Position numbers and translations under genes: made by a program
Notes under the pieces: generated by a model
Seen by the model: only the letters and a program-made list of their open reading frames with translations
Database searches by the model: none
Told to the model about the DNA's origin: nothing
Origin: Elusimicrobiota bacterium
GTDB lineage: Bacteria > Elusimicrobiota > Elusimicrobia > UBA1565 > UBA9628
Reading direction: 5' to 3'
Assembly: GCA_016218545.1 (NCBI GenBank)
Contig: JACRDQ010000030.1
Span: 256,172-320,171 of the forward strand
DNA: 64,000 nt
Shown here: piece by piece, positions 1-64,000 of the stretch
How positions within the stretch are numbered: position 1 is the stretch's first letter
Layout of the letters: every line of letters begins with the position of its first letter

Positions 1-380
1 GCCCCACCACGCTCCCGTGGGGCCTGAGCATGGGCGGACACCCCCTCTGCACCACGCCCCATGAGCTCTGGGGCGTCCCCCTGCATCCAGCACAGCTCTA
101 CGAGGCCCTGGGCAACGCCGCCATCGCCCTGGTGCTCGTCAAAGCGGTCCTGCCGCGGGTCCGTTCCGGCCCCGGCCCGGGCCGCTGGCCCGCCGGCTCG
201 GCCTTCCTCGCCTACCTCGCCGCGTATTCTTGCCTGAGGTTCGGCGTCGAGGCCTTCAGGGGGGATGACCGCGGCATGTCGTGGGGCTTGTCCGTGGCGC
301 AGTGGACCGCAGGGGCCTGCTTGATCGCGGCCGTCGCGGCCGGAGCTCTGCTCCGGAGGAACACGGGAGGGAGAGCATGA
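1..380 (+). CDS. lgt: Prolipoprotein diacylglyceryl transferase, C-terminal fragment (5' end lies upstream of the window)
   Basis: Reading frame is open to position 1. Hydrophobic C-terminal segments and the HPAQLYEALGN motif are typical of Lgt. Stop TGA 378-380 overlaps the next start (ATGA). Confidence 0.7.
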   Translation, partial: PTTLPWGLSMGGHPLCTTPHELWGVPLHPAQLYEALGNAAIALVLVKAVLPRVRSGPGPGRWPAGSAFLAYLAAYSCLRFGVEAFRGDDRGMSWGLSVAQWTAGACLIAAVAAGALLRRNTGGRA

Positions 381-1321
381 TCGGCATCGGCAAAGGCAGG
401 CCTCGCAAGCTCGTGTGTCCTGAATCGCTCGAAGGGGTGAGGCTGGACGAATTCCTGGCCAAGGAGCTGGGCGTGAGCCGCTCCCTGGCCAAGCGCCTCG
501 TGGAGGAGGGCCTCGCGACCGTGGACGGCGGCGTCCGGGCGGCCGACCTGCGCCTGCGGCCGGGCCAGGCCGTGGTCCTGTCCGCCAGGCCCGAGCCTCC
601 GCCCGCCTTCGGCCTGGAGGGGCGCGTGCTCCACGAGGACCGCGAGCTCCTCGTCTTGGACAAGCCCGCAGGCCTGCTCATGCATCCGCTGGGCACCACG
701 TGGCTCACCGATCCCATGGCGGCCCGCTGGGAGCCGGACCAGAACCTGGCAGGGCTCCTGCAGGTCCTGCGTCCCGGCATCGTGAAGGCCCGAGTCCCGC
801 GCTGCGGCATCGTCCATCGTCTCGACCGGCAGACCAGCGGCGTCCTGCTCGTGGCCAAGACGCCCGCCGCGTACGAACGTCTGACCGGGGCCTTCAAGGA
901 CCGGCAGATCTCCAAGGTCTACCGGGCCATCGTTCTGGGCGTTCCCACGGACCGGTCGACCTCGGTGGACGCGCCCGTGGGCCGCCCTCCTGGCAGGAGG
1001 ATGGTCAGGGTGACGCCTCTGGGCAAGACCTCCGTGACGCGCGTCCGGGTGGTGTCCTCCTGCGCGTCCGCGGCCCTCATCGAGGCCCGGCCCTTGACCG
1101 GAAGGACGCACCAGATCAGGGCCCACCTGACGCACCTCGGCCATCCCGTGCTCGGCGACCCCGAGGCCCAGTTCCCGGCCGGCTTTCCGAAGCCTCCGCG
1201 CCTGATGCTGCACGCCTGGCGCGTGGAGCTGGTCCATCCCTCCACCGGCCGCAAGGCGGCTTACGAGGCGCCGGTGCCCGCTGACTTCACCTCGTTCTGG
1301 GCGCGCCTGCGGAAGGGATAG
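377..1321 (+). CDS. rluD: RluA-family rRNA pseudouridine synthase (RluD-like)
   Basis: S4-like N-terminus (LDEFLAKELGVSRSLAKRLVEEG), catalytic-Asp motif HRLDRQTSGVLLVAKT and C-terminal GRTHQIRAH. I placed the start at ATG 377 (MIGIGKG), not at the in-frame upstream extension of track ORF 281..1321. Confidence 0.85.
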   Translation: MIGIGKGRPRKLVCPESLEGVRLDEFLAKELGVSRSLAKRLVEEGLATVDGGVRAADLRLRPGQAVVLSARPEPPPAFGLEGRVLHEDRELLVLDKPAGLLMHPLGTTWLTDPMAARWEPDQNLAGLLQVLRPGIVKARVPRCGIVHRLDRQTSGVLLVAKTPAAYERLTGAFKDRQISKVYRAIVLGVPTDRSTSVDAPVGRPPGRRMVRVTPLGKTSVTRVRVVSSCASAALIEARPLTGRTHQIRAHLTHLGHPVLGDPEAQFPAGFPKPPRLMLHAWRVELVHPSTGRKAAYEAPVPADFTSFWARLRKG

Positions 1322-2768
1322 CGAAGACCGAGGCGCCTTCCGCGTCGTCGCGGAAGACCGGGGCTCCCAGGCTGGACTCAGCCCAGGCCCCGATGAGGGC
1401 TCCCATGTCCCTTGCCCCGGCCGGCACGAAGCCTCCGGGCAGGAAGGAGTGCTCCACGTGGATATGGGTGACTCCAGCCTGGCGCGAGGTCTCGACCCAT
1501 TCCCGCGGTCCGGAAGAGCCGAGCGGCGGGGGGAGGCACTGTCGTCCGGTCAGGAGCATCACCGTGTTGAACTTGAGGCTTTCGACGACCGCGTCCGGAG
1601 GGCTGTTGAGGCGGACCCACTCCATGGTCCGGGCCTGATAGGAGGCCGGCCTGGTCAGGGACGCTGACACCAGCCTTGCGTCCTGCCGGAGCGCGGCCAG
1701 GGCCAGGAGTGCCAGCGCGGCCCGGCCCAACCAGGCCTGTGCCGGCCGGTCCGAGGGGGAGAGGGACCCGATCGCGGAGGCCGCGAAGAGCCAGACCAAG
1801 GGCGCGAGGGGGATGACGTAGCGGGAGTCCTCGGGGCTCCAGGTCAAGTGCAGGACCAGGACCAGGACGGTGTAGGCGGCCATGGCGAAGACCAGGGGCG
1901 TCTCCTCCCTGGAGCTCGTCATGAGGCGCCCTGCGCCCCACGCAGCGCAGCTCGCCAGGGCCAGACCCGCGGCCAAGACCAGCCAGCCCGGAGCCTGGGC
2001 GCCGGCCAGCCCGTCTCCGAAGAAGGAGGCGATGACGGCCAGGGCGTGGCTTCCCTGCGCCCCGGGTTCGCCGAGCAGGGCGACTTGGCTGCGCCAGTTC
2101 ACGGCGTATCCGGTCGAGACCCCGGCCGCGAGCTTGTTGCGCAGGAGCCAGAGGCCAAGGGGCGCCAGGCTCGAGAGGAGGAACGCGCCCTGGCGCCTGC
2201 GGCCGGGAGTGGCGAGGGCTCCTGCGGCCAGGGCCAGGCACAGGAGGCCGCCGTGCGGACGGATGAGACCCGCCCAAGCAGCCGCGGCCCACGCGCAGCC
2301 GGTCAGGGCCCAGGAGCCGGACCGGGTCCCCAGGTCCAGGGCCATGAGCGTCAAGGCCAGGTAGGGGATGTCCGGGAGCACGAGCCCGGAGTGGCGCACG
2401 AAGACGGGAGAGAGCGCGGTCAGGCCGGCCGCTGCCAGGGGCCACGGGGCCGGCAGGAGCCTCCAGCCCAGCCGCCAGGTGAAGAAGACGGCCAGGACCA
2501 TGGCGGCCAGCGGCACGCCGCGCAGGAGGCCCCACCGCGGCTCCGCCAGCCAGACCGGGCCCAGGAGCAGCGCCGCGTAGCCTGGCAGCGGGTCGCTGAC
2601 GGGCACGCCCTGGGCGTCGGGAAGGGCGAAGCCTCCGTGCCGCAGGGAGCGGGCGAGCAGGACCTGGACCGAGTCGTCCTCGATGAGCCCCACGGGGTTG
2701 CCTTTCGAGGCCGCGAGATGAAGGCAGAGCAGCGCGGCTGCGGCCGGCAGGATGAGGCGCGTTCTCAC
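1287..2768 (-). CDS. Polytopic membrane protein, putative GT-C-fold glycosyltransferase (ArnT/PMT-like); tandem paralog of 2765..4393
   Basis: Many hydrophobic segments. The N-terminal loop GLIEDDSVQVLLARSLRHGGFALPD...DPLPGYAALLL is collinear with GAFNDDAFFILLSKSLRTGAFALAD...DPLPGFAALLL of the upstream gene, and there is a soluble C-terminal tail. Start placed at GTG 2768 (GTGA overlap with the upstream stop); ATG 2798 is the alternative. Confidence 0.55.
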   Translation of the reverse strand: MRTRLILPAAAALLCLHLAASKGNPVGLIEDDSVQVLLARSLRHGGFALPDAQGVPVSDPLPGYAALLLGPVWLAEPRWGLLRGVPLAAMVLAVFFTWRLGWRLLPAPWPLAAAGLTALSPVFVRHSGLVLPDIPYLALTLMALDLGTRSGSWALTGCAWAAAAWAGLIRPHGGLLCLALAAGALATPGRRRQGAFLLSSLAPLGLWLLRNKLAAGVSTGYAVNWRSQVALLGEPGAQGSHALAVIASFFGDGLAGAQAPGWLVLAAGLALASCAAWGAGRLMTSSREETPLVFAMAAYTVLVLVLHLTWSPEDSRYVIPLAPLVWLFAASAIGSLSPSDRPAQAWLGRAALALLALAALRQDARLVSASLTRPASYQARTMEWVRLNSPPDAVVESLKFNTVMLLTGRQCLPPPLGSSGPREWVETSRQAGVTHIHVEHSFLPGGFVPAGARDMGALIGAWAESSLGAPVFRDDAEGASVFAIPSAGAPRTR

Positions 2769-4393
2769 GGCCCGGGCTCCTCTGCGGAAAGCGCGCACGC
2801 CAGGCTCGGCTCGAGCTCGAGCGCGGCCTTGAGCCTGCGGCGGAGGATCTTGGACGACGCGCCTGAGGCGGGGTCGCGGGCATGGAGGCAGGCCGTGTAG
2901 GCCTCGAAGTAGCGGCCGGGAGCCGGGTGGTGGATGCGGAACACGGCCGTGCCTTCCCTCGGGTTCGCATAGAGCTCGGAGGCATAGGGCGTCTGGCGAG
3001 CCCAGGACTCCAGGGTGGGGAGCTTGAGGTACGGCAGTGAAGGGTAGGCGAACTCTCCGGACAGAAGGCCCCTGGAGACATGCAGGTGGGTGACCCCGCG
3101 CGCCAGGGCGGAGGCGAGCCAGGCGTGCCGGTCGTAGACGGTCAAACCCGGCGGGACCGTGCGCCGTCCCGTGAAGAGCTCCACGGTGTGGAAGGCCAGG
3201 CTCTCCACGCGCGCTTCAGCCGGGAGGTTCTCGGCCAGCCAGGCCATGGTCTCCGGCTCGAAGGCCGGCCGCGGGCCCAGCCCCCTAGCCGCAAAGCCCA
3301 GGTCATGGCGCAGGAGGGCTGCGGAGAAGGCCAGCAGCAGGAGGCCGGCGGCCAGGGGTCTGCGCTCCAGCCAGATCCTCAGTGAGGCCATGATGAGGAT
3401 GACGACGAACGGGAGCAGGGCGATGAGATACCTGGCCTCCTTCAGGGGCCAGGTGGAGTGCATGGCGAGCACGAAGATGACGTAGGTCGCCATGGCCGCG
3501 GCCGGGACGCCTTCGCTGCCCCGCGCCAGGCGCACCGAGCCGTGAGCGACGAGGGCCAGGCATCCCAGCCCGGCCGCGGCGCTCAGGGCCTCCGGGCCCG
3601 TGACCCCGGCCAGGCCCTGGCCGAAGAGCGCGCCCAGGAGCCCAAGGACATGTCCGGCCTGCTGGAGCGGGTCGGCGAACAGGAAGGACTGGGACTTCCA
3701 GTTCGCGACGAAGCCGGTGACCGTGTCTCCTGCGAGGAGGTTGCGGAGCATCCAGCCCGCCAGGGGGAGGAAGGCTCCGGCCAGGAAGGCAAGTCCGCGG
3801 CCCCACCCCAGCCTCAGCCACACGGCCATGCCCAGGCTCAGGCCGAGGATGCTGCCCTGGGGCCTGGTCAGGCACCCTAGAGCGGCGGCCAAGGACAGGG
3901 CCGGCAGGGCCCAAGCAGGACTTCCGGGAGCCAGGGCCGCGGCTCCGAGGAAGAGGGCCAGGGACAGGGCGAGATAGGGGATGTCCGCGATCACGAGCCC
4001 GTCGAGGCCCACCAGCACGGGGTTGAGGGCCACGACTAGGGCCGCGGCCAGGGCCCAGCCCGGGGAGAGGAAGCGCAAGGCCAGGCGCCAGGTCAGCCAG
4101 ACCGAGAGCAGGGCGAAGGCGACGATCATGGGCTGGAGCAGGTGCCAGCGAGGCTCGACCAGCCAGGACGGGATGAGGAGCAGGGCCGCAAACCCCGGCA
4201 GGGGATCGGTCACGGCGGCGCCGTCCGCCAAGGCGAAGGCGCCGGTCCTCAGGGACTTGGAGAGGAGGATGAAGAAGGCGTCGTCGTTGAACGCTCCCAC
4301 GGCGAAGCGCCGGGCCGCGAGCAGGTGGAGGCCTGCCAGGGCCAGGCAGGCAGGCGCCAAGAGCCATGCCATGGGGAACGCTCGTCTCTTCAT
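2765..4393 (-). CDS. Polytopic membrane protein, putative GT-C-fold glycosyltransferase (ArnT/PMT-like)
   Basis: 542-aa ORF with high GC3, many TM segments and a DD-containing first loop. Its soluble C-terminal domain (ETMAWLAENLPAEARVESLAFHTVELFTGRR...) is paralogous to the one in 1287..2768. Confidence 0.55.
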   Translation of the reverse strand: MKRRAFPMAWLLAPACLALAGLHLLAARRFAVGAFNDDAFFILLSKSLRTGAFALADGAAVTDPLPGFAALLLIPSWLVEPRWHLLQPMIVAFALLSVWLTWRLALRFLSPGWALAAALVVALNPVLVGLDGLVIADIPYLALSLALFLGAAALAPGSPAWALPALSLAAALGCLTRPQGSILGLSLGMAVWLRLGWGRGLAFLAGAFLPLAGWMLRNLLAGDTVTGFVANWKSQSFLFADPLQQAGHVLGLLGALFGQGLAGVTGPEALSAAAGLGCLALVAHGSVRLARGSEGVPAAAMATYVIFVLAMHSTWPLKEARYLIALLPFVVILIMASLRIWLERRPLAAGLLLLAFSAALLRHDLGFAARGLGPRPAFEPETMAWLAENLPAEARVESLAFHTVELFTGRRTVPPGLTVYDRHAWLASALARGVTHLHVSRGLLSGEFAYPSLPYLKLPTLESWARQTPYASELYANPREGTAVFRIHHPAPGRYFEAYTACLHARDPASGASSKILRRRLKAALELEPSLACALSAEEPGP

Positions 4394-4446
4394 AGGGCGC
4401 CGGTGAAGGGGCCTGGAACGGGTGCATTATATTAATTAGGCCGTGG

Positions 4447-4452
4447 TATAAT
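4447..4452 (+). promoter_or_regulatory. Candidate -10 box (TATAAT) 6 nt upstream of ATG 4459; implies a leaderless transcript
   Basis: Perfect TATAAT sits in the only AT-rich patch of the 4394-4458 intergenic region. No Shine-Dalgarno sequence lies between it and the start codon. Confidence 0.4.
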
Positions 4453-4458
4453 GCCTTC

Positions 4459-5097
4459 ATGATGAAGATGAGGGGTCCTCTCAAGCCGGTCTTCCTGGCC
4501 GCCGTGCTGGGTATGTGCGGCGCTTCCGCTCAGGCGGAGTCCCAGCGACGCTTCGTGAGCGGGCAGATATGGAAGAACGGCTCCCACTCCTTTTCCATCA
4601 ACGAGTACTCCCTGGGCATCAGCCTCTGGGTCAATGCCTCGGGCTCGAACCTCTATTTCAGCGGCAGGCCCTTCTCCGGTTCGGTGTGGGGCTCCGGGAC
4701 GTACATGACCATCAGCGGCTCCGGCGTCCAGGCGACCGTCAGCAAGTGGGGGAGCAACTATTCCGTCAGGGGCACGTTCCACCCGGCGGCCGGCGGGCAG
4801 GCGGTGCGCGTGGACTTCACCATGCACGCTCTGGGCCGGGAGGACGACCCGGTGCGTCCTCCCTCCTACAGCGTCTACGACGGCGCCTCGGGTGCGAACC
4901 TCAACCTCAACCCCTCGGGCGCAGACGGCTACAGCATCTCAGGCTGGGTGGATACGGAGAAGTTCGGGGCCCACGGCACCTCCCTGGTCGCGCTGGTGGC
5001 CAGCGCCAGCCTCGAGGCCAGGCCCGAGCCCAAGGCCGCGCAAGAGCCGGCGAAGCTGCCCGGGGCCAGGCTGGCCCCCCTGCCTTCTCCTCTCTAG
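4459..5097 (+). CDS. Secreted hypothetical protein (Gly/Ser-rich, probable beta-rich fold)
   Basis: N-terminal signal peptide (MMKMRGPLKPVFLAAVLGMCGASAQA). High GC3. I recognised no family motif. Confidence 0.6.
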   Translation: MMKMRGPLKPVFLAAVLGMCGASAQAESQRRFVSGQIWKNGSHSFSINEYSLGISLWVNASGSNLYFSGRPFSGSVWGSGTYMTISGSGVQATVSKWGSNYSVRGTFHPAAGGQAVRVDFTMHALGREDDPVRPPSYSVYDGASGANLNLNPSGADGYSISGWVDTEKFGAHGTSLVALVASASLEARPEPKAAQEPAKLPGARLAPLPSPL

Positions 5098-5157
5098 CTC
5101 CCCTTCGCCAGCGGGATCCTGACGCCCTGCCCCGCGCTCCCGGGTCCCGCGGCCGGA

Positions 5158-6405
5158 TCAGGCGCCATAGCGGCCGACGAGCTCCTCTTTCGTCTTGCCC
5201 AGGATCCCGTGCTTCCTGCCGACCTTGACGAAGGCCTCCAGCGCGCGGTCGAGGTGGCTCGTCTCGTGGCCGGCCGAGATCTGCGTGCGGATGCGGGCCG
5301 TGCCCGGCGGCACCACGGGGTAGAAGAACCCCACGGCGTAGACGCCCTCGTCGAAGAGGTCCCGGGAGAAGTCCTGGGAGAGCTTGGCGTTGAAGAGCAT
5401 GACCGGCACGATGGGGGTGTCGCCCTCCTTGAGGATGAACCCGGCCTCGGCGAGGCCCTTGCGCCAGTAGGCGGCGTTCCTCTCGAGCTTGTCGCGCCGC
5501 TCCGTGCTCTGGGTCAGCATGTCCAGGACCCGCAGGACCCCGGCGACGACGACCGGCGCGATGGTGTTGGAGAAGAGGTAGGGCCGCGCGCGCTGGCGGC
5601 ACATCTCCACGAGCTCCCGGCGGCCGGAGACGCAGCCGCCCGAGGCGCCGCCCAGGGCCTTGCCGAAGGTCGTGGTGATGAGGTCGACCTTGCCCCGGAC
5701 CCCGTACTTCTCCGGCGTGCCCCGGCCGGTCCTGCCGATGAACCCGGTCGCGTGGGAGTCGTCTACGAAGAGCAGCGCCCCATGAGCCTCGCAGAGGCGC
5801 TCCAGCTCGTCGAGCGGCGCGCAGTCGCCGTCCATGGAGAAGACGCCGTCCGTGATGACGACCTTGAGCCTCCTGCCCGCGTGCTTCTCGAGCAGGGAGG
5901 CCAGGTGCGCCATGTCGCAGTGCTGGTAGATGTCGCGCTGGGCCTTGCAGAGCCGGACGCCGTCGATGATGGAGGCGTGGACGAGCCGGTCCGAGATCAT
6001 GACGTCGCGCTCGCCGAGGACGGCCTCGAAGACGCCGGCGTTGGCGTCCATGCAGGAGGGGAAGAGGATGGTGTCCTCGGTGCCCAGGAACTCGGTCATG
6101 CGGGCCTCGAGCTCCTTGTGGATGTCCTGCGTGCCGCAGATGAAGCGCACGGAGGACATGCCGTAGCCGCGGGCGTCCAGGCCCGCGTGCGCCGCCTTGA
6201 CGACCTCGGGGTGGCTGGAGAACCCGAGGTAGTTGTTGGCGCACATGTTGATGACCTTCCTGGGAGAGGCGCCCGCCGGGAACTCCACTTCGATGTCCGC
6301 GGCCTGGGGGGAGCGGATGAAGCGCTCGGCCTTGAAGAGCCCGGAAGCCCTGATGCCCTCGAGCTCCTTCTGGAATCCCTGACGAACCGTCTCGGTGAAA
6401 GCCAT
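5158..6405 (-). CDS. kbl: 2-amino-3-ketobutyrate CoA ligase (glycine C-acetyltransferase)
   Basis: Collinear with Kbl along its full length: VINMCANNYLG, SVRFICGTQDIHKELE, ASIIDGVRLCKA, DGVFSMDGD, VDDSHATGF, TFGKALGGASGG (PLP lysine), RPYLFSN, FFYPVVPPGTARIRTQ. Start at ATG 6405 (MAFTETV), preceded by a GGAGG-type SD. Confidence 0.9.
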   Translation of the reverse strand: MAFTETVRQGFQKELEGIRASGLFKAERFIRSPQAADIEVEFPAGASPRKVINMCANNYLGFSSHPEVVKAAHAGLDARGYGMSSVRFICGTQDIHKELEARMTEFLGTEDTILFPSCMDANAGVFEAVLGERDVMISDRLVHASIIDGVRLCKAQRDIYQHCDMAHLASLLEKHAGRRLKVVITDGVFSMDGDCAPLDELERLCEAHGALLFVDDSHATGFIGRTGRGTPEKYGVRGKVDLITTTFGKALGGASGGCVSGRRELVEMCRQRARPYLFSNTIAPVVVAGVLRVLDMLTQSTERRDKLERNAAYWRKGLAEAGFILKEGDTPIVPVMLFNAKLSQDFSRDLFDEGVYAVGFFYPVVPPGTARIRTQISAGHETSHLDRALEAFVKVGRKHGILGKTKEELVGRYGA

Positions 6406-6602
6406 GGTCCCTCCCGGTCCTCCGCGCCCCAAGACTACCATGATTGGCCGACGGAATCAACCTCGCGCGGGGCCCTGCCCGGGGCGGTTAGGTAGAACTA
6501 CGGAGTGCCCCTTGGGGCTGCCACGGATTGTGTCCCGGCCGGGGGTTGGGGTACCATGAAGTACCGCCCGGCTCCTCGACACGGCCGGGCAGGAGGACCT
6601 CG

Positions 6603-7295
6603 ATGGACTTCTCAAAGCCGCTCTCCATGACCCCTGAAGGACTCGGTCCGCACGCGCACGCCGCCCTCATCCACCTCTCCCGCCAGGAACAGCTCTCCTT
6701 CGTCGTGCCCTATCACCGCTCAGGGCTCGAGCGCGGGGAGAAGTGCGTCTGTGTGGCCGACGCCGACGGCGTCGAGGCCCTGTGGGCCGCCTTGAGGGCC
6801 GCCGGGGTCGACGCGGCCGGGGCCCTGGCCAAGGGGCAGCTCGCGAGCCTCTCCCCCGAGGAGGTCTACCTGAAGGACGGCCGCTTCGACCCTGCCCCGA
6901 CCTTGGCCGTGTTTCGGGGAGCCATCGAGGAGGCTCGCCGGCAGGGGTTCTCCGGGCTGCGGGTTTCCGCGGACATGACCTGGTCCTGCGGCGGGGCCGC
7001 GGCCATGCCGCTCCTGGCGGACTACGAGGCCGAGGTCAACCGCCTCTTCGAGGACCACCCCTTCGGCGCGGTCTGCCAATACGAATACGGCCGCTTCTCC
7101 GCGGACGCCCTGACCAGGGTCGTCTATACCCACCCCTTGGTGATCTTCGGCGGCAGGGTGCACTGGAACCCCTTCTTCATCCCGCCGAACGAGTACCTCA
7201 GGCCGCGGGACCCCGACGCGGAGCTCACGCGCGTGCTGAGCATGCTCTGCCGGGCGTCCTCCATGCGGGAGCGGCCCGTCCCCGTCGTCGTCTGA
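6603..7295 (+). CDS. MEDS-domain protein (putative sensory/regulatory)
   Basis: HAALIHLSRQEQLSFVVPYHRSGLERGEKCVCVAD... and ...GLRVSADMTW...CQY match the MEDS-domain pattern as I know it. AGGAGG lies 7 nt upstream of ATG 6603. Confidence 0.6.
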   Translation: MDFSKPLSMTPEGLGPHAHAALIHLSRQEQLSFVVPYHRSGLERGEKCVCVADADGVEALWAALRAAGVDAAGALAKGQLASLSPEEVYLKDGRFDPAPTLAVFRGAIEEARRQGFSGLRVSADMTWSCGGAAAMPLLADYEAEVNRLFEDHPFGAVCQYEYGRFSADALTRVVYTHPLVIFGGRVHWNPFFIPPNEYLRPRDPDAELTRVLSMLCRASSMRERPVPVVV

Positions 7296-7314
7296 CGGTC
7301 GGGCCCCCCCGCCG

Positions 7315-8064
7315 ATGAGTTATAATGGAAGGGTGACCCCTGGCAAGGCCGACACGAGCGGGCAGGAGGGGATCCGCTATAAGATCCTGACGGTGGATGA
7401 CGACGCCGAGTGCCTCTCCATGCTGCGGGTCTGCCTGAGCCGAGCCGGCCACACGGTGCTGGCCGCGCGCTCCGCCCGCGAAGCCCTGCTGGCCGCTGTG
7501 GACTCCGGTCCGGACCTCGTCATCTCGGACGTCCAGATGGCGGGCGATGACGGCTTCGAGCTCTCGCGCCGCCTCAAGGCCGGCCCCGCGACCGCGCGCA
7601 TCCCCATCATCCTCCTGTCCGGCGCCAGCAAGGATGTCCGGGACCAGCTCGAGGGCTTCGGCCTCGGGGTCGACGACTATCTGATCAAGCCTTTCGAGCC
7701 GGCCCTCCTCCTGGCCAAGGTCCACGCGGTCCTGCGGCGCTACGCCGTCGCCGAGGAGCTGCGGGACGTGGTGAAGTCCAGGGGCGTGGAGCTCGACGTG
7801 CAGGCGCGCACCGTGTCCTGCTCGGGGTCCCCGGTCGCGCTCAGCCGCAAGGAGTTCGACCTGCTCATCACCCTCATCCGCAAGCGGGGCCATGTCTTGA
7901 GCCCGTCGTTCCTCCTGGAATCGGTCTGGAGCCAGGACCTCGCGGAATACAACGATCCGCGCACGGTGAAGGTCCACATCTCGTCCCTGCGAAAGAAGCT
8001 GCCGCCCGCCGTGGCGCGGCGCATCATGACCGTGCCCGGCTCCGGCTACCGCTTCGACGCCTAG
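7315..8064 (+). CDS. OmpR/PhoB-family response regulator (REC + winged-helix)
   Basis: REC domain: ILTVDDDAE...DLVISDVQMAGDDGFEL...PIILLSG...DDYLIKPF. Winged helix: LSRKEFDLLITLIRKRGHVLS...RTVKVHISSLRKKL...GYRF. The true start may be GTG 7333. Confidence 0.9.
   Translation: MSYNGRVTPGKADTSGQEGIRYKILTVDDDAECLSMLRVCLSRAGHTVLAARSAREALLAAVDSGPDLVISDVQMAGDDGFELSRRLKAGPATARIPIILLSGASKDVRDQLEGFGLGVDDYLIKPFEPALLLAKVHAVLRRYAVAEELRDVVKSRGVELDVQARTVSCSGSPVALSRKEFDLLITLIRKRGHVLSPSFLLESVWSQDLAEYNDPRTVKVHISSLRKKLPPAVARRIMTVPGSGYRFDA
7321..7326 (+). promoter_or_regulatory. Candidate -10 box (TATAAT) 6 nt upstream of in-frame GTG 7333
   Basis: A perfect TATAAT lies inside the first codons of track ORF 7315..8064. 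If it is functional, the regulator starts leaderless at GTG 7333. Confidence 0.3.
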
Positions 8065-8170
8065 GCGCCGGCGGGCTTCTGCCGTCGACCGCGTCCCTGG
8101 CTTGACCTTTTTTTTACCGCCATCCGGCACACTATGATTGGGGACGGCGGACGTCGCGCCGTACGATGCC

Positions 8171-10285
8171 ATGGAAGAAGACAAGAACAAGAAACTGGCC
8201 TTACGCATCGCCTCGTTGTTGGACGACGTCTCGGAAACGCCGGAGCCCCGGGGCTCCGGCGCTCCGAGCCAGCCGGTCATCTCGCTGAGACCCGCCGTGG
8301 TGGAGGCCCTCCCCGCGGGCGCGGATCTCGGCTCTCCCGCGGTCCAGGCCCCTTCCGAGGTCCTGGCCTCGCCCGAGGTCGGGTCCGCTGTGATGGATAT
8401 CCTGCCCATCTGGGCTGACCCCGACTTTCCTGCGGAGCAGGCCGTGCCCGCGCCGGCCGAAGGGGCCGCGGCCAGCGCGGCCCCCAAGAGGTCCGTGCTG
8501 GTGGTCGACGATGACCGGGACTACCGGCGGATGGTCCGGGCCCTGCTTTCCGGCAACGGCTATGACGTCTACGAGGCCGAGGATGGGCGCCGGGCTCTGC
8601 AGTTGATCGCGCTGCACCGTCCGGACCTGGTGCTCGTGGACTTCAACATGCCGCGGATGAACGGCTACGAGATGATCCAGGAGGTGCGGAGCCGGTTCGA
8701 GACCCGCGCCATTCCGATCATCATGTTCACCGGCGCTTCCAACCGGAGCCACCTGCGGAGCCTGGGCATGGCTATCTCGGATTTCCTGGAGAAGCCGGTG
8801 TCCAATGTCAGGCTGCTGGAGAGCATCTCCAGCGTGCTCGGCGCGGAGCCGTCTCCCGAGCTCATGGGAGCGGAGTCCGCCCCGTCTCCCCGGATCGTTG
8901 CGCCGCCGAAGGCTCCGGAGACGACGCCGTCCCCGAAAGTCGTCGCAGCCGAAACCATGGCTGAGAAGCCTCCGGCGGCGCCGGCGGAGCCCGCTCCGAC
9001 GGGCCTGCCGCCGGAGCCGCTCGAAGAAGGGGACGAGGACGGGACCGAGCTCCTGCAGATCGAGGAGGAGAAGAAGGAGGAGGAGAGGCAGGAGGTCATC
9101 AGCCTCGAGCACCAGGCCAATGAGTCCCCGGTCATCAGCCAGGTGAACCGCATCCTCGTCAAGGCCGTGGGGATGCGCGCCTCCGACATCCACATCGAGC
9201 CTCAGGAGAAGCACATCACGGTCCGCGTGAGGGTCGACGGCACTCTCAAGCTCCTGTGCACCCTGCCCCTCTCCATCCATCCCCGCCTGAGCGCCCGCAT
9301 CAAGATCATGTCCAGCCTGGTCATCACGGAGAGACGCCTTCCCCAGGACGGGCAGTTCAAGACCCAGATCAGGGGCAGCCGGGTCGAGTTCCGGGTGAGC
9401 ACGCTCCCGTGCCTGCACGGCGAGAAGATCGTCATGCGCATCTTGGGCACCAGCAAGCTCAACGCCGATCTGGCCCAGATGAGCCTCCGTCCCCGCGACC
9501 TGGGCTGCGTGGAGAGGGCGCTCAGGACCCCTCACGGCCTCATCCTCGTGACCGGCCCCACCGGGAGCGGCAAGACCACCACCCTCTACACCATGATCAG
9601 CGTCCTCAACAAGCCCGAAGTCAACATCCTGACCGCCGAGGACCCCGTGGAGTACGAGGTGCCGGACATCTCGCAGGTCAAGGTCCTGCCGTCCATCGGC
9701 CTGACCTTCGAGTCCGCTCTGCGGGCCTTCCTGAGGCAGGACCCGGACATCATGCTCATCGGCGAGATCCGCGACCTGGAGACGGCCAACATCGCGGTCA
9801 AGGCCTCTATCACCGGACACCTGGTCTTCTCCACCCTGCATACCAACGGCGCCGTCGCCACCGTGACGAGGCTCGTCCACATGGGGGTGGCGCCCTATCT
9901 CGTCGCGGCCAGCGTCAAGCTCGTGGCGGCCCAGCGCCTGGTCCGGGACCTCTGCCCGTCCTGCAAGGTCCCCGGCGAGGTCTCCGACGACGAGAAGAAG
10001 TTCCTCGCGGAGGAGGAGGTCGCCAGGCTCCGATCCGTCTGGCGGAGCGCGGGGTGTCCCGCCTGCCATCAGACGGGGTACTCGGGGCGCTCGGCCCTCT
10101 TCGAGATCATGCCCCTGGACTCGGCGGCCATGCGCCAGCTCATCTGCGCCGGAGACAAGGCGGAGGAGCTCAACCGTCTGGCCCTTGCGGAGGGCATGAC
10201 CACCCTGCGGCAAGCCGCCTTGGAGGCGGTGGCGCGGGGCACGACCTCGTTGAGCGAGGCGCTCAAGGTCATGCTGGGGGGATGA
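8171..10285 (+). CDS. Response-regulator receiver domain fused to a GspE/PilB-type secretion/pilus ATPase
   Basis: REC domain (VLVVDDDRDYRRMV...DLVLVDFNMPRMNG...PIIMFTG), then a Pro/Glu-rich linker, then the ATPase core. Core motifs: ASDIHIEP, RRLPQDGQF, Walker A GPTGSGKTTT, DPDIMLIGEIRD, TGHLVFSTLHTN, and the tetracysteine CPSC...CPAC. The canonical T2SSE N-domain is absent. Start uncertain: ATG 8171 or TTG 8138. Confidence 0.85.
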   Translation: MEEDKNKKLALRIASLLDDVSETPEPRGSGAPSQPVISLRPAVVEALPAGADLGSPAVQAPSEVLASPEVGSAVMDILPIWADPDFPAEQAVPAPAEGAAASAAPKRSVLVVDDDRDYRRMVRALLSGNGYDVYEAEDGRRALQLIALHRPDLVLVDFNMPRMNGYEMIQEVRSRFETRAIPIIMFTGASNRSHLRSLGMAISDFLEKPVSNVRLLESISSVLGAEPSPELMGAESAPSPRIVAPPKAPETTPSPKVVAAETMAEKPPAAPAEPAPTGLPPEPLEEGDEDGTELLQIEEEKKEEERQEVISLEHQANESPVISQVNRILVKAVGMRASDIHIEPQEKHITVRVRVDGTLKLLCTLPLSIHPRLSARIKIMSSLVITERRLPQDGQFKTQIRGSRVEFRVSTLPCLHGEKIVMRILGTSKLNADLAQMSLRPRDLGCVERALRTPHGLILVTGPTGSGKTTTLYTMISVLNKPEVNILTAEDPVEYEVPDISQVKVLPSIGLTFESALRAFLRQDPDIMLIGEIRDLETANIAVKASITGHLVFSTLHTNGAVATVTRLVHMGVAPYLVAASVKLVAAQRLVRDLCPSCKVPGEVSDDEKKFLAEEEVARLRSVWRSAGCPACHQTGYSGRSALFEIMPLDSAAMRQLICAGDKAEELNRLALAEGMTTLRQAALEAVARGTTSLSEALKVMLGG

Positions 10286-10286
10286 T

Positions 10287-11048
10287 ATGCCCGGCATGCC
10301 GTTGGTCGAGGCCTTTCGGGGCGACCTCACGACCCAGGAGCTCTGTCGTCGGGGACGCCTCAAGCTCAGGCGTTTCGATCCTCCCGGCTACGCGGAGGCC
10401 GTCGCCTTCTTCTCGGACGCGCGGGAAGGCGATCCGGAGTGCGCGGTCTCCGTGGCCGCCCTGGCCGAAGCCTACTCGCACTGGGGTTTCGCGAGGAAGC
10501 TCATAGGGCAGGAGAGCGAGAGCTATTTCCTCCTGGCTTTCGAGAACGCCTGCTTGGCGCTGGAGATGGCCCCTGAACTCGCCGAGACGCACCGGGCCAT
10601 GGCCGTCTGCCTGAGGCACCGGCCGCGCCGCGGCCCCGAGCAGGGACTCGCCGAGGCGTCGGCAGCGGTGAGGATCAACCCTTACGACGCCATGTCCTGC
10701 TACGAGCTCTGGCGGGCGATGGGCCATGACCCCGAGTCACCCATGATCCACAAGGCCCTGGCGCTCGATCCCGCGCTGCTGACCGTCAACAATGACCTGG
10801 CGGTGTCGCTCATGGAAGCGGAGCGCGCCCAAGAGGCCGGCTTCCATCTGCGCCAGTGCCTGCGGGTCAATTACGAGAACGCGGTGGCCCGATACAACAT
10901 GGTCCTGCTCCTCGCCTGCCGCGGCAAGACCGAGCAGGCGCAGACCCTGCTCGAGGCCTGGCTGAAGGGGCCCGATTTCGAGCCGCTGGTGCGCAGCGGG
11001 AACGCGTCGCTGGCTGACCCGCGCTCCACGGGGGGGATCCTCTTATGA
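10287..11048 (+). CDS. TPR-like helical-repeat protein
   Basis: Helical-repeat composition (AEAVAFFSDAREGDPECAVSVAALAEAY...NAVARYNMVLLLACRGKTEQAQTLLEAWL). It starts 1 nt after the upstream stop and overlaps the downstream start (ATGA). Confidence 0.5.
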   Translation: MPGMPLVEAFRGDLTTQELCRRGRLKLRRFDPPGYAEAVAFFSDAREGDPECAVSVAALAEAYSHWGFARKLIGQESESYFLLAFENACLALEMAPELAETHRAMAVCLRHRPRRGPEQGLAEASAAVRINPYDAMSCYELWRAMGHDPESPMIHKALALDPALLTVNNDLAVSLMEAERAQEAGFHLRQCLRVNYENAVARYNMVLLLACRGKTEQAQTLLEAWLKGPDFEPLVRSGNASLADPRSTGGILL

Positions 11049-13216
11049 ATCGCTTCCAATCTCCGAGCCAAGATGCCGGGGGCAAGACGCCCGATCAACT
11101 CGGCGCAGAGTTCGTCCTCGAGTTGGGAAGGGCCGTCAAGGTCGTGTCCCTGTACTACGCGAACCACCCGACCGCCCTTCAGACCCTCCGGCAAGTCCAC
11201 GCCATCCTGGAGCGGCTGTTGACCGGCCTTTCCGCGGGGCGCGTCACCTTCTCCCTGGCGGCCGGACGCTGGCTCAGGGATGGTTCCCCCCTGCCTGCCC
11301 CGGGTCCGGGCGCGGACTCCCTGCTCGGCGTGTTCGAGACCCACTCCATCGAGAGCCTCACCTTCCTGGGAGGCATCAGGCCCTTCGAGCTGGTCGCTCT
11401 GGCCGAGGTCGCGGCTTCCGTCCCGACGCGTCCGGGCCGCGCCGCGCTCCAGGAGTTCCTCCAGCAGAGAGGAGTGACCCACATCAAAGCGGACATCGAG
11501 CACTATTCCAAGGAGTCGGCTCCGCAGGGCTCGGACGGTTCCCTGGCGTCCGGCTTGCCGGCCGCCTCCTCGTCCGCTGCCAAGCCCCCTGTCGCGCCTT
11601 CCGTTCTCAGGCCTGCCGCGCCTGCGCCCGCTGGCAAGCCTTCAGCGCCTGCGTCCGCTGCCAAGCCCTCCGCGCCTGCGCCCGCTGGCAAGCCTTCGTC
11701 GCCTGCGCCCGCTGCCAAGCCCTCCGCGCCTGCGCCCGCTGGCAAGCCTTCGTCGCCTGCGCCCGCTGCCAAGCCCTCCGCGCCTGCGTCTGCTGCCAAG
11801 CTTGCCGCGCCGTCGCCTTCGGTCGCTCACAGCGTCCCGGCGCAGCCTCCCAAGCCGGCTCTCCCGCCCGTAGAGGTCCGTGCCTCCGCGGCCGGGATGT
11901 GGGGCCCGCCGTCGAGCCCTGCTCCCGACTCTCACGGGGACAGGCTTGGCGTCAGTTTCGGCAGCGTGCTTCGCAAGCTCGTGGAGACCGCGGTGCAGGA
12001 TCCCGACGAGAGGTCCCACATCTACGAGGACGTGGTGGCCATGGTCAAGGAGACCTTGGACCGCCACGTCGACCAGGCGACGCAGGCGCTCTCGGAGGAG
12101 AAGGCGCGCATCGTCAGGCAGGCCGCCAGGACCGAACGGGTGCTCACCACGGTGGCGGACGGAAAGTTCACCGTGGATAAAGAGGGAAGGGTCCTCATGA
12201 TGAACGCCAGCGCCGAGATGATCACGGGAAAGCGTCTGGCCGACCTCGCGGGCAAGCACATCACCGAGGGCGTCAAGGAGGGGGAGCACATGGTCGCGCT
12301 CGCCGAGGACCTGGCGTCCCCGGCCGTGGACGGAGCAGGGGTCACGGTCGTGGCCGATGAGGCGGTGGGCGGCGCCATGCGCCGCTCCCTGGCCCTGGTC
12401 CGAGACGACGCGGGCCGCGTGGTCGGCACGTACGCCTCCCTCCCCGACGCCGCCAAGTTCAAGGAAGCCCAGCGCCTGCAGGAGGAGTTCCTCTCCCGGG
12501 TGACGCACGACCTCCAGTCCCCGCTGGCCGCCATCTGCAGCGGACTCGAGCTCCTCGCGGACAAGGTCAGCTCCGTGGGCGGTCCCGAGACGGCCCAGTA
12601 CATCGACATCTGCATGCGCAACAGCCGTCACCTCTCGGGGATGATCCGCGAGATCCTCGATTTCTCGAAGCTCGACTCGGGCAAGATGACGGTGCACCCG
12701 GCCCCTGTCTCGGCCTCAAGCCTCCTCAAGGAGGCGGTGGAGAGCCTCCAGCCCTGGGCCAAGACCAGGAAGCTCCGCCTGGAAGCGCGTTCTGCCCACG
12801 CGGATTTCTCGGTGCTGGCGGACCAGCCGCGCGTCGTCCAGGTGCTGACCAACCTCATCTCGAACGCGGTCAAGTCCACAAAGGAAGGGGGCTCGATCAC
12901 CGTGGCGGCGGTCCCGGCAGCGGAGGACGGGCAGGGGATCTTCGCGGTGAAGGACACGGGGAGCGGGATCTCCCCTGAGGACCTCGGCCGCATCTTCGAG
13001 AAGTTCGTCCAGGTCGGGGACGGCCGCAGGGACGGGGTGGGACTCGGGCTTTCCATCGTCCAGGAGTTCGTCCGATTGCACGGCGGCGCGGTCTGGGCCG
13101 AGAGCGAGCCCGGCAAGGGTTCGGTGTTCTACTTCACGCTCCCCTTGTCGCAAGCCGGAGTCATCGGCCCCGCGGCGCAGGAGGTCCTGCCGCCTTCGGG
13201 GCGGCCCCGGCACTGA
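11045..13216 (+). CDS. Sensor histidine kinase (cytoplasmic; N-terminal helical domain, PAPAxKPS repeat linker, PAS-like, HisKA, HATPase_c)
   Basis: H-box FLSRVTHDLQSPLAAI, N-box LISNAVKST, G-boxes KDTGSGISPEDL and GVGLGLSIV. No obvious TM segments. Confidence 0.85.
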   Translation: MNRFQSPSQDAGGKTPDQLGAEFVLELGRAVKVVSLYYANHPTALQTLRQVHAILERLLTGLSAGRVTFSLAAGRWLRDGSPLPAPGPGADSLLGVFETHSIESLTFLGGIRPFELVALAEVAASVPTRPGRAALQEFLQQRGVTHIKADIEHYSKESAPQGSDGSLASGLPAASSSAAKPPVAPSVLRPAAPAPAGKPSAPASAAKPSAPAPAGKPSSPAPAAKPSAPAPAGKPSSPAPAAKPSAPASAAKLAAPSPSVAHSVPAQPPKPALPPVEVRASAAGMWGPPSSPAPDSHGDRLGVSFGSVLRKLVETAVQDPDERSHIYEDVVAMVKETLDRHVDQATQALSEEKARIVRQAARTERVLTTVADGKFTVDKEGRVLMMNASAEMITGKRLADLAGKHITEGVKEGEHMVALAEDLASPAVDGAGVTVVADEAVGGAMRRSLALVRDDAGRVVGTYASLPDAAKFKEAQRLQEEFLSRVTHDLQSPLAAICSGLELLADKVSSVGGPETAQYIDICMRNSRHLSGMIREILDFSKLDSGKMTVHPAPVSASSLLKEAVESLQPWAKTRKLRLEARSAHADFSVLADQPRVVQVLTNLISNAVKSTKEGGSITVAAVPAAEDGQGIFAVKDTGSGISPEDLGRIFEKFVQVGDGRRDGVGLGLSIVQEFVRLHGGAVWAESEPGKGSVFYFTLPLSQAGVIGPAAQEVLPPSGRPRH
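11617..11805 (+). repeat. In-frame 27-nt tandem repeat x7 encoding (A/S)PA(P/S)A(G/A)KPS
   Basis: Read directly from the sequence: gcgcctgcgcccgctggcaagccttc(a/g)... alternating with gcgcctgcg(t/c)c(c/t)gctgccaagccctcc. It encodes APAPAGKPS/APASAAKPS/APAPAGKPS/SPAPAAKPS/APAPAGKPS/SPAPAAKPS/APASAAKLA. Confidence 0.85.
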
Positions 13217-13298
13217 CGCTCCCGGCCGGCCCGGCGCGGGCCTCCGGGCGACGTCATTGCGGGGGCGGGAACAAGTATGTTACCTTGAAGCCTCCCGC

Positions 13299-14021
13299 AT
13301 GAGCGATACCTGGTACCAGGAACTGGCCCTCCAGTTCGAGGACGGCACGACGGAGTCCGTTTTCCTGGACATGACCCGCAGCGGCAGGCACAAGCCGCGC
13401 GTGGCGGCCATGCCCGCCCCGTGGACGAAGCTGGAGTTCGAGCGCTGCCCGAGCTGCACGCTTCCTCCGGAGGCGGGCTGGTGCCCGGCCGCCCTCTCGC
13501 TGGAGGAGACCATCTCCAGGCTGAGCCAGCGGACCTCCATCGAGATCGTCACCGCGACCTCGGTGGACAGCGAGAACCGCTGTACGACCGTGAAGTGGCC
13601 CCTCCAGCAGGTGGGAGCGGCCTTCGTCCAGATCGCGGTCTTCTCCAGCGGGTGTCCGGTGGGAGCGCAGTTCCGGTCCATGCTCCAGGACCTGCGGCCC
13701 TTCTCCACGACCAAGGAGGTCGGCCGCCACATCGTGCTCAAGCACCTGCTGCGCCACGCCGGCTCGGTCGATGGGGCCAAGGCCGCGGTCCTCGCGAGGC
13801 TGGGGCCGCTCCGGGAGGTCTTCGGTCAGCTCTTCAAGCGCATCCAGGGCATCCCCCGCGGGGCCTCCCAGGACGCCATCCCGAACTCGATCGTGCACGT
13901 GCACGCCATGACCCAGCATCTGGAGCTCATGGTGGAGGACCTCGTGGAGGACCTCCTCAGGGAGACCCAGGTGCCGCCGACTCCGCAGCCCAAGAAGCCT
14001 CCGCCGGATCCGTCGACTTGA
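13299..14021 (+). CDS. Hypothetical protein (Cys-containing N-terminal half, Pro-rich tail)
   Basis: High-GC3 ORF with no family recognised. Contains CPSC...WCPA and SSGCP. Start placed at ATG 13299 (MSDTWYQE). Its 3' end overlaps the convergent gene by 65 nt. Confidence 0.5.
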   Translation: MSDTWYQELALQFEDGTTESVFLDMTRSGRHKPRVAAMPAPWTKLEFERCPSCTLPPEAGWCPAALSLEETISRLSQRTSIEIVTATSVDSENRCTTVKWPLQQVGAAFVQIAVFSSGCPVGAQFRSMLQDLRPFSTTKEVGRHIVLKHLLRHAGSVDGAKAAVLARLGPLREVFGQLFKRIQGIPRGASQDAIPNSIVHVHAMTQHLELMVEDLVEDLLRETQVPPTPQPKKPPPDPST

Positions 14022-15177
14022 ACTTCCGCTGGTTGTAGTCCGCCCGCGTCACCGTGATGAACCTCTTGGTGGTGTCGCCCTTGTGGTCGAAGACGATCGT
14101 CCCCATCATGCTCTCGTGGCGGATCTCCCTGAGGACGTCGAGGAGCGGCTTGCGGCGCTCGAGCGAGACGGCCAGGGCCGAGACGACCAGGCGTCCCGCC
14201 TCGTAGGCGTAGTGGTCGAAGGTCCTCGGCCCGGCGCCGCCCTCGGGGCGCTCCCGCCGGTAGCGCTCGACGAAGTCCCCGGCGCTGGGCAGGTGCTCCA
14301 CCGGGATGCCGCCCACCGTGAAGTACGCTCCGTGGACCGCGGGGCCGGCGATCTTGAAGATCTCGGGGGCCTTGGCGCCGTCGCCGGTCATGAAGGCTGC
14401 GGTCATGCCCTGGCCGCGCGCCTCCTTGACGATGCGCCCGGCCTCGTTGTAGTCCCCGCCGAAGAAGATGCCGTCCGGCTTGAACCGGGAGGCCCACTCG
14501 ACGACTTCCCTGAAATCCGCGGCGCCCTTGGCCACGGCCTCGGCCGCCACCACGCGGCCTCCCTTCTCCGTGAAGCGCTTGGAGAACTCCTCGGACAGGC
14601 CGCGGCCGTAGGCGGTGCCGTCGTGGAGGACCGCGAAGGCCCTGAGGTTGAGGCGGTCGTAGGCGAACTCCGCGGTGAAGGAGCCCTGGATGTCGTCGGC
14701 AGGCGGCAGGCGGAAGACCACGCGGGGCCAGGACCAGTCCGGCTTGGTCTGCTGGACCGTGAGTTCCGGGTTCGTGGCCGAGGGGGTGATCATGGGGATC
14801 CCGGCCTTGGCGTAGACGCGGGAGGCGGCCAAAGAGCAGCCCGAGGTGAGGTGGCCCACCACGGCCTTGACCTTCGGGTCGGCGGCGATGCGCTCCGCCA
14901 CCCGCACGGCCTCCTCGGGCCGGGCCTGGTCGTCGAAGGCGCTGACCTCGATGCGGGTGGGGGGGAACTCGATGGGCTTGGCCTCGGCTGCGGCCATGCG
15001 CACCGCGGCCAGGAGGCCCTCGCCGTCGGCCGCCAATGGGCCGCTCAGGGGTGCTGCCACCGCGATGCGGACCGTCTTGGGCTCCCCGCCGCCGCAGGCC
15101 GCCAGCAGGGCCGCGAGCGCCAGGGCCTTGGCCCAGGCTGGCTGCGGCCGGCCGGCGGGGCGGGGGGGAGGCTTCAT
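13957..15177 (-). CDS. ABC-transporter substrate-binding lipoprotein, Leu/Ile/Val-binding (type I PBP) family
   Basis: Lipoprotein signal with lipobox (LAALLAACGGG). RIAVAAPLSGPLAADGEG, VVGHLTSG and FFGGDY are typical of LivK-like binding proteins. Its start overlaps the upstream stop (ATGA). Confidence 0.8.
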   Translation of the reverse strand: MKPPPRPAGRPQPAWAKALALAALLAACGGGEPKTVRIAVAAPLSGPLAADGEGLLAAVRMAAAEAKPIEFPPTRIEVSAFDDQARPEEAVRVAERIAADPKVKAVVGHLTSGCSLAASRVYAKAGIPMITPSATNPELTVQQTKPDWSWPRVVFRLPPADDIQGSFTAEFAYDRLNLRAFAVLHDGTAYGRGLSEEFSKRFTEKGGRVVAAEAVAKGAADFREVVEWASRFKPDGIFFGGDYNEAGRIVKEARGQGMTAAFMTGDGAKAPEIFKIAGPAVHGAYFTVGGIPVEHLPSAGDFVERYRRERPEGGAGPRTFDHYAYEAGRLVVSALAVSLERRKPLLDVLREIRHESMMGTIVFDHKGDTTKRFITVTRADYNQRKFKSTDPAEASWAAESAAPGSP

Positions 15178-15707
15178 CCCCTCAGGTAGAACCTCAGGTT
15201 CTCGACGAGGTCCACGGCCTTGCCGAGCTGGTACTGGCAGGACTCGAGCTCCTTGGCCAGCGAGTCCTCGGGGAGGCTCGCGCGCGCCTCCTCGGCCAGG
15301 AGTTTCAGCGAGGCCCCGGCGTTGACGAGGAGGCTCTTGAGCTCCCGGGTCATGACCGAGGCCGTCTGGTTGGCCGACTCCTCGCGCCGGGTCTGGTCGA
15401 GCGCGGTGTCGAAGGCCGTCTTCTGGGCCTGGGCCGCGGTCTCCTCGACCTCGGAGACCTTCATCCTGGAGGCGATGAGCGCGGCGTGCTCGCGCTCGAG
15501 GTCCCGGCGGACCTCGACGAGCTGGCTCTCGCAGCGCGCGACCTTGGCCCGGAGCTTGCCGATGAGCGCCTCGCGCTGGCGGATCGGGTCGAGGAGCTTG
15601 CGGATGCGCTCGACCGGGCCGCGGAGCGACTGGGGCAGGCGGCTGGAGAGCTCCTTGAGCGCGGCGTCGGCCCTCTCGAGCGCGGCCTGGCTGAACGCCA
15701 TGTTCAT
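15174..15707 (-). CDS. Coiled-coil hypothetical protein
   Basis: Heptad-rich, Glu/Arg/Leu-rich sequence (MNMAFSQAALERADAALKELSS...). A CATAAT box directly abuts ATG 15707, so the second ATG (15701) may be a leaderless start. Confidence 0.55.
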   Translation of the reverse strand: MNMAFSQAALERADAALKELSSRLPQSLRGPVERIRKLLDPIRQREALIGKLRAKVARCESQLVEVRRDLEREHAALIASRMKVSEVEETAAQAQKTAFDTALDQTRREESANQTASVMTRELKSLLVNAGASLKLLAEEARASLPEDSLAKELESCQYQLGKAVDLVENLRFYLRG

Positions 15708-15839
15708 ATTATGGCAAAAATACCCGGGAAAATGGGGAAAAGCCCGCCGGGTCGGGAAAAACATGATTTCCGTCATTTGAATTAAACGTCCCAAACGGAT
15801 AAAATATGTTTTGCCCTTGAGTTCTTCCGGGGCCTTCCA

Positions 15840-16805
15840 GTGCCGACCCGAACGCAGACGACGACCAGCCTCGAGGCTTCCCTGGGACGGGTGCGCGCAG
15901 GCATGCAAGCCCGCGCCAAGCGCATCTCCGGCCGCGTGGGCTCCGCCCTGGCCGAGCACGTGTCCCGGCCGGGCAAGATGCTCCGGGCGAGGTTCGCGGT
16001 CCAGGTCGGGGCCGCCCTCGGGGTGGCGCCGGGAAAGACCGAGACGGTCGCCCGCGCCATGGAGCTGGCGCACAACGCCTCTCTCCTCCACGACGATTGC
16101 GTCGACGACGCCTCCCTGCGTCGGGGCCTGCCCACGCCCAACAGCGTCTACGGCTCGACCGTGGCGCTCCTCCTGGGGGACATCGCCTTCACCCAGTCGC
16201 TCGAGGAGGCGCTCGAACTCGGCCCCAAGGCCGTGGAGCGCCTCGTGAGCGCGGCGCGCGAGATGGCCATCGGCGAGCTCCAGGAGGAGTTCCTGCGCGG
16301 CTCCGTGGACGTGACCCTCGAGTCCTACATGGGGGTCGCGGCGCGCAAGACCGGGGCCCTCTTCGAGTGGGGCGGCTTGACGCTCTCGGACCTAAGCCCC
16401 CTCGAGCACGCGGCCGCCGACCCCGCCAGGCTGGGCTCGGCGCTCGGCATCCTCCTGCAGATGGTCGACGACATCCACGACTACACCCTGACGGACGCCG
16501 TGGCCGGCAAGGAGCGGGCCAAGGACGCCAAGATCGGGCGCGTGACCCTTCCCGGGGTCTTTGCGCTCGCGGACGCCTCCCGCCGGGGGCGCTTCCTCGA
16601 GTTGTGGGCCGCGCTGCGCCGGGACCCGCGCGCCGCCTCGGACCTGGCGCGCTTCCTCGACGAGAGCGGGTCGCTCGACGAGGCCCGCGCCGAGTGCCGC
16701 AAGGTGGTCGGGACCATCCTCGAGCTGACCCGGCGCCTGCCGGTCCGGGGAGAGGTCGACGAGGTGGCCGAGTTCGTCTCGGCCATGGCCGAGAGGGAAT
16801 TCTGA
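15840..16805 (+). CDS. Long-chain trans-polyprenyl diphosphate synthase (IspB-like)
   Basis: First Asp-rich motif LLHDDCVDD...RRG and second motif QMVDDIHDY. The distances of RPGKMLRA and DDxxD from GTG 15840 match full-length IspB-type enzymes. Confidence 0.85.
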   Translation: MPTRTQTTTSLEASLGRVRAGMQARAKRISGRVGSALAEHVSRPGKMLRARFAVQVGAALGVAPGKTETVARAMELAHNASLLHDDCVDDASLRRGLPTPNSVYGSTVALLLGDIAFTQSLEEALELGPKAVERLVSAAREMAIGELQEEFLRGSVDVTLESYMGVAARKTGALFEWGGLTLSDLSPLEHAAADPARLGSALGILLQMVDDIHDYTLTDAVAGKERAKDAKIGRVTLPGVFALADASRRGRFLELWAALRRDPRAASDLARFLDESGSLDEARAECRKVVGTILELTRRLPVRGEVDEVAEFVSAMAEREF

Positions 16806-17254
16806 TGGGCTACGCCGACCTCATCCGGCGGGCCTGGCGGACCGGGCGCTTCGCCGCCTCGGTCCGGTCGTCCGGGAAGAAGGGCGCCGCGGGCGTCCGT
16901 CCCGGGGAGAGCCGCGGCTCCATCCGCGGCGAGATGGAAGAGATCGTCCGCCGCGAGTCCGCCGACGCGCTCGGCTTCCTCGCGCCGCGCGGGGAGGGAA
17001 TCATGAAGCTCGCACCGTTCGTGAAATTCCGTGAAGAGAAGTTCGGCGCGGTCCTGTTCGAGACCCGTTCCGAGAAGGTGTTCACCCTCAATCCGACGGC
17101 CGCGGACGTGGTGCGGGAGCTCCTCGCCGGCGCCTCGGAGGGCGAGATCGGAGAGCGCCTCAAGGGCCGCTACAGCGACCCCTCGGGCAGGCTCGCCGAC
17201 GAGGCCAAGGCCCTCGTGCGCCAGCTCCGCGACAAGGGGCTCATCGCGGACTAG
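16805..17254 (+). CDS. PqqD/MftB-like peptide-binding chaperone (RRE domain) with ~66-aa N-terminal extension
   Basis: The C-terminal 83 aa (MKLAPFVKFREEKFGAVLFETRSEKVFTLNPTAADVVRELLAG..EGEIGERLKGRY..........ALVRQLRDKGLI) fit the PqqD pattern. The upstream 66 codons have very high GC3, and ATG 16805 overlaps the ispB-like stop (ATGA). ATG 17004 is the alternative start. Confidence 0.7.
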   Translation: MGYADLIRRAWRTGRFAASVRSSGKKGAAGVRPGESRGSIRGEMEEIVRRESADALGFLAPRGEGIMKLAPFVKFREEKFGAVLFETRSEKVFTLNPTAADVVRELLAGASEGEIGERLKGRYSDPSGRLADEAKALVRQLRDKGLIAD

Positions 17255-17255
17255 C

Positions 17256-18254
17256 ATGGCTTCGAGGAAGGACGCGGTCAAGGCCGGAGGCCGGGCGTCC
17301 CGGGCGCCCTTGGAAGAGGCGTTGGCGCCCGGGATGCGGGCGCCGCTCTACATCGGCTGGCAGCTGACCAATGCCTGCGACCTGGCGTGCGTCCACTGCA
17401 TCGAGGAGTCCGGGCCGGGCCGCGCCTTCAAGGACGAGCTGACCCGGGAGCAGGCCTTCCGTATCCTCGAGCAGATCAAGACCGAGCAGGTGCCCTACGT
17501 CGCCTTCTCCGGGGGCGAGCCCTTCCTCCACCCGCACTTCCTGGAACTGGCCGCGTTCCTCGGAGACGCCGGGGTGTCGCTCAAGGTCGAGACCAACGGC
17601 CGCCACCTCACCGAGGCGGCCGCCTCGGCGCTGCGGGACCACGGAGTCCGGGCCGTGCAGGTCAGCCTCGACGGCGCCACCCCCGAGGCCTACCGCAAGG
17701 TGCGGCCCTCCGGCGACCACGCCCGGGTCCTGGCAGGCATCCGCCTCCTGCGCTCCAGGGGCGTGGAGGTGGAGGTCAACTTCGTCCCGACGCGGCACAA
17801 CGTCCATGAGATCGGAGCCGCCGTGGACCTGGCCTTCAGCGAGGGGGTCTCCGGCTTCTACACGGGCAGGCTCATCCTGGCCGGCCACGCCGCCAAGGCG
17901 CGGGACCTGGCCCCGACCCAGGAGCAGTACGACGCCTTCTTCGCGTGCCTCAAGGCCAAGGCCCAGGAGTACAAGGGCCGCATGACCGTGCGCTATCACG
18001 AGCTGGGCATCGCGCAGGAGGTCCGCTACCGCATGGCCAACCCCGCGGCCCTCTTCGTCATCCTGCCCGACGGCAGGGTGAAGCTCCTCAACGCCCTGCC
18101 GTTCGTGTGCGGCGACCTGCGCGAGCAGAGCCTCACCGAGGTCTGGAAGGCCTTCCTCGCGGGCTGGAAGTCGCCGCGGGTGGCCGACTTCGTCGGCCGC
18201 CTGGAGGCCGACCCCGGGCTCCTGCAAGGACTGCACCGATGGATCCCTTTGTGA
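17256..18254 (+). CDS. Radical SAM enzyme A, PqqE/MftC-like, degenerate (Cys-less) SPASM-like C-terminus
   Basis: CxxxCxxC cluster motif in WQLTNACDLACVHCIEESGPG, SAM-binding FSGGEP, and KVETNG. C-terminal remnant ILPDGRVKLLNALPFVCGDLREQSLTEVW. Only 2 Cys lie outside the cluster motif. Confidence 0.8.
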   Translation: MASRKDAVKAGGRASRAPLEEALAPGMRAPLYIGWQLTNACDLACVHCIEESGPGRAFKDELTREQAFRILEQIKTEQVPYVAFSGGEPFLHPHFLELAAFLGDAGVSLKVETNGRHLTEAAASALRDHGVRAVQVSLDGATPEAYRKVRPSGDHARVLAGIRLLRSRGVEVEVNFVPTRHNVHEIGAAVDLAFSEGVSGFYTGRLILAGHAAKARDLAPTQEQYDAFFACLKAKAQEYKGRMTVRYHELGIAQEVRYRMANPAALFVILPDGRVKLLNALPFVCGDLREQSLTEVWKAFLAGWKSPRVADFVGRLEADPGLLQGLHRWIPL

Positions 18255-19198
18255 CCGAGTCCGGCGTGGAGACCGACGGCCGCGCCGCTCCGGCCCGCGG
18301 CGGCGGGAGCGGGCGGCCGAATCTGGCCCTGCGGATGGCGTCTGCGGTGCGCTACCGCTTCTTCCTGTACGCGGGACTCCTCCCGTACTTCCTCGGCGCG
18401 GCCTGGGCCCTGCGCATGGAGGGAGCCTTCGCGCCCGGCCGCTTCTGGCTGGGCCTGCTGGGCATCGGCCTGTCCGTCGTGGGTGTTGAGTCCTTCAACG
18501 AGTACTTCGACGCGCGCATGGGCACGGACCGCGTCTTCAACCCTTCCGACGACGAGTACATCCCCGCCTGGATGCTCTGGCTGGGGGTCGCGGCGTTCGC
18601 GGCCGCGGCGTGCGTGGGCATGGCCCTGGCCCATGCCGGAGGCTGGCCCATCCTCCTCTACATGGGGCTGGGCGGCATGGCCGCGGCCTTCTACGTGGGC
18701 CCGCCTTTCCGCTGGGCCTACCTGGGCCTCGGCGAGACCTCGATCGCCTTGTCCTACGGGCCCTGGATGACCCTGGGCAGCATCCACCTGCACACGGGCG
18801 CTTTCTCCTGGCGCGGCCTGGCGGCCGCGCTCGTGCCCGGCTTGCTGGTGGCGTCGCTCGCCGTGGTCAACGAGATCCCGGATTTCCACCAGGACCGGCT
18901 CGTGGGCAAGCGCAACCTCGTGGTGCGGCTGGGCCGCAGGAACGGGGTCGCCCTGTACCTCGCCCTGGCCGGGGCGGGCTTGGCCGCGTGCTTCGCAGGC
19001 GCGGCCGCGGGCTGGTTCCCGGTCGCGTGCGGCCTGGCCGGGGCCCTGGGCCTGCCGTGCTGGTTCTCGAGCGCTCGGACCGCGGTCAAGGCGTGGGACA
19101 CGCCGCGGCTTTTCGTGCCCGCGGTGCGGGACATCGTGCAGTGCTATCTCGTGACCGTGAGCGCCTTCATCATGGCGCTCGCCGTGAGGCTGCCGTGA
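18239..19198 (+). CDS. UbiA-superfamily aromatic prenyltransferase, MenA-like
   Basis: Polytopic membrane protein. First motif NEYFDARMGTD (NxxxDxxxGxD) and second motif NEIPDFHQDRLVGKRNLVVRLG (NxxxDxxxDxxxGKxxLxVRLG) have the same spacing as in MenA. ATG 18239 overlaps rSAM A by 16 nt. Confidence 0.75.
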   Translation: MDPFVTESGVETDGRAAPARGGGSGRPNLALRMASAVRYRFFLYAGLLPYFLGAAWALRMEGAFAPGRFWLGLLGIGLSVVGVESFNEYFDARMGTDRVFNPSDDEYIPAWMLWLGVAAFAAAACVGMALAHAGGWPILLYMGLGGMAAAFYVGPPFRWAYLGLGETSIALSYGPWMTLGSIHLHTGAFSWRGLAAALVPGLLVASLAVVNEIPDFHQDRLVGKRNLVVRLGRRNGVALYLALAGAGLAACFAGAAAGWFPVACGLAGALGLPCWFSSARTAVKAWDTPRLFVPAVRDIVQCYLVTVSAFIMALAVRLP

Positions 19199-20109
19199 GG
19201 ATCGCGTCCTTCGACGTTCCCCTGGCCGCTGCCTGGCGCCTGACCGACCGGTGCGACCTCTCCTGCCGGCACTGCCTCAACGCTTCCGGGCCCAAGGCTG
19301 ACACGGCCGCCGAGCTCTCCCGGCCCGAGGCTCTCAAGCTGGCCCGGAGCATCGGCTCAGCCCAGGTCCCCTACGTCATCCTCTGCGGGGGCGAGCCCAT
19401 GCTGAGCCCCGACTTCTGGCAGGCGGCCGAGACCCTGGGCGAGGCAGGCGCGTGGCTCAAGGTGGAGACGCACGGCCAGAACCTCGGGCGCACCCAGGCG
19501 GAGCGCCTGGCCAAGCTCCCCATCCGCTCGGTCCAGGTCTCTCTCGACGGGGTCACCCAGCAGGCTTACGAGTCCCTGCGGCCAGGGGCCTCCCTGGCCA
19601 AGACCTTGGAAGCTTGCCGCGAGGTGCGGCGTCAAGGCATGCCCCTCGAGATCTCCTTCGTCCCGGTCCAGGGCAACATCCACGAGGCTCCGGCGGTCAT
19701 CGACCTGGCCCTGGACCTGGGCGCCTTCCGGTTCAACACCGGGACCCTCATCAAGCGCGGCCGCGCCGCAGCCGCTTGGAAGAAGCTCCTTCCTGATGCC
19801 GAGTCCATGGCAGGCTTGCTCGCGGTCCTCACCCGTCGCGAAGCCACCCTGGCCGGGAGGCTCGAGCTCTGCTTCAGGCCTTTCAATTTCGAAGACCAGG
19901 TCCGCGCCGAACGCGCGGAGCCCTCAGGCACGCTCACGATCCTGCCTGACGGCAAGGTCCCTGTCTCGGCCTCCTCGGACGTCGTCTGCGCCGACCTTCG
20001 GACGCAGACGGTCAGGGAGGCCTGGCGCGCTTACTTGGCGGCGCACGGCAAGGGGCCACGATCGGAAAGATGGGTCGGCTCGTGTCTTGAGCCGGCTACC
20101 CGGTCCTAG
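19195..20109 (+). CDS. Radical SAM enzyme B, paralog of A and C
   Basis: WRLTDRCDLSCRHCLNASGP, CGGEP, KVETHG, ILPDGKVPV...VVCADLRTQTVREAW. GTG 19195 overlaps the prenyltransferase stop (GTGA). Confidence 0.75.
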   Translation: MRIASFDVPLAAAWRLTDRCDLSCRHCLNASGPKADTAAELSRPEALKLARSIGSAQVPYVILCGGEPMLSPDFWQAAETLGEAGAWLKVETHGQNLGRTQAERLAKLPIRSVQVSLDGVTQQAYESLRPGASLAKTLEACREVRRQGMPLEISFVPVQGNIHEAPAVIDLALDLGAFRFNTGTLIKRGRAAAAWKKLLPDAESMAGLLAVLTRREATLAGRLELCFRPFNFEDQVRAERAEPSGTLTILPDGKVPVSASSDVVCADLRTQTVREAWRAYLAAHGKGPRSERWVGSCLEPATRS

Positions 20110-20129
20110 GCCGGGATTTAGGAGACAGC

Positions 20130-20255
20130 ATGAGAGACAAGAAGAACGTGACGGATGGAAAGGCGAAGGCCGACAAGAAGCCCGTGTGGCAGACCCCTTC
20201 TCTCGAAGAGGTCACCGAGCGTGTCATGGCCCAGCCGTACATCAGGTTCACGTGA
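20130..20255 (+). CDS. 41-aa candidate precursor peptide, PqqA/MftA-like (MRDKKNVTDGKAKADKKPVWQTPSLEEVTERVMAQPYIRFT)
   Basis: Not in the ORF track because it is too short. A GGAGA Shine-Dalgarno lies 4 nt upstream of ATG 20130. About 82% GC3. Stop TGA 20253-20255 overlaps the GTG start of rSAM C (GTGA). It sits between rSAM genes and downstream of a PqqD-like gene. The W-x2-P-x3-E-V...Y-I-x3 spacing matches PqqA as I recall it. Confidence 0.6.
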   Translation: MRDKKNVTDGKAKADKKPVWQTPSLEEVTERVMAQPYIRFT

Positions 20256-21226
20256 CGCACCCGAGGGGGGCGGCGGTAGGAGACTACCGCGCCCCCCTCT
20301 TTGTCGCGTGGCAACTCACCAACCGCTGCCGCGGCCGCTGCCTGGCCTGCTGCGAGGAATCCGGTCCGGGCAAGGGAATCCGCCAAGGCGGGTCCTGGCA
20401 GGCTGAGCTCACCAAGCAGGAAGCCCTCCGCGTCAGCCGCGACATCGCGGCCTCCGGGGTCTCCTACGTGGCGTTCGGCGGGGGGGAACCCATGGAGGTG
20501 CCGCACTTCTGGGACATCCTCTCCATCCTCTCCAAGGGCGGGGTCCGCATCAAGATCGAGACCAACGGCGGGACCATCGGCCGCTCCCAGGCCAAGCGCC
20601 TCTCCGCCTTGGGCGTGTCCTCCATCCAGATCAGCCTCGACGGCCCCACGGCCCGCGAGCACGAGGCCTTGAGGCCCGGCTCGAGCTTCAACAAAGCGGT
20701 CCGGGCGGTCCGCTGTCTGGCTGAGGAAGGGCTCGGGCCTGAGGTCGTGTTCATCCCCATGAAGAGGAACGTGGGCCAGGCCGTCAAGGTCTACCGATTG
20801 GCGGCCAGTCTCGGAGCCAGGGTGCTTGCGACCGGCCCTCTCATGCGCCTGGGACGCGCCGGAGCAGCATGGAAGGAACTCGCCCCGTCGGCCGGGCGAT
20901 GGCGGACCGCGGTCCGGGCGCTCAAGGCCGAGGCCGCCCGTGCCAAGGCAGGGCCCAAGCTCTCCATCTATCCCTGGGGCATCCAGAGGGAGATCGAGAC
21001 CAGGCTCGAGCATCCCCAGGCCATGGTCCTCGTGGTGCCTGACGGCAAGGTCAAGCTCCTCAATGCCCTCCCTTTTGCTCCAGGCGACCTGCGGCGACAC
21101 TCCCTGGCCCAGGCCTGGACGCGCTGCCTCGGAGCTTGGCGCGACCCCAAGGTGCGGGCTTTCTGCCGCAAGGCCGTGAAGGACCCCGGGCTCCTGGCGC
21201 ACGCCAACGAATGCTGGCCCGCCTAA
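20252..21226 (+). CDS. Radical SAM enzyme C, paralog of A and B
   Basis: WQLTNRCRGRCLACCEESGPG, FGGGEP, KIETNG, VVPDGKVKLLNALPFAPGDLRRHSLAQAW. There is no in-frame ATG upstream of the motif, so the start is placed at GTG 20252. Confidence 0.75.
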   Translation: MTHPRGAAVGDYRAPLFVAWQLTNRCRGRCLACCEESGPGKGIRQGGSWQAELTKQEALRVSRDIAASGVSYVAFGGGEPMEVPHFWDILSILSKGGVRIKIETNGGTIGRSQAKRLSALGVSSIQISLDGPTAREHEALRPGSSFNKAVRAVRCLAEEGLGPEVVFIPMKRNVGQAVKVYRLAASLGARVLATGPLMRLGRAGAAWKELAPSAGRWRTAVRALKAEAARAKAGPKLSIYPWGIQREIETRLEHPQAMVLVVPDGKVKLLNALPFAPGDLRRHSLAQAWTRCLGAWRDPKVRAFCRKAVKDPGLLAHANECWPA

Positions 21227-22286
21227 TCCAAGCAGGCTGAGAAGAGCGCGGGGAGCTCGCCGAGCCTGCCCGCCTCGGCGAGCTTGCCCAGGTCGAAGAG
21301 GATGAGGCCTCCGGAGCCTCCCTGCCAGGCGGCGTCGGCGGCGGCCCTGAGCTCGCCGGGTCCGAGGGGATGCTCCGCGTCTCCCACGAAGATGATGGGC
21401 CAGACCGGCTTGCCCGAATCGGCCTTGACGGCCATGGAGGCGTCCGTGATCCAGGACGCGGGCCTGCGCAGGAGCGCGTGGTACGCCATGGGCGAGACCA
21501 CGTCCGCTGCCCTGCCCATGAGGCGGTGGTCCTGGCCGAGGATCTCGAGGACGGCCCCGCGCTTCTCCGAGCGCTCCCAGGGCACGGCGAAGTAGCCCAC
21601 CAGGGCCGCGGGGTCGGCCGCGTGGACCGCGTCTGCGACCTCGCTGACGAGGCCCGCGATGCTCGCGGTCTTGAACGCGGTCCAGCGCTCCTTGTGGTCC
21701 GACAGGATCCAGCGCGCCTTCTCCCTGGCCGTGAGCTCCTCCGGGACCGCGACCCCGGTTTCCTTGCGGAACTCCCTCAGGCACACCGGGCAGAAGCAGG
21801 TCTGCTCGAGATGGGGCTCGGGGACCTCCCAGTGGCCGGGATAGCGGATGAAGTCGAGCCACACGCCGTCGACTTCCTGCTTGCGCACCAGGGACACGGC
21901 GCGCTTCTTGATGTCCAGCCTGAGCCAAGTCTGGTTGGGGCAGACGGCGGCGTACCACTTGACCTTGGCGAGGGGTTCGCCGACCTCGCTGACCGGCCTG
22001 CTCTCGGGCCGCGTCTTCCAATGACGCTCTCCCGCGAAGGCTGTGAGCTCCGCGAACACGCGGATGCCACGGCCGCGCAGGGCCTTGCGGAGGAGCGGGT
22101 CCTTGTAGCCGCCGAAGACCGCGTTCACGCCCCAGGAGGAGAGGGCCTCGGCGATCCGCTCCGGGGTCTTGCCCTTGAAGGCCGCGGACTTGGGGTCGAA
22201 GCCGTAGACCCCGCACACCGGTCCGGCGTCAGCGGCAAGAGCGGGCTGGACCGCGAGGATGAGGCCGGCGAGGATGAGGAGGAGCA

Positions 22287-22287
<1 letters not shown>
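21223..22287 (-). CDS. Secreted glycoside-hydrolase-like TIM-barrel protein (GHL-type family), hypothetical
   Basis: Short signal peptide (LLLILAGLILAVQPALA), DGVWLDFIRYPGHWE and a CFCPVC motif. It is the C-terminal third of track ORF 21223..23874. Start placed at GTG 22287, next to the purH stop. Confidence 0.5.
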
Positions 22288-26316
<4,029 letters not shown>

Positions 26317-26322
<6 letters not shown>

Positions 26323-26961
26323 GCGCGGGCGCTTCTGGATGGACTCGGCCAGGGCGGCGAGCTCGGCGCGGTGCCGGCTCTCAAGGGACGCCAGCGCGAG
26401 CCGGCGGGACTCGCGCTCGTGCGCGACCTGGTGCTCCAGCCGCTCGCGCTCCTCTTGGGCCAGGACCTGGACCTTGCGCACGGTCCGGCTGGCCGCCTCC
26501 TCGAGCGACTTCTTCAACGCCTCCAGCTCGGCCGCGTGCTCGGCTTTGAGGGCGGAGAGGCGCTCCTTGTAGGACTGCCGCAGGGAGAGCGCGCCGGCCC
26601 CGACCTCGGGGCTCTCCAGATCCTCGCGGGAGGGCGCCGCCGGAGCCTCCTCCGGGGCGGCCTCGGCCCGCGCGGTCTCCAGGCGTTCCGCCAGGGTCTT
26701 GGCAAGGACCTCGGACTCCTGGAGCTTGGCGGCGTAGTAGTTGAAGGTCCGCTGGAGGGCGCGCAGGTCCTCCAAGGCCGCCCGCTTCTCCCTGGACTCG
26801 GTCTCGGACTTGCCCCGTAGCGCGTCGCGCTCGCTCTCGACCGCCCGGATCCGCTCCAGGGCCCAGCGCAACGCCAGACGCGCGGTCTGGAGGTCCGCGA
26901 TGGCCTCGATCTCCGAGGAGTCCTTGGGCAGGAGGCGCCTGGGTTTGGGCGATTCTTCCAT
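26317..26961 (-). CDS. Coiled-coil hypothetical protein
   Basis: This is the C-terminal 214 codons of track ORF 26317..29004 (MEESPKPRR...), Glu/Arg/Leu/Ala-rich with heptad character. The rest of that ORF is antisense to speA and was rejected. Confidence 0.5.
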
Positions 26962-27089
26962 GGGAGCTAAGCCCTGGAATGGTAGCCTTTTGGTGTTAAA
27001 TTTTTTAGGTCCCTTCCCCGGGAGGGGTCCCCCCGGGGCGGACGACGCTTCTCCCGTCGACGATCCGCCTTTTGCGGCTGGGGTTTTTG

Positions 27090-27095
27090 TATAAT
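27090..27095 (+). promoter_or_regulatory. Candidate -10 box (TATAAT) 7 nt upstream of speA ATG; leaderless candidate
   Basis: The sequence reads tttttgTATAATctccgtcATG, with no SD. Confidence 0.4.
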
Positions 27096-27102
27096 CTCCG
27101 TC

Positions 27103-29076
27103 ATGGCAAAGACCACGTGGACCATCGAAGACTCGGCGCAGACCTACAACCTCAAGGGTTGGGGGCTCAAGCATTTCGGGATCAACGAGGACGGGAACCT
27201 CGTGGTCTACCCGCGCCGGACCCCGGACCGCGCCATCGACATCAAGCGGGTGGTCGACGACGTGGTCAGCCGCGGCATCAAGCTTCCGGTGCTCGTGCGC
27301 TTCCAGGACATCCTGCGCCACCGCGTGGAGCAGCTCAACCGCGCCTTCCGGGAGGCCATCGAGGAGCACAAATACAGCGGCAAGTACACGGGCGTCTATC
27401 CCATCAAGGTCAACCAGCTCCGCGAGGTCGTCGAGGAGATCCTCGACGCCGGCGAGCCCTTCCAGTACGGCCTGGAGGCGGGCAGCAAGGGCGAGCTCAT
27501 GGCGGTCATCGCCATGAACGGGACCGAGAACCTCACGGTCGTCAACGGCTACAAGGACGAGTCGGTCATGCGCCTGGCCGCGGTGGGCCTGAAGATGGGC
27601 AAGAAGGTCATCGTGGTGGTGGAGAAGCTCAACGAGCTCGCGGCCCTCGTCAAGATCTGCAAGGAGATGGGCGTGCGCCCCCTCATCGGCCTGCGCTGCC
27701 GCCTCCAGACCCAGGGCAGCGGCAAGTGGAGGGGCTCGACCGGCGACGCGGCCAAGTTCGGGCTCACCACGCCCGACATCCTGCGCGCGGTCCAGGACCT
27801 CAAGGCCGAGGGCTTGGGCGACTGCGTCAAGCTCCTGCACTTCCACATCGGCTCGCAGATCACGGACATCCAGGCCGTCAAGGACGCGGTGAAAGAGGGT
27901 TCCCGGATGTACGCCAAGCTCCGGAAGATGGGGCTCGGCCTGGAGTACGTGGACTGCGGCGGCGGACTCGGGGTGGACTACGACGGCACGCACACCACGG
28001 GCCTGCACTCCATGAACTACACCCTGCGCGAGTACGTCAGCGGCGTGGTCTACACGATGCACGAGATCTGCAAGCAGGAGAAGGTGCCCGAGCCCAACAT
28101 CGTCACCGAGTCGGGCCGCTCCATCGTGGCGCACCACTCCCTGCTCGTGGTCAACGTCTTCGGCTCCATCCAGGCGGGCTCGGCCCCCGTGGACTTCGAG
28201 AAGACCCCGGAGGAGCACGAGGTCGTAGGCGAGATGCGCGACATCCTCGAGAACTTGAGCCCCCGGAACATCGAGGAAGCCTACCACGACGCCCAGCAGC
28301 GGCGCGAGGAGGCCTACTCCCTCTTCAAGCTCGGCTACCTCGGCATGGAGGAGCGGGCCAAGGTCGAGGCCATCTACTGGAAGACGTGCCTGGAGATCCA
28401 GCGCCTCCTGCCGCGCGCCAAGTTCGTCTCGGACGAGCTGGCCGAGATGACGAAGACCCTGACCGACCAGTACCTCTGCAACTTCTCGCTCTTCCAGTCC
28501 GTGCCCGACGCCTGGGCCATCGGCCAGGTCTTCCCGGTCATGCCGGTCCACCGGCTGACCGAGGAGCCCACGCGGGCCGCCACCCTGGTGGACATCACCT
28601 GCGACTCGGACGGCAAGATCTCGCAGTACGTGGGCAAGCGCGACGTGAGCTCCAGCATCCAGATGCACCCCTTGAACGGCGACCCCTACTACCTGGCCGT
28701 CTTCCTCGTGGGCGCCTACCAGGCCAGCATGGGCGACATCCACAACCTTTTCGGCCGGGTCAACGAGGTGCACGTGTTCGAGGACGCCGAGGAGCCGGGC
28801 GGCTACTACGTCGAGGAGGTCATCCACGGCCAGACCGTGCGCGACGTGCTGGCCTCCATCCAGTACAGCGAGTTCGAGCTGGCCCGCATGGTCAAGTCCG
28901 CCATCGACGTGCAGGTCAAGGCCGGGAACCTCAAGCCCCGCGAGGGCGTGGACCTCCTCAACCAGTACGAGGCCGTGATGCAGGAGTACACCTACATCGA
29001 CCACGAGGTCTCCACCAAGACCGACACCGCGGCGGGCAAGGCTCCCGCCCCGGTCCCGGTCGCCCAGCCGGCCTAG
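27103..29076 (+). CDS. speA: Biosynthetic arginine decarboxylase
   Basis: The N-terminal YN(L/I)..WG motif region, LPVLVRFQDILRHR, and YPIKVNQ (PLP lysine) across a 657-aa length match SpeA. Confidence 0.92.
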   Translation: MAKTTWTIEDSAQTYNLKGWGLKHFGINEDGNLVVYPRRTPDRAIDIKRVVDDVVSRGIKLPVLVRFQDILRHRVEQLNRAFREAIEEHKYSGKYTGVYPIKVNQLREVVEEILDAGEPFQYGLEAGSKGELMAVIAMNGTENLTVVNGYKDESVMRLAAVGLKMGKKVIVVVEKLNELAALVKICKEMGVRPLIGLRCRLQTQGSGKWRGSTGDAAKFGLTTPDILRAVQDLKAEGLGDCVKLLHFHIGSQITDIQAVKDAVKEGSRMYAKLRKMGLGLEYVDCGGGLGVDYDGTHTTGLHSMNYTLREYVSGVVYTMHEICKQEKVPEPNIVTESGRSIVAHHSLLVVNVFGSIQAGSAPVDFEKTPEEHEVVGEMRDILENLSPRNIEEAYHDAQQRREEAYSLFKLGYLGMEERAKVEAIYWKTCLEIQRLLPRAKFVSDELAEMTKTLTDQYLCNFSLFQSVPDAWAIGQVFPVMPVHRLTEEPTRAATLVDITCDSDGKISQYVGKRDVSSSIQMHPLNGDPYYLAVFLVGAYQASMGDIHNLFGRVNEVHVFEDAEEPGGYYVEEVIHGQTVRDVLASIQYSEFELARMVKSAIDVQVKAGNLKPREGVDLLNQYEAVMQEYTYIDHEVSTKTDTAAGKAPAPVPVAQPA

Positions 29077-29087
29077 GGAGCAGCGGC

Positions 29088-29675
29088 ATGCCTGCCGCCG
29101 CCCTCCTTTTCGACCTCGACGGCGTCCTCGTGGACACCTACGGGGTATGGGAGGGCCTCGTCCGCGACACGGCCGTGCTCCTGGGCTACGCTCCTCCCGG
29201 AGCCGGGGCCTTCCGCTCCTCCTGGGGCCAGGGCATCGAGGACGACGTGCGGACCTTCTTCACCCGCCACGCCGTAGACGAGGTGCGGGCCGCCTACGAG
29301 AAGGGCTACCCCGGCCACCTCGGCAGGGTCAAGGTGATGCCCGGTGCGCAGGCCGCTCTCGAGTCCCTGCCCCAGCCCAAGGCCGTGGTCTCCAACACCC
29401 CGAGCGCCCTGGTCGGGCTCACCCTGCGCCTGGCCGGCCTGGACCGCCATTTCAAGACCGCGCTCGGGCCCGACGACGTGGGAGCCTCCAAGCCCGCCCC
29501 GCAGATGCTGCTGGAGGCCTGCCGCAGGCTCGGGGCGCGGCCCCGGGACTCCCTGATGGTGGGGGACTCCGACTACGACGAGAAAGCCGCCCGGGCCGCC
29601 GGCGCGGCCTTCGTCCGCTTCCGAGGGGACTGGGCGCCGGTCCTGACCGCTACTCGAAGTAGCCGAATTCCTTGA
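29088..29675 (+). CDS. HAD-superfamily hydrolase (phosphoglycolate-phosphatase-like)
   Basis: Motif I LLFDLDGVLVDT, motif II VVSNT, motif III/IV K...GDSDYD. It is the last 195 codons of track ORF 27072..29675. Its 3' end overlaps era convergently by 26 nt. Confidence 0.8.
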   Translation: MPAAALLFDLDGVLVDTYGVWEGLVRDTAVLLGYAPPGAGAFRSSWGQGIEDDVRTFFTRHAVDEVRAAYEKGYPGHLGRVKVMPGAQAALESLPQPKAVVSNTPSALVGLTLRLAGLDRHFKTALGPDDVGASKPAPQMLLEACRRLGARPRDSLMVGDSDYDEKAARAAGAAFVRFRGDWAPVLTATRSSRIP

Positions 29676-30537
29676 GGCTGCGCGGGTCCCTGCGCCAGTC
29701 CTTGCGGACCTTGATCTGAAGCTCGAGACGCACCCTGCGGCCGAGGAAGGCTTCCACCGCCCGGGTCGAGCGCTCGGAGAGCTCGCGGATCATGCGTCCG
29801 GCTTTGCCGATGAGGATGCCCTTCTGGGAATCGCGCTCCACGAAGACCGAGGCCATGATCTCGTCGGGCCTGCCCTTGGCCTCGCGGAAGAGCTCGATCT
29901 GCACCGCGCAGGCGTGCGGGACCTCCTCCTCGAAGAGCTCGAAGATCTTCTCCCGGATGATCTCGGAGACGAAGAAGCGCTCGTAGCGGTCCGAGAGGTT
30001 GTCGCGGTCGTAGAAGGGCTCGCCCTCGGGCATGAGGGCCTTGACCGCCTCCAGGAGCGCCGGGATCCCGTTCCCCTTCAGGGCCGAGACGCTCAAGACC
30101 GCCTTGGGAGAGAGGGCCTTGGCCCAGGCGGCTTCGACGTCCGCGAGCCCCGAGGCCTTGAGGTCCGACTTGTTCACGGCCACGATCAGGGGGATCTCAG
30201 GGTTCTTCAAGGCCGAGAGCTCGGAGACGAAGTCCGGGTCCGGAGCCGCCGGGTCGACGAGGAGCACGACCGCGTCCGCGTCGGAGCGCAGGGCGTTGCG
30301 CGCGGTCTTGAGCAGGGTCTTGCGCAGGTCGTCCTGCGGCCCGACCAGGAGGCCCGGGGTGTCGAGGAGGCAGATCTGGAAGTCCGGCCCGTTCAAGATG
30401 CCCAGGATCTTGTGGCGCGTGGTCTGGGGCTTGGCCGAGACGATGGAGAGCTTGGACCCGAGGAGCGCGTTGAGCAGGGTGGATTTGCCGGCATTGGGCC
30501 TGCCCGCGAGCACGGCGAAGCCTGATTTGAATCCCAT
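29650..30537 (-). CDS. era: GTPase Era
   Basis: G1 GRPNAGKST, G3 DTPG, G4 NKSD and a C-terminal KH domain. ATG 30537 overlaps the upstream stop (ATGA). Confidence 0.92.
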   Translation of the reverse strand: MGFKSGFAVLAGRPNAGKSTLLNALLGSKLSIVSAKPQTTRHKILGILNGPDFQICLLDTPGLLVGPQDDLRKTLLKTARNALRSDADAVVLLVDPAAPDPDFVSELSALKNPEIPLIVAVNKSDLKASGLADVEAAWAKALSPKAVLSVSALKGNGIPALLEAVKALMPEGEPFYDRDNLSDRYERFFVSEIIREKIFELFEEEVPHACAVQIELFREAKGRPDEIMASVFVERDSQKGILIGKAGRMIRELSERSTRAVEAFLGRRVRLELQIKVRKDWRRDPRSLKEFGYFE

Positions 30538-32261
30538 CAGTCCCTCCTGCCAGGATGGATGACGCCGGGACGGCGGCGAGCACCGCCGCCGGCGGGGTCC
30601 GAGCCGGCCCGGCGCAGCTTCCGGCGCAGCGCGTCGAGCCTGTCCTTCCAGAACGGCCTGCCCCGCTCCAGGACGTCGGCCTGGTCGAGCGCGGCCAGGG
30701 CCTCCGCTGCCCTGCCGGAGGCCGCGAGGTAGGTTCCCAGCTCCAGCCGCAGGATGGGGTCGAGCGGGTTGAGCCCCACGGCGCGCTCCTGGCTGGCCAC
30801 GGCCTCGGCCAGGGCGGCCGTGTCGTCCGTGGCCGCGTGGCGCGCGGCATGGACCAGGGCCAGCCCGCGCTCGGGCTCGAAGTGGGGAGGCTGGACCTCG
30901 ATGGCGGCTGAAAAGGCCCGGGCCGCCCGGTCCAGGTCGCCCGCTTCCAGAGCCGCCCGGCCTTCGACGCAGAGCCTGCTGCCCATCCACGGGGACACGA
31001 CCCAGGGCAGGCTGGCGAGCAGCAGGGCCGACGCCACGAGCGCCGCGGACTTGCGGGGGGCCCACCACGGCTCAGCCGCCGGGGCCGCGAGCAGGGCCAG
31101 GCAGAGCGCGGCCGAGAGCAGGGTCGCGAGATACTCGGCTGCCACGTTGACCACGGCGAACGAGGCGAACAAGACGAGGCCCAGCAGGAAGGGCCAGCGG
31201 TCCGAGACCGCGGCCCAGCGCCGCTTGAGGCGCAGGGCCCACCAGGCGCAGAACGCGGCCAGGCTGCCTGCGCCGATGAGCCCGGTCTCGGCCAGGGAGC
31301 CGAGCACGAGGCTGTGGCTCGCCCGCACGTTGAGCGCGGCCGAGGGGTCCCTGAAGGCAGGGTAGGCGGAAGCGAAGCAATCGGGTCCCACGCCGAGCCA
31401 GGGGTGCGCGAGGAACATCTGCCACGCGCTGGCCCACCACTTGAGCCTCACGAAGTGCCCTCCGCTCGCCATGGCCGGGCCCGCCAGTTGGAAGCTGACG
31501 TGGAGCTTCTTCCAGAGGACCCACGCCAGGAAGACCGCGGCCGCTCCTGCCGCTGCCCCGGCTCCGACGCGATGCCGGGTGAGCCAGGACTTGAGGGGCC
31601 CGAGCCCGAGCATGAAGGGCGCGGCCAAGAGCACGCAGAGCAGGCCCCAGACGGACTCGGCCAGAGGGATGCAGGCCAGGGCGCCGGCGAGTCCCATGGC
31701 CCAGTACCAGCGCGGCGCGTTCCCCTGGCCGCTGCCGCCGAAGGTCCTCGCTGCGAGAGGAGGGATCCAGGGCAGGACGAAGGCCACGGCTCCGTGGGCG
31801 TTGGGGAAGGTGCCTGGAGCCTGGTGGTTGAACGGGTCCACCACCCTGGCGTGCTGGACGACCATGACGACCGCCTCGAAGGCCAGGAAGGGCGCCAGGC
31901 AGGCCAGGAAGACCTCGGCGGCCGAGGCTTCCCTGAAGGCCCTCAAGGCCGCGAAGAAGAGGACCAGGGCGCAGAGCCAGTCCGCCAGCCCGAGCAGGGA
32001 CTCTCCGGGATTGATCGAGAAGCGCCACGAGAGCGCCATGGCTGCGGCGACCAGCGCGGCCCAGGGCGCTGATGCCACAGGCAGGCCCGGGTCCTCGGTG
32101 GACCACGCCGAGAGCAGGAGAGTCGCGGCCAGGCCGAGCAGGGCCGCGACGTAGACCGCGGTGGAGGCCCACAGGTCATGCGCTCCTTGGGCGGCTCCGG
32201 AGGCCGCGAGGAGGAGTCCCAGCAGGGCTGCGCCGGAAGCGAATGAGACCTTGCGCTGCAT
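30537..32261 (-). CDS. O-antigen-ligase/polymerase-like (Wzy_C) membrane protein with C-terminal TPR domain
   Basis: About 10 or more TM segments and a Wzy_C-type motif RASHSLVLGSLAETGLIG. The C-terminal soluble TPR region contains ALEAGDLDRAARAFSAAIEVQP... Confidence 0.7.
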   Translation of the reverse strand: MQRKVSFASGAALLGLLLAASGAAQGAHDLWASTAVYVAALLGLAATLLLSAWSTEDPGLPVASAPWAALVAAAMALSWRFSINPGESLLGLADWLCALVLFFAALRAFREASAAEVFLACLAPFLAFEAVVMVVQHARVVDPFNHQAPGTFPNAHGAVAFVLPWIPPLAARTFGGSGQGNAPRWYWAMGLAGALACIPLAESVWGLLCVLLAAPFMLGLGPLKSWLTRHRVGAGAAAGAAAVFLAWVLWKKLHVSFQLAGPAMASGGHFVRLKWWASAWQMFLAHPWLGVGPDCFASAYPAFRDPSAALNVRASHSLVLGSLAETGLIGAGSLAAFCAWWALRLKRRWAAVSDRWPFLLGLVLFASFAVVNVAAEYLATLLSAALCLALLAAPAAEPWWAPRKSAALVASALLLASLPWVVSPWMGSRLCVEGRAALEAGDLDRAARAFSAAIEVQPPHFEPERGLALVHAARHAATDDTAALAEAVASQERAVGLNPLDPILRLELGTYLAASGRAAEALAALDQADVLERGRPFWKDRLDALRRKLRRAGSDPAGGGARRRPGVIHPGRRD

Positions 32262-33523
32262 CAGCGGCTCCCCGCGGCCCGCCGGGAAGCCGCGAGGTCG
32301 TAGAGCCAGAGCGCTCCCCTCGCGGTCAGGATCAGGACGAAGGGCATCACGGTCAGCCTGTAGCGGATGACGGATTGGCTGATGGAGAAGCTCATGGTCA
32401 AGACGAGCACGAAGACCCCCATCCAGCGGACCCCGGGCCTGCTCCAGCCGAGGACGAGCCCTGCCAGGGCCAGGGGCAGGACCCAGCCGTCGGAGAGCAG
32501 GGCCAGCAGGCGCACGGCCGAGGTCCGGTGGGTGTAGGCCCGGTCGCGCGGGACGATCCTCCAGAGGCCGAAGAACCTGCCGGCGCAGTCCATGGCGAAG
32601 CTCCAGGGCCGGGCCGCGGCCAGGCGCAGGGCGGCCAGGACGTAGGCGCGGTTGCTCTCGAGCTCAGGCAGGACCGAGATCCTCTGAAACTCGGTGTCGT
32701 CTCCGGGCCTTCCCAGGATGCGGTCCTGCTCCGGCGTGCCCCGGATCTCATAGGGAACGCTGAAGGCGACGTACATCTCCACGCCGAGGGAGGTCGAGGT
32801 CGGGATGAACGCCTTCATCACGAGGGCGTTGCGGAGCAGCCAGCCTCCCATCAGGCTTCCGGCCACGAGCGCGAAGGCCAGGAGACCCTTCCAGCGCCGG
32901 GCCGGCTCCTGCTGCCAGGCCAGGAAGGCCCCGAAGGCCGCGGTCAGCGGGGTCAGGGCCGTGTTCGTGAGGCACATCCACCCTGCCAGGCCGCCTGCGC
33001 CGGCCCCTGCTCCTACGCCGCTGGAGCGGAGCGACACGAAGAAGGCAGCGGAGGCCAGGAAGGGCAGCAGGGTCTCCCGGAAGAGGAAGCCCGGGTAGTA
33101 GCAGAAGTAGGGATAGAAGCTCGCGATCCATAGGGCGGCGCGGCTCGTCCGGGGGTCGAAGATGAGCAGGGCCAGGCGGAAGACCAGGTAGACCGTGGCC
33201 GTGGACAAGGCCGCCTGCGCTGCCAGCACCGCCCAGGGGCTCTGGCCTGAGAGGGCGTAGAGGCCGGCGATGAAGAGCGGGTAGCCCGGCTCCCGGACCG
33301 CCATGGGCGCGGGAGGGACGAGGGTGTAGACCCCGTGGCGCAGGATGTTGATCCCGATCTGCTCGTAGTCCAGGCTGCCGAAGATCTGCCTGCCGTCGAA
33401 GGAATAGGCCGCGAATCCGAAGCGCAGCAGGAGCGCTGCAGCCAGGCACAAGAGGAGCTCACAGCGGCTCGGTCCTCCCGCTTGGGGGGAGCCGACGGAC
33501 CCCTCAGAAGCGTCCGGTGACAT
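32261..33523 (-). CDS. GT-C-fold glycosyltransferase (ArnT / GT39/83-like)
   Basis: DYEQIGINILRHGVYT...REPGYPLFIAGLYAL...YLVFRLALLIF is the typical ArnT/PMT_2-like N-terminal region. Start placed at ATG 33523 (MSPDASEG); the upstream 245 codons of track ORF 32261..34258 were rejected. Confidence 0.7.
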   Translation of the reverse strand: MSPDASEGSVGSPQAGGPSRCELLLCLAAALLLRFGFAAYSFDGRQIFGSLDYEQIGINILRHGVYTLVPPAPMAVREPGYPLFIAGLYALSGQSPWAVLAAQAALSTATVYLVFRLALLIFDPRTSRAALWIASFYPYFCYYPGFLFRETLLPFLASAAFFVSLRSSGVGAGAGAGGLAGWMCLTNTALTPLTAAFGAFLAWQQEPARRWKGLLAFALVAGSLMGGWLLRNALVMKAFIPTSTSLGVEMYVAFSVPYEIRGTPEQDRILGRPGDDTEFQRISVLPELESNRAYVLAALRLAAARPWSFAMDCAGRFFGLWRIVPRDRAYTHRTSAVRLLALLSDGWVLPLALAGLVLGWSRPGVRWMGVFVLVLTMSFSISQSVIRYRLTVMPFVLILTARGALWLYDLAASRRAAGSR

Positions 33524-33632
33524 GAGGAGGCAAGGGGTTCGTCGGTGGCATGGGCTGGTCGTGGAGGGGTCCGCCAGGCGAGAAAGTACCAAATCCACGG
33601 CAGGGGCGCAAACGCAGTCCTTCAGCCGTTCC

Positions 33633-33992
33633 TCATGGTCCAAGCCTGCGCCTGATATCGTCCACCCGCCGCCTGATCTCCTCCTCGCTGGGGAGCTGCA
33701 CCTTGCCTGGATCTGCCTCCGGGCCATCCGCGTTTGAAGGCCCTGACGGGTTCGGCCGTGCCGCAGGGTACTTTGCCGTGAGCTGGACGGAAACCGTGTT
33801 GAAGAGCTCCTGCCATGTGCCTCCCGGGGGAGTCTTGCCGAACTGTCCTGTCCAAGTGTAGCAGCCGCAGAGGCCGCAGTCAGGGGTCTCCAGACCCAAG
33901 GATGCAATCGGATCAGGACCCAGGGGGCATGGGCCCTGCGTTCGCCTTGATAACGGCGTTGGATTTTTGAGAGAATGAAGCGACAATCCCAT
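33633..33992 (-). CDS. Possible small hypothetical protein (CGLCGC motif); start uncertain
   Basis: In-frame ATG 33992, or TTG further in giving about 87 aa. Moderate GC3 (about 75%) in the region ...[28 protein letters not shown]...[17 protein letters not shown]. No SD or family recognised. Confidence 0.3.
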
Positions 33993-34010
33993 CGGCGGAG
34001 GTCCAAAGAA

Positions 34011-34754
34011 ATGTTCCAGAGCACGTCGTCCGTCCTCATCATCCTCGTGGTCGCGGCGTTCCTGTCCATCAAGCTGGTCAATGAGTACGACCGGGTGGTG
34101 GTCTTCGTCCTGGGCCGGCTCTGGAAGGTCTGCGGCCCCGGGCCCATCATCGTGGTGCCCGGCATCATGCGCGGCCAGCTGGTGAGCCTCCGGACCGTGG
34201 TCCTCGACGTGCCCCCGCAGGACGTCATCACCAAGGACAACGTCTCCATCAAGGTCAACGCCGTCGTCTATCTGCGGGTGGTGGACGCGCAGCGGGCGGT
34301 CATCCAGGTGGAGAACTACCTCTATGCCACGAGCCAGTGGGCGCAGACGACCCTGCGCTCGATCCTGGGCAAGTCCGAGGTCGACGAGATCCTGGCGCAC
34401 CGCGACAAGATCAACAACGAGCTCCAGCAGATCCTCGACGCCCACACCGAGCCGTGGGGCGTGAAGGTCTCCAACGTCGAGATCAAGAACGTGGACTTCG
34501 CGCAGGAGATGCTGCGCGCCATGGCCAAGCAGGCCGAGGCCGAGCGCGAGCGCCGCGCCAAGGTCATCCACGCGGAAGGCGAGCTCCAGGCCTCCGAGAA
34601 GCTGGGACAGGCCGCCAAGGTCCTGTCGGCCGACCCGGCCTCCATCCAGCTCCGGTACCTGCAGACGCTCTCTGAGATCGCGATCGACAAGAACTCCACC
34701 ACCATCTTCCCGGTGCCGGTGGACGTGATCTCGATGTTCGTCAAGAAGACTTGA
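34011..34754 (+). CDS. SPFH / Band-7 (stomatin-like) membrane protein
   Basis: N-terminal TM ([13 protein letters not shown]), then [15 protein letters not shown]...DVITKDNV...RSILG and a coiled coil [22 protein letters not shown] lies 9 nt upstream of ATG 34011; ATG 33975 is the alternative. Confidence 0.85.
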
Positions 34755-35857
34755 GCGACGCCGGGCTGTACGTCCACGTCCCGTTCTGCTCGGGGAAGTG
34801 CTCCTATTGCGACTTCGTCTCCTTCCCCGGCAGGGCGGCGTCGGTCCCAGGGTACCTGAAGGCCCTCGAGGCTGAGGCGGGGCTGCGGCCTGCCGCGCGT
34901 CCTGAGACCCTCTACGTGGGCGGGGGCACGCCCACGGAGCTCTCGGCGGAGGACCTGGCCGCGCTCCTGGGGTCGGTCCGGCGGTCGTACCCCGGCCCTG
35001 TCTTCGAGGAGGCCACGGTCGAGGCCAATCCCGAGAGCCTCACGCCTGAGAAGGCCGCGGCCTTGAGGGAGGGCGGGGTCACCCGCCTGAGCCTGGGACT
35101 GCAGACCACGGACGATCGTCTCCTCGAGCGCATCGGCAGGAGACACCGCTTCTCCGACGCGGTCCGAGCCTTCCGGCTCGGCCGGGACGCGGGCTTCGAC
35201 ATGAGCGTGGACCTCATGTTCGGCCTTCCGGGCCAGACCCTGGAGGGCCTGGAGCGGAGCCTCTCTACAGTGCTGGCCATGCGGCCGGAGCACCTGTCGG
35301 TCTACGGGCTCGACGTGCACGAGGACACGCCCTTCGGCCGGGAGGGCGTGGTCCACGACGAGGACCTGGGACGCGCCATGTTCGAGCTCGTCATCGTCCG
35401 CGCGAGAGCCGCGGGCTACCACCACTACGAGATCTCGAACTTCGCCCTGCCCGGGCGCGAGTGCCGCCACAACATGCTCTATTGGAGGAACGAGGACTAC
35501 CTCGGCCTGGGCCCGGCCGCGGTCTCCCATCAGGACGGAGAGCGCTCCACGAACTCCCCGGGCTTGGACGAGTACCGTTCCGGCGTCCTCGCGGGCAGGC
35601 GGCCCCTGGCCCATGCCGAGCGCCTGGAGGGCAAGGAGAAGCTGGGCGAGACGGCGATGCTGGGCTTGAGGCTCCTCGACGGCGCGGAGCTCGGGCCCGA
35701 GCTCGAGGAGGCGTTCGCCCGGGAGCTTGAGTCCCTGGCGGAGCGCGGCCTCATCCTGCGCGATGGGAGGAGGACGAGGCTCTCCTCCGAGGGGCTCTTC
35801 ATGGCCAACGTCGTGGCGTCCGAGTTCGTCGCGCCGTTCGCGGAGGCGGCATGCTAG
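34751..35857 (+). CDS. hemW: Radical SAM heme chaperone HemW / oxygen-independent coproporphyrinogen-III-oxidase-like
   Basis: [17 protein letters not shown] cluster motif, a HemN-like core and a HemN_C-like tail. Confidence 0.85.
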
Positions 35858-38526
35858 ACAAGACCTACGATCCCCAGCCGGTCGAGAGCAAGTGGTGCGG
35901 CGCGTGGCGCCGGAGCAAGCTCTTCGGCTCCCAGGCGGCCGCTTCCTCCGGCCCCAAGCCCTTCGTGGTCGTCATCCCGCCGCCGAACGTGACCGGCGCC
36001 CTGCACATCGGGCACGCCCTCAACAACACCCTGCAGGACATCCTGGTGCGCTGGCACAAGCTCCACGGCCGGCCCGTGTGCTGGGTGCCCGGCACGGACC
36101 ACGGCGGCATCGCGACGCAGAACGTCAAGGAGCGCCAGCTCAAGGCCGAGAACAAGACCCGGCATGACCTCGGCCGCGAGGCGTTCGTCTCTTCCATGCA
36201 GTCCTGGTCCTCCGAATGCAAGAAGACCATCCTCGGCCAGCTCGAGCGGCTCGGCTGCGGCCTGGATTGGGACCGCGAGGCCTTCACCATGGACGCGGCC
36301 CGGGCCAAGGCCGTGCACGCGGCCTTCGAGAGCTACTGGAAGAAGGGACTCATCTACCGCGGCGAGCGCATGGTCAACTGGTGCGTCCGCTGCGGGACCG
36401 CGCTCTCGGACATCGAGGTCGAGTACGAGGAGCGCAAGGGCCACCTCTGGCACATCCACTACCCCTTGAAGGGCGGGGGCGAGGGCCTGACCGTGGCCAC
36501 GACCCGGCCCGAGACCATGCTGGGGGACACCGCCGTGGCCGTGCATCCCAAGGACGCCCGGTACGCGGGCCTCATCGGCAAGTCCCTGACCCTGCCCCTC
36601 ATGGAACGGGACATCCCGGTCGTGGCCGACGACGTCGTGGAGTCCTCCTTCGGCACCGGGGCGGTCAAGGTGACGCCCGCCCACGACCCCAACGACTTCG
36701 AGATCGGCGGCCGCCACGGACTGGCCCTCATCAAGGTCATCGGCCCGGACGGCAAGATGACGTCCGAGGCGGGCGCGTACGCGGGCCTCTCCCGGGAGAA
36801 GGCCAGGGACAAGGTCCTCGAGGACCTCAAGGCCGGCGGCCGCCTCGTCAAGACCGAGGACCACCGGCACAGCGTGGGCGTCTGCTACCGCTGCATGTCC
36901 GCGGTCGAGCCCTTGGTCTCCAAGCAGTGGTTCGTGCGCATGAAGGACCTCGCGGCCCCGGCTCTGAAGGCCGTGGAGGAGGGCCGGTTCCGTATCTACC
37001 CCGAATCCTGGACCAAGCCCTACGTCGAGTGGCTCTCCAACATCCGCGACTGGTGCGTGTCGCGCCAGATCTGGTGGGGCCACCGGATCCCGGTCTGGTA
37101 CTGCGCGGCCTGCCGGGAGAAGGACGGCTACAAGCCCCAGGTGGGGGCCTCCCAGCCGGCCTCGTGCCCGGACTGCGGGGGGACGGTCCTCGAGCAGGAC
37201 CCCGACGTGCTCGACACCTGGTTCTCCTCGGCCCTCTGGCCGTTCTCCGTCTTCGGCTGGCCCGACCAGGGGCCGGACCTCTCCTTCCATTATCCCACGA
37301 GCGTGCTCGTGACGGGCTATGAGATCCTCTACCTATGGGTCGCGCGCATGCAGATGTCGGGCCTCGAGGCCCTCGGCCAGGTCCCCTTCGAGCACGCCGT
37401 CATCCACGGCATCGTCCGCGACAAGAAGGGCAAGAAGATGTCGAAGTCCCTGGGCAACGTCATCGACCCGCTCGTGATGATGGACAAGTACGGCACCGAC
37501 GCCCTGCGCTTCTCGCTGGCGGTCCAGGCCCACCCGGGCCGGGACATCCCGTTCTCCGAGGAGTCTCTCACCGGCTCGCGGAACTTCGCCAACAAGCTCT
37601 GGAACTCCACGCGCTTCGTGCTCATGAACCTGCCGGAGACCGCGCCCGAGGGCGGGCTCTCCCTGAAGGGCTTCGCCCCGGAGGCCCTCGACCTCTGCGA
37701 CCGCTGGATCCTGGCCGAGTACGCTCAGACCCTTTCCCGCTGCCGCGGGCTCATGAAGGAATACGAGGTCGCGGCCGCCGCGGACGTCCTCTACGGCTTC
37801 CTCTGGGACCGCTTCTGCGACTGGTACGTCGAGCTGGCCAAGATCCGCCTCCAGGGCGCCGACGAGGCCGCCAAGGCCGCGCCGCGCGCGGTCCTGGCGC
37901 ACGTGCTGACCGGGACCCTCAAGATGCTCCACCCCTTCATGCCCTACATCACCGAGGAGCTCTACGCGAGCCTCAAGCCCTTCGTGGGCGAGCATGCGGA
38001 CTTCCTCCTGCGGTCCGGGGCGCCGGAGCCGGGGTCCGAGTGGGAGTCCGCGGGCGCGATCCGGGAGATGGGACGGCTCATCGACGTGGTCAAGGCCCTG
38101 CGGACCTTGCGCTCCGAGATGTGCGTGCCTCCGGGCCTGAGGATCTCTGCCATCGCCGAGGGCGGGGAGTCCCGCGACCGGGACCTCCTCTTCAAGTACG
38201 GCGAGTACGTGAGGTTCCTCGCCAGGCTCTCGGAGCTCAAGCCCTCGCACGACGGCGAGCGGCCCCCGCACAGCGCCACGGCCGTGGCCTCGGGCATGAC
38301 CTTCTTCGTGCCCCTGGAGGGCGTCATCGACCTCTCCAAGGAGCGTCAGCGCCTGGAGAAGGAGGTCGGACGGCTGGAGGTCGAGGCCGCGCGGCTGGCC
38401 GCCAAGCTGGGCGACGCCGTGTTCATGGAGCGCGCGCCCCGCGAGCAGGTGGACCTCTCCCGCTCCCAGCACGCGGACGCGAACGCCCGCCTGGGCCGGC
38501 TCAAGGACGTCCTGAAGTCCCTCTGA
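35851..38526 (+). CDS. valS: Valine--tRNA ligase
   Basis: HIGH region PPPNVTGALHIGHALN, KMSKS region KKMSKSLGN, a CP1 editing domain and a C-terminal coiled coil. 891 aa. Confidence 0.95.
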   Translation: MLDKTYDPQPVESKWCGAWRRSKLFGSQAAASSGPKPFVVVIPPPNVTGALHIGHALNNTLQDILVRWHKLHGRPVCWVPGTDHGGIATQNVKERQLKAENKTRHDLGREAFVSSMQSWSSECKKTILGQLERLGCGLDWDREAFTMDAARAKAVHAAFESYWKKGLIYRGERMVNWCVRCGTALSDIEVEYEERKGHLWHIHYPLKGGGEGLTVATTRPETMLGDTAVAVHPKDARYAGLIGKSLTLPLMERDIPVVADDVVESSFGTGAVKVTPAHDPNDFEIGGRHGLALIKVIGPDGKMTSEAGAYAGLSREKARDKVLEDLKAGGRLVKTEDHRHSVGVCYRCMSAVEPLVSKQWFVRMKDLAAPALKAVEEGRFRIYPESWTKPYVEWLSNIRDWCVSRQIWWGHRIPVWYCAACREKDGYKPQVGASQPASCPDCGGTVLEQDPDVLDTWFSSALWPFSVFGWPDQGPDLSFHYPTSVLVTGYEILYLWVARMQMSGLEALGQVPFEHAVIHGIVRDKKGKKMSKSLGNVIDPLVMMDKYGTDALRFSLAVQAHPGRDIPFSEESLTGSRNFANKLWNSTRFVLMNLPETAPEGGLSLKGFAPEALDLCDRWILAEYAQTLSRCRGLMKEYEVAAAADVLYGFLWDRFCDWYVELAKIRLQGADEAAKAAPRAVLAHVLTGTLKMLHPFMPYITEELYASLKPFVGEHADFLLRSGAPEPGSEWESAGAIREMGRLIDVVKALRTLRSEMCVPPGLRISAIAEGGESRDRDLLFKYGEYVRFLARLSELKPSHDGERPPHSATAVASGMTFFVPLEGVIDLSKERQRLEKEVGRLEVEAARLAAKLGDAVFMERAPREQVDLSRSQHADANARLGRLKDVLKSL

Positions 38527-38536
38527 CCCGGCGGGC

Positions 38537-40666
38537 TCAGCGCGCGATGCGGAAGCCCACGCGCGAGTCGCCGCTCGACATGCCCTCGCGGTGCGTGGTG
38601 GTGGCCTTGGAAGCGCCGTAGCGCCAGACCCCGCCGCGGATCATCGTGGAACTGCCCGACGTGGTCCAGGCTCCGGCGTTCGAGGGCGCCCCGCTGTACG
38701 TGTCGTGGAAGAGGTCCTCGACCCACTCGTAGACGTTGCCCGCCATGTCGCAGACCCCGTGGACCGTCACGTCCCTCTTGGAGCAGGGCGGCCAGGGCAC
38801 GTTCCTGCCGCAGCCGTCACCCGCCACGTCCGTGACCGCGTGATCGCAGGTGAGGGCCTCGTTCCCCCAGGGGTACTTCCAGTCCTTCCCGCCCCCGCGG
38901 GCGGCGTATTCCCACTCGGCCTCGGAGGGCAGGCGGCCGCCCGCCCACCGGGCGAAGGCCTGGGCCTGGTCCTGGTTGATGCACACGACCGGGAGCTCGT
39001 CCTGCATGAATTGGCTCAGCGTGGCCGCCCCGAACACGGTGCAGGAGGCGTTGGTCGGGGTGCAGGCCCCGGCTCCGACGCACTCCTTGTACTGCCCCAG
39101 GGTGACCTCGGTCTTGGAGAGCTGGAACGAGGGCACGGTGACCATGTGGACCGGCTTCTCGGTGCCGTCGTCGTTGGAGCCCATCATGAACGTCCCGCCC
39201 GGAATCGGGACCCACACGATCCCGCTCCTGCCCTTGACGGGCGCGGACTTGAGCGCCTCCGGCGGGACCGTGCCCGCCGGCAGAAGGGGGGCCAGCTCCG
39301 AGAGGAAGGGGTTGTCCTCGCTCGTGCGGCCGTAGGCCTGGACGAACATCATGGCCCAGCGCTTCTTGTCCTTGTCCGGGATGACGGAGAGGCTCAGCAG
39401 CCTGCGGAGCTTGCTCCAGTCCTTGTCCCGGGCCTCGGCGCGGCGCGCGCGCGCCTCCTCGGCCGCCTTCTTGGCCTCGGAGAACTTCTTCCACTCCTCG
39501 GCGCGGCGGTTGGCTTTGTCGGCGAACTGCGGGCTCGACTGCGCCAGGGCCAGCCACCGGGCGGCCTTGTCCTCGGCCGAGGCCTCGCCCTTGTCGAAGG
39601 CGATGGCCGCGTCGTACTTCTCCAGGGCGTCCACGTCGAGGTCGCGCCAGTCCGCGGTGTCCGCGTCGGAGGCGAGGGCCTCGGGCGCCGAGACCGCGGG
39701 CACCGTGGGCAGCTCGCTGATCTGGAACATCTCCGCGGTGGAGCGGCCCGCGGACTCCTTGGCGAGGACCGACAGGTCCGGGCCGGCCTCGCCGGCCGAG
39801 GTCCCGAAGACGGCGGCGGTCTTGCCGGTGAGCTCCGGGGTCTGCTCGCGGCCCCTGAGGGTCGCGCGCAGGGCCTCGTCCGCGAAGCTGAAGATCTCGC
39901 CGGCCGTCACCTTGCCGTCGTGGTCGGAGTCGGCCCAGCCGCGCAGCGCTCCGAGGAGCAGGTAGCTGAAGGCGGGCCTCTTGGCTCCGGGGAGGGGGCC
40001 GGCGAACTGGTTGCCCTTGGCCGCGGTGAGCACCACGAAGCGCGCGTCCTGCGGAGGGGTGAGCGCGGCCAGGACCAGGGGCTGGAGGCCCTCCACCAGG
40101 GCGCCGGCCTCGGTCCTGCCTGAGAAGCACGCGTCGATGACGACGTTCACCTGGCTCGCCTTGGTCGAGCCGAGCAGGCGCAGGACCTCTCCCCTGGGGA
40201 GGCTCCGGGCGTAGAGGCTGGCGGCCTTCTGCTGGGCGTCCACGCCCACGAGGACCCCGTCCTTGGCGTCCTGGCCGGGGGCTCCGTGGCCGATGAAGAC
40301 GAACCAGAGGGTCCCTCCCTGCGCGGCGCGCACGGCGCTCTCGACCGCGGCCTGGCGGATCTCCTCGACGGTCCCGTCCGACTCGAGGAGGAGGCGGATG
40401 TTGGCGGGCTTGAGCCCCCGGGTCTTGGTGAGGTAGTCGTACCAGGCCCGGGCGTTGTCTCCGGCCCCTTTGACCGGGGACACGAACGCGTAGCGCTCGA
40501 TGCCCACGATGACCGCGGCGTCGCTCTCTCCACCGCCGATGGAGGCGGCGGGCTTGCCGAGGTCCGGCCAGGAGACCTTCGCCCACGCCTCCGGCGCGGC
40601 GCAGAGCGCGGCGGCGGCGAGCAGCAAGGTCGCGCGGATCACGCGGGGGCGGAAGGTCTTGTCCAT
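38537..40666 (-). CDS. Secreted multidomain protein: caspase-like (peptidase C14) + EF-hand-like Ca site + helical linker + FGE-sulfatase (SUMF1-like) domain
   Basis: Signal peptide (MDKTFRPRVIRATLLLAAAALCAAPEAWA). His/Cys dyad contexts WFVFIGHGAP and NVVIDACFSG. DSDHDGKVTAGEI. C-terminal GGTFMMGS...RLPSEAEWEYAARGG...YPWGNE. AAGGAG SD before ATG 40666. Confidence 0.75.
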   Translation of the reverse strand: MDKTFRPRVIRATLLLAAAALCAAPEAWAKVSWPDLGKPAASIGGGESDAAVIVGIERYAFVSPVKGAGDNARAWYDYLTKTRGLKPANIRLLLESDGTVEEIRQAAVESAVRAAQGGTLWFVFIGHGAPGQDAKDGVLVGVDAQQKAASLYARSLPRGEVLRLLGSTKASQVNVVIDACFSGRTEAGALVEGLQPLVLAALTPPQDARFVVLTAAKGNQFAGPLPGAKRPAFSYLLLGALRGWADSDHDGKVTAGEIFSFADEALRATLRGREQTPELTGKTAAVFGTSAGEAGPDLSVLAKESAGRSTAEMFQISELPTVPAVSAPEALASDADTADWRDLDVDALEKYDAAIAFDKGEASAEDKAARWLALAQSSPQFADKANRRAEEWKKFSEAKKAAEEARARRAEARDKDWSKLRRLLSLSVIPDKDKKRWAMMFVQAYGRTSEDNPFLSELAPLLPAGTVPPEALKSAPVKGRSGIVWVPIPGGTFMMGSNDDGTEKPVHMVTVPSFQLSKTEVTLGQYKECVGAGACTPTNASCTVFGAATLSQFMQDELPVVCINQDQAQAFARWAGGRLPSEAEWEYAARGGGKDWKYPWGNEALTCDHAVTDVAGDGCGRNVPWPPCSKRDVTVHGVCDMAGNVYEWVEDLFHDTYSGAPSNAGAWTTSGSSTMIRGGVWRYGASKATTTHREGMSSGDSRVGFRIAR

Positions 40667-40742
40667 GGGGGCTCCTTGTCCGACCCTCTCATTATAGGAG
40701 CGAGAGGAGGGTCCCGTCAATGACGCCGGACACGTCCGGGGG

Positions 40743-40829
40743 CTAGTCCTTGCGGAACAGGGCCAGCCAGGAGACGGTCACGATGGGGATCACGGACGCG
40801 GCCAGGAGCGCGATGGTGCGCCAGGTCAT
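40743..40829 (-). CDS. Possible 28-aa hydrophobic micropeptide (MTWRTIALLAASVIPIVTVSWLALFRKD)
   Basis: Starts 4 nt after the BON gene stop. A single predicted TM helix flanked by basic residues, with high GC3. Too short for the ORF track. Confidence 0.3.
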   Translation of the reverse strand: MTWRTIALLAASVIPIVTVSWLALFRKD

Positions 40830-40833
40830 GAGG

Positions 40834-41133
40834 TCATTCCTTGATGACGAGGTTGTCGACCACCTGCTCGACGCCCCGCGCGTCCTTGGCCGCGCGGCGG
40901 ATGGCCTCTTTCTGTTCCCAGGTGTCCACGAGGCCGGAGAGGGTCACGATCCGGGCGTGCACGTCGATGCTGACGGTGCCGGGCTTGACGCCCCGCTGGC
41001 TGGCCAGGACGCTCTCGATGTTGGCGAGGATGCCGGGGTCCGAGATGTCCGCGTCCCCGGCAGCGGGCATGCCGACGCAGGCGCACAGGCCTGCCAGGCC
41101 GGCGGCCGCGAGCAGGCGGAGGAGAACGCTCAC
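40834..41133 (-). CDS. BON-domain (OsmY-like) secreted/lipoprotein
   Basis: Signal peptide with Cys (LLAAAGLAGLCAC), then the BON pattern ...VSIDVHARIVTLSGLVDTWEQKEAIRRAAKDARGVEQVVDNL. GTG start at 41133. Confidence 0.75.
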   Translation of the reverse strand: MSVLLRLLAAAGLAGLCACVGMPAAGDADISDPGILANIESVLASQRGVKPGTVSIDVHARIVTLSGLVDTWEQKEAIRRAAKDARGVEQVVDNLVIKE

Positions 41134-41140
41134 GGAAGAA

Positions 41141-41146
41141 ATGGTA
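41141..41146 (-). promoter_or_regulatory. Candidate -10 box (TACCAT on minus strand) 7 nt upstream of BON GTG start
   Basis: The minus strand reads aaatgtTACCATttcttccGTG. This is the same 6-7 nt geometry seen at other first-in-operon genes here. Confidence 0.3.
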
Positions 41147-41198
41147 ACATTTACGGACGCCCAATGGAACCCGCTCGGGGCCTCGGGCTCCCTGGAAG

Positions 41199-43493
41199 AT
41201 GACGATGAGGATCCTGCTGGCCACCCGGAACCGCCACAAGGCGCGGGAGCTCGCGGCCATGACCGCGGGCAGCGGCGTCGCGTTCGCCCTGCTCGACGAG
41301 TTCCCAGCGTTCCCCGAGACCGTCGAGGACCTCCCCACCGTGGAGGGCAACGCCTCCAAGAAGGCCCGTGAGGCGGCGCTGCGCCTCAAGATGTGGACCT
41401 TGGCCGACGACACGGGGCTCGAGGTCGAGGCGCTCGGCGGGGCTCCCGGCGTCAGAGCCGCGCGCTTCGCGGGCCCGGGCTGCACCTACGCGGACAACAA
41501 CGCCAAGCTCCTCGCCTCCCTCCGGGGGGTGGAAGGTCCGCGCCGCAAGGCGGTCTTCCGCACGGTCATGGCCTTGAGCGATCCGGAGGGCAGGGTCACG
41601 CTCGAGGAGGGCAGGCTCCCCGGCTCCATCGCGTCCGGACCCAGGGGTTCGGCCGGCTTCGGCTACGACCCGCTCTTCCTCGTGGAGGACACGGGCCGGA
41701 CCCTGGCGGAGCTCTCCGACGAGGAGAAGAACCGGGTGAGCCACCGGCGGCGCGCCATGGAGAGGATGCTCCCTCACCTGGCGCGCGTCGCGGCCCTGGG
41801 GCTGGCGCTCCTCTGCTCCTGGACCGCCCCTGCCGCGGCGGGGCGGACCGAGCCGGGGCAGGAGACGATCTGGGACCAGATCATGGCGACCCAGGCCAAC
41901 CGCGGGATGCGGGCCGGGACCCGGCACATGGACGCGCAGCAGTATGACCTGGCCGAGGCCGAGTTCGCCAAGGCCGTGCACTCCAGCCCCAACGACGCCA
42001 ACGCCCACATGCTCCTGGGCGCCGCCTACTACTGGCGCGGCAAGGTGGACATGGCTCTCGGGGAGTTCCGCAAGGCCATCGAGCTCGACGACCGCAACGC
42101 CCAGGCCTGGATGCTCCTGGGCATCGCCATGGCCTGGAAGGGGGAGGCCCTGCCCGCGTACGAGGCGTTCCGCAAGGCGGGCGAGCTCGACGGCGCGCGC
42201 GCCGACATCCAGATGAACATGGGCTCGATCCTGGAGACCATGGGGCGCAACCAGGAGGCCCTCGGCCACTTCCGCAAGGCCGTGAACCTCGAGCCCACGC
42301 ACCCGCTCTACCATTTCCAGCTGGGCATGCTTTACCGGAGGCTCGGCCGCGACGGGGACGCCATCGAGTGCATGAAGGACGCCCTCAAGCTCTACCCGCA
42401 GTACGAGGACGCCCTCCTCGAGTTGGGGGCCGCCGAGGAGCGGCTGGGCCAGGACAAGGCCGCGTCGCACAGCTTCCGGAAGGCCGTCTCCCTCAAGTCG
42501 AAGGACGCGGTCGCCCGGTTCCGGCTGGGCAGACTCCTGCTGCGCGCCGGACAGCGGGCCGAGGCGCGGTCCGTCTTCTCCGACGCCTTCCACCTCACCC
42601 CCGAGGGCGAGGGGGGCGGCCTTCAGCTCTCGGTGGCCTATACCGGGGGCAAGAAGAAGCTCGCGGCCGGGGGCGGCGGGGGCTCCCCCTCGGGCTCCCA
42701 GCCGCCCGGGGAGCCTCCGCCTGCCGACGACCCGCTCTCCGTCTTCGCGCGCAACCTCGAGCGCATCCCGCTCGAGCAGGGCGCGGTCATGAACGTGGAC
42801 GTCGCCATGGTCCCCAAGCCCAAGCTCACCAAGGCCGACGACATCGAGAGCCGCGCTTCTCTCAAGCGCGCCCTGGAGAAGGGGATGAAGCCCGAGCGCT
42901 CCTCCATGAAGCTGGTGCGGCGGGAGTACGACCTGCCCGCGGGGCCGGAGTCGGCCCGGCAGGCCCAGATCAAGAAGATCCTCAACGACCTCTCCGACGT
43001 GGTCAAGAGCGCGCCTCCGGACTCGGACGTGCGCCTGGGCATGAACCTGACCTACAAGCGCCTCACCGACGCCGGGGCCCGGCGCGGGGCGGCCGAGAGC
43101 GCGGCCAAGGTCTCCTTCCAGCCCCGGGAGGTCGGCAACGACATGGGGCTCTGGGTCATCGGCACGGGCTGGATGACCCTCGTCGAGGAGATGCTGCCCG
43201 AGGCCGGGGCCGAGCTCCCGCGGAGCGACGACTCGGACTGGTGGGTGGCCCTGGGCCTGGGCTACGCCACCCTCGGCGACGGCCAGCGCGCCATGACGGC
43301 CTTCGAGCACGCGCTCCGGCACGACGCCCGGCATGAGGTCGCCCTGCTCGGTCGGGGCGTGGCCGCGGTCATGACCGGAGACGAGGCTCGGGCCCTGGCC
43401 GACTACCGCCGGGTCCTCCAGCTCAACCCGGCCAACCGCGCCGCGGCCGAGGGGCTCAAGTGGCTCCTGCGGCCTGTCAGGAGGAAGCAGTGA
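41199..43493 (+). CDS. rdgB: dITP/XTP pyrophosphatase (RdgB/HAM1) fused in-frame to a TM segment and a long TPR domain
   Basis: RdgB motifs: RILLATRNRHKARE, DDTGLEVEALGGAPGV, FGYDPLF, SHRRRA. No stop codon follows. Next come a hydrophobic segment (LARVAALGLALLCSWTAPAAA) and about 8 TPR-like repeats (AHMLLGAAYYWRGKVDMALGEFRKAIELDDRNAQAW...). Confidence 0.75.
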   Translation: MTMRILLATRNRHKARELAAMTAGSGVAFALLDEFPAFPETVEDLPTVEGNASKKAREAALRLKMWTLADDTGLEVEALGGAPGVRAARFAGPGCTYADNNAKLLASLRGVEGPRRKAVFRTVMALSDPEGRVTLEEGRLPGSIASGPRGSAGFGYDPLFLVEDTGRTLAELSDEEKNRVSHRRRAMERMLPHLARVAALGLALLCSWTAPAAAGRTEPGQETIWDQIMATQANRGMRAGTRHMDAQQYDLAEAEFAKAVHSSPNDANAHMLLGAAYYWRGKVDMALGEFRKAIELDDRNAQAWMLLGIAMAWKGEALPAYEAFRKAGELDGARADIQMNMGSILETMGRNQEALGHFRKAVNLEPTHPLYHFQLGMLYRRLGRDGDAIECMKDALKLYPQYEDALLELGAAEERLGQDKAASHSFRKAVSLKSKDAVARFRLGRLLLRAGQRAEARSVFSDAFHLTPEGEGGGLQLSVAYTGGKKKLAAGGGGGSPSGSQPPGEPPPADDPLSVFARNLERIPLEQGAVMNVDVAMVPKPKLTKADDIESRASLKRALEKGMKPERSSMKLVRREYDLPAGPESARQAQIKKILNDLSDVVKSAPPDSDVRLGMNLTYKRLTDAGARRGAAESAAKVSFQPREVGNDMGLWVIGTGWMTLVEEMLPEAGAELPRSDDSDWWVALGLGYATLGDGQRAMTAFEHALRHDARHEVALLGRGVAAVMTGDEARALADYRRVLQLNPANRAAAEGLKWLLRPVRRKQ

Positions 43494-44899
43494 GGGTCTT
43501 CAGGAAAGGCGCCGAGCTTCCCGGCAACATGGGTTCCTTCATCCGGCGCGTCCACTTCGTGGGCATCGGCGGGGTCGGGATGAGCGGCATCGCCGAGGTC
43601 CTGCGCAACCTGGGCTACGAGGTCTCCGGCTCGGACCTCAAGGAAACGGAGGTGACCCGCCGGCTCGCCGGGCTGGGCGTCACGGTGCGTCTGGGCCACG
43701 CCGCGTCCCACATCCGGGGCGCCGAGGTGGTGGTCGTCAGCTCCGCCGTGGGCCCGGACAACCCGGAGGTGGCCGCGGCCCGGGAGCAGGGCATCCCGGT
43801 CGTCCAGCGGGCCCTGATGCTCGCCGAGCTCGGCCGCATGAAGAAGACGGTCACCGTGGCCGGGAGCCACGGCAAGACCACCACCACCTCCATGGTCGCC
43901 ATGGCCCTGCGTTCCGCCGGGGCGGACCCGACCATGGTCGTGGGCGGGCAGATCAAGGACATCCGCTCCAACGCCCGCCTGGGCGTGGGCGACTACCTCG
44001 TGGCCGAGGCCGACGAGTCCGACGGGTCCTTCCTGCACCTCTCGCCCTTGGTGGCCGTGGTGACCAACGTGGACGACGACCACCTCGACTTCCACAAGAC
44101 CGTCGAGCGGCTCCGGGAGGCCTTCGCCGAGCATCTGCGCCGGCTCCCCTTCTACGGCGCCGCGGTGCTGTGCGCGGACGACCCTCCCCTCATGGCCCTG
44201 GCTCGCGGCCTCGACCGCCGCGTCATCACCTACGGCTTCGCGAAGTCCGCCCAGTGGCGGGCCGCGGACCTCAAGCTCGCGAGCGCGGGGAGTTCCTTCT
44301 CCGTGCTCTGCCGGGGCCGCCGCCTGGGGACGCTGCGCATGCGGGTGCCGGGAAGGCACAACGTGCTCAACGCCCTGGGCGCCCTGGCGGCCGGGAGCTT
44401 CCTGGGCCTGCCGTTCCGGCGCCTGGCCGCGGGGCTTGCGGAGTTCCGCGGCGTGGGCCGCCGCCTCGACGTCCTCGGCTCGGCCTCGGGCATCGTGTTC
44501 GTGGACGACTACGGCCACCACCCCACGGAGATCGCCGCCACCCTCGACGCCCTGCGCCTCTGGAAGGGCCGGCGCGTGGTGGTCTTCCAGCCGCACCGCT
44601 ACTCCCGGACCAAGCTCCTTGCCCGCCGCTTCGGACCCGCCTTCAAGGCCGCGGACCTCGTCTACGTCATGGACATCTACGCGGCCGGCGAGAAGCCCAT
44701 GCCCGGCGTGACCTCGAGGCTCATCCTCGACTCCCTGCGCCGGGCCCGGGTGCGCTGCGCCCCCTTCGTCTCGGCCCTGGACACCGCGCGCGAGCTGGCG
44801 GCGGGCGACGTCGTCTTGACCCTGGGGGCCGGAGACGTCTGGAAGATCGGCGAGGACCTCCTGCGGCGCAGCCGCAGCCGGTTCACCAGCCCGGTCTGA
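43490..44899 (+). CDS. murC: UDP-N-acetylmuramate--L-alanine ligase
   Basis: VHFVGIGGVGMSGIA, GSHGKTTTTSM, DDYGHHP. GTG 43490 overlaps the upstream stop (GTGA), with GGAGGA 5 nt upstream. ATG 43529 is the alternative. Confidence 0.9.
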   Translation: MRVFRKGAELPGNMGSFIRRVHFVGIGGVGMSGIAEVLRNLGYEVSGSDLKETEVTRRLAGLGVTVRLGHAASHIRGAEVVVVSSAVGPDNPEVAAAREQGIPVVQRALMLAELGRMKKTVTVAGSHGKTTTTSMVAMALRSAGADPTMVVGGQIKDIRSNARLGVGDYLVAEADESDGSFLHLSPLVAVVTNVDDDHLDFHKTVERLREAFAEHLRRLPFYGAAVLCADDPPLMALARGLDRRVITYGFAKSAQWRAADLKLASAGSSFSVLCRGRRLGTLRMRVPGRHNVLNALGALAAGSFLGLPFRRLAAGLAEFRGVGRRLDVLGSASGIVFVDDYGHHPTEIAATLDALRLWKGRRVVVFQPHRYSRTKLLARRFGPAFKAADLVYVMDIYAAGEKPMPGVTSRLILDSLRRARVRCAPFVSALDTARELAAGDVVLTLGAGDVWKIGEDLLRRSRSRFTSPV

Positions 44900-44905
44900 C
44901 GGCCC

Positions 44906-45685
44906 ATGGGAGCCAGGCTCGGCCAGCATTTCCTCAAGGACCCGGTCGTGCGCGGCCGCATCCTCGCCGCGGCGCGCATCCAGCGGGGGGACTCGGTCGT
45001 GGAGATCGGCCCTGGCCGCGGGTTCCTGACCCGGGAGCTCCTGCGCCTCTCGGACCTGACCGCGGTGGAGATGGACGAGCGCCTGGCCGAGTCCCTGCGC
45101 CTGGAGTTGGGCGCGGAGAGCGGCCTGCGCCTCATCGCCTCCGACTTCCTCAAGGTCGAGCCCGCGGCCCTGGGCAGGCCTCCGCTCAAGTTCGTGGCGA
45201 ACCTCCCCTACTCGGTCGCCACGCCTATCCTGCAGAGGATCCTCTCCTGGGACTGCTGGAGCTCCGCGGTGCTCATGTTCCAGAAGGAGGTCGCCCTGCG
45301 CATCACGGCCGGGCCGGGCAGCCGCGACTACGGGCTCCTCACCCTGTCTGCGGCGATCAAGGCCGAGGCCGAGCTCGTGGCCGCGGCCCCTGCCGAGTCC
45401 TTCTCTCCCAAGCCCAAGGTGGAGTCCGCGGTGGTGCTCCTCAGGCGCAGGGCCGCGCCGCTGGTGAGGCCCGAGCGGGAGGACGGCTTCTTCCGCGTGG
45501 CGCGCGCCGCCTTCAGCCAGCGGCGCAAGACCGTCCTCCATCCCCTGTGCGGGGGCCTGGGCATCGGCCGGGAAACCGCCCTGGCCGCGCTCGAGCGCTG
45601 CGGCATCCCGTCCCGGGCCCGGGCCGAGGAGATCCCGCTCGAGGGCTTCCTTAAGCTGGCCGACATCCTGGGCCGACCCGGCTGA
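44906..45685 (+). CDS. rsmA: 16S rRNA (adenine1518/1519-N6)-dimethyltransferase
   Basis: LGQHFL, VVEIGPGRGFLT, NLPYSVATPIL. Confidence 0.9.
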   Translation: MGARLGQHFLKDPVVRGRILAAARIQRGDSVVEIGPGRGFLTRELLRLSDLTAVEMDERLAESLRLELGAESGLRLIASDFLKVEPAALGRPPLKFVANLPYSVATPILQRILSWDCWSSAVLMFQKEVALRITAGPGSRDYGLLTLSAAIKAEAELVAAAPAESFSPKPKVESAVVLLRRRAAPLVRPEREDGFFRVARAAFSQRRKTVLHPLCGGLGIGRETALAALERCGIPSRARAEEIPLEGFLKLADILGRPG

Positions 45686-45709
45686 CGCCCGATTTTTCCC
45701 GTTCGTTCT

Positions 45710-45718
45710 TGATATACT
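45710..45718 (+). promoter_or_regulatory. Candidate extended -10 (TGATATACT) 7 nt upstream of ATG 45726; leaderless candidate
   Basis: The sequence reads ttcTGATATACTctgtgccATG, with no SD. Confidence 0.4.
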
Positions 45719-45725
45719 CTGTGCC

Positions 45726-47462
45726 ATGGGCTTCCTCATCAGGGCGGAGTTCCCGGGCAAGCCGCCGGTCACCAAGGAGCTCGTCGAGGGCGGCCACCTC
45801 GTGCTCGGCCGCGCCAAGCAAGCCACCTTCAGGATCCCGGAGGACCTCGAGATGAGCCGCCTCCACGCCGAGGTCCTCGTGGACAACGGCCTGCTCGTGG
45901 TCCGGCGGAACCCCGAGTCCACCAACCCCGTGTTCCGCGACGGCCGCCCCATGGACGAGTTCGGCCTGGCTCCGGGGGAGAGCTTCCTCATCGGCAAGAC
46001 CAAGTTCACCTTCCTCATCCTCGACGCTCCGGCCGGGGCCGCTCCCGAGGCCGTGGCTCAGTCCCCGGCGGCAAAGAAGCCCTCCGGAGGGGGCGGCGCG
46101 GCCCCGGAGCACGTCGAGCTCCTGACCATGTCCGCCAAGGACCTCTACGCCATGGGCGACCCGGCGGGGAGGCTCAAGTACTCGCATCTCCTCGAGATCC
46201 CGGAGATCCTGCGCAAGCGCGACCGCAAGGACTCCTTCGCCCGCATCGCGGCCGTGCTCCGGGACTCCACGGACGGCGTCTTCGCGTGCGTCGTCACCGA
46301 GGAGGGCGGCGTGCTCGGCGAGGACCGCTCTGCCGGGGCGGTCCGGTACCAGCCGAGCAAGACCCTCATCCGGAAGGCCTGCGCCGAGGCCCCTCAGCCC
46401 ACGGTCTACTCGTGGTCCCAGCCCGCGGGAGAGGTCGCGACGCGGCAGGCCGGGCTCGACTGGGCCGTGTGCGCCGCGGCCCGCATCCCGCACGAGCCCT
46501 CCGTGGTCTTCTACGTGGCCGGGTCCCAGTCCTCGGCGGGCTCGGAGTCCCTCCAGCGCGAGCGCGCCCGTTTCGTGGGGCTCATCGCGGACATGGTCGG
46601 CCGGAGCATGGCCATGGACCGGCTGACCACCTGGGAGGGGCGCCTGGAGCGCTTCTTCGCCGGCCCGGTGGTGAACAAGATCCTGTCCTCGCCGGATCTC
46701 GGGGACATCGAGCCCAGGCTCGCGGTGAGCACCGTGATGTTCTTCGACATCCGCGGCTTCTCCAAGCGCACCGAGGAGAAGAACGAGGACATCCTCCAGT
46801 ACATCGGTGAGCTCCGGCGCGCCATGACGGCCATGACCGCCGTCATCCTCGAGGAGCAGGGCGTGGTGCTCCAGTACATGGGGGACGGCATCCTCGCCTG
46901 CTGGAACGTCCCGTTCCAGGACCTCTCGCACGTGGACCTGGCCTGCCGGGCGAGCCTTCGCATGGCGGAGGCCTTCTCCCGCCAGACCGGCGGCTGGCGC
47001 TGCGGCATCGGGCTCCACTCCGGGGAGGTCGTGGCCGGAGCCATCGGCTCGGAGCAGGTCTTCTCCTACGGGCTGCTGGGCGCCACCGTGAACCAGGCCT
47101 CCCGCGTGGAGGGCATCACCAAGGCCCTCGGCGTCGGGATCCTGGCCACCGAGGACGTGGCCTCCAAGGTCTCCCCTTCCGTGGCCATGCCCGTGCCCGT
47201 GGGACGCTTCCGGCCGGCCGGGATGTCGTCCGCCATCGACCTCTTCGAGCTCACCCCGGCTCCGGGCGACTCCAGGCGCAGGGAAGCGTTCCAGGGAGGG
47301 GTGGCCGCGCTCAAGAGCGGCGACTTCGCCGCCGCGAGCCTGGCCTTCGGCGCCCTGCCTGCCGAGGACAAGCCCGCGGCCTATCTGCGGTCCCTGGCGG
47401 ACAAGCTCTCCAGGACCCCTCCGCGCGATTGGGACGGGGTCATCGAACTCTCCCAAAAATGA
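45726..47462 (+). CDS. FHA-domain / class III adenylate (or guanylate) cyclase
   Basis: N-terminal FHA (LVLGRAKQATFRIPEDLEMSRLHAEVLVDNGLLVVRRN.STNPVF.DG). A central GAF-like region. Cyclase domain: VSTVMFFDIRGFSKRTE, YMGDGILACWN, GIGLHSGEVVAGAIGS, YGLLGATVNQASRVEG. Confidence 0.8.
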   Translation: MGFLIRAEFPGKPPVTKELVEGGHLVLGRAKQATFRIPEDLEMSRLHAEVLVDNGLLVVRRNPESTNPVFRDGRPMDEFGLAPGESFLIGKTKFTFLILDAPAGAAPEAVAQSPAAKKPSGGGGAAPEHVELLTMSAKDLYAMGDPAGRLKYSHLLEIPEILRKRDRKDSFARIAAVLRDSTDGVFACVVTEEGGVLGEDRSAGAVRYQPSKTLIRKACAEAPQPTVYSWSQPAGEVATRQAGLDWAVCAAARIPHEPSVVFYVAGSQSSAGSESLQRERARFVGLIADMVGRSMAMDRLTTWEGRLERFFAGPVVNKILSSPDLGDIEPRLAVSTVMFFDIRGFSKRTEEKNEDILQYIGELRRAMTAMTAVILEEQGVVLQYMGDGILACWNVPFQDLSHVDLACRASLRMAEAFSRQTGGWRCGIGLHSGEVVAGAIGSEQVFSYGLLGATVNQASRVEGITKALGVGILATEDVASKVSPSVAMPVPVGRFRPAGMSSAIDLFELTPAPGDSRRREAFQGGVAALKSGDFAAASLAFGALPAEDKPAAYLRSLADKLSRTPPRDWDGVIELSQK

Positions 47463-49192
47463 CGACGGCGCCCGTCGCGGCCCTGCGCTCGAGGACACTC
47501 CGGCTCGGCCTCGTCCTCTCTTGCGCGGCCCTGCTCCCCGCTCCCTGCTCCGCCGGGTGCGACCAGGGCTCCTACGACGCGGCGTACGCCGCCTGCAACG
47601 CCGATCCCCCGGGGCCCCAGTGCGCCCCGGTCTACAACGAGATGCGCTCCGCCTGCGAGAGCGACCTCCAGAAGGCGATCGCGGCCGTGGACAAGTCCAA
47701 GCCCGCGGATAGGGACGCTGCGGTCGAGGCATTGAGCGACCTCCGCATGAAGATCTACTACGACATGGGCGGGTTCAAGAGCTACGGGATCCTGGGAAGC
47801 TCCGGCAAGCACATCACGGTCGGGGGAGAGAGCTTCAACACTTATGCGAACGAGGCGTGGGAACGCGCGGAGAAGACCTTCGACGATCACGGCTACGAGG
47901 TCTCCGATGACGGCGAGATCCTGGCCGGGCCCGGGGACGGCGAAGAGGCCGGCGACCCTGCCGCGGACCAGAAGCCCGGCGCCGCCGGCAAGCCTCGGTC
48001 CGGGGCGCAGGGTGAGGCCCAGCCGCGGAAGGAGCGGGTCGAGGCTCTGCTCGACCAAGGCAAGGCCGCGGAAGCCGAGGACCTGCTCGACGAGCTCCTG
48101 CAAGACGACCCGGAGAACCCGGAGCTCCTCGCCATGAGGTCCGTGGCCAGGCTCAACCAGGAGGACAAGTCGGGCGCTCTCTCGGATGCCAAGGCCTCCC
48201 TGAAGTCCGACCCTGAGAACAAGACCGCCCAGGAGGTGAAGGATTTCATCGAGCTCACGGGCAGAGCGGCCGGGGTGAGCCTCAAGCTCAAGGGGCCCAA
48301 GTGGGAGTCCAAGGACATGGGCTCCAGGTTCGACGGGAGCGGCGGGGACGGGGCGGCCGGAGCCGGCGGCAAGCTCATGGCCGGCGGAGGCTGGCGGAGC
48401 GGCGGCCCGAGCCGGGCCTCGGGCGGAGGCTACGACGCGGTGGACGCCGGCGGGTCAGGCTGGTCCGCCACGGGGAGCGGTCCCGGAGCAGGGGCCTATG
48501 CCCCGGGCGCGCAGGCCACCCTGCCCATGTCCCAGGGCCTGACCGGCTCGCAGGTGCTCGTGCGCGAGGCGCGCAAGAAGCTCAGGCTCGGGGACCTGAG
48601 CGGCGCCTTCCTCGAAGCCGCCCGCGCCCTGCAGGCCGACGCCAGGAACCCCGCGGCCTGGACCACGCGCGCCGCGGTGTCGAACAAGCTCAAGAACTTC
48701 GACGCCGCCATCGGCGACGCGACCGAGGCTTTGAAGCTCGAGCCCAAGAACGTGCCCGCCATGCTCGAGCGGGGCTACGCGCAGTACAACATGGGGAACC
48801 TCACGGCCGCGCTCGAGGACATCGGCTCAGCCATCAAGATCGAGCCCATGAACGCCCTGGCCTACCTCTACCGGGGCATGATCTTCGAGAAGATGACCCG
48901 CTACACCGAGGCCCTCGCGGATTACGAGACCGCGGCCCGCCTGGACCCCACGCTCCGACAGTTCTGGGAGGATGCCAAGACCCGCCTCCTGGGCGGCGGC
49001 AAGGGCAAGGGCAAGACCGGCCCAGGGGCGCGGAGGCCCGGCCGCGGGCTCTTCTGGCTCATCCCCTCGGGCCTCTCCCTGCTCATCCTCGTCATCTTCA
49101 TCCGCAGGAGGCTCAAGGAACGTGCGCAGCCGGCGGCGGAACCCGAGCCTCCGGCCGGGGCCGAGCCCGGCCAGCCCAAAGACGAGTCCTGA
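47459..49192 (+). CDS. Secreted TPR ectodomain protein with C-terminal TM anchor (paralog 1 of 3)
   Basis: Signal peptide, a Cys-rich N-domain, a Gly-rich spacer, a TPR block (...ATEALKLEPKNVPAMLERGYAQYNMGNLTAALEDIGSAIKIEPMNALAYLYRGMIFEKMTRYTEALADYETAARLDPTL), and a TM segment LFWLIPSGLSLLILVIFI. ATGA overlap with the cyclase stop. Confidence 0.7.
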   Translation: MTTAPVAALRSRTLRLGLVLSCAALLPAPCSAGCDQGSYDAAYAACNADPPGPQCAPVYNEMRSACESDLQKAIAAVDKSKPADRDAAVEALSDLRMKIYYDMGGFKSYGILGSSGKHITVGGESFNTYANEAWERAEKTFDDHGYEVSDDGEILAGPGDGEEAGDPAADQKPGAAGKPRSGAQGEAQPRKERVEALLDQGKAAEAEDLLDELLQDDPENPELLAMRSVARLNQEDKSGALSDAKASLKSDPENKTAQEVKDFIELTGRAAGVSLKLKGPKWESKDMGSRFDGSGGDGAAGAGGKLMAGGGWRSGGPSRASGGGYDAVDAGGSGWSATGSGPGAGAYAPGAQATLPMSQGLTGSQVLVREARKKLRLGDLSGAFLEAARALQADARNPAAWTTRAAVSNKLKNFDAAIGDATEALKLEPKNVPAMLERGYAQYNMGNLTAALEDIGSAIKIEPMNALAYLYRGMIFEKMTRYTEALADYETAARLDPTLRQFWEDAKTRLLGGGKGKGKTGPGARRPGRGLFWLIPSGLSLLILVIFIRRRLKERAQPAAEPEPPAGAEPGQPKDES

Positions 49193-49198
49193 AGCATT

Positions 49199-49207
49199 TG
49201 ATATGAT
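49199..49207 (+). promoter_or_regulatory. Candidate extended -10 (TGATATGAT) 6 nt upstream of ATG 49214; leaderless candidate
   Basis: The sequence reads catTTGATATGATggtcggATG, in a 21-nt intergenic gap. Confidence 0.35.
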
Positions 49208-49213
49208 GGTCGG

Positions 49214-50872
49214 ATGAGGTCCCAAGCCTCGTTGTTTTCAAGGGGCTCCCTTGCTGGACTCATCTCCGCGTGCGTCGTCGTGCCTTCTTTCGCGGCGACC
49301 TGCACCATGGAGAGCTTCTCCTCGGCCATCGGCTGCGTGTGCAGGCGTGACCTCCCGCCGGGATGGGAAAAGCCCTTCGATTGCACGGCCTGCCTCCAAG
49401 GGGTCGAGCGGCTTCGGGCCGCGTGCGAGCAGGAGTACGAGCAAGGCATGGAGAAGGTCCAGGCTGCCAAGACCCCCGCGGAGGTCGAGGCTCAAAAGGA
49501 GGACCTCTATCGGGTTGCTGAGGTCGCGAGCAGAGGCGACATCGCCTTTGACGGCCGCCAGGAGAGGGGGAGGGTCCTCGAGGACCTTGTGCTGGTGGAG
49601 AGCATCCCCGAGCCCCATCAGGTCACGGCGGACATCAACGATATCCAGCAGGGGTTGGTGGATAAGGCCAAGAACGCCCAAGTGGAAGACAAGAAGATCG
49701 AGCCGGACCCCAGCGCTCTTGAAGCGAGGAATAAGAGCCTGGGCTTGGCCATGGACTTCCTGGGGGGGGCGAACATCGCCTTGGGCGGCAAGGATTCCGA
49801 CGGCGCGGTGGAGAGGACCGAGGCGGAGAGGACCGAAGCCGTGAGGACGGAGCAGGCCAAGAAGGACATGGAGGCGGGAAACTCCGAGGCTGCCGAGAAG
49901 TCCGTTGACCAGGCCCTGGCCTCGAACCCTAAGAACCGCGAGGCCCGCGAGGTCCGGGCCCTGGCGCGGATGAACCAGGGCAAGAACGAGGAGTCTCTCG
50001 CGGACGTCCATGAACTGCTCAGGCAGGATCCCAAGAACCAGGTCGCGCTCGACATGAAGACCTACATCGAGTCCTCAGGCCGCCTGGCAGGCAAGACCCT
50101 GAGTCTCAAGAGGCCTGATTTCGGAGGCCATGCCTCGAGAGAGGGTCTGGAAGCGGGTCTTGCCGCTGCCCTGCCTGGCGCCGAGGGCCGTTCTGGCCCT
50201 GGCACGGCCGAGGACGCGGTCCAAGCCGGGGGCCGGTCCTACCGCGGCACCCTGCCCTTGTCGCAGGGGCAGACCCAGGCCCAGGTTCTGGCCAGGGGAG
50301 CCGCCAAGAAGCTCAAGATGGGAGACTTGAGCGCGGCCTTGCTCGAGGCCACGCGCTCCATCAGGGCGGACAAGGGGCATGCCCCGGCCTGGGCCCTGCG
50401 CGCGGCTGTCGCCAACAAGCTCGCCAGGTACGACGCCGCCCTGGCTGACGCGACCGAGGCCCTCAAGCTCGAGCCGGACAACGTGACCGCGCTCCTGGAG
50501 CGGGGCTTAGCCCAGTACGGCATCGCCAACTACGCGGCCGCGCTCGAGGATGTCAGCCGCGCCCTGGCGCTCGAGCCCATGAACGCCCTGGGCTACCTGT
50601 ACCGCGGCATGATCTTCGAGAAGCTCTCCCGGTACAGCGAGGCCCTGTCCGACTACGAGACGGCCGCGCGCCTGGACCCGACTCTGCGCCAGCTCTGGGT
50701 GGACGCCAAGGCGCGCCTCTCGACCGGCAAGGAGACCTCGGTCCGGCGGGGGATCTCCTCGGAGACCGTGGCCTGGCTGGCCTGCGCGGCAGCTCTGGCA
50801 TCGGCAGCAGGCCTTGCCGCGGCCCTGGTCGTGACGCGCAGGAGAGTCCGGGCAGAGGAGAGCCCCTCATGA
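49214..50872 (+). CDS. Secreted TPR ectodomain protein with C-terminal TM anchor (paralog 2 of 3)
   Basis: Same architecture as paralog 1, with a near-identical TPR block (ATEALKLEPDNVTALLERGLAQYGIANYAAALEDVSRALALEPMNALGYLYRGMIFEKLSRYSEALSDYETAARLDPTL). Confidence 0.7.
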   Translation: MRSQASLFSRGSLAGLISACVVVPSFAATCTMESFSSAIGCVCRRDLPPGWEKPFDCTACLQGVERLRAACEQEYEQGMEKVQAAKTPAEVEAQKEDLYRVAEVASRGDIAFDGRQERGRVLEDLVLVESIPEPHQVTADINDIQQGLVDKAKNAQVEDKKIEPDPSALEARNKSLGLAMDFLGGANIALGGKDSDGAVERTEAERTEAVRTEQAKKDMEAGNSEAAEKSVDQALASNPKNREAREVRALARMNQGKNEESLADVHELLRQDPKNQVALDMKTYIESSGRLAGKTLSLKRPDFGGHASREGLEAGLAAALPGAEGRSGPGTAEDAVQAGGRSYRGTLPLSQGQTQAQVLARGAAKKLKMGDLSAALLEATRSIRADKGHAPAWALRAAVANKLARYDAALADATEALKLEPDNVTALLERGLAQYGIANYAAALEDVSRALALEPMNALGYLYRGMIFEKLSRYSEALSDYETAARLDPTLRQLWVDAKARLSTGKETSVRRGISSETVAWLACAAALASAAGLAAALVVTRRRVRAEESPS

Positions 50873-53259
50873 ACCGCCGCCTGCTGCTGGCCTGCCTCAT
50901 GCTCGCCTGGGCCGGGACCGCCCGGGCCGAGTGCAGCAGGAAGGCCTACACGGAGATGAAGGACTGCGAGGTCACAGCCGCGGGGAGCCATGTCGTCAAG
51001 AATCCGGACGGCACCCAGACCACGGTGGCGGACTACGACAGCAGCGCGTGCCTGCGACTCGTGGGCGACGTGGCGGACGAGTGCGGCGAGGCCTATGACA
51101 AGGCCCTCGAGGTCCTCAAGACGGCCAAGACCGAGGCTGAGATCAGCGCAAGCGAGGCGAAGCTCAAGGAGATCGCGGACATCGTCAAGGACGTCAAGAC
51201 CATCAAGGGCGTCACTCAGGACCCGAAGAACCCGCTCATGCCCTTGTCCGAGTTGGCCGAGCTGGACACCAGCGTCATCCCGGACGCGGTCAACGCGGCC
51301 AAGGAACGCCTCAAGGCTCCAAGCGTCGGCGGAACCCCTGACCCCAACGCGGTCCCTGGCCCGGCGCTGCCGCCGGTCCAGCAGGTCAGGGACCTCATCG
51401 AGGATGGGGACACCGCGGCCGCCCTGGACAAGCTCGACGGACTCATCGGGCCCGGCACCCAGGACCCGGACCTTTTCTCCATGCGCTCCTGGGGCCTGGC
51501 CAGATCCGGGGACCGCGCGGCCGCGCTCAGGGACGCGGAGGCTGCGCTCCAGCTCGACCCGAAGAACGAGCTCGCGGGCCAAGTCAAGGCTTACCTGGAG
51601 TCAGCGGGGAGCATGGGCAAGTCCAGGGTCGAGCTCAAGGCCCCGGATTTCTCGGGCCTCTCGTCCTCGAAGGGCAAGGACTCCTCGGCATGGCTCCAGG
51701 AGGGAGGGGCCCCTTCCGGAGGAGAGTGGATGTGGGGGAGCGGAGGAGCGGGCGCTCCGCCCAGGCCCGGGGGCGCCGCGGCCCAGGCCGCAGGCGCGGT
51801 CGGGCCGGCCGAGCCGCTGCTCAAGAGTTCCATGGCGAAGTTCCGCGTGGGCGACCTCAACGGAGCCCTCCTCGACGCCACGCGCGCGCTCCAGGCGGAC
51901 AAGTCCGACCTTCGGGCCCGGGCCATCCGGGCCGCCGTGGCCAACCGCCAGAAGAACCACGAGGGCGCGCTCTGGGAGGCGGGGGAGATCCTCAAGACCC
52001 ATCCCAACAACGTCCCGGCCTACCTGGAGAAGTCCCTGGCCGAGTACGGGCTCCTCCAGTACGACGCCGCGCTCGCCGACGTCGCGACCGCGTCCAAGCT
52101 CGACCCTTCCAATGCCCTGGCCAGGGTGTATGAAGGCATGATCCTCGAGAAGACCGGACGGGATGCAGAGGCGTTCGCGGCCTACGAGAGAGCGGCCGGG
52201 CTCGACTCCGGCATGGCCCGCTGCCTTGCGGACGCACGCAGCCGGCTGGAGCCCGGAGAGGCTCCGCAGGGCTTCGACTGGAAGAGACTGGCGCGTTGGG
52301 GCGGGCCCGTCGGCCTGGCCCTGGCTTTCGTCATCACCGGCGCTTGGTGGCGCTCCTCCGGCCCGGGCGCTGCTGCGGCGGGGGCAGGGACCGCGCCCCA
52401 GTCCTTTCCGGCGCGCGCAGCGGAGGGCCTGCGGACCTCAGCGGCCACGGTGGCCCAGGCTCCGGAGGGGGCCCTGCTGGCCGGGACGTACCGCGTGGTG
52501 CGGGAGCTGGGCAGCGGAGGCATGGGCGAGGTCTACGAGGCCGTCGACGAGAAGCTCCAGCGGTCCGTGGCGCTCAAGCGTCTCAAGAGGCAGGCCTATG
52601 CCTCGCCGGAGCTCAGGGACCGCTTTTTGAAGGAGGCGCGGCTCGTGGCCAAGCTGCGCCACCCGCACCTGGCCGAGATCTTCACCGTGGCCGGGGACGA
52701 GGAGCTCTACCTGGTCTTCGAGCTCGTGCAGGGAGAGGCCCTGGACAAGACCCTGTCTCGGCGCGGCCGCCTGGGGCTCGACGAGGCCCAGAGGATCGTG
52801 GGCGAGGTCTGCTCCGCGCTCGAGTACGCGCACGACGAGCATGTCATCCACCGGGACCTCAAGCCCTCCAACATCATGTTCGACGGCGAGGGCCGCGCCA
52901 AGGTCATGGATTTCGGCATCGCGCACGAGGCGCGGGGCTCGGCCGACCTGACGCAGACCGCCGCGTGGGGCACGCCTCCTTACATGGCTCCCGAGCAGGA
53001 GGGGGGCCGCGTGGGCCGCGAGTCGGACCTCTACGCCCTTGCCGTGATGGCCTACGAGATGCTCACCGGCAGCCGTCCCTTCCCCGGCCCCTATTTCCTG
53101 GAGAAGAAGCTCAAGAAGCAATACCCGGCTCCCACCGCGGTCAACGGCACCCTGCCGAGGTCCGTGGACGCGTTCTTCGCCAAGGCCCTTGAACCCGAGC
53201 CGGAGAAGCGCTACCGCACCGCGGCCGAGTTCGCGGCCGCGTTCCGCGGCCTTGCTTGA
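50869..53259 (+). CDS. Receptor Ser/Thr protein kinase: paralogous TPR ectodomain (3 of 3) + TM + Hanks-type kinase
   Basis: Signal peptide, Cys-rich N-domain, TPR block and TM (GGPVGLALAFVITGAWW). Kinase motifs: GSGGMGEVY, VALKRL, HRDLKPSNIMF, DFGIA, TPPYMAPE. ATGA overlap with paralog 2. Confidence 0.85.
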   Translation: MNRRLLLACLMLAWAGTARAECSRKAYTEMKDCEVTAAGSHVVKNPDGTQTTVADYDSSACLRLVGDVADECGEAYDKALEVLKTAKTEAEISASEAKLKEIADIVKDVKTIKGVTQDPKNPLMPLSELAELDTSVIPDAVNAAKERLKAPSVGGTPDPNAVPGPALPPVQQVRDLIEDGDTAAALDKLDGLIGPGTQDPDLFSMRSWGLARSGDRAAALRDAEAALQLDPKNELAGQVKAYLESAGSMGKSRVELKAPDFSGLSSSKGKDSSAWLQEGGAPSGGEWMWGSGGAGAPPRPGGAAAQAAGAVGPAEPLLKSSMAKFRVGDLNGALLDATRALQADKSDLRARAIRAAVANRQKNHEGALWEAGEILKTHPNNVPAYLEKSLAEYGLLQYDAALADVATASKLDPSNALARVYEGMILEKTGRDAEAFAAYERAAGLDSGMARCLADARSRLEPGEAPQGFDWKRLARWGGPVGLALAFVITGAWWRSSGPGAAAAGAGTAPQSFPARAAEGLRTSAATVAQAPEGALLAGTYRVVRELGSGGMGEVYEAVDEKLQRSVALKRLKRQAYASPELRDRFLKEARLVAKLRHPHLAEIFTVAGDEELYLVFELVQGEALDKTLSRRGRLGLDEAQRIVGEVCSALEYAHDEHVIHRDLKPSNIMFDGEGRAKVMDFGIAHEARGSADLTQTAAWGTPPYMAPEQEGGRVGRESDLYALAVMAYEMLTGSRPFPGPYFLEKKLKKQYPAPTAVNGTLPRSVDAFFAKALEPEPEKRYRTAAEFAAAFRGLA

Positions 53260-53278
53260 ACCACGACGGAGGATCGCC

Positions 53279-54802
53279 ATGAAAGAGACAGCCGAGAAGA
53301 ACGGGACCGCCGGGGGCAAGGACGAGTACGCCCCTCCCAAAGGGTCGGTCACCTCGCACGCGTGCGTGCTGGCCGGCCGCGACCTCGAGTATGAGGCGCG
53401 CGCCGAGTGGCTGGTGCTCCGCAAGAAGGACAAGCCGCACGCCGAGATGTTCCACATCGCCTATCTGGAGAAGGGCAAGGAGCCCGGGGCCCGGCCCGTC
53501 ACTTTCGTCTTCAACGGGGGGCCGGGCGCCGCGTCCGCCTATCTGCACATGGGAGCCCTGGGCCCCTCCCGGGTCGTGTTCGAGCCCGCGGGCTCGGCGC
53601 CCAAGCCTCCGATGCGGCTCGTGCACAACGACGAGTCCTGGCTCGCCTTCACGGACCTGGTCTTCATCGACCCCATCGGCACGGGCTTCAGCAGGATGAT
53701 CGACGAGGAGGACCTCCCGAAGAAGGGGGGCGCCGAGAAGGACGGCAAGGCAGCGGAGGAGAAGCGCGACGAGAAGGAGTTCTACAAGCTCAACCGGGAC
53801 CTCGAGTCCCTGGGCGAGTTCGTCTCCAAGTTCCTCTCCAAGCACAAGAGATGGGAGTCCCCGGTCTTCGTGGCCGGGGAGAGCTACGGGGGCTTCCGCG
53901 CCGCCTGCATGGCCAAGCGCCTGCAGGAGGGCTTCGGCGTGGGCTTGAACGGGGTGGTCATCATCTCCCCTGCCATGGAGTTCACCCCGCTCAACCCCAG
54001 CGACTACGACCTCCAGGCCTGGATGGACGTCTTCCCCACCATGGCCGCGGCCGCGTCCCTGCACGGCAGGTCCAAGCGGTTCGGGCCGGACCTGGGCGCG
54101 GAGGAGGTCGCGAGGGCCGCGGAGGAGTTCGCCTCCTCGAGGATGTACCGCCTGCTCGCCCATGGAGACGCGCTGGCCGAGGACGAGAGCAAGGCGATCG
54201 TCCGCGAGATGTCCGAGATCATCGGCATCCCCGAGGACTACCTGAGGGACGCCTCCGGCAGGATCGCCCACTGGACGTTCTGCCGCAAGCTCTTGAAGGA
54301 CCGCAACCGGGTCTGCGGGCTCTACGACGCCTCCATCACCGCGGTCAACCCCTTCCCGGACCGCGAATGGGAGTTCGGCCCCGATCCGACCCTCTCCGGC
54401 ATCGAGAGGGTCTTCGCCGCCGGGATCAACACGCACCTGAGGAAGAACCTGGCGCTCGACTCGGAGCGCGACTACCATCTGCTCAGCGAGGAGGTCAGCA
54501 AGTCCTGGCAGGACGACCGCCAGCAGCACTTCTTCATGAGGCAGATCGGCGCGACCGACGAGCTCCGCTACGGCATGGCCCTCAACCCCCACATGAGGGT
54601 CTTCATCACGCACGGCTTCTACGACCTCGTGACCCCGTGCTGCTCCTCGAGCAGGCTGGTCCGCCAGATGCGGCTCGACGAGTCCCTGAGGGAGAACCTG
54701 ACCTTGAGGCACTTCAGGGGCGGCCACATGTTCTACACCTGGGAGGAGTCTCGCAAGGCCTTCAGGGCCGCCATGGCCGCCTTCTACGCTTCCGCGGTCT
54801 AG
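53279..54802 (+). CDS. Serine carboxypeptidase-like peptidase (family S10)
   Basis: FNGGPGAASAYLHMGALGP and the nucleophile motif FVAGESYGG, plus a C-terminal His context FRGGHMF. GGAGGA SD before ATG 53279. Confidence 0.7.
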   Translation: MKETAEKNGTAGGKDEYAPPKGSVTSHACVLAGRDLEYEARAEWLVLRKKDKPHAEMFHIAYLEKGKEPGARPVTFVFNGGPGAASAYLHMGALGPSRVVFEPAGSAPKPPMRLVHNDESWLAFTDLVFIDPIGTGFSRMIDEEDLPKKGGAEKDGKAAEEKRDEKEFYKLNRDLESLGEFVSKFLSKHKRWESPVFVAGESYGGFRAACMAKRLQEGFGVGLNGVVIISPAMEFTPLNPSDYDLQAWMDVFPTMAAAASLHGRSKRFGPDLGAEEVARAAEEFASSRMYRLLAHGDALAEDESKAIVREMSEIIGIPEDYLRDASGRIAHWTFCRKLLKDRNRVCGLYDASITAVNPFPDREWEFGPDPTLSGIERVFAAGINTHLRKNLALDSERDYHLLSEEVSKSWQDDRQQHFFMRQIGATDELRYGMALNPHMRVFITHGFYDLVTPCCSSSRLVRQMRLDESLRENLTLRHFRGGHMFYTWEESRKAFRAAMAAFYASAV

Positions 54803-54806
54803 CCTG

Positions 54807-54815
54807 TGGTAGAAT
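54807..54815 (+). promoter_or_regulatory. Candidate extended -10 (TGGTAGAAT) 11 nt upstream of mltA-like ATG
   Basis: The sequence reads ccTGTGGTAGAATagagttcggacATG, which implies a very short or absent leader and no SD. Confidence 0.35.
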
Positions 54816-54826
54816 AGAGTTCGGAC

Positions 54827-56104
54827 ATGCGCGCGCTCCTGCTCTGCCTTGCCGGCTTCCTGGCCGGACCTGCCCTGGCCGCCGAGTGGCCGCCCGAGGT
54901 CCCGGAGTGGGCCAGGCTGCGCGTGACGGCGCCCAAGGCCGCGGGCTCCGAGTGTCCGCCCGGCTCGCCGCGCCGCAGGCCGGTCCGGACCCTGTCCGAG
55001 GAGCCCTCCTTCGAGGTCAAGGAGCTCAAGCCCTGGGCCGAGGTGCCCCTGCCCCAAGACGACCTGGCCGCGTCCTCGGCGGTGGAGGCGGCGGAGAAGA
55101 CCCGCGCCTACTGGGCCGCCAGGCCCGGAGACGAGAAGGTCGCAGTGGGAGGCCTGACCTACACCGCGGCGCACATGGTCCGGAGCTTCTCTGCCCTGGC
55201 CGCGCTGCTCTCCCAGGGCCTGCCGGCCAAGGAGCTCAAGGCGCGGCTCGAGCGGGACTTCGACGTGTACCAGGCGGTCAAACCCGACGGCGGCCTCTCA
55301 GGCACCATGACCGCGTACTACGACCCGGAGATCCCCGTCTCAGGCGTGGGCCAGGCCGGCGTGCCCATCCACGCCAGGCCCGCGGACCTCGTCCGGGTGG
55401 ACCCTGCCTCGGGCCTGTCCTTCGACTGGGGCAGGCCCGACGGTCACGGCGGGCTCGCGCCTCACGCCTCGCGCAGGGAGGTCGACGCGGGCGCGCTCGC
55501 GGGCCAGGGGCTGGAGCTCTACTCCACGAGGCACCCGACCGACCTCCTCAACCTCCAGACCGAGGGCTCGGGCTGGGGCGTGCTCCCGGGCGGCCGCAGG
55601 GTCCGCCTGGCCTTCAACGGCGCCAACGGCCACGTGTTCAAGTCCGTGGGCAAGACCCTCATCGACTGCGGCCTCCTCCCGGCCGGCACCGGCTCCTTCG
55701 CCATCCTCGACTATCTCAAGTCCCAGACCCTCGAGCGGGAGCTGGAGCTCGTGGGCTTCAACCCGCGCTACGTCTACTTCAAGGAGGTCGCCTCGACCGG
55801 CGGGCCATGGGGCGCCACCGGAGTCGAGCTCGTGGCCGGCCGCTCCGTGGCCTCGGACCCCAAGCAGGTGCGCCTCGGCCTGGCCGGCATCCTCGTGTCC
55901 CGCAAGCCGGTCGCGGCCGAGGACGGGACCTTCCAGGGCTTCTCGGACTTCACGCGCTTCGTCTTCACCCACGACGTGGGCTCCGCCATCCGGGGCCCGG
56001 TCCGGCTCGACGTGTTCTGGGGCCGCGGGGCCAAGGCCGAGTCCGAGGCGCACCGCATGCTGTTCCCGGGCAAGCTCACCATCATCGTCCTCAAGCAGCG
56101 CTAG
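54827..56104 (+). CDS. mltA: Membrane-bound lytic murein transglycosylase A-like
   Basis: Signal peptide, an MltA-specific insert region, and a C-terminal 3D-domain-like motif FVFTHDVGSAIRGPVRLDVFWGRG. Confidence 0.7.
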   Translation: MRALLLCLAGFLAGPALAAEWPPEVPEWARLRVTAPKAAGSECPPGSPRRRPVRTLSEEPSFEVKELKPWAEVPLPQDDLAASSAVEAAEKTRAYWAARPGDEKVAVGGLTYTAAHMVRSFSALAALLSQGLPAKELKARLERDFDVYQAVKPDGGLSGTMTAYYDPEIPVSGVGQAGVPIHARPADLVRVDPASGLSFDWGRPDGHGGLAPHASRREVDAGALAGQGLELYSTRHPTDLLNLQTEGSGWGVLPGGRRVRLAFNGANGHVFKSVGKTLIDCGLLPAGTGSFAILDYLKSQTLERELELVGFNPRYVYFKEVASTGGPWGATGVELVAGRSVASDPKQVRLGLAGILVSRKPVAAEDGTFQGFSDFTRFVFTHDVGSAIRGPVRLDVFWGRGAKAESEAHRMLFPGKLTIIVLKQR

Positions 56105-56267
56105 CCTGGAATCCCCAGTTGGACGCGGGATTCGACGAAGGCTGCCGGGACATTTCTATGCAAAATCTCGCGACCGTAGCTACGGCTACGCTCGCGAGAT
56201 TTTGCGTCGACCTGTCCTCGGCATCCTTCGTCTCGGTCCACGCGCCAACTGGGGATTCCAGGCTAGC
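56100..56267. repeat. 168-bp nested inverted-repeat element (MITE-like or long structured hairpin) between convergent genes
   Basis: Perfect 23-nt terminal inverted repeats: GCTAGCCTGGAATCCCCAGTTGG (56100-56122) and its reverse complement (56245-56267). The arms pair imperfectly in between. An inner perfect 14-bp stem GCAAAATCTCGCGA (56160-56173 / 56192-56205) encloses a loop containing the palindrome CCGTAGCTACGG. GC content is locally lower. Confidence 0.75.
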
Positions 56268-56307
56268 CGAGGAGCGGCTCTTCACAAGAAGAGTCTGTGG
56301 ATAACTC

Positions 56308-56955
56308 CTAGGGCTGCTGCGGAGCGGGCACGGGCGCGGAGACCTTGCGCAGGATCTCGTCGGCCTCGCGGTGGCTGTCGCGGATGTCGCGCTCGACGTC
56401 CGCGGAGTACCGGGAGATGTCCCAGGCCTCCATGGAGAAGCCCGCGCGGCGGATGTCCCACTCGGCCCAGCGGGCCTCGCTGGCCAGCCAGCCGATCTCG
56501 CTCTCGGTCCAGGTGAAGGAGTCCGTGAAGCGGCGGGCCGATTGGATCTGCCCCGGATCGGGGCGGGCCTGCATGGCGAGGCGTTCTGCGTCCATGCGCA
56601 CGCGCTGGACCGCCCACTGCAGGTCCCGGAGGGCCCACACCGCGCGGTTGAGGTCGTTGCGGAAGAAGGGGTCGTTGTTCGGCTGGCCCGGCTGGATGCG
56701 CTGGGCGCGGCGGCGCAGGTCCTGCAGGTCGGACTTCAGGCGCTGGGCCGTCCACTGGAAGCCGCGCACGTCGGAGGCGAGGCGGTCGAGGTCATAGGCG
56801 GCCTGGAGGTTCTTCGCCTCGATGCGTTCGGCCTTGGCGGCGAGGATGTTCGCGCGCAGTCCGGTCAAGGCGGCCTCGAAGCCCGGCAGGGCCGGGACCA
56901 CGGCGGCATGGGCCGAGCAGGTCAGGGATACGAGCAGGGTAGCGACGAGCATCAT
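56308..56955 (-). CDS. Secreted Trp/Arg-rich helical hypothetical protein
   Basis: Signal peptide MMLVATLLVSLTCSAHA. Recurring W-containing helices (FQWTAQRLKSDL, VWALRDLQWAVQRV, GWLASEARWAEWDI). AAGGAGGA SD. The start overlaps the stop of the upstream REC-HK gene (ATGA). Confidence 0.6.
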   Translation of the reverse strand: MMLVATLLVSLTCSAHAAVVPALPGFEAALTGLRANILAAKAERIEAKNLQAAYDLDRLASDVRGFQWTAQRLKSDLQDLRRRAQRIQPGQPNNDPFFRNDLNRAVWALRDLQWAVQRVRMDAERLAMQARPDPGQIQSARRFTDSFTWTESEIGWLASEARWAEWDIRRAGFSMEAWDISRYSADVERDIRDSHREADEILRKVSAPVPAPQQP

Positions 56956-58145
56956 GGACGTCCTCCTTGGGGTAGGGCCGAGGGGCCCTCGGGGTCGGGC
57001 TGACGCGGAGCGGCCGGGACGGCCGCCGCCAGAGGGATCGTGAAGGAGAAGGTAGCACCCGCCCCGGGATGGGACTCCGCCCAGATGCGGCCGCCGTGCA
57101 GCTCGACGAGCGAGCGGCAGATGTTGAGGCCCAAGCCGAGGCCCTTGTTCTGCTGCCGGTCGGCGTCCTCCTGATAGAAGCGGTCGAAGACGTGCGGCAG
57201 GCCCTCGGGAGAGATGCCCTTTCCCGTGTCGCGCACCTGGAAGCGCGCGAAGGCGCCCTCGCGGCACAGCGAGATGGTCACCGAGCCGCCTTCGGGGGTG
57301 AACTTCATGGCGTTGCCCACGAGGTTGGCGAGGATCTGGTGGAGGCGGCCGTCGTCGGCCCGCACGGTCAGGCCTTCCCCGGCCCGGGCGTCGAGCTGCA
57401 GCTCGATGCCGCGGCGGCCGGCCTCGAGCTTGGAGTTCTCGAAGGCGTCGCGGACCGCGCGGGCCGCGGAGAGCTCGCCGCGGTCGAGCTCGACCTTGTG
57501 CTGCGCCAGCCGGGTGGACTCGAGGAGCTCCTCGAGGAGCACGGAGAGCCGCTCCGCGTTCCTGTTGATGGACTCGAGGTTGCGGCGGAGCTCCGCGGGG
57601 TTCTGGTCCTCGGCCTTCTGCCTCAGGAGGAAGGTGCTGTAGCCGTAGACCACGGTGAGGGGGTTCTTGAGCTCGTGCGAGGCGTCCTGGATGAGCTGGG
57701 TCTTGGCCTCGAGCTGGCGCTGGACCTTCTCGAGCATGGAGGTCTTCTGCAGCAGGGCCTTGTTGAGGCGGAAGTGCTCCATGCCGCGGCGGACGGCGGC
57801 GAGCATGGCCTCGGTGTGCACGGGTTTGTTGATGTAGTCGTAGACGCCCTCGCGCAGGGCCTCCATCGCGGAGTCCACCGAGCCGTGGGCCGTGACGATG
57901 AGGCCCACGGTCGTGGGGTCGGCCTTGCGCGCGGCCGCGAGCACGTCGAGGCCCGACATGTCCGGGAGGCGCAGGTCCGCGAGGACCATGCACAGGCGCG
58001 ATTGGGCGATGAGGCGGCAGGCCGCGGTCCCCGTCGAGGCGGAGAGGAGCTCGCAGCCTAGGGGCTTCAAGGCGGCGCGGAGGTACTTGAGGAACTCCTC
58101 ATCGTCGTCGACGATGAGCAGGGTCTCGGCTGAGTCGGCGTTCAT
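56952..58145 (-). CDS. Hybrid response regulator-histidine kinase (REC + HisKA + HATPase_c, no TM or sensor domain)
   Basis: REC domain: LLIVDDDEEFL...MVLADLRLPDMSG...LIVTAHG...DYINKP. H-box DASHELKNPLTVV, N-box LANLVGNAMKFT, G-boxes VRDTGKGI and GLGLGLNICR. Start at ATG 58145 (MNADSAE). Confidence 0.85.
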   Translation of the reverse strand: MNADSAETLLIVDDDEEFLKYLRAALKPLGCELLSASTGTAACRLIAQSRLCMVLADLRLPDMSGLDVLAAARKADPTTVGLIVTAHGSVDSAMEALREGVYDYINKPVHTEAMLAAVRRGMEHFRLNKALLQKTSMLEKVQRQLEAKTQLIQDASHELKNPLTVVYGYSTFLLRQKAEDQNPAELRRNLESINRNAERLSVLLEELLESTRLAQHKVELDRGELSAARAVRDAFENSKLEAGRRGIELQLDARAGEGLTVRADDGRLHQILANLVGNAMKFTPEGGSVTISLCREGAFARFQVRDTGKGISPEGLPHVFDRFYQEDADRQQNKGLGLGLNICRSLVELHGGRIWAESHPGAGATFSFTIPLAAAVPAAPRQPDPEGPSALPQGGRP

Positions 58146-58160
58146 CTTCAGCAGTAGTGT

Positions 58161-58222
58161 GGGTCCCCTGACCCTCCCGCGACAGGGCCCATGGGCCCAG
58201 GAGCGGGTGGGACTTTGGTCCC
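58161..58222 (-). promoter_or_regulatory. Three 14-nt palindromes GGGNC-N4-GNCCC phased at exactly 24 nt in the 5' UTR/operator region of the REC-HK gene
   Basis: GGGTCCCCTGACCC at 58161-58174, GGGCCCATGGGCCC at 58185-58198 and GGGACTTTGGTCCC at 58209-58222. Each can form a 5-bp stem with a 4-nt loop or act as a dyad-symmetric protein site. Confidence 0.5.
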
Positions 58223-58230
58223 AGGACCCC

Positions 58231-58239
58231 ATCTTACCA
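58231..58239 (-). promoter_or_regulatory. Candidate extended -10 (TGGTAAGAT on minus strand) for the REC-HK operon
   Basis: The minus strand reads gggataTGGTAAGATggggtcc. The predicted TSS lies just upstream of the first palindrome, giving a 5' UTR of about 80 nt. Confidence 0.35.
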
Positions 58240-58266
58240 TATCCCGGGGCCGATGTTGTATAATCA

Positions 58267-58291
58267 TCCGCCGCCTCGTCCCGGCGGCGGA
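58267..58291 (-). terminator. GC-rich hairpin immediately downstream of the GT9 gene stop (possible terminator)
   Basis: The 9-bp stem TCCGCCGCC / GGCGGCGGA has a 7-nt loop. It is followed on the minus strand by UGAUUAUACAACAU, which is U-containing but not a clean U-tract. Confidence 0.35.
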
Positions 58292-58293
58292 CG

Positions 58294-59331
58294 TCAGGCC
58301 GCGGGCGGGCGGAGGCCGTCGAGGACCGTCCGGAGCGCGGTGAAGGCGTCGTCGACGGAGACGCTCCGGCAGGAGTCCCAGGCCGCCGCGACCAGGCCCG
58401 TGTGCGCCGGCCCTCGCGGCCTCCAGACCTTGTCGGCGTAGCCGGAGTAGAACCCGAAGGTCGGGGTCCCGACGGCGGCGGCCAGGTGCATCGTCCCGGT
58501 GCAGTTGACGACGGCCAGGTCGAATCTGGCCAGCACGGCGGCCGTCACGCCGATGGGGCCGGGGGCGACGAGAGGGACGGCGGCGCCGGTCAGGGCGAGG
58601 ATCTCCCGGACCCGGGCCTCCTCGCCGGGGCCGGCGAGGAAGACGGGACGGACGTCAGGTTCTTTGAGCAGGCGACGGGTCAGGGCCGCGAACTTCTCCT
58701 CCGGCCAGCGGTGGTCGTATTTCTTGAAGTTGCCCGGATGGATGAGGACGTTGCGCTTGTCGGGCAGGACGCCGGCTTCCATCAGCAGCCAGCCGGCGGC
58801 CTTCTCGTGCTCGGGGCGCAGGACCAGCTCGGTCCGATCCTCGAAGACGCCGCCGAACGCCGAAGCGAGGCGGCGGTAGCGGTCGAGCATGTGCTCGGAC
58901 TCCCCGGCCGGGGCGACCTGCCGGGTGAAGGCGGCGTCGAGCCTTCCCTTGCGCAAGGAGAGCTTCTCGGTCGCCCGGGCGAGGAAGGCCAGGGCCGCCG
59001 AGGTCCTGGAGAAGGACGGGTTGAGGTCGATGAGCAGGTCCCAGCGCCGGCCCAGCAGGGAGGCGGCCAGCCGGGCCGTGGCGAGGGGACGGGCGAGGCC
59101 GCCGTGGACCGCGACCTCGTCGACGAAGGGGATGAGACGGGCTGTGTCGGCGCAGCGTTCGCCGACGACGAGCAGGATGCGGGCGCCCGGATGGGCCCGC
59201 CGGAGGGAGCGCAGGACGGGAGTCGAGATGATGAGGTCTCCCACCCTGCCGAGCCAGAGGGCCGCGGCGCTCCGGACTTGCGCCGAGGGCGCAGGGGCCG
59301 AGGCCCCCGAAGACGCGCCGATTCCGTGCAT
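58294..59331 (-). CDS. Glycosyltransferase family 9 (LPS heptosyltransferase-like)
   Basis: RVGDLIISTPVLRSLRRAHPGARILLVV... and C-terminal VNCTGTMHLAAAVGTPTFGFYSG are typical of GT9. Start placed at ATG 59331. Confidence 0.75.
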   Translation of the reverse strand: MHGIGASSGASAPAPSAQVRSAAALWLGRVGDLIISTPVLRSLRRAHPGARILLVVGERCADTARLIPFVDEVAVHGGLARPLATARLAASLLGRRWDLLIDLNPSFSRTSAALAFLARATEKLSLRKGRLDAAFTRQVAPAGESEHMLDRYRRLASAFGGVFEDRTELVLRPEHEKAAGWLLMEAGVLPDKRNVLIHPGNFKKYDHRWPEEKFAALTRRLLKEPDVRPVFLAGPGEEARVREILALTGAAVPLVAPGPIGVTAAVLARFDLAVVNCTGTMHLAAAVGTPTFGFYSGYADKVWRPRGPAHTGLVAAAWDSCRSVSVDDAFTALRTVLDGLRPPAA

Positions 59332-59347
59332 GGGGTGATTGTAACAA

Positions 59348-59911
59348 ATGATAACGACAGCTGAATTGAAGCCGGGGGTGGTCATCGAGGATGCGGGAGA
59401 GTGGCTGGAGGTCCTCCACGCGCAGCACCACCGCAAGTCCCAGGCCGCGGCCGTCTATCGCGCCACCCTGCGGAACCTCAACACCGGGGGCGTGGTGGAG
59501 CGGTCCTATTCCTCGGGCACCAAGTTCAAGGAGATCCCGGTCAACCGCCGGGAGAAGTCCTACATCTACGACGAGGGCGAGAACGGCGTGTTCATGGACC
59601 TCGAGACCTACGAGCAGGTGTCTTTCCCCAAGAAGAAGCTGGGAGAGCAGGCGCGCTTCCTCAAGGAGAACCTGCAGGTCCTGGGGGTCTACATCAACAA
59701 CGTGCTCGCCGCCATCGAGCTTCCGGCCAACGTGGTGCTCGTCGTGACCTCCACGGTCCCGGGCGTCAAGGGAGACTCGGTCTCGAACATGGTCAAGCCC
59801 GCGACCCTCGACACGGGCCTGGAGATCAACGTCCCGCTCTTCATCAAGGAGGGGGACAAGATCAGGGTGGACACCCGGACCTGCCAGTACGTCGAGAGGG
59901 TCAGAGAATAA
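59348..59911 (+). CDS. efp: Translation elongation factor P
   Basis: 187 aa with a three-domain EF-P pattern (MITTAELKPGVVIE..., ...GVFMDLETYEQV..., VKPATLDTGLEINVPLFIKEGDKIRVDTR). Confidence 0.9.
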   Translation: MITTAELKPGVVIEDAGEWLEVLHAQHHRKSQAAAVYRATLRNLNTGGVVERSYSSGTKFKEIPVNRREKSYIYDEGENGVFMDLETYEQVSFPKKKLGEQARFLKENLQVLGVYINNVLAAIELPANVVLVVTSTVPGVKGDSVSNMVKPATLDTGLEINVPLFIKEGDKIRVDTRTCQYVERVRE

Positions 59912-59915
59912 GGCC

Positions 59916-60611
59916 GTGATCAAGGCCGTCATCTTCGACGTCGACAACACGCTCACCGACTTCATGAAGACGAAGCGGGCGGCCGTGGATTCGGCCGTGG
60001 ACGCCATGATCGGCGCGGGCCTGCGGGTCGAGAAGGCCTCCATGGTCGAGAAGGTCTTCGAGATCTACTGGAAGGACGGGGTCGAGGACCAGCGCATCCT
60101 CGACAAGGTCCTCCTCAAGGAGCTCGGCCGCATCGACTACAAGATCCTCGCGGCCGGCATCCTCGGCTACCGCCGCGCCAAGTCGGGCTCCATGACCCTC
60201 TACCCCAAAGTCGAGATGACCTTGATCGAGCTCACGCGCATGGGCGTCCGGATGGGGGCCCTCTCGGACGCTCCGAGGCTGGAGGCCTGGCTGAGGGTGG
60301 TGGGCCTCGGCCTGCACCATTTCTTCGAGCACGTGGTGACCGCCGAGGACGCGGGCGCGCGCAAGCCCGCGCCCGAGCCCTTCCGCAAGGCCCTCGAGCT
60401 CCTGGGCTCCAAGCCCTCCGAGACCCTCATGGTCGGAGACTGGGCGGAGCGCGACGTGGCCGGGGCCAAGAGGCTGGGCATCCGCACCGCCTGGGCCAAG
60501 TACGGGGACACCCACGACACCCAGGACTCGGGGGCCGAGTTCGTGCTCCAGGACATCCACGGGCTCGTGGACATCATCCGCAGGGAGAACGGCGCCCGCG
60601 CCAAGGTATGA
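59916..60611 (+). CDS. HAD-superfamily hydrolase
   Basis: Motif I VIFDVDNTL, motif II ALSDAP, motif III/IV K...VGDWAERD. GTG start at 59916. Confidence 0.75.
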   Translation: MIKAVIFDVDNTLTDFMKTKRAAVDSAVDAMIGAGLRVEKASMVEKVFEIYWKDGVEDQRILDKVLLKELGRIDYKILAAGILGYRRAKSGSMTLYPKVEMTLIELTRMGVRMGALSDAPRLEAWLRVVGLGLHHFFEHVVTAEDAGARKPAPEPFRKALELLGSKPSETLMVGDWAERDVAGAKRLGIRTAWAKYGDTHDTQDSGAEFVLQDIHGLVDIIRRENGARAKV

Positions 60612-62221
60612 GGTCTGCTTCAGCGGTGTGGTGGGCGTGCGTCGTCTCAGCCGTGCTTCCGAGCCTTTCCTGGGCCATCCGCGTCGAGACCCTGACCGGG
60701 GTCCTGGCGGACGGGAGGCCCGTGGAGGTCGTGGCCGGCCAGGTCCTGGTGCGCTTCTCCACGGCCGCGGCTCACGCCCAGGCCCGGGCCGCGGCGCTCG
60801 AGAGCAGGGGCGGCCGCGACCGCGGGAGCGTGGGCGGGACGGATTGGGCCCTCGTGGACCTGCCTCCGGGCATGAAGGTCAGCGAGGGTCTGGGCTGGGT
60901 CAAGGCCCTGCCTGGCGCGCTCGCAGCGGAGCCCAACCATGTCATGCGGCCCAACAGGACCCCCAACGACCCGATCGTCTCCTCGCAGTGGGCCCTGAGG
61001 GCGGTCAATGCCTTCGGAGCGTGGGAGTATGAGACAGGAGGCTCCTCCCGGGTCACGGTCGCGGTCATCGACGCGGGCATCGACGCTGTCCATCCCGACC
61101 TGAGCGGCAAGCTCGTGGGCACGAGCCGCTTCTACGACCCTGACCTGGGCGACGGGGACCAGAGCGGGGTCAACCAGCCTCCGACTCCTGCCTGCAACCA
61201 CGCCACCCGCGTGGCGGGCGTGGCAGGCGCCTCCTCGGACAACGGGCTGGGCATCGCGGGCATGTCCTGGGGCGCGGGGCTGCTGTCCCTCAAGGTCTTC
61301 GAGGACAACGACTGCGACCTCACCGACTCCGGGTGCGGGCTCAGCGGGTGCGCCACCTCGATCGCGGCCGTGGTCGCCGCCCTCAACTACGCCAGGACCC
61401 TCCACAACACCGCGGCCATCGGCAAGATCGTGGTGAACATGAGCATCGGCGACGCCGTGACTTGTCCCGGGGCCCTGCAGGCCGGCGTCACCGACGCGGT
61501 CAACGACGGGCTCCTCCTCGTGGCCTCGGCCGGCAACGACGGCAGCGGCGTGATGTCTCCGGCCAACTGCACGGGAGTCATGCCCGTGGGAGCCACGGAC
61601 GAGAACAACGCGGTCGCTTCCTTCTCCTCGCGCGGCTCGGCCATGGCTTCCTACGGCCTGGTGGCCCCGGGCGTGATCGTGGTGACCTCGACCTTGGGCG
61701 ACACCTACGCGGGCGCGACCGGCACTTCCTTCTCCGCTCCCATGGTATCGGGCGCCGCTGCCCTGGTCTGGTCCGCCAGGCCGGAGTTCACGGCGGAGCA
61801 GGTCAAGCAGACCCTGAGGCTTTCCGCGGACAACATCGGCGCCATGGGGTTGGCGAGCGTCGGGTCACGGGTCATGGGCGATGCGAGCGGGGCAGGCAGG
61901 CTCAACGCCTTCCGGGCCATGCGCCTGGCCGTGAGAGGCACGCTCGCGGACTTCGAAGGCGACGCCAAGGCCATCGCGTTCCCGAACCCCTTCCGTCCCG
62001 GGGCCGACGGCCAGACGACCCTCACGGTCCCGCTCGAGGTCCAGGGGAGCCGGCTTTCCATCAAGGTCTACGACGCGGCCGGCAGGCTCGTGCGGGAGTT
62101 GAGCTCCACGAGCTGGGACGGCAAGAACACCGCGGGCGCGCGGGTGGCCTCCGGGGTCTACACCTTCTTCGTGAGCACGGACAAGGGCTCGGCCCTGGGC
62201 CGGCTGACCGTGGTCCGCTAG
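60608..62221 (+). CDS. Secreted subtilisin-family (S8) serine protease with C-terminal FlgD-Ig/T9SS-CTD-like beta-sandwich
   Basis: Signal peptide. Asp/His/Ser triad contexts VAVIDAGIDAVHPDL, HATRVAGVAG and GTSFSAPMVSGAAALV. C-terminal FPNPFRPG...SIKVYDAAGRLVREL...GVYTFFV... Confidence 0.85.
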   Translation: MRSASAVWWACVVSAVLPSLSWAIRVETLTGVLADGRPVEVVAGQVLVRFSTAAAHAQARAAALESRGGRDRGSVGGTDWALVDLPPGMKVSEGLGWVKALPGALAAEPNHVMRPNRTPNDPIVSSQWALRAVNAFGAWEYETGGSSRVTVAVIDAGIDAVHPDLSGKLVGTSRFYDPDLGDGDQSGVNQPPTPACNHATRVAGVAGASSDNGLGIAGMSWGAGLLSLKVFEDNDCDLTDSGCGLSGCATSIAAVVAALNYARTLHNTAAIGKIVVNMSIGDAVTCPGALQAGVTDAVNDGLLLVASAGNDGSGVMSPANCTGVMPVGATDENNAVASFSSRGSAMASYGLVAPGVIVVTSTLGDTYAGATGTSFSAPMVSGAAALVWSARPEFTAEQVKQTLRLSADNIGAMGLASVGSRVMGDASGAGRLNAFRAMRLAVRGTLADFEGDAKAIAFPNPFRPGADGQTTLTVPLEVQGSRLSIKVYDAAGRLVRELSSTSWDGKNTAGARVASGVYTFFVSTDKGSALGRLTVVR

Positions 62222-62568
62222 TGGAGGCCTTCGACGCTGCCCGCGGCCGCACCGTGGCCTCCCGGGTCGTCAAGGCCGAGGCCCTCCTCGACCGCATGCG
62301 AGGCCTGCTGGGCAAAGACTCCCTTCCCGAGGGCGAGGGGCTCTGGATCATCCCCTGCCCTCAGATCCACACCTTCTTCATGCGCTTTCCCATCGACGTC
62401 CTCTTCCTCGACCGCGGCCTCAAGGTCGTGCTGGTCAAGGAGCGCCTCGGGCCCTGGCGGCTTGCGCCCTGGCTGCCGTGGACCTGCGACGCGCACAGCG
62501 TGCTCGAGCTGGCGGCCGGGGCGCTCAGGGGCTCGGTCGAGGTCGGCGACCGGCTGGAGTTCCGCTGA
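62221..62568 (+). CDS. DUF192-family protein
   Basis: GEGLWIIPCPQIHTFFMRFPIDVLFLD...VLELAAG is the DUF192 pattern. GTG 62221 abuts the protease stop. Confidence 0.6.
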   Translation: MEAFDAARGRTVASRVVKAEALLDRMRGLLGKDSLPEGEGLWIIPCPQIHTFFMRFPIDVLFLDRGLKVVLVKERLGPWRLAPWLPWTCDAHSVLELAAGALRGSVEVGDRLEFR

Positions 62569-62671
62569 CGGCTTGCGACATTGAACCGGCGAGGCGTTTT
62601 TTAGTAAGAAATGTAAGATAAGGGCCGGGCCGCCCCTCGGGGCGGCTCCAGCGGGCCCAGGGAGAGCCAGT

Positions 62672-64000
<1,329 letters not shown>

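Follow-up and report, generated by a model that had tools for sequence, protein, structure and literature searches.

A receiver domain fused to a PilB-type ATPase beside a conserved histidine kinase in Elusimicrobiota suggests phosphorylation control of a pilus motor

Results

Organization of the locus

The window, the whole 64,000-nucleotide stretch of DNA analysed here, from an uncultured bacterium of the Elusimicrobia (Elusimicrobiota), holds a cluster of five genes at positions 6603-13216, all of them on the (+) strand (Table 1). They encode, in order, a MEDS protein, an OmpR-type regulator, a PilB/GspE-type ATPase fused to a receiver (REC) domain, a TPR protein and a PAS-containing kinase. 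Gene order and strand agree with the original prediction, and the two tight junctions that it had listed, a 1-nt gap and an ATGA overlap, were confirmed by reading the sequence directly: the ATPase and TPR genes meet at TGA(10283-10285)-t-ATG(10287), and the TPR and kinase frames share ATGA at 11045-11048. The TPR gene is translationally coupled on both sides, to the ATPase before it and to the kinase after it. Upstream, 19 nt separate the end of the MEDS gene from the regulator gene. For the ATPase, the most probable start codon is ATG 8171 and not TTG 8138, since the public annotation gives a protein of 704 aa and the N-termini of the family open with 'ME...'.

Table 1. Features of the receiver-fused ATPase locus and of other genes mentioned in the text
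Feature	Position in window	Strand	Basis
Stand-alone MEDS-domain protein, 230 aa	6603..7295	+	Pfam MEDS, E 6e-45
OmpR-type response regulator, REC + winged-helix	7315..8064	+	Pfam Response_reg + Trans_reg_C; NCBIfam matches
Receiver-fused PilB-type ATPase, 704 aa	8171..10285	+	Pfam Response_reg E 6e-25, T2SSE E 9e-129
N-terminal helix of ATPase, residues 2-17	8171..8221	+	AlphaFold, pLDDT about 70
Receiver domain of ATPase	8492..8839	+	Conservation across 118 and 29 homologues
Small TPR protein, 253 aa	10287..11048	+	Weak Pfam TPR_19, 25.0 bits, exactly at cutoff
Soluble histidine kinase, 723 aa	11045..13216	+	Pfam PAS + HisKA + HATPase_c
DUF6901 gene, sixth co-directional, after kinase	13257-14021	+	Pfam
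Canonical PilB, MshEN + T2SSE, cut off by window end	62672..64000	+	Domain scan

None of the five proteins contains a hydrophobic segment (maximum KD(19) below 1.6), and because the kinase has neither a hydrophobic nor a transmembrane segment its earlier description as soluble is supported. The kinase consists of a conserved N-terminal domain (residues 1-165) with the motif LY...HP, a Pro/Ala repeat linker, a coiled region, and PAS, HisKA (H488) and HATPase_c domains; a six-way alignment of kinases gave 40-65% identity.

Architecture of the receiver-fused ATPase

In the AlphaFold model, helix 2-17 is followed by disorder at residues 19-102, the receiver at 108-223 (pLDDT about 95) and a disordered Pro/Glu/Ala-rich linker at 226-299. 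The motor part is made up of an N2 domain (about 320-430) and a C-terminal ATPase domain (about 440-704). The usual N-terminal domain had been described as replaced by about 110 unstructured residues, a REC domain and a Pro/Glu-rich linker. The receiver and the linker stand, as does the replacement itself: a Pfam scan of the protein found no T2SSE_N/MshEN (N1) domain, and its PDB sequence match begins only at residue 301. The term 'unstructured' does not hold for the N-terminal helix. Across the family the linker between receiver and motor ranges from 26 to 177 residues, and a length so variable argues against a fixed allosteric interface.

The receiver carries the complete phospho-acceptor set, with an acidic pocket (D113/D114), the acceptor D157, T187, K208 and the switch residue F205. 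D114, D157, K208 and F205 are invariant and T187 is at least 90% conserved, both among about 118 homologues and among 29 homologues, so the acceptor Asp and Lys on which the original prediction depended are intact on alignment. The same two sets of homologues revealed receiver invariants specific to the family, D117-Y118-R119 and N164-G165-Y166-E167. Judged from its offsets to the acceptor residues, D117-Y118-R119 presumably lies at the start of helix alpha1, which is the usual kinase-docking face in two-component specificity. Among the 29 homologues the motor shows no variation in Walker A (462-469), in the Walker B region (D524-D535, including E532), in the His box (548-559) or in the tetracysteine that binds zinc in extension ATPases (C595/C598/C629/C632).

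Class of motor and filament machine

The ATPase scored 524.5 bits with the NCBIfam PilB model (TIGR02538), below the curated equivalog cutoff of 675.65, 504.5 bits with GspE (TIGR02533), below the cutoff of 630.25, and 183.7 bits with the PilT-family model (TIGR01420), below the cutoff of 319.1. A PDB sequence search returned PilB first, GspE next and PilF after, and Foldseek matched the fold to PilB/PilF with TM values of 0.84-0.89; EpsE/GspE structures were close seconds in both searches. Identity over the core was 42-47% to PilB/PilF (46-47% to Geobacter PilB) versus 25-29% to PilT/PilU structures, and the nearest receiver-less relatives, at 47-50% identity, are annotated as type IVa PilB. 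The ATPase has the N2 and C-terminal core, Walker A/B, Asp box, His box, catalytic Glu and zinc tetracysteine of type IVa PilB and MshE; the PilB traits that it lacks are the N1 (GSPII/MshEN) domain and a score above the equivalog cutoff. An N-terminal regulatory module is common to both, with the difference that PilB, MshE and GspE carry N1, which binds c-di-GMP, whereas the window ATPase carries a receiver on a disordered tether. The canonical PilB with a normal N-domain, predicted to begin at 62672, was confirmed as an MshEN + T2SSE protein in the same window, and it is just 43% identical to the receiver-fused ATPase across the shared core.

According to a 2024 review (PMC11656802), N1 is the domain that tells extension ATPases apart from those of retraction, and a contact between it and the stator is suspected; because it is absent here, engagement of a platform by the receiver-fused ATPase cannot be assumed. 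The missing N1 and an N2 plus C-terminal layout that resembles PilT or CpaF are what speak for a retraction or bifunctional motor whose direction the receiver sets. We consider such a motor very unlikely, given a core far closer to PilB/PilF than to PilT or PilU, the low PilT-family score, the invariant extension-type tetracysteine and the distinct PilT-like gene that accompanies the ATPase in two related loci. Identity as PilT/PilU was rejected on the TIGR01420 cutoff, the tetracysteine and the core identities.

Elusimicrobium genomes are described as containing many pseudopilin-like genes. Together with the GspE score lying near the PilB score and the closeness of the EpsE/GspE structures, this would fit an ATPase that drives a type II secretion-like endopilus, that is, phosphorylation-gated protein secretion and not a surface pilus. 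This reading is improbable in our view, as the closest relatives without a receiver bear type IVa PilB annotations, and PilT-family genes, which type II secretion systems lack, adjoin the ATPase gene in two loci. Moreover, the GspL-binding N1E domain is missing. A GspE identity was rejected on that ground, on the score below cutoff and on the lack of adjacent gsp genes in the window. The type IVa PilB relatives and the adjoining PilT-family genes suggest a link to pili rather than to secretion.

The machine that a PilB-like motor would serve is presumably encoded elsewhere. The larger ORFs, which account for most of the window apart from 18254-22287 and most small ORFs, gave no PilC/GspF or secretin match when scanned for domains, and no prepilin G-FTLIE signature was found in any frame of the whole window. 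These searches bear out the earlier statement that no pilin, platform or secretin genes are adjacent; besides the distant canonical pilB, they turned up no pilC, pilT, pilM-Q or pilin gene in the window. Likewise, no pilin, PilC, PilM-Q or secretin genes lie within 10 kb at any locus examined.

Conservation of the gene neighbourhood

Downstream of the ATPase, 12 of 13 loci (the window included) encode an orthologous kinase, and the reading frames there often overlap (ATGA) or nearly abut, with gaps of a few nucleotides. The kinase is absent only from L170, where the TPR gene is present without it. A TPR gene follows the ATPase in 5 of 13 loci; orthologues occupy the same position in L084 (41% identity) and L088 (37%), and L169 and L170 have a TPR gene of similar size there. 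A DNA-binding regulator precedes the ATPase in 8 of 11 loci, either of the OmpR type, with orthologues at 72, 64 and 46% identity in L001, L002 and L085, respectively, or of the AraC type, which holds that position in L003, L083, L086 and L171. In 2 of the 12 related loci (L085 and L088) a PilT-like gene precedes the ATPase; this member of the PilT family carries the motif AVSNLIRE, and it overlaps or directly adjoins the start of the ATPase gene. None of the 12 related loci that were examined has the MEDS gene. Because the MEDS gene was seen only in the window, the TPR gene is present at a minority of loci and the regulator is of OmpR or AraC type, the conserved unit, as judged by these neighbourhoods, is not the whole five-gene cluster.

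The co-transcribed kinase had been presumed to be the phosphodonor, and this synteny supports it as the likely one; phosphotransfer from the kinase to the ATPase receiver would be predicted from it, and the OmpR-type regulator is likely the transcriptional arm of the module. In line with a role in kinase docking, the D117-Y118-R119 motif is lost in a related, short-linker subfamily of the ATPase, for which no adjacent kinase was found at the three loci examined.

The receiver could instead be a phosphorylation-independent dimerisation or localisation module, with the kinase serving the DNA-binding regulator only. TadZ/CpaE, for example, carry an atypical receiver. A pseudo-receiver is also found in pilus systems in FimX, whose REC domain has no acceptor Asp (PMC11656802). 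The lack of an adjacent kinase in the short-linker sister subfamily would fit such a module as well. Against such a module, which we hold to be highly improbable, the acceptor-site residues are conserved in the family (D157 without exception), and the kinase adjoins the ATPase in L084 and L169 even though no DNA-binding regulator is adjacent there.

A different alternative takes the ATPase to be a signalling output or phosphate sink without a filament machine, its nucleotide state or its receiver tuning the pathway of the DNA-binding regulator. Machine genes are adjacent at none of the loci examined, two receivers flank one kinase, and PilB regulates exopolysaccharide production in Myxococcus (PMC11656802, section 13), all of which this alternative would accommodate. 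It is nevertheless unlikely, since a deep clade has kept the catalytic motifs, the zinc site and the N2/C-terminal core in its entirety, which would be costly for a mere sink, and the pairing of kinase with ATPase varies less than the DNA-binding regulator, found in 8 of 11 loci and in two types.

Discussion

Proposed mechanism

We favour, with moderate confidence, a two-component module that would have an accessory, phosphorylation-gated pilus extension motor as its main output and not a transcription factor alone. The nearly constant kinase neighbour and the phosphorylatable receiver suggest that phosphorylation directly switches the pilus motor, which would make it an accessory motor directly under phosphorelay control. 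In this scheme, the soluble kinase would sense a cytoplasmic cue through its N-terminal domain, its PAS domain or both, autophosphorylate at His488 and pass the phosphoryl group to Asp157 of the ATPase-fused receiver; it would probably also phosphorylate the DNA-binding regulator encoded upstream. Because the linker to the motor is long, disordered and of very variable length, we propose that the phosphorylated receiver is most likely a tethered binding module and not a rigid allosteric lever. Its effect, positive or negative, would fall on the formation of the hexamer or on its docking to a type IV pilus platform whose genes lie elsewhere, and the TPR protein, where present, may act as an adaptor. 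Pilin polymerisation would then be the task of the conserved N2 and C-terminal core, in the manner of PilB, and the canonical PilB of the same genome would handle the default mode.

A more specific version of the tethered-module idea is prompted by the N-terminus. The motif L-x-A-E-L-D-A-L-L-G occurs in 73 of 112 N-termini of the family, and it shares the 7-mer A-E-[IL]-D-A-L-L with residues 9-15 of Salmonella FliM. In a targeted test, the FliM N-terminus scored 10.2 bits with the family profile; a PDB-wide search did not retrieve FliM at E <=10, and the copy in the window ATPase is degenerate (-0.3 bits against the same profile). It is a speculative and rather unlikely reading that this peptide and the disordered tether form a FliM-N-like docking site for the phosphorylated receiver. 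Each subunit would then combine 'CheY', 'FliM N-terminal peptide' and motor in one chain, and hexamer closure would be driven or blocked when the phosphorylated receiver, or else a free CheY-like protein, takes hold of a neighbouring subunit's N-terminal peptide. If true, flagellar-switch logic would have been moved onto a pilus motor without an N1 domain.

Relation to known systems

A mechanistic analogue of the favoured scheme is offered by the NtrC-family REC-AAA+ activators (NtrC1, DctD), in which an N-terminal receiver sits on a ring-forming ATPase and phosphorylation controls ring assembly. The likeness goes no further, as those proteins have the AAA+ fold where the window ATPase belongs to the PilT/VirB11 class, and they combine a short, structured coiled-coil linker with a sigma-54 transcription output, in contrast to the 26-177 disordered residues of the family described here.

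The closest known cases in the literature are trans-acting receivers with PilB as their target. One is DrdR, a REC-REC protein from Xanthomonas campestris that binds both PilB and PilT and stimulates their ATPase activity (PMC13507683, 2026); as proposed here, a receiver without a DNA-binding output directly targets pilus motor ATPases, but DrdR is a separate orphan protein whereas the window receiver forms one chain with the motor and is accompanied by a syntenic kinase. In Synechocystis, the phosphorelay output of PixG and PixE likewise goes straight to PilB1 and PilC and not to DNA (bioRxiv 10.1101/2021.06.11.447907; PMC11181946). There, PatA-type regulators bind PilB1 and PilC (bioRxiv 10.1101/2021.06.11.447907) through PATAN domains and in trans, in a pathway headed by a chemotaxis-like CheA kinase, in contrast to the covalent fusion in the window.

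Neither the activation of PilB-type motors nor the role of their N1 domain is settled (review PMC11656802). The clade described here amounts to a natural experiment, in which an extension-type motor has lost N1 and bears in its stead a classical receiver with its own kinase. Should phosphorylation prove to gate assembly of the hexamer or its docking to a platform, the clade would supply the first example of a type IV filament motor that a two-component system controls directly and covalently. Such control would complement the binding of c-di-GMP to MshEN and regulation in trans by DrdR, PatA-type proteins, PilG and PilH. The three soluble proteins would provide a simple biochemical system for the control of PilB by N-terminal modules.

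Distribution and annotation of receiver-PilB fusions

The original prediction had raised the question of whether the architecture is a common, already characterised one. Common it is, as receiver fusions to PilB-type ATPases abound in metagenomes in three architectures; our literature search found no paper on any of the three. The other two arrangements, REC-MshEN-T2SSE and MshEN-T2SSE-REC, fill dozens of 50%-identity clusters, and in them too the receiver is covalently joined to the ATPase, but they retain N1 and have generic receivers. In a rough tree these N1-retaining fusions lie dispersed among ordinary PilBs, whereas those without N1 make up a single clade, which is large and of which every named member is from Elusimicrobiota.

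Public records label proteins of this family 'TadA', and NCBI names the window ATPase as a TadA/CpaF Flp-pilus ATPase. That identity was rejected: no such model is among the 25 best NCBIfam matches, which PilB, GspE and TfpB lead, and TadA/CpaF chains are missing both from the 60 PDB sequence matches listed and from the 50 listed fold matches. The 'TadA' naming of the receiver-fused ATPases is a systematic mis-annotation.

Organization of the receiver-fused ATPase locus

The window encodes a PilB-type ATPase (P0001) in which a receiver domain is fused to the motor core, a feature that is real, conserved and uncharacterised. Genes in the window, which has a G+C content of ~70%, were picked by third-position GC. 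Pfam searches and the junction sequences confirmed the arrangement originally proposed for 6603-13216, five genes on the same strand with a 1-nt gap between the ATPase and TPR genes (TGA-t-ATG, 10283-10289) and an ATGA overlap between the TPR and kinase genes (11045-11048). None of the five proteins has a membrane-spanning segment, in agreement with the kinase having been described as soluble. The ATPase most likely starts at the ATG at 8171, giving 704 residues, since this start matches the public annotation length and the 'ME...' N-termini of relatives; residue numbers in the text refer to this form. No promoter or terminator of use was found on the coding strand when 6300-13500 was scanned, and a TTGACC...TATGAT pair 5' of the ATPase gene was rejected as a promoter because its spacer of ~25 nt is too long. 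No Rfam match was obtained across the window.

Features of the locus, of the ATPase and of a second signalling region (ATPase residues in 704-aa numbering unless stated)
Feature	Position	Strand	Evidence or remark
MEDS protein	6603-7295	+	Pfam MEDS, E 6e-45
OmpR-type regulator	7315-8064	+	Pfam Response_reg, Trans_reg_C
Receiver-fused ATPase	8138-10285 from TTG	+	Pfam Response_reg (120-230) and T2SSE (326-709), TTG-start numbering
TPR protein	10287-11048	+	Pfam TPR_19, borderline
Kinase	11045-13216	+	Pfam PAS, HisKA, HATPase_c
DUF6901 gene	13257-14021	+	Sixth co-directional gene, 3' of kinase
Helix	ATPase residues 2-17		AlphaFold2, pLDDT ~70
Predicted disorder	ATPase residues 19-102		AlphaFold2
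Receiver	ATPase residues 108-223		AlphaFold2, confident, pLDDT ~95
Disordered linker, Pro/Glu/Ala-rich	ATPase residues 226-299		AlphaFold2
N2 domain	ATPase residues ~320-430		AlphaFold2
C-terminal ATPase domain	ATPase residues ~440-704		AlphaFold2
FHA and adenylate/guanylate cyclase protein	45726-47462
Two large TPR proteins	47429-49192 and 49214-50872
TPR and Ser/Thr protein kinase	50869-53259

Anatomy and classification of the ATPase

The AlphaFold2 model, built from a 29-sequence alignment, had a mean pLDDT of 72.7. The ~110 N-terminal residues, unstructured in the original prediction, are not wholly so in the model, which places a helix at the very N-terminus. A PDB sequence search matched only residues 301-702, with Myxococcus and Geobacter PilB as the top matches (382-373 bits), followed by EpsE/GspE (~351) and PilF, and no solved chain in that search covers the receiver together with this ATPase. 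Foldseek gave the same picture, with TM scores of 0.84-0.89 and 42-47% identity for PilF/PilB, 44% identity for EpsE, and 25-29% for PilT and PilU. The NCBIfam scores were 524.5 bits for PilB (cutoff 675.65), 504.5 for GspE (630.25) and 183.7 for the PilT family (319.1), and no TadA/CpaF model was among the best 25 NCBIfam matches. At NCBI many of these proteins, P0001 included, are named 'Flp pilus assembly complex ATPase component TadA'; this name looks wrong for P0001 and its relatives, since the family models and structures indicate a PilB/GspE type. The window ATPase shares the motor core and zinc site of PilB, but it lacks the N1 domain (MshEN) of the extension ATPases and falls short of the equivalog cutoff, and we therefore class it as a PilB-type variant rather than PilB proper.

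Conservation was read in 118 homologues and again in the 29-sequence alignment. The receiver residues D114, D157 (the acceptor), T187, F205 (the aromatic switch) and K208-P209 are invariant or nearly so, which disposes of the possibility that the acceptor Asp or Lys had been lost. The same holds across the family for Walker A (462-469), the D524-D535 Walker-B region including E532, the His box (548-559) and the tetracysteine C595/C598/C629/C632. The receiver also carries two invariant stretches of the family's own, D117-Y118-R119 and N164-G165-Y166-E167, which, from their spacing relative to the acceptor-site residues, should lie beside the active site.

Distribution of the family and of other receiver fusions

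The original prediction implied that the fusion is rare, and this did not hold. P0001 has a 100%-identical counterpart in an Elusimicrobia MAG, on which ground a Myxococcus origin, suggested by the G+C content, is rejected. All 118 aligned clusters among the 120 best 90%-identity clusters combine a receiver with T2SSE, at 49-70% identity. Wherever the source names a phylum for these clusters, it is Elusimicrobia. Among the 600 matches listed from each of the genome and metagenome contig scans, a sample and not a full survey, family members occur only at L003 and L086-L089.

To survey architectures, 1.84 billion cluster representatives were searched without a profile, and Pfam scans and local classification followed. 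Three layouts of receiver/PilB-type ATPase fusion were found, N1-less REC-T2SSE (the window's clade), REC-MshEN-T2SSE and MshEN-T2SSE-REC. The first includes a short-linker subfamily (~550-625 aa) and some 670-710-aa forms, in both of which all members with an organism name are Elusimicrobia; the last comprised 59 clusters in the examined set, one of them named Omnitrophota. In a neighbour-joining tree of ATPase cores, a rough guide only as it carries no support values, the N1-less fusions all fall in one clade whereas fusions of the other two layouts are dispersed among ordinary PilBs, and the receivers of these two are generic and lack the family motifs. An apparent Omnitrophota fusion, L055 ('residues 107-700'), was an artefact in which a PilB gene is followed by a separate regulator gene. 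The window ATPase core shares only 43% identity with the canonical PilB of the same window and 47-50% with type IVa PilBs of Acidobacteriota, Polyangia and Thermodesulfovibrio; it therefore represents an old lineage rather than a recent paralogue. Outside the window, there are also many clusters of ~1000-aa proteins with two tandem T2SSE domains (P0121, P0123-P0142, P0276-P0290) and, in P0121, an apparent fusion of a T2SSF platform domain to T2SSE.

Gene neighbourhood and the associated kinase

We compared 13 loci of the window's subfamily (the window, L001-L003, L083-L088 and L169-L171). An orthologous PAS kinase lies downstream of the ATPase in all except L170 (12/13); these kinases are 40-65% identical over their full length, and their genes usually overlap the one before at an ATGA or start a few nucleotides after it. 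The TPR gene directly follows the ATPase in five of the 13 (window, L084, L088, L169 and L170), the window protein being 41% identical to that of L084 and 37% to that of L088, and its presence in L170 even without the kinase indicates that it tracks the ATPase. An upstream DNA-binding regulator was present at 8 of 11 loci, of OmpR type in the window, L001, L002 and L085 (46-72% identity) and of AraC type in L003, L083, L086 and L171. A PilT-family gene (motifs GPTGCGKS and AVSNLIRE) overlaps or abuts the ATPase start in L085 and L088, two of 12 loci. The proposed five-gene unit thus holds for the ATPase and kinase, while the TPR and regulator genes are optional and MEDS occurs in the window only, with none seen in the other 12 loci. 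After the kinase gene, L171 carries a gene for a REC-HD (HD_5) protein (12337-13326) and L169 a hemerythrin gene, with a second hemerythrin ~4 kb upstream (3807-4289 and 12378-12890); these could be a sign of ties to second-messenger or O2/NO/iron sensing.

The short-linker subfamily (P0274, P0295) is orphan at loci L166-L168, with no kinase or regulator nearby, and its receivers have lost the D-Y-R motif. This joint loss of motif and syntenic kinase fits a putative role for D-Y-R as part of a kinase-docking surface, as two-component specificity in general would suggest.

The conserved N-terminal domain of the kinase (motif LY...HP) had no Pfam match even at an E of 5, a homologue search with it returned no relatives, and its single-sequence structure model had a pLDDT of 45, too low for use. 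The linker between this domain and the PAS region holds a Pro/Ala-rich repeat, AAKPSAPAPAGKPSSPAP, which is encoded by a tandem DNA repeat at 11611-11811, with a period of 27 in 7.4 copies, also read as a period of 54 in 3.4 copies with 95% match. Linker length varies widely among orthologues.

A putative FliM-like N-terminal peptide

Of 112 family members (N-termini from P0003-P0120), 73 have the motif L-x-A-E-L-D-A-L-L-G in the N-terminal helix, and a stricter form of it was observed in 36 sequences, where shuffled sequences would be expected to give 0.1. The motif resembles the CheY-P-binding N-terminus of FliM, MGDSILSQAEIDALLNG, as checked against Salmonella FliM (8umd_C), and in a targeted comparison the family profile scored 10.2 bits against that peptide. 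A PDB-wide profile search with the N-terminal motif did not retrieve FliM at an E of 10 or below, and the window copy, LALRIASLLDD, in the N-terminal stretch at 8171-8230, is degenerate at -0.3 bits. We regard this putative FliM-like peptide as a lead rather than a finding.

Proposed mechanism and the probable machine served

This ATPase would more probably serve a type IV pilus than type II secretion, to judge by its PilB-like core, the PilT-family genes beside it in two loci and the PilB annotation of its nearest relatives. As predicted, a canonical PilB begins at 62672, an ORF with MshEN and T2SSE that is cut by the window end, and with this co-resident copy the simplest reading is that the fused ATPase would act as an accessory, conditionally engaged motor. 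The reported lack of pilus genes nearby was also upheld. No PilC/GspF, PilM-Q or secretin was present in the larger Pfam-scanned ORFs (a set that takes in most of the window outside 18254-22287 and a minority of the small ORFs), and the prepilin G-FTLIE signature is absent from all six frames of the window.

From domain content, conservation and synteny, we infer that the kinase would sense a cytoplasmic cue and pass phosphate to D157 in the fused receiver and, probably, to the DNA-binding regulator encoded upstream as well, so that transcription and motor activity would shift together. Rigid allosteric coupling of receiver to motor is unlikely, given a disordered linker whose length across the family is anywhere from 26 to 177 residues. 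More plausibly, the receiver, once phosphorylated, would bind as a module on a tether and govern either assembly of the hexamer or docking onto a pilus platform, in place of the N1 domain that this ATPase lacks. The NtrC-type REC-AAA+ proteins offer a mechanistic analogue. In ordinary extension ATPases, N1 is a c-di-GMP-binding domain that is believed to touch the stator (PMC11656802).

The original prediction had allowed that the architecture might be common and already characterised. Common it is, but full-text searches of the literature turned up no account of PilB, GspE or MshE carrying a fused receiver. The PilB regulators in a 2024 review are c-di-GMP/MshEN, PilZ/FimX, Pil-Chp and phage proteins, with no receiver in cis (PMC11656802). 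The nearest functional precedents are DrdR and the PatA-type regulators, both of them acting in trans. DrdR has a REC-REC layout and binds both PilB and PilT, whose ATPase activity it stimulates (PMC13507683), and PatA-type regulators bind PilB1 and PilC.

Other features of the window

The other larger Pfam-scanned ORFs are housekeeping or signalling genes. The ~4 kb at 18254-22287 gave no confident third-position-GC gene call and no Rfam match, and its overlapping ORFs are atypical in codon-position composition. A 764-aa ORF (41199-43493) pairs, unusually, a Ham1 (ITP/XTP pyrophosphatase) domain with a long TPR array, and a dense signalling stretch occupies 45726-53259. A receiver-first hybrid kinase, REC-HisKA-HATPase_c (426 aa, 56952-58232, minus strand), lies a few kb upstream of the canonical pilB, and a subtilase with a FlgD-Ig/Por_Secre_tail-like C-terminus (60608-62221) lies directly upstream of it. 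Compared with the receiver-fused copy, the canonical PilB (62672-63997) has short insertions in the N2/ATPase region, such as PTGKNSK and LGEDKKFD.

Follow-up and report, generated by a model that had tools for sequence, protein, structure and literature searches.

A conserved cassette that joins a small peptide, a PqqD-family protein and radical-SAM enzymes to a MenA-type prenyltransferase in Elusimicrobiota

The locus at positions 15840–21226 of a 64,000-nucleotide window, which is the whole stretch of Elusimicrobiota DNA that was analysed, raises the question of what might be made by genes for a small peptide, its putative maturation enzymes, a prenyltransferase and a polyprenyl diphosphate synthase. 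The locus is composed of seven co-directional genes on the + strand that overlap or abut each other. A check of ORFs and Pfam domains bore out the coordinates and domain content of the original prediction, which was made from the DNA letters. NCBIfam models and Pfam profiles were searched with all seven products under the family cut-offs, and no curated NCBIfam model reached its cut-off for any of them. Full-text literature searches yielded no description of the system. The gene set thus matches no described pathway, as had been predicted.

Gene junctions and operon signals

A promoter-like site, TTGAAT-17 nt-TAAAAT (15777–15805, + strand), identified by its consensus match only, is positioned about 35 nt 5' of the first gene. 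It is the sole sigma-70-like match in positions 15100–21700, where shuffled sequences give a mean of 0.2, and none occurs inside the gene block. The site sits in the locus's only AT-rich gap. Two terminator-like hairpins, the number expected by chance, are found within the gene block.

The stop codon TGA of the synthase gene (16803–16805) and the ATG of the PqqD gene at 16805 share one base. The coupling of the two genes claimed there is real, but the junction is TGATG and not ATGA. The remaining junctions are as predicted. A 1-nt gap at 17255 separates the PqqD gene from that of radical-SAM paralog A. The latter overlaps the MenA-like gene by 16 nt (18239–18254), provided that the ATG at 18239 is the start, and homologous loci likewise place the MenA-like start on the upstream stop. 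GTGA connects the MenA-like gene to that of paralog B at 19195, and the peptide gene to that of paralog C at 20252. An AGGAG sequence is located 7 nt before the peptide ATG at 20130.

The peptide and its putative maturation enzymes

The peptide of 41 residues, MRDKKNVTDGKAKADKKPVWQTPSLEEVTERVMAQPYIRFT, is encoded at 20130–20255 on the + strand. The micro-ORF is a real gene, present in 76 of the 76 loci that cover its position, and its predicted conservation across syntenic loci is thereby upheld. The 33-nt core has 50 distinct DNA versions among 79 loci, which were found through their proteins, and all of them encode VMAQPYIRFT-stop. The variation is synonymous only and, judged from these alignments, the peptide is under purifying selection. 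Clustering at 50% identity yields 98 representative peptides, 81 of which end in [VI]MAQPYIRFT. Tyrosine is replaced by phenylalanine in four representatives, each a singleton contig. Therefore, the phenol hydroxyl is not indispensable everywhere, which weakens the predicted, strictly Tyr-based head group. Genes for the peptide with no cassette enzymes nearby occur in two loci (L126 and L161).

No Pfam or NCBIfam family was found for the peptide. Its leader spacing, W-x2-P-x3-[DE]-x9-Y, equals that of PqqA sequences, and hhalign against these sequences aligned the WxxP segment alone, with a probability of 8%. The PqqA/MftA-like character that had been claimed for the peptide holds for the spacing, but homology to PqqA is only suggestive.

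The PqqD-family protein (149 residues, 16805–17254, + strand) is a predicted peptide chaperone, or RRE. It matches Pfam PqqD with 43.8 bits against a cut-off of 23.4, and the domain is restricted to residues 83–148 (E = 3e-11). The NCBIfam lasso-PqqD, MftB and PqqD models remain under their cut-offs. The protein has an N-terminal extension of about 65 residues that is specific to Elusimicrobiota, and all 29 positions with at least 95% conservation in the family alignment are at or after M67. The homologs from proteobacterial, planctomycete and archaeal-type loci are only 83–105 residues long.

The three radical-SAM paralogs are encoded on the + strand at 17256–18254 (A, 332 residues, Pfam Radical_SAM E = 5e-26), 19195–20109 (B, 304 residues, E = 1.8e-19) and 20252–21226 (C, 324 residues, E = 3.6e-21). 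Paralog B is 39% identical to A and 35% to C. Paralog A contains CDLACVHC (CX3CX2C), GGEP and one further conserved cysteine, C285. Paralog B contains CDLSCRHC, GGEP and a single additional conserved cysteine, C265. Paralog C contains CRGRCLACC, in which a conserved cysteine adjoins the CX3CX2C motif, and GGEP, and lacks a C-terminal conserved cysteine. The family alignments show SPASM or twitch auxiliary-cluster cysteines in none of the three, which are thus not SPASM/twitch enzymes like PqqE and MftC, to which they had been likened. The AF2 model of paralog A (pLDDT 87.5) is closest to the solved folds of SkfB (9e-18), PqqE (1e-15) and SuiB (1e-13), and its nearest sequences are likewise RiPP maturases. 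The top NCBIfam model for all three paralogs is the mycofactocin maturase MftC, with 99–128 bits against a cut-off of 265; the AhbD, NirJ and PqqE models are all far under cut-off. By best scores and nearest folds, the paralogs are not orthologs of enzymes from a characterised non-peptide pathway; such orthology would have refuted the original prediction.

It is very improbable that the radical-SAM proteins act on a non-peptide substrate, either a tetrapyrrole, as with AhbC, AhbD and NirJ, or an isoprenoid or quinone. The UbiA-family enzyme would then resemble haem O or chlorophyll synthase, and the small ORF would specify an accessory subunit, a scaffold or a regulatory leader. The AhbD, NirJ and NirJ2 models score 120, 113 and 107 bits, nearly as high as the 128 bits of the mycofactocin maturase, NCBIfam chlorophyll synthase models match the transferase weakly, and the missing SPASM clusters separate the paralogs from typical peptide cross-linkers. 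However, the PqqD peptide-binding domain is always present, and the small ORF combines PqqA-like leader spacing with an invariant C-terminus selected at the amino-acid level. The transferase groups with MenA and UBIAD1 and apart from CyoE/CtaB and ChlG. Across the loci, the cassette has no conserved tetrapyrrole gene beside it; in one locus (L205), a CobA/HemD-like gene lies beyond an Nqr-like operon. The peptide is the probable substrate, because of the PqqD RRE, the RiPP-maturase-like paralog A, the leader spacing and the synonymous-only variation of the core.

The prenyltransferase and the distribution of the cassette

The polyprenyltransferase (319 residues, 18239–19198, + strand) is a membrane enzyme of the UbiA superfamily and of the MenA/UBIAD1 type (Pfam UbiA 56.6 versus 34.2 bits, E = 3e-15). 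Its gene is interleaved between those of paralogs A and B. The sole PDB sequence match is human UBIAD1 (8djk, E = 1.6e-5). Its sequences NEYFDARMGTD and NEIPDFHQDRLVGKRN, which conform to the MenA-type motifs N-[DE]-Y-x-D-x3-G-x-D and D-x3-D-x3-G-K, do not vary among 79 orthologs. The transferase is the best-conserved protein of the cassette, with 58–82% identity.

The IspB-like trans-polyprenyl diphosphate synthase (321 residues, 15840–16805, + strand, Pfam polyprenyl_synt E = 2e-40) has its best NCBIfam matches, all under cut-off, among encapsulin-cargo, solanesyl-, heptaprenyl- and octaprenyl-diphosphate synthases. Both DDxxD motifs are intact (DDCVD and DDIHD). Positions −5 and −4 ahead of the first motif are, by eye, occupied by the small residues alanine and serine, as in long-chain synthases.

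The order PqqD–radical SAM–MenA–radical SAM–peptide–radical SAM is kept in each of 80 species-level loci, from Elusimicrobiota and about 12 Pseudomonadota MAGs, that covers that region. In this form, the gene of paralog C always directly follows that of the peptide. A compact form, peptide–PqqD–one radical SAM–MenA(–synthase), occurs in Planctomycetota and in soil contigs that are probably archaeal. The predicted co-occurrence of the radical-SAM triplet thus holds for the first form and is not essential, since the second has one such enzyme. The MenA-like gene accompanies the peptide, PqqD and radical-SAM genes in every covering locus among the 80 species loci and 54 metagenome contigs. It is co-conserved in both gene orders and across several phyla, as predicted, and not fortuitously adjacent. 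The claim needs correction for the synthase gene. Most Elusimicrobiota loci have it 5' of PqqD and some Planctomycetota loci 3' of MenA, but the proteobacterial loci, two Elusimicrobiota loci (L063 and L066), L206/L207 and the archaeal-type loci have none within 8 kb. The synthase is an accessory member of the cassette. The arrangement is not due to chance, because set and order recur across 80 species loci and more than 50 metagenome contigs. The cassette was found in about 250 species representatives and occurs in three or more bacterial phyla, and probably also in archaea.

The transferase and synthase could produce a menaquinone-type lipid, either ordinary or slightly altered, with a chorismate-derived head group, the peptide, PqqD and radical-SAM proteins providing a separate soluble product or a cofactor of the pathway, linked by co-regulation only. 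We regard this as improbable. The transferase comes closest to the NCBIfam DHNA polyprenyltransferase models and to UBIAD1, and its MenA-type Asp-rich motifs are intact, but it is far under every MenA equivalog cut-off (102 versus 264 and 63 versus 102 bits). Its gene is translationally coupled with those of the radical-SAM proteins and has stayed beside the peptide set despite two rearrangements and in different phyla, whereas men or mqn genes never adjoin the cassette in either order in the phyla examined. Because the transferase is always embedded in this set, 1,4-dihydroxy-2-naphthoate is probably not the aromatic compound on which it acts. Proteobacterial hosts normally use ubiquinone from their own UbiA, which also counts against a menaquinone-type product. 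Groundwater Elusimicrobia encode quinone-dependent complexes and therefore need some quinone (10.1101/765248), which speaks for such a product.

A putative polyprenylated product of the peptide

With confidence slightly above even, we favour the cassette as a self-contained module that would convert the invariant peptide C-terminus into a polyprenylated, membrane-bound and cofactor-like redox product rather than an antibiotic. The original prediction was right in gene content, and its interpretation is partly supported. The PqqD protein would bind the leader W-x-x-P-x-x-x-E/D, as PqqD binds PqqA. One or more PqqE/SkfB-like radical-SAM enzymes would then modify the P-Y-I-R-F-T end by hydrogen-atom abstraction, most plausibly forming a carbon-carbon cross-link to the aromatic ring. 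Three specialised paralogs would do this in Elusimicrobiota and Proteobacteria, and one enzyme in other lineages. The peptide may be trimmed by a protease encoded elsewhere. Finally, the MenA/UBIAD1-type transferase would add a long polyprenyl chain, supplied by the adjacent or a housekeeping synthase, to the modified aromatic group. We infer the sequence of these steps, the residue modified, the prenyl acceptor, which could be other than the peptide product, and the redox role; the catalytic motifs of the enzymes are intact. If correct, the cassette may produce a new membrane-anchored, peptide-derived cofactor.

The genes are linked by the overlaps of the MenA-like gene with those of the radical-SAM proteins and by their joint occurrence in two orders. 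A cofactor-like rather than antibiotic-like product is suggested by the core, invariant across phyla, by the housekeeping genes around the cassette, by its many host species and by the lack of a conserved transporter, exporter, immunity gene or protease across the loci. RiPP antibiotics usually have variable cores. A membrane and redox setting is indicated by the long-chain-type synthase motifs and by respiratory neighbours. In Planctomycetota, the cassette lies 3' of a six-gene Nqr/Rnf-like operon, and in L205 5' of an NrfD/molybdopterin oxidoreductase. Its proteobacterial neighbours are NapC/CymA with MtrCAB, FdhE with formate dehydrogenase, or a NiFe hydrogenase with a CCG/Fe-S protein. The neighbours in two phyla are thus quinone-linked respiratory complexes. 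Such flanks occur in only two of four lineages, and those in Elusimicrobiota and archaeal-type loci are unrelated, which counts against the favoured reading, as do the orphan peptide genes, the Tyr-to-Phe peptides, the variable Y-4 residue and the absence of the auxiliary clusters that PqqE, MftC and SuiB use in oxidative cross-linking. The futalosine pathway is normal in Planctomycetes and Thaumarchaeota (PMC3914697), so the cassette is not required as their only quinone route, which counts against this reading too. Proteases, hydroxylases and methyltransferases are not conserved beside the cassette across the loci, so a true para-quinone would need enzymes encoded elsewhere.

The proposed cofactor pathway resembles that of PQQ in its small, highly conserved precursor, stand-alone PqqD, PqqE-like radical-SAM enzyme and cofactor-type conservation pattern. 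It differs in the Y-4 position, which is glutamate in PqqA and methionine here (threonine, isoleucine or valine in real variants, of which those with threonine or valine are rare), in the lack of both auxiliary Fe-S clusters and of PqqB and PqqC, in place of which there is a MenA-type prenyltransferase, and in scores far under the PqqE and PqqD equivalog cut-offs. Similarly, mycofactocin is a redox cofactor that an RRE protein and one radical-SAM enzyme make from the C-terminal end of a conserved small peptide, and it is decorated by the glycosyltransferase MftF, where the cassette presumably employs its prenyltransferase. However, the MftB model scores 23 bits against 33, MftD, MftE and MftF are absent, and the peptide ends in PYIRFT instead of GVY, so that its aromatic residue is not C-terminal.

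An unlikely alternative to the cofactor is a non-redox, polyprenylated RiPP, in which the MenA-like enzyme would lipidate the Tyr/Phe ring of a largely intact peptide serving as a membrane-anchored or secreted signal, structural peptide or antimicrobial. Precursor, RRE and radical-SAM maturase are RiPP hallmarks, and the lack of a conserved protease is consistent with an end product that is still a peptide. Invariance extends over all of P-[Y/F]-I-R-F-T and is not confined to one or two residues. The Tyr/Phe exchange, also seen in cyclophane precursors, suits ring C–C chemistry, as in three-residue cyclophanes (here Y-I-R), better than a quinone head group. The radical-SAM core, the β-hairpin start of the C-terminal domain and the predicted RRE-dependent leader recognition are likewise shared with SkfB, SuiB and the triceptide enzymes. 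Those enzymes carry twitch or SPASM clusters, their products have variable cores, and none is linked to a UbiA-type transferase. A core invariant across phyla, and probably domains, is unusual for signals and antibiotics, which diversify, and an exporter or immunity gene is conserved nowhere in the cassette. We know of no UbiA-type enzyme that accepts peptides, and the literature search found no RiPP made with one. The synthase motifs point to a long lipoquinone-type chain, versus C5–C15 on known prenylated peptides. The prenylated pheromone ComX is, as proposed for the cassette product, a ribosomal peptide in which an aromatic residue carries an isoprenoid, and its precursor gene adjoins a gene of the polyprenyl-synthase family, comQ. 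ComQ is itself the transferase, adding C10 or C15 to tryptophan in a system that has no radical-SAM, PqqD or UbiA-type protein, and ComX is hypervariable and exported, whereas the cassette peptide is invariant.

Components of the seven-gene cassette

The cassette occupies positions 15840-21226 (+) of the window and begins with a gene for an IspB-like polyprenyl diphosphate synthase (15840-16805; Pfam polyprenyl_synt, E = 2e-40; PF00348, 139 bits against 27). The genes that follow on the same strand encode a PqqD-domain protein (16805-17254; Pfam E = 3e-11 at residues 83-148; PF05402, 43.8 bits against 23.4), the radical-SAM paralog rSAM A (17256-18254; Pfam Radical_SAM, E = 5e-26), a MenA-like prenyltransferase (18239-19198; Pfam UbiA, E = 3e-15; PF01040, 56.6 bits against 34.2), rSAM B (19195-20109; Radical_SAM, E = 1.8e-19), a peptide of 41 codons that falls in no family (20130-20255; MRDKKNVTDGKAKADKKPVWQTPSLEEVTERVMAQPYIRFT) and rSAM C (20252-21226; Radical_SAM, E = 3.6e-21). 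The window has a G+C content of about 70%, so that long spurious open reading frames are abundant. The seven reading frames named in the original prediction are real, as six of them carry Pfam domains and the micro-ORF is conserved. Synteny, together with the pattern at synonymous sites, excludes chance adjacency or spurious reading frames in GC-rich DNA. No curated NCBIfam model (library release June 2026) reaches its cut-off for any cassette product.

Most of the gene junctions are as originally described: a 1-nt gap, a 16-nt overlap, a GTGA, an AGGAG 7 nt 5' of the peptide ATG, and a second GTGA. The ATGA proposed at 16805 is absent; there, the last base of the synthase stop codon TGA (16803-16805) is the first base of the PqqD ATG. 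One sigma-70-like site is positioned 35 nt 5' of the first gene, with none inside the block, and the next gene on the 3' side is convergent. The coupled junctions, the single upstream promoter-like site and the convergent downstream gene make the block look like one operon. An Rfam search of 15000-21700 identified no family above threshold. A weak raiA-hairpin match within the end of the rSAM C gene, on the opposite strand (21069-21141 (-); 26.6 bits against a gathering threshold of 43.7, E = 0.15), is most likely due to chance.

The three paralogs belong to the radical SAM superfamily (PF04055, 71-92 bits against 29.5), and their catalytic motifs are intact: CX3CX2C and GGE(P) are kept in each and are invariant in 61-76 orthologs of each. 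The top NCBIfam match of rSAM A, B and C is the mycofactocin maturase (TIGR03962; 128, 99 and 108 bits against a cut-off of 265), closely followed by AhbD, NirJ, TIGR04053 and PqqE (TIGR02109; 83, 87 and 54 bits against 381). MqnC/MqnE-type models are absent among the best 25 NCBIfam matches listed for the three proteins. The AhbD and NirJ scores would fit radical-SAM enzymes acting on a non-peptide substrate such as a tetrapyrrole, an explanation that we consider very improbable given the PqqD domain, the selection acting on the peptide and the affinity of the transferase to MenA/UBIAD1. Identity is 35-39% among the paralogs and 44-73% within ortholog groups across phyla, which indicates that the triplication is old.

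A SPASM domain is defined by a seven-cysteine motif, and a twitch domain by three to four cysteines, which bind one to two auxiliary Fe-S clusters. In the alignments of 61-76 orthologs, the only additional conserved cysteine is C285 in rSAM A and C265 in rSAM B; rSAM C has no conserved C-terminal cysteine and just one cysteine adjoining the cluster motif. The three paralogs therefore lack the SPASM/twitch cysteine sets of PqqE, MftC, SkfB and SuiB. None of them has a Pfam SPASM match at E <= 0.01, and the single radical-SAM protein of planctomycetes (see below) has only a remnant match (E = 0.031). The AlphaFold2 model of rSAM A (pLDDT 87.5) predicts that the initial part of the SPASM-type C-terminal domain keeps its fold. 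The solved structures that best match the model are SkfB (E = 9e-18), PqqE (1e-15) and SuiB (1e-13), with viperin, MoaA and BlsE ranking below; a sequence search agrees.

The PF05402 match of the PqqD protein spans the full-length profile (2-67 of 67), which places it in the PqqD/RRE family and predicts peptide binding. Its NCBIfam scores are 47 bits against 70 for lasso-type PqqD, 23 against 33 for MftB (TIGR03967) and 19.4 against 46 for PqqD (TIGR03859). An N-terminal extension of about 65 residues is confined to Elusimicrobiota.

The transferase has a UbiA domain and the two Asp-rich motifs of the MenA/UBIAD1 clade of the UbiA superfamily. The motifs, N87-E-Y-F-D91-x5-D97 and D215-x3-D219, have the MenA-type sequences NEYFDARMGTD and NEIPDFHQDRLVGKRN and are invariant in 79 orthologs. 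The sole sequence match in the PDB is human UBIAD1. The best-scoring models are those of DHNA polyprenyltransferases (NF004751, 102 bits against 264; TIGR00751, 63 against 102), and no MenA equivalog cut-off is reached. The synthase contains the motifs DDCVD and DDIHD, and Ala-Ser at positions -5/-4 before the first DDxxD. The domain, the two DDxxD motifs and the small preceding residues identify it as an IspB-type trans-polyprenyl diphosphate synthase. According to the published chain-length rule, small residues at -5/-4 denote a long-chain product, so the synthase probably makes a long chain. Its NCBIfam matches are encapsulin-cargo, solanesyl-, heptaprenyl- and octaprenyl-diphosphate synthases, none at the equivalog cut-off.

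Conservation and variation of the peptide

The peptide is encoded in all 76 of the protein-found loci that cover the site. Among 79 loci found otherwise than through the peptide, the last 33 nt occur in 50 DNA versions, all of which encode VMAQPYIRFT followed by a stop codon. The core varies at synonymous positions only, and selection thus acts on the amino-acid sequence of the peptide. A profile search of 1.84 billion representative proteins returned 98 matches, of which about 94 are small peptides, 30-78 residues in length. No Pfam or NCBIfam family matches the peptide even at E = 10, and there is no Pfam PqqA match.

The peptide is composed of a variable Lys-rich N-terminus followed by W-x-x-P-x-[LMI]-E-[DE]-V-[ST]-x-x-[VI]-M-A-Q-P-Y-I-R-F-T. 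Tyr is replaced by Phe (..MAQPFIRFT) in four representative peptides (P0327, P0341, P0342 and P0344), each from a single contig; three of them share the upstream motif KPEL.[DN]VTG, which points to a true sub-family. Other rare forms are a Met-to-Thr variant on five contigs, one of them 232 kb long, a Met-to-Ile variant, and an archaeal-type form in which IVLR replaces VMAQ. What is truly invariant across these variants is the W..P leader motif, the acidic pair and the terminal P-[Y/F]-I-R-F-T.

The residue at Y-4 is Met in the window peptide and Met, Thr, Ile or Val among the 94 representatives, and it is never Glu. A specific Met-to-Tyr cross-link modelled on the Glu-Tyr cross-link of PqqA, an idea prompted by the shared spacing, is weakened by the presence of Thr, Ile or Val at Y-4 in well-supported variants. 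When 30 peptides were compared by hhalign with six PqqA sequences, only W-x-x-P-x-x-x-E/D was aligned (10 columns, probability 8%, P = 0.004). Judged by eye, Pro, the acidic residue and Tyr stand 3, 7 and 17 positions after Trp, the same spacing as in PqqA. As only the WxxPxxxE segment is aligned, homology to PqqA is a lead and not a result.

Stand-alone peptide genes were observed in three contigs (L161, about 1100-1220; L126, 954-1070; L116), with no PqqD, radical-SAM or MenA gene within 1-5 kb. The gene in L161 has an unrelated 376-aa gene on one side and, on the other, a 192-aa gene resembling, by eye, CDP-alcohol phosphatidyltransferases. The gene in L126 is followed by a short ORF that, judged by eye, may be an insertion-element fragment. 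These stand-alone genes may be extra precursor copies or decayed loci.

Distribution and architectures

The window's MenA-like protein is 100% identical to one encoded on a 320-kb contig of an Elusimicrobia metagenome-assembled genome. Scanning one genome per species identified 250 species with a close relative. The best 80 loci belong mostly to Elusimicrobiota metagenome-assembled genomes (MAGs), together with about a dozen from Pseudomonadota (including Casimicrobiaceae, Steroidobacteraceae, and unclassified beta- and gammaproteobacteria). In tblastn searches with the seven window proteins, the order PqqD-rSAM A-MenA-rSAM B-peptide-rSAM C was found in every sufficiently long locus, and independent gene calls reproduced it. 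The synthase gene lies 5' of PqqD in most Elusimicrobiota loci and is absent within 8 kb in all proteobacterial loci and in loci L063 and L066. The rSAM C match is interrupted by an insert of about 1.5 kb directly 3' of the peptide gene in L013 (9968-12543) and falls in three frames in L080 (10076-11013); these breaks could represent an insertion or pseudogene, or an assembly error. Assemblies that carry the cassette and have long contigs include CBDIQC010000001 (3.1 Mb, Elusimicrobia), CAVUKE010000003 (4.3 Mb), CAWHRH010000003 (2.5 Mb) and VRUG01 (Planctomycetota).

In metagenomes, at least 120 contigs from soil, rhizosphere, peat, sediment and groundwater match the back-translated peptide-core pattern. 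The MenA-like gene is on the contig in 54 of them, and the others end too early to include it, except for the orphan peptide genes of L126 and L161.

A second, compact architecture is encoded on metagenome contigs of low GC content (0.38-0.49; L155, 587-3974; L205, 9741-12943; L159, L162, L163 and L204). It consists of the peptide, a PqqD protein of 83-85 aa, one radical-SAM protein of 338 aa and the MenA-like transferase, often followed by the synthase. Homologs of the single radical-SAM protein are annotated in Planctomycetota, Phycisphaerales and Sedimentisphaerales MAGs. The compact set was confirmed in three more contexts, with the synthase in L205 and without it in L206 and L207.

The third lineage is marked by a 30-aa peptide ending in IVLRPYIRFT, present on at least 97 contigs. 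This peptide heads the compact set of four genes, without the synthase, on soil contigs of 53% G+C (L208, 3213-5491; L209, 5433-7711; L210, 4801-7079), and a TATA-like box precedes its ATG by about 27 nt. The neighbouring genes are PaREP1, a TrmBL2-like regulator, a MutS2-like gene and a fragment best matching archaeal ATP synthase subunit A, and these families indicate that the contigs are probably archaeal. Judging from such gene content, the system probably occurs also in archaea.

These forms define a constant core of the peptide, PqqD, one to three radical-SAM proteins and the MenA-like transferase; the synthase is accessory, having been recruited on either side. The co-occurrence of these parts is obligatory. 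In the neighbourhood survey, peptide, radical-SAM and MenA-like genes travel together, across loci and across rearranged gene orders. The transferase could in principle perform ordinary menaquinone prenylation and be merely co-regulated with a separate peptide product. We regard this as improbable, since the genes are interleaved, the MenA scores are sub-threshold and the link between peptide and MenA-like genes survives rearrangement. No men or mqn gene, MqnA-E and MenB-F included, is present in any cassette flank examined.

Relation to known pathways, gene neighbourhoods and putative product

The cassette falls short of the defining tests of PQQ, mycofactocin and the menaquinone enzyme MenA alike. 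PqqA has a cross-linking Glu-x3-Tyr, whereas the cassette peptide has no Glu at Y-4; the PqqE and PqqD equivalog cut-offs are not reached by the cassette proteins, and PqqB/PqqC-type domains are absent from the cassette and from the flanks of the window and of loci L001-L004 and L205-L210. The mycofactocin precursor MftA ends in Gly-Val-Tyr, whereas the cassette peptide ends in PYIRFT; the cut-offs for MftC (TIGR03962) and MftB (TIGR03967) are not reached, and the cassette has no MftD/E/F-type domains. By analogy, the first step of the pathway would resemble those of PQQ and mycofactocin, and the last the MenA step of menaquinone synthesis. Searches of the accessible literature returned no description of the gene combination, of the peptide motif or of UbiA-linked RiPPs. 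The second copies of pqqAED in Hyphomicrobium, considered as the same system, are a different cluster (PMC12423496). From its gene content, the pairing of a PqqD/radical-SAM peptide-maturation system with a UbiA-type polyprenylation partner appears unprecedented, and there is a substantial chance that the product defines a new class.

The general definition of a RiPP cluster applies to the cassette, which includes a gene-encoded precursor with a recognition leader, an RRE protein and one or more modifying enzymes. RiPP clusters are frequently associated with a protease and an exporter, neither of which is conserved with the cassette in the locus flanks examined. A lipidated RiPP with a non-redox role would fit the missing protease and a hexapeptide that is invariant as a whole. 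It fits neither the missing exporter nor the invariance of the peptide across phyla, and we consider it unlikely.

The neighbours of the cassette differ among lineages. In Elusimicrobiota, the flanks are unrelated in the window and in other genomes (signalling proteins, a periplasmic binding protein, PurH and LigA; elsewhere caspase-like peptidases or PPK2), and Pfam annotation identified no quinone or respiratory gene in the window flanks. In five planctomycete loci, the cassette is located directly 3' of a six-gene Nqr/Rnf-like operon encoding an RnfC-like Fe-S subunit, NQR2/RnfD, FMN_bind, two Rnf-Nqr membrane subunits and an NqrF-like 2Fe-2S/FAD/NAD subunit. The operon is an unusual hybrid, with RnfC-like Fe-S motifs in the A subunit and an NqrF-like last subunit. 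A set for NrfD, 4Fe-4S and molybdopterin oxidoreductase proteins lies 3' of the cassette in L205. In four proteobacterial loci (L059, with flanking genes at 242-6745 and 10904-15210, L081, L082 and L084), it is flanked by a NapC/NirT (CymA-like) tetrahaem cytochrome and MtrC/MtrA/MtrB-like proteins. Two of the four carry FdhE and formate dehydrogenase, and two carry NiFe hydrogenase and a CCG/Fe-S protein. The formate dehydrogenase gene has an in-frame stop typical of selenocysteine. The formate dehydrogenase or hydrogenase genes lie on the opposite side of the cassette from the CymA/Mtr genes. Nqr/Rnf, NrfD, CymA/Mtr, formate dehydrogenase and hydrogenase exchange electrons with the membrane quinone pool. 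These neighbours are an association and not a proof.

We propose that PqqD binds the WxxP leader and that the C-terminus of the peptide is presented to the radical-SAM protein or proteins. By analogy to PqqE, SkfB and SuiB, these would abstract a hydrogen atom, probably forging a C-C bond to the aromatic ring. The interchange of Tyr and Phe fits ring chemistry better than phenol chemistry. Having no auxiliary clusters, the radical-SAM proteins must balance their electrons in another way than PqqE does. The MenA-type enzyme would then attach a long polyprenyl chain to one of the aromatic carbons of the product, and this chain would anchor the product in the membrane. The cassette has no conserved protease, hydroxylase or methyltransferase. 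The product would either stay a modified peptide, or a fragment of one, or be completed by generic enzymes.

We lean towards a single pathway leading to a prenylated peptide derivative that is membrane-bound and cofactor-like. A redox cofactor is favoured by the cofactor-type conservation, by the respiratory neighbours and by the lack of genes for export or immunity; a classical para-quinone is disfavoured by the lack of quinone-forming tailoring genes and by the Phe variants. More tentatively, we speculate that the product is a quinone-like electron carrier, which would join PQQ and mycofactocin as the third kind of redox cofactor derived from a ribosomal peptide and be the first polyprenylated, membrane-resident one. 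In groundwater and soil Elusimicrobiota, anaerobic Planctomycetota, some Proteobacteria and probably soil archaea, such a carrier would supply electrons to, or take them from, respiratory complexes such as Nqr-like pumps, NrfD-type oxidoreductases, CymA/Mtr, formate dehydrogenase and hydrogenase.

To our knowledge, few cofactors originate from ribosomal peptides, and we know of no respiratory lipoquinone head group that does not derive from chorismate or related small-molecule routes. The hard-wiring of a PqqA-like peptide, a chaperone and radical-SAM proteins to a menaquinone-type polyprenyltransferase in one conserved module suggests that a membrane-bound molecule is made by a new biosynthetic logic. 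The system is represented in about 250 species representatives and is abundant in metagenomes from soil, peat, sediment and groundwater. A redox-active product would change electron-transport models of Elusimicrobiota and other uncultured lineages, whose genomes show quinone-dependent complexes; a lipidated peptide would be the first RiPP made with a UbiA-type enzyme. With its four to five genes, the minimal planctomycete/archaeal-type version lends itself to direct heterologous expression. In published surveys, the futalosine route is the usual one in Planctomycetes and Thaumarchaeota, and gut Elusimicrobia have none (PMC3914697), so the idea that the cassette is the only quinone pathway of its hosts is unsupported for Planctomycetota and Thaumarchaeota. 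Groundwater Elusimicrobia encode quinone-dependent complexes, and the same genome paper is silent on quinone biosynthesis (10.1101/765248).

Several other features were observed in the window. Two adjacent ORFs of 503 and 542 aa (1287-2798 and 2765-4393 (-)) have coding-type GC3 and signal-peptide-like N-termini, with no Pfam match at E <= 1e-5. The gene at 8138-10285 (+) encodes a T2SSE type II/IV secretion ATPase fused to an N-terminal response-regulator receiver domain and is followed by genes for a TPR protein and a PAS histidine kinase, forming a signalling-controlled secretion/pilus ATPase module 5' of the cassette region. Four co-directional genes at 45726-53259 (+) encode an adenylate/guanylate cyclase, two TPR proteins and a TPR-Ser/Thr protein kinase, and are followed by a Peptidase_S10-like and an MltA-like gene. 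A fourth radical-SAM gene (34751-35857 (+)), unrelated to the cassette, has an N-terminus that is HemN/HemW-like by eye, and its stop codon is overlapped by a large gene.

Follow-up and report, generated by a model that had tools for sequence, protein, structure and literature searches.

Three PqqE/MftC-like radical SAM paralogs without auxiliary-cluster cysteines in a gene cassette with a short peptide and a UbiA-type prenyltransferase

A locus of an Elusimicrobiota bacterium (GCA_016218545.1) encodes three paralogous radical SAM (rSAM) enzymes, here called A, B, and C, that resemble PqqE and MftC but seem to have lost the cysteines that hold auxiliary clusters in these enzymes. This raises the question of whether such proteins are still enzymes and, if so, what they act on and to what end. 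We analysed a window of 64,000 nucleotides (JACRDQ010000030.1:256172-320171), in which the 3971-base span of the three rSAMs also holds a UbiA-family gene and a gene for a 41-aa peptide. The gene order, which is strictly syntenic, is PqqD–rSAM A–UbiA/MenA-like prenyltransferase–rSAM B–41-aa peptide–rSAM C, and in the window a long-chain-type polyprenyl synthase gene lies upstream of this six-gene cassette:

15840..16805, + strand: polyprenyl diphosphate synthase (trans-IPPS, IspB-like), Pfam polyprenyl_synt 139 bits
16805..17254 (core domain 17003-17254), + strand: PqqD-family peptide chaperone (RRE), Pfam PqqD
17256-18254, + strand: rSAM A, 332 aa, with CDLACVHC, GGEP, a degenerate SPASM/twitch C-terminus, and Cys285
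18239-19198, + strand: UbiA-superfamily membrane prenyltransferase, MenA-like, Pfam UbiA, with two Asp-rich motifs
19195-20109, + strand: rSAM B, 304 aa, with CDLSCRHC, GGEP, Cys265 (VVCADLR), and Cys141
20130-20255, + strand: 41-aa precursor peptide MRDKKNVTDGKAKADKKPVWQTPSLEEVTERVMAQPYIRFT, with WxxPxL in its leader and an invariant core at the C-terminus
20252-21226, + strand: rSAM C, 324 aa, with CRGRCLAC, GGEP, and a twitch-like fold as in A and B

The GTG start codons of rSAM B and rSAM C overlap the stop codons of the UbiA and peptide genes, respectively, and the ATG of the peptide gene is preceded on its 5′ side by GGAG. Such gene overlaps suggest that the genes of the cassette may be translationally coupled. 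No protease, exporter/transporter, immunity, or regulator gene was found in the cassette loci that we inspected, and in the window the cassette is surrounded by housekeeping genes. The window contains a fourth rSAM gene (34751-35857), which encodes HemW and is unrelated to A, B, and C.

All three paralogs described in an earlier note on this DNA are real: they are encoded by + strand open reading frames and exceed the cutoff of the Pfam Radical_SAM model (PF04055, 29.5 bits) with 92.3 bits for A, 71.0 for B, and 76.5 for C. A shares 39% identity with B and 38% with C. Their PqqE/MftC-like identity also stands, as MftC is the top NCBIfam match of each, though far under the cutoff. Against the MftC model TIGR03962 (cutoff 265), A, B, and C score 128.0, 99.0, and 108.3 bits, and against the PqqE model TIGR02109 (cutoff 381) they score 83.0, 86.7, and 54.3 bits. 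The quoted motifs CDLACVHC, CDLSCRHC, CRGRCLAC, and GGEP are in place, but B reads KVETHG and not ETNG. No NCBIfam model reaches its cutoff, and we found no known Cys-poor family with a non-peptide substrate, which the earlier note had allowed for, to which the three could belong. HMM scores and context ruled out the MqnC/MqnE-type menaquinone rSAMs, HpnH, NirJ/AhbC/AhbD, and GDGT-MAS-like lipid enzymes as the identity of A, B, and C. In three phyla, the cassette slot of each paralog is filled by orthologs of that paralog, a pattern that is not due to chance. Across phyla, each paralog shares 47-80% identity with its orthologs and is under strong purifying selection. Among orthologs with N-terminal coverage, the CxxxCxxC motif is intact in 37/37 for A, 57/57 for B, and 99/99 for C (193/193 overall), and GGE is present in 188 of the 193.

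In SPASM domains, a seven-Cys motif, CX9-15GX4C-gap-CX2CX5CX3C-gap-C, ligates two auxiliary clusters (PMC6231123). We aligned A, B, and C with MftC from Thermomicrobium roseum, PqqE from Sinorhizobium meliloti, and three canonical SPASM enzymes, and found that the seven canonical positions are occupied by residues other than Cys or fall inside a deletion of around 30 residues, the whole CX2CX5CX3C loop being deleted. This is the alignment that the earlier note had called for, and with every canonical SPASM Cys substituted or deleted, it confirms the degenerate C-termini. The absence of CX2CX5CX3C was likewise reproduced, both in the three proteins and in their orthologs (0/205), and the “2-5” scattered Cys outside the SAM cluster were counted as 2 in A and 5 each in B and C. 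Neither the seven-Cys SPASM arrangement nor that of the twitch domain (one cluster bound by three or four Cys, of which one follows the hairpin and two follow alpha2′) was found in A, B, or C. The retained C-terminal elements are a PDGxV hairpin, a G[DN][LV]R..S[LF].E[IV]W helix, and a “DP” turn; the hairpin motif noted earlier is kept, except that B reads ADLR and not GDLR and that C opens with VVPDG. At default thresholds, Pfam SPASM did not match the A, B, or C proteins. When PF13186 (cutoff 21.5 bits) was applied to isolated C-termini, the scores were 17.8 bits for A (E 0.004) and 13.0 bits for B (E 0.13), C gave no match, and the residual matches spanned only model positions 4-46 of 67, that is, the hairpin-helix part.

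The earlier claim that no Cys is common to all three paralogs stands, but it overlooked one aligned Cys shared by A and B. This residue, which lies just before G/A-D-L and borders what was once the SPASM hairpin (C285 of A aligned with C265 of B), is invariant in A (66/66, and 35/35 in a second set), is present in 68/69 sequences of B, and is strictly conserved in a single-copy rSAM type as well, while the same column in C holds Pro in 63/75 and Cys in only 2/75. Within the C-terminal 100 residues, there is at most one conserved Cys in A and B and none in C. An invariant Cys141 is specific to B, A has the invariant His residues H248 and H327, and the candidate His are not shared between paralogs. 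It is reasonable to infer that electron handling in A, B, and C may differ from that in PqqE and MftC.

The fold has nevertheless been kept. Confident AlphaFold2 models of A and C show one common topology, with a beta-hairpin and helix alpha2′ packed behind the partial (beta/alpha)6 barrel as in SPASM/twitch proteins, and the nearest structures are SkfB, SuiB, PqqE, BlsE, and viperin. In a phylogenetic tree, A, B, C, and the single-copy type form four clades with 100/100 bootstrap each, and together they form a 100/100 clade that excludes MftC, PqqE, and canonical SPASM enzymes. This tree is consistent with a single cluster loss followed by duplication.

The peptide, which the earlier note took as the substrate, and a PqqD partner were found beside the rSAMs at all loci, the peptide being conserved. 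The arrangement typical of RRE-type RiPP systems, a PqqD protein beside a short precursor with a conserved leader and core, is present at the gene level. The PqqD protein scores 45.8 bits against Pfam PqqD (cutoff 23.4) and matches the NCBIfam lasso PqqD (49.5 bits) and MftB (24.6 bits) models, both below cutoff. In Elusimicrobia it carries a conserved in-frame N-terminal extension of around 65 aa that runs from an ATG overlapping the synthase stop; this extension is kept in 9 loci and is stop-free up to the PqqD domain. The C-terminal core of the peptide, VMAQPYIRFT, is invariant; among 120 metagenome loci this invariance was built into the search pattern, but the core is also identical in 13 loci found without using the peptide, across three phyla. 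The leader has W-17 in 102/103 sequences, P-14 in 101/103, and L/M/I-12 in 101/103. It resembles that of PqqA (WQKPKLEDVS versus WHKPKFIEVS in S. meliloti), with a Trp-to-Tyr spacing of 17 in both and a core conserved like that of a cofactor precursor. Where PqqA has Glu, however, the peptide has Met (M-A-Q-P-Y), without E-X3-Y, and the PqqA model TIGR02107 did not match it, whereas a genuine PqqA scores 43.5 bits. The peptide has no NCBIfam or Pfam family, and a homology search with its 41 aa returned only 12 proteins, as open reading frames that short are seldom called. Weak similarity of the leader to lasso-peptide leaders was also observed. Ten invariant core residues would seem to be more than a precursor of Tyr alone needs.

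The earlier note overlooked the UbiA gene between A and B as well as the polyprenyl synthase upstream, and their presence changes the likeliest product of the system. The UbiA protein scores 56.6 bits against Pfam UbiA (PF01040, cutoff 34.2), and both Asp-rich motifs, NEYFDARMGTD and DFHQDRLVGKRN, are found in its translation. Its top NCBIfam match is DHNA polyprenyltransferase (102.3 bits, cutoff 264); against TIGR00751 it scores 63.3 bits (cutoff 102), a second value against a MenA cutoff of 102 being 80, and for the Planctomycetota copy a MenA-type model gives 115.7 bits (cutoff 277). The synthase best matches the solanesyl, heptaprenyl, and octaprenyl synthases of NCBIfam, all below cutoff, and the residues ahead of its first DDxxD are small (A-S-L-L-H-DDCVDD), which we take to indicate a long-chain synthase (FARM-upstream). 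The UbiA gene lies between A and B in every three-rSAM locus. The synthase gene precedes the cassette in 8 loci of the Elusimicrobia type, and in Planctomycetota loci it follows UbiA.

Both Elusimicrobiota and members of the Alpha- and Betaproteobacteria carry the cassette; it is also present on at least 120 metagenome contigs and is very frequent in soil metagenomes. The order PqqD-A-UbiA-B-peptide-C is unchanged in Elusimicrobiota, Acetobacteraceae, Burkholderiales MAGs, and dozens of metagenome contigs. In PLSDB plasmids, there was no close homolog; the best matches (MftC, PqqE, NirJ, and canonical SPASM enzymes, at most 38% identity) served only as comparators. Planctomycetota have a variant, peptide-PqqD-rSAM-UbiA-IspB, with one rSAM and the same core peptide, which sits inside Na+-NQR operons, between nqrE and nqrF, or directly behind nqrA-F. 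An nqr gene lies at most 400 nt upstream of 8/22 one-rSAM loci versus 1/97 three-rSAM loci, but the linkage occurs in only one lineage, Phycisphaerae-like Planctomycetota, so those loci are not independent. Downstream of the one-rSAM variant are genes for NrfD-type molybdoenzymes or for NapC/NirT and multihaem cytochromes. Three-rSAM loci lie among housekeeping genes, and their neighbours vary. In a neighbour clustering with a GC3 filter against spurious open reading frames in high-GC DNA, NapC/NirT-like cytochromes, RatA/COQ10-like SRPBCC proteins, and a DsrMK-like protein recurred, but most three-rSAM loci have no respiratory neighbours.

We consider it probable, on sequence grounds, that A, B, and C are all catalytically competent rSAM peptide maturases with a single cluster each, in a cassette pathway to a prenylated, Tyr-derived membrane product. 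One SPASM-type (PqqE/MftC-like) ancestor would have lost both auxiliary-cluster sites before triplicating. Homology and motif spacing suggest that the PqqD-like chaperone binds the WxxPxL leader and offers the core VMAQPYIRFT to the enzymes, each of which would use its CxxxCxxC [4Fe-4S] cluster and SAM to take a hydrogen atom from the core. This abstraction would most likely take place at the Tyr or close to it, the Tyr matching exactly the position of the cross-linked Tyr in PqqA. As auxiliary clusters are absent, the substrate radical would probably be resolved without a protein-internal electron relay. The outcome could, for instance, be redox-neutral or reductive, the electron might go back to the SAM cluster, or the invariant Cys of A and B might donate a hydrogen atom. 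From family chemistry, the MenA-like UbiA protein would add a polyprenyl chain supplied by the adjacent IspB-like synthase, most plausibly to the Tyr-derived phenolic ring, yielding a membrane-anchored, peptide-derived molecule. With no protease or exporter gene in the cassette, this molecule may be a small cofactor that is set free or may retain the whole peptide. The weakest step is the function of this product, for which the genomic context tentatively suggests the role of a quinone-like electron carrier or of a lipid-bound redox cofactor. The hetero-oligomer considered in the earlier note may also form, in that the apparent translational coupling and the one-rSAM variant with an identical core peptide make subfunctionalised partners plausible.

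Several other explanations could be considered. An ordinary secondary-metabolite RiPP system, which would make a prenylated cross-linked lipopeptide acting as an antibiotic or signal outside core redox metabolism, would share the architecture seen here (precursor, PqqD-type RRE, and SkfB/SuiB-like rSAMs), and both the weak likeness of the leader to lasso-peptide leaders and the lack of respiratory neighbours at most three-rSAM loci would suit it. Nevertheless, the cores of bioactive RiPPs typically vary, unlike those of cofactor precursors such as PqqA and MftA, and an identical core in three phyla, a cassette without transporter, protease, immunity, or regulator gene, and the embedding of the Planctomycetota version in nqr operons make such a system unlikely. 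It is quite unlikely that the rSAMs act instead on a small molecule or lipid (a prenylated aromatic head group or an isoprenoid chain) in a new quinone or isoprenoid-lipid pathway, with the peptide and PqqD as scaffold, carrier, or regulator. Proteins of the PqqD family are known to chaperone peptides, Trp and Tyr are spaced as in PqqA, whose Tyr is an rSAM target, the nearest structures are the RiPP maturases SkfB and SuiB, and the last ten residues are so extremely conserved that direct recognition by an enzyme is implied.

The enzymes themselves could also be read differently. PqqE (Asp), LipA (Ser), and BioB (Arg) provide precedents for cluster ligands other than Cys (PMC6231123), and an auxiliary cluster might be kept by ligands such as the Cys conserved in A and B plus His or Asp, or might bridge the subunits of an A-B(-C) hetero-oligomer. 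The single strictly conserved Cys of A, B, and the single-copy type at the former hairpin edge, H248 and H327 of A, and the coupling of the genes would all accommodate this arrangement, but we regard it as improbable, since there is just one conserved Cys per protein and none in C, the CX2CX5CX3C loop is wholly deleted, the candidate His differ between paralogs, and the single-copy enzyme occurs without partner rSAMs. The pseudo-enzyme scaffolding suggested in the earlier note, in which one or two paralogs would be inactive and hold the peptide or the active paralog, has parallels in known pseudo-SAM/SPASM families, of which TIGR04347 is among the weak matches, and the one-rSAM variant indicates that a single enzyme can suffice for the same core. 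With the SAM-cluster motif intact in all orthologs of every paralog, GGE in nearly all, and strong purifying selection on each, however, this suggestion fares poorly, and inactive scaffolds are very improbable.

As single-cluster peptide maturases, A, B, and C can be compared with several known systems. The PqqA-PqqD-PqqE system shares a PqqD-family chaperone and a PqqE-like rSAM core, but PqqE has two auxiliary clusters, for which A, B, and C lack the SPASM cysteines, and the cassette has no pqqB or pqqC while having a UbiA prenyltransferase and three rSAM paralogs. Mycofactocin biosynthesis offers the best-scoring curated family (MftC), and it likewise involves a PqqD-like protein, MftB, and a conserved precursor of small size; in contrast, the peptide ends in IRFT, not in GVY as MftA does, no mftD, mftE, or mftF is nearby, and the two auxiliary clusters that MftC uses (PMC10114670) have no counterpart in A, B, or C. 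SkfB, a RiPP sactisynthase (PDB 6EFN), holds the auxiliary cluster of its twitch domain with Cys351, Cys385, and Cys387 (PMC6231123), whereas A, B, and C have at most one conserved Cys, at another position, and their RRE is a separate PqqD protein rather than a fused domain. BlsE, DesII, and viperin are cluster-less relatives with the SPASM/twitch fold, but the sequence similarity is confined to the rSAM core, and they act on nucleotides or sugars without a peptide, RRE, or prenyltransferase partner. The UbiA-superfamily enzyme, most like DHNA polyprenyltransferases, is paired with a trans-polyprenyl synthase, the pairing behind the side chains of menaquinone and ubiquinone; however, its scores are far under MenA cutoffs and no other men, mqn, or ubi genes adjoin. 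To our knowledge, no quinone pathway couples a UbiA-type enzyme to a ribosomal peptide and rSAMs.

For the rSAMs, NCBIfam and Pfam gave only generic or sub-cutoff matches, and we found no description of the cassette or the peptide motif in the literature. One candidate, PMC12423496, was rejected because it concerns ordinary PQQ and ubiquinone genes only. With neither a curated family nor a paper found, the cassette is previously undescribed. It reveals a whole clade of putative RRE-dependent, PqqE/MftC-like peptide maturases without both auxiliary clusters that retain a twitch-like fold. Given that the role of auxiliary clusters in RiPP chemistry is still unsettled (PMC10114670), this clade may serve as a natural test of what these clusters do, and the minimal four- or five-gene version would be a small system for heterologous reconstitution. 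The cassette also joins a ribosomal peptide to quinone-type prenylation machinery and, in one phylum, lies within a quinone-reductase operon. Should the product indeed be lipid-anchored and redox-active, it would represent a new kind of membrane electron carrier and a new biosynthetic logic. A bolder and rather doubtful extension is that the cassette may encode a third route to a peptide-derived redox cofactor, besides those to PQQ and mycofactocin, and the first whose product bears a polyprenyl tail. In Planctomycetota, Elusimicrobiota, and soil Proteobacteria, this product would be a quinone-like membrane electron carrier that serves Na+-NQR and further respiratory enzymes that depend on quinol.

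The three radical SAM (rSAM) paralogs, A, B and C, belong to a compact plus-strand operon in a window of about 70% G+C, in which genes were called from an ORF listing and by inspection of start codons:

15840-16805, plus strand, polyprenyl synthase (ORF listing)
17003-17254, plus strand, PqqD-family protein, start probably at 16805 (ORF listing)
17256-18254, plus strand, rSAM A (ORF listing)
18239-19198, plus strand, UbiA-family prenyltransferase (ORF listing)
19195-20109, plus strand, rSAM B, overlapping the UbiA stop via GTGA
20130-20255, plus strand, 41-aa ORF, with GGAG ahead of its ATG
20252-21226, plus strand, rSAM C, overlapping the peptide stop via GTGA

Genes for a GHL6-like protein, PurH and LigA converge toward this operon from downstream, and those upstream of it, encoding a solute-binding protein, a DUF6901 protein, a histidine kinase and a T2SSE ATPase, are unrelated. 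The DUF6901 protein (13257-14021, 61 bits) is of unknown function, and the end of its gene overlaps the convergent gene for the solute-binding protein. At 8138-10285, a response-regulator receiver domain is fused N-terminally to a T2SSE-type secretion ATPase, and the next genes encode a TPR protein and a PAS histidine kinase. The remainder of the window has housekeeping content and no respiratory genes; a fourth rSAM gene (34751-35857), located just 5′ of the gene for valyl-tRNA synthetase, encodes the haem chaperone HemW (TIGR00539, 245.5 bits against a cutoff of 205.4) and has no relation to the cassette.

In A, B and C, the SAM-cluster motifs are intact, and the ligands of the auxiliary clusters are absent. 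All three proteins matched Pfam Radical_SAM, and none matched Pfam SPASM at default thresholds. A shares 39% identity with B and 38% with C, and the only cysteines invariant in a comparison of the three paralogs are those of CxxxCxxC. As SPASM comparators, we used annotated plasmid records of MftC from Thermomicrobium roseum, PqqE from Sinorhizobium meliloti and three canonical SPASM rSAMs. In the joint alignment, Met, Ala or Glu occupies the position of the first SPASM Cys and Leu or Val that of the Gx4C Cys, a deletion of about 30 residues covers the CX2CX5CX3C loop, and DPGL or EPAT stands in place of the final "DPxC", while the PDGxV hairpin, the G[DN][LV]R..S[LF].E[IV]W helix and the DP turn are kept. 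When isolated C-termini were compared with Pfam SPASM, A (17.8 bits, E 0.004) and B (E 0.13) gave sub-threshold matches to the hairpin-helix part only, and C gave no match. Given this alignment with real SPASM enzymes and these sub-threshold matches, the description of a SPASM remnant without ligands in the earlier note was correct.

We extended the comparison to ortholog sets from nine further loci in three phyla and from metagenome contigs. CxxxCxxC is intact in every ortholog with N-terminal coverage (A 37/37, B 57/57, C 99/99, single-copy type 16/16), and CX2CX5CX3C was found in none of the 42 A, 73 B, 78 C and 12 single-copy sequences. The last 100 residues of the orthologs contain a mean of 1.2 to 2.3 cysteines. 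The earlier note overlooked a conserved non-canonical Cys (C285 in A). This residue, ahead of [GA]-D-[LV], is present in 35/35 A sequences (66/66 in another set), 68 of 69 B sequences and 10/10 of the single-copy type, whereas C has Cys at this position in only 2 of 75 sequences and Pro in 63. B has an additional invariant Cys of its own. In a 1-Mb ENA contig (L013), the C-type gene as called (11176-12021) encodes only 281 aa, with the CxxxCxxC-coding region out of frame, which may reflect a frameshift or an assembly error and not a true pseudogene.

AlphaFold2 models of A (pLDDT 87.3, pTM 0.85) and C (pLDDT 91.0, pTM 0.89) predict a twitch-like fold for both, with a common topology of partial (beta/alpha)6 barrel, strand, helix, beta-hairpin and C-terminal helices; Foldseek was concordant for A. 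The same fold is able to work on the SAM cluster alone in BlsE, DesII and viperin. SkfB, a RiPP maturase, binds a cluster in its twitch domain via Cys351, Cys385 and Cys387 (PMC6231123), none of which has a counterpart in A, B or C.

Every paralog is nearest to the gene at the equal cassette position in other phyla, with identities of 51-80% for A, 48-68% for B and 47-78% for C, against 31-44% across paralogs. Neighbour joining placed A, B, C and T2, the single-copy rSAM type of a Planctomycetota cassette variant, each in a monophyletic group of its own (100/100 bootstraps), and all four in one 100/100 clade separate from MftC, PqqE and the canonical SPASM enzymes. The simplest reading of these sequences would be that the auxiliary sites were lost once and that duplication followed. 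The cassette itself is fixed, and in it the rSAMs are accompanied by an RRE, a prenyltransferase and a conserved peptide. The same gene order (PqqD, A, UbiA, B, peptide, C) recurs in Elusimicrobia MAGs (L001-L006), an Acetobacteraceae MAG (L010, L011), a Burkholderiales MAG (L012) and L013. The A family is large: of the candidates scored, 1300 proteins reached E <= 1e-10, and identity was 50% or higher in each of the best 120. Steroidobacteraceae appears among the names of family members.

In 13/13 loci ascertained by enzyme homology, VMAQPYIRFT forms the C-terminus of the peptide. A back-translated MAQPYIRFT-stop pattern found at least 120 metagenome contigs, chiefly from soil and rhizosphere, in which the core is invariant by construction of the pattern. 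Leader positions outside the pattern are also conserved: W-17 (102/103), P-14 (101/103), L/M/I-12 (101/103), V-9 (103/103) and S/T-8 (103/103). The leader of S. meliloti PqqA (WHKPKFIEVS) is akin to that of the peptide (WQKPKLEDVS; BLASTP E 6e-4 for that pair), and the Trp-to-Tyr distance is 17 in both, but PqqA has Glu where the 41-aa peptide has Met, and the PqqA model gave no match to the peptide. Lasso leaders carry a YxxPxL motif that is bound by PqqD-like RREs. The WxxPxL of the peptide recalls this motif, and the match of the peptide to a lasso leader model was non-significant. In loci of the Elusimicrobia type, the stretch from the synthase to the PqqD domain (16805-17002 in the window, roughly 65 codons) has no stop in the PqqD frame and encodes a conserved N-terminal extension (MGYxxLIRxAWRTGxF ... 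IRGEMEEIVRRE) whose ATG overlaps the synthase stop, so that the chaperone of the window is probably 149 aa long.

About one-sixth of the metagenome loci, among the matches listed, encode, in this order, the peptide, PqqD, a single rSAM (T2), UbiA and often IspB, and T2 homologs bear names of Planctomycetota, Phycisphaerales or Sedimentisphaerales. Assemblies that carry this minimal Planctomycetota cassette, IspB included, are for example GCA_019456255.1 and GCA_046760285.1. Its VMAQPYIRFT core is identical to that of the window peptide, and it falls within these spans of three loci:

L114 (oriented), 1573-8001
L139, 3239-12943
L140, 1895-10996

The cassette lies immediately 3′ of nqrA-F in two MAGs (L139, L140) and between nqrE and nqrF in L114, L097 and L109, with a gene pair for a response regulator and a histidine kinase after it. 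NqrB and NqrD pass the NCBIfam cutoffs, and NqrC, NqrE and NqrF fall slightly under them. The end of an nqr gene falls in the 400 nt upstream of the cassette in 8/22 T2 loci, compared with 1/97 three-rSAM loci. Downstream of the cassette, L139 encodes NrfD, a 4Fe-4S subunit and a molybdopterin oxidoreductase, and L140 encodes a NapC/NirT-type cytochrome and multihaem cytochromes; in L081, a NapC/NirT-type cytochrome gene lies upstream. The NqrA-like subunit (L139 3239-4651, L140 1895-3304) has a C-terminal RnfC/RsxC-like ferredoxin segment with two [4Fe-4S] motifs (RsxC 112 bits, residues 375-456); far under the NqrA cutoffs, it looks like an NQR/RNF intermediate form.

Recurrent neighbours of three-rSAM cassettes include NapC/NirT-like tetrahaem cytochromes (seven loci), RatA/COQ10-like SRPBCC proteins (five metagenome loci, L010 and L013), a small cytochrome c (four loci) and a DsrMK-like protein (L012). 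In the alphaproteobacterial L010 (12100-13379) and L013 (12058-13337), as in the five metagenome loci, the SRPBCC gene follows C, and beyond it in L010 and L013 lies a convergent, weakly UbiG/BchM-like class I methyltransferase. The recurrent neighbours all handle quinones or quinols; their linkage to the cassette is lineage-limited and short of proof. A plasmid of Indioceanicola profundi (NZ_CP030128.1, L014 2226-7050) carries a different multi-rSAM RiPP-like cluster, with a 49-aa Cys-rich ORF, two canonical SPASM rSAMs, a PqqD protein and a 482-aa rSAM, adjoined by TIR and SIR2 genes.

Although the earlier observation was confirmed, its interpretation was supported only in part. Pseudo-enzyme scaffolding, offered as one explanation for three enzymes on one peptide, is unlikely because A, B and C all retain their catalytic motifs. 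Since a single T2 serves the same core as A, B and C together, the trio is likely a subfunctionalised set, acting as a hetero-oligomer or sequentially. A low-GC metagenome locus (L130, oriented, 10313-13925) encodes IspB, the peptide and two tandem T2-type rSAMs; thus, the number of cluster-less rSAMs varies (one, two or three) with the same core peptide. The RRE would present the peptide core to the rSAM enzymes, and the core Tyr, positioned as in PqqA, may be a target. A role in electron shuttling is ascribed to the auxiliary clusters of MftC and SuiB (PMC10114670). Where such clusters are absent, the substrate radical would be resolved by another route: the outcome could be redox-neutral or reductive, the electron could go back to the SAM cluster, or the Cys conserved in A, B and T2 could donate a hydrogen atom.

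The UbiA-family protein has both Asp-rich motifs and is nearest to DHNA polyprenyltransferase, with scores far under the cutoffs. In the upstream synthase, small residues precede the first DDxxD, which we take to indicate a long-chain enzyme such as IspB; a polyprenyl synthase gene occurs with the cassette in Elusimicrobia and Planctomycetota and not in Proteobacteria. The UbiA enzyme would prenylate a Tyr-derived ring, giving a membrane-bound and probably redox-active product. No curated model is specific to any cassette component, and we found no description of the peptide or the gene combination in the non-subscription literature searched. We class the cassette as a peptide pathway of the PQQ/mycofactocin type in which the rSAMs are cluster-less and the prenyltransferase is of the quinone type. 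The larger finding is the cassette itself and its suggested link to quinone-dependent respiration.
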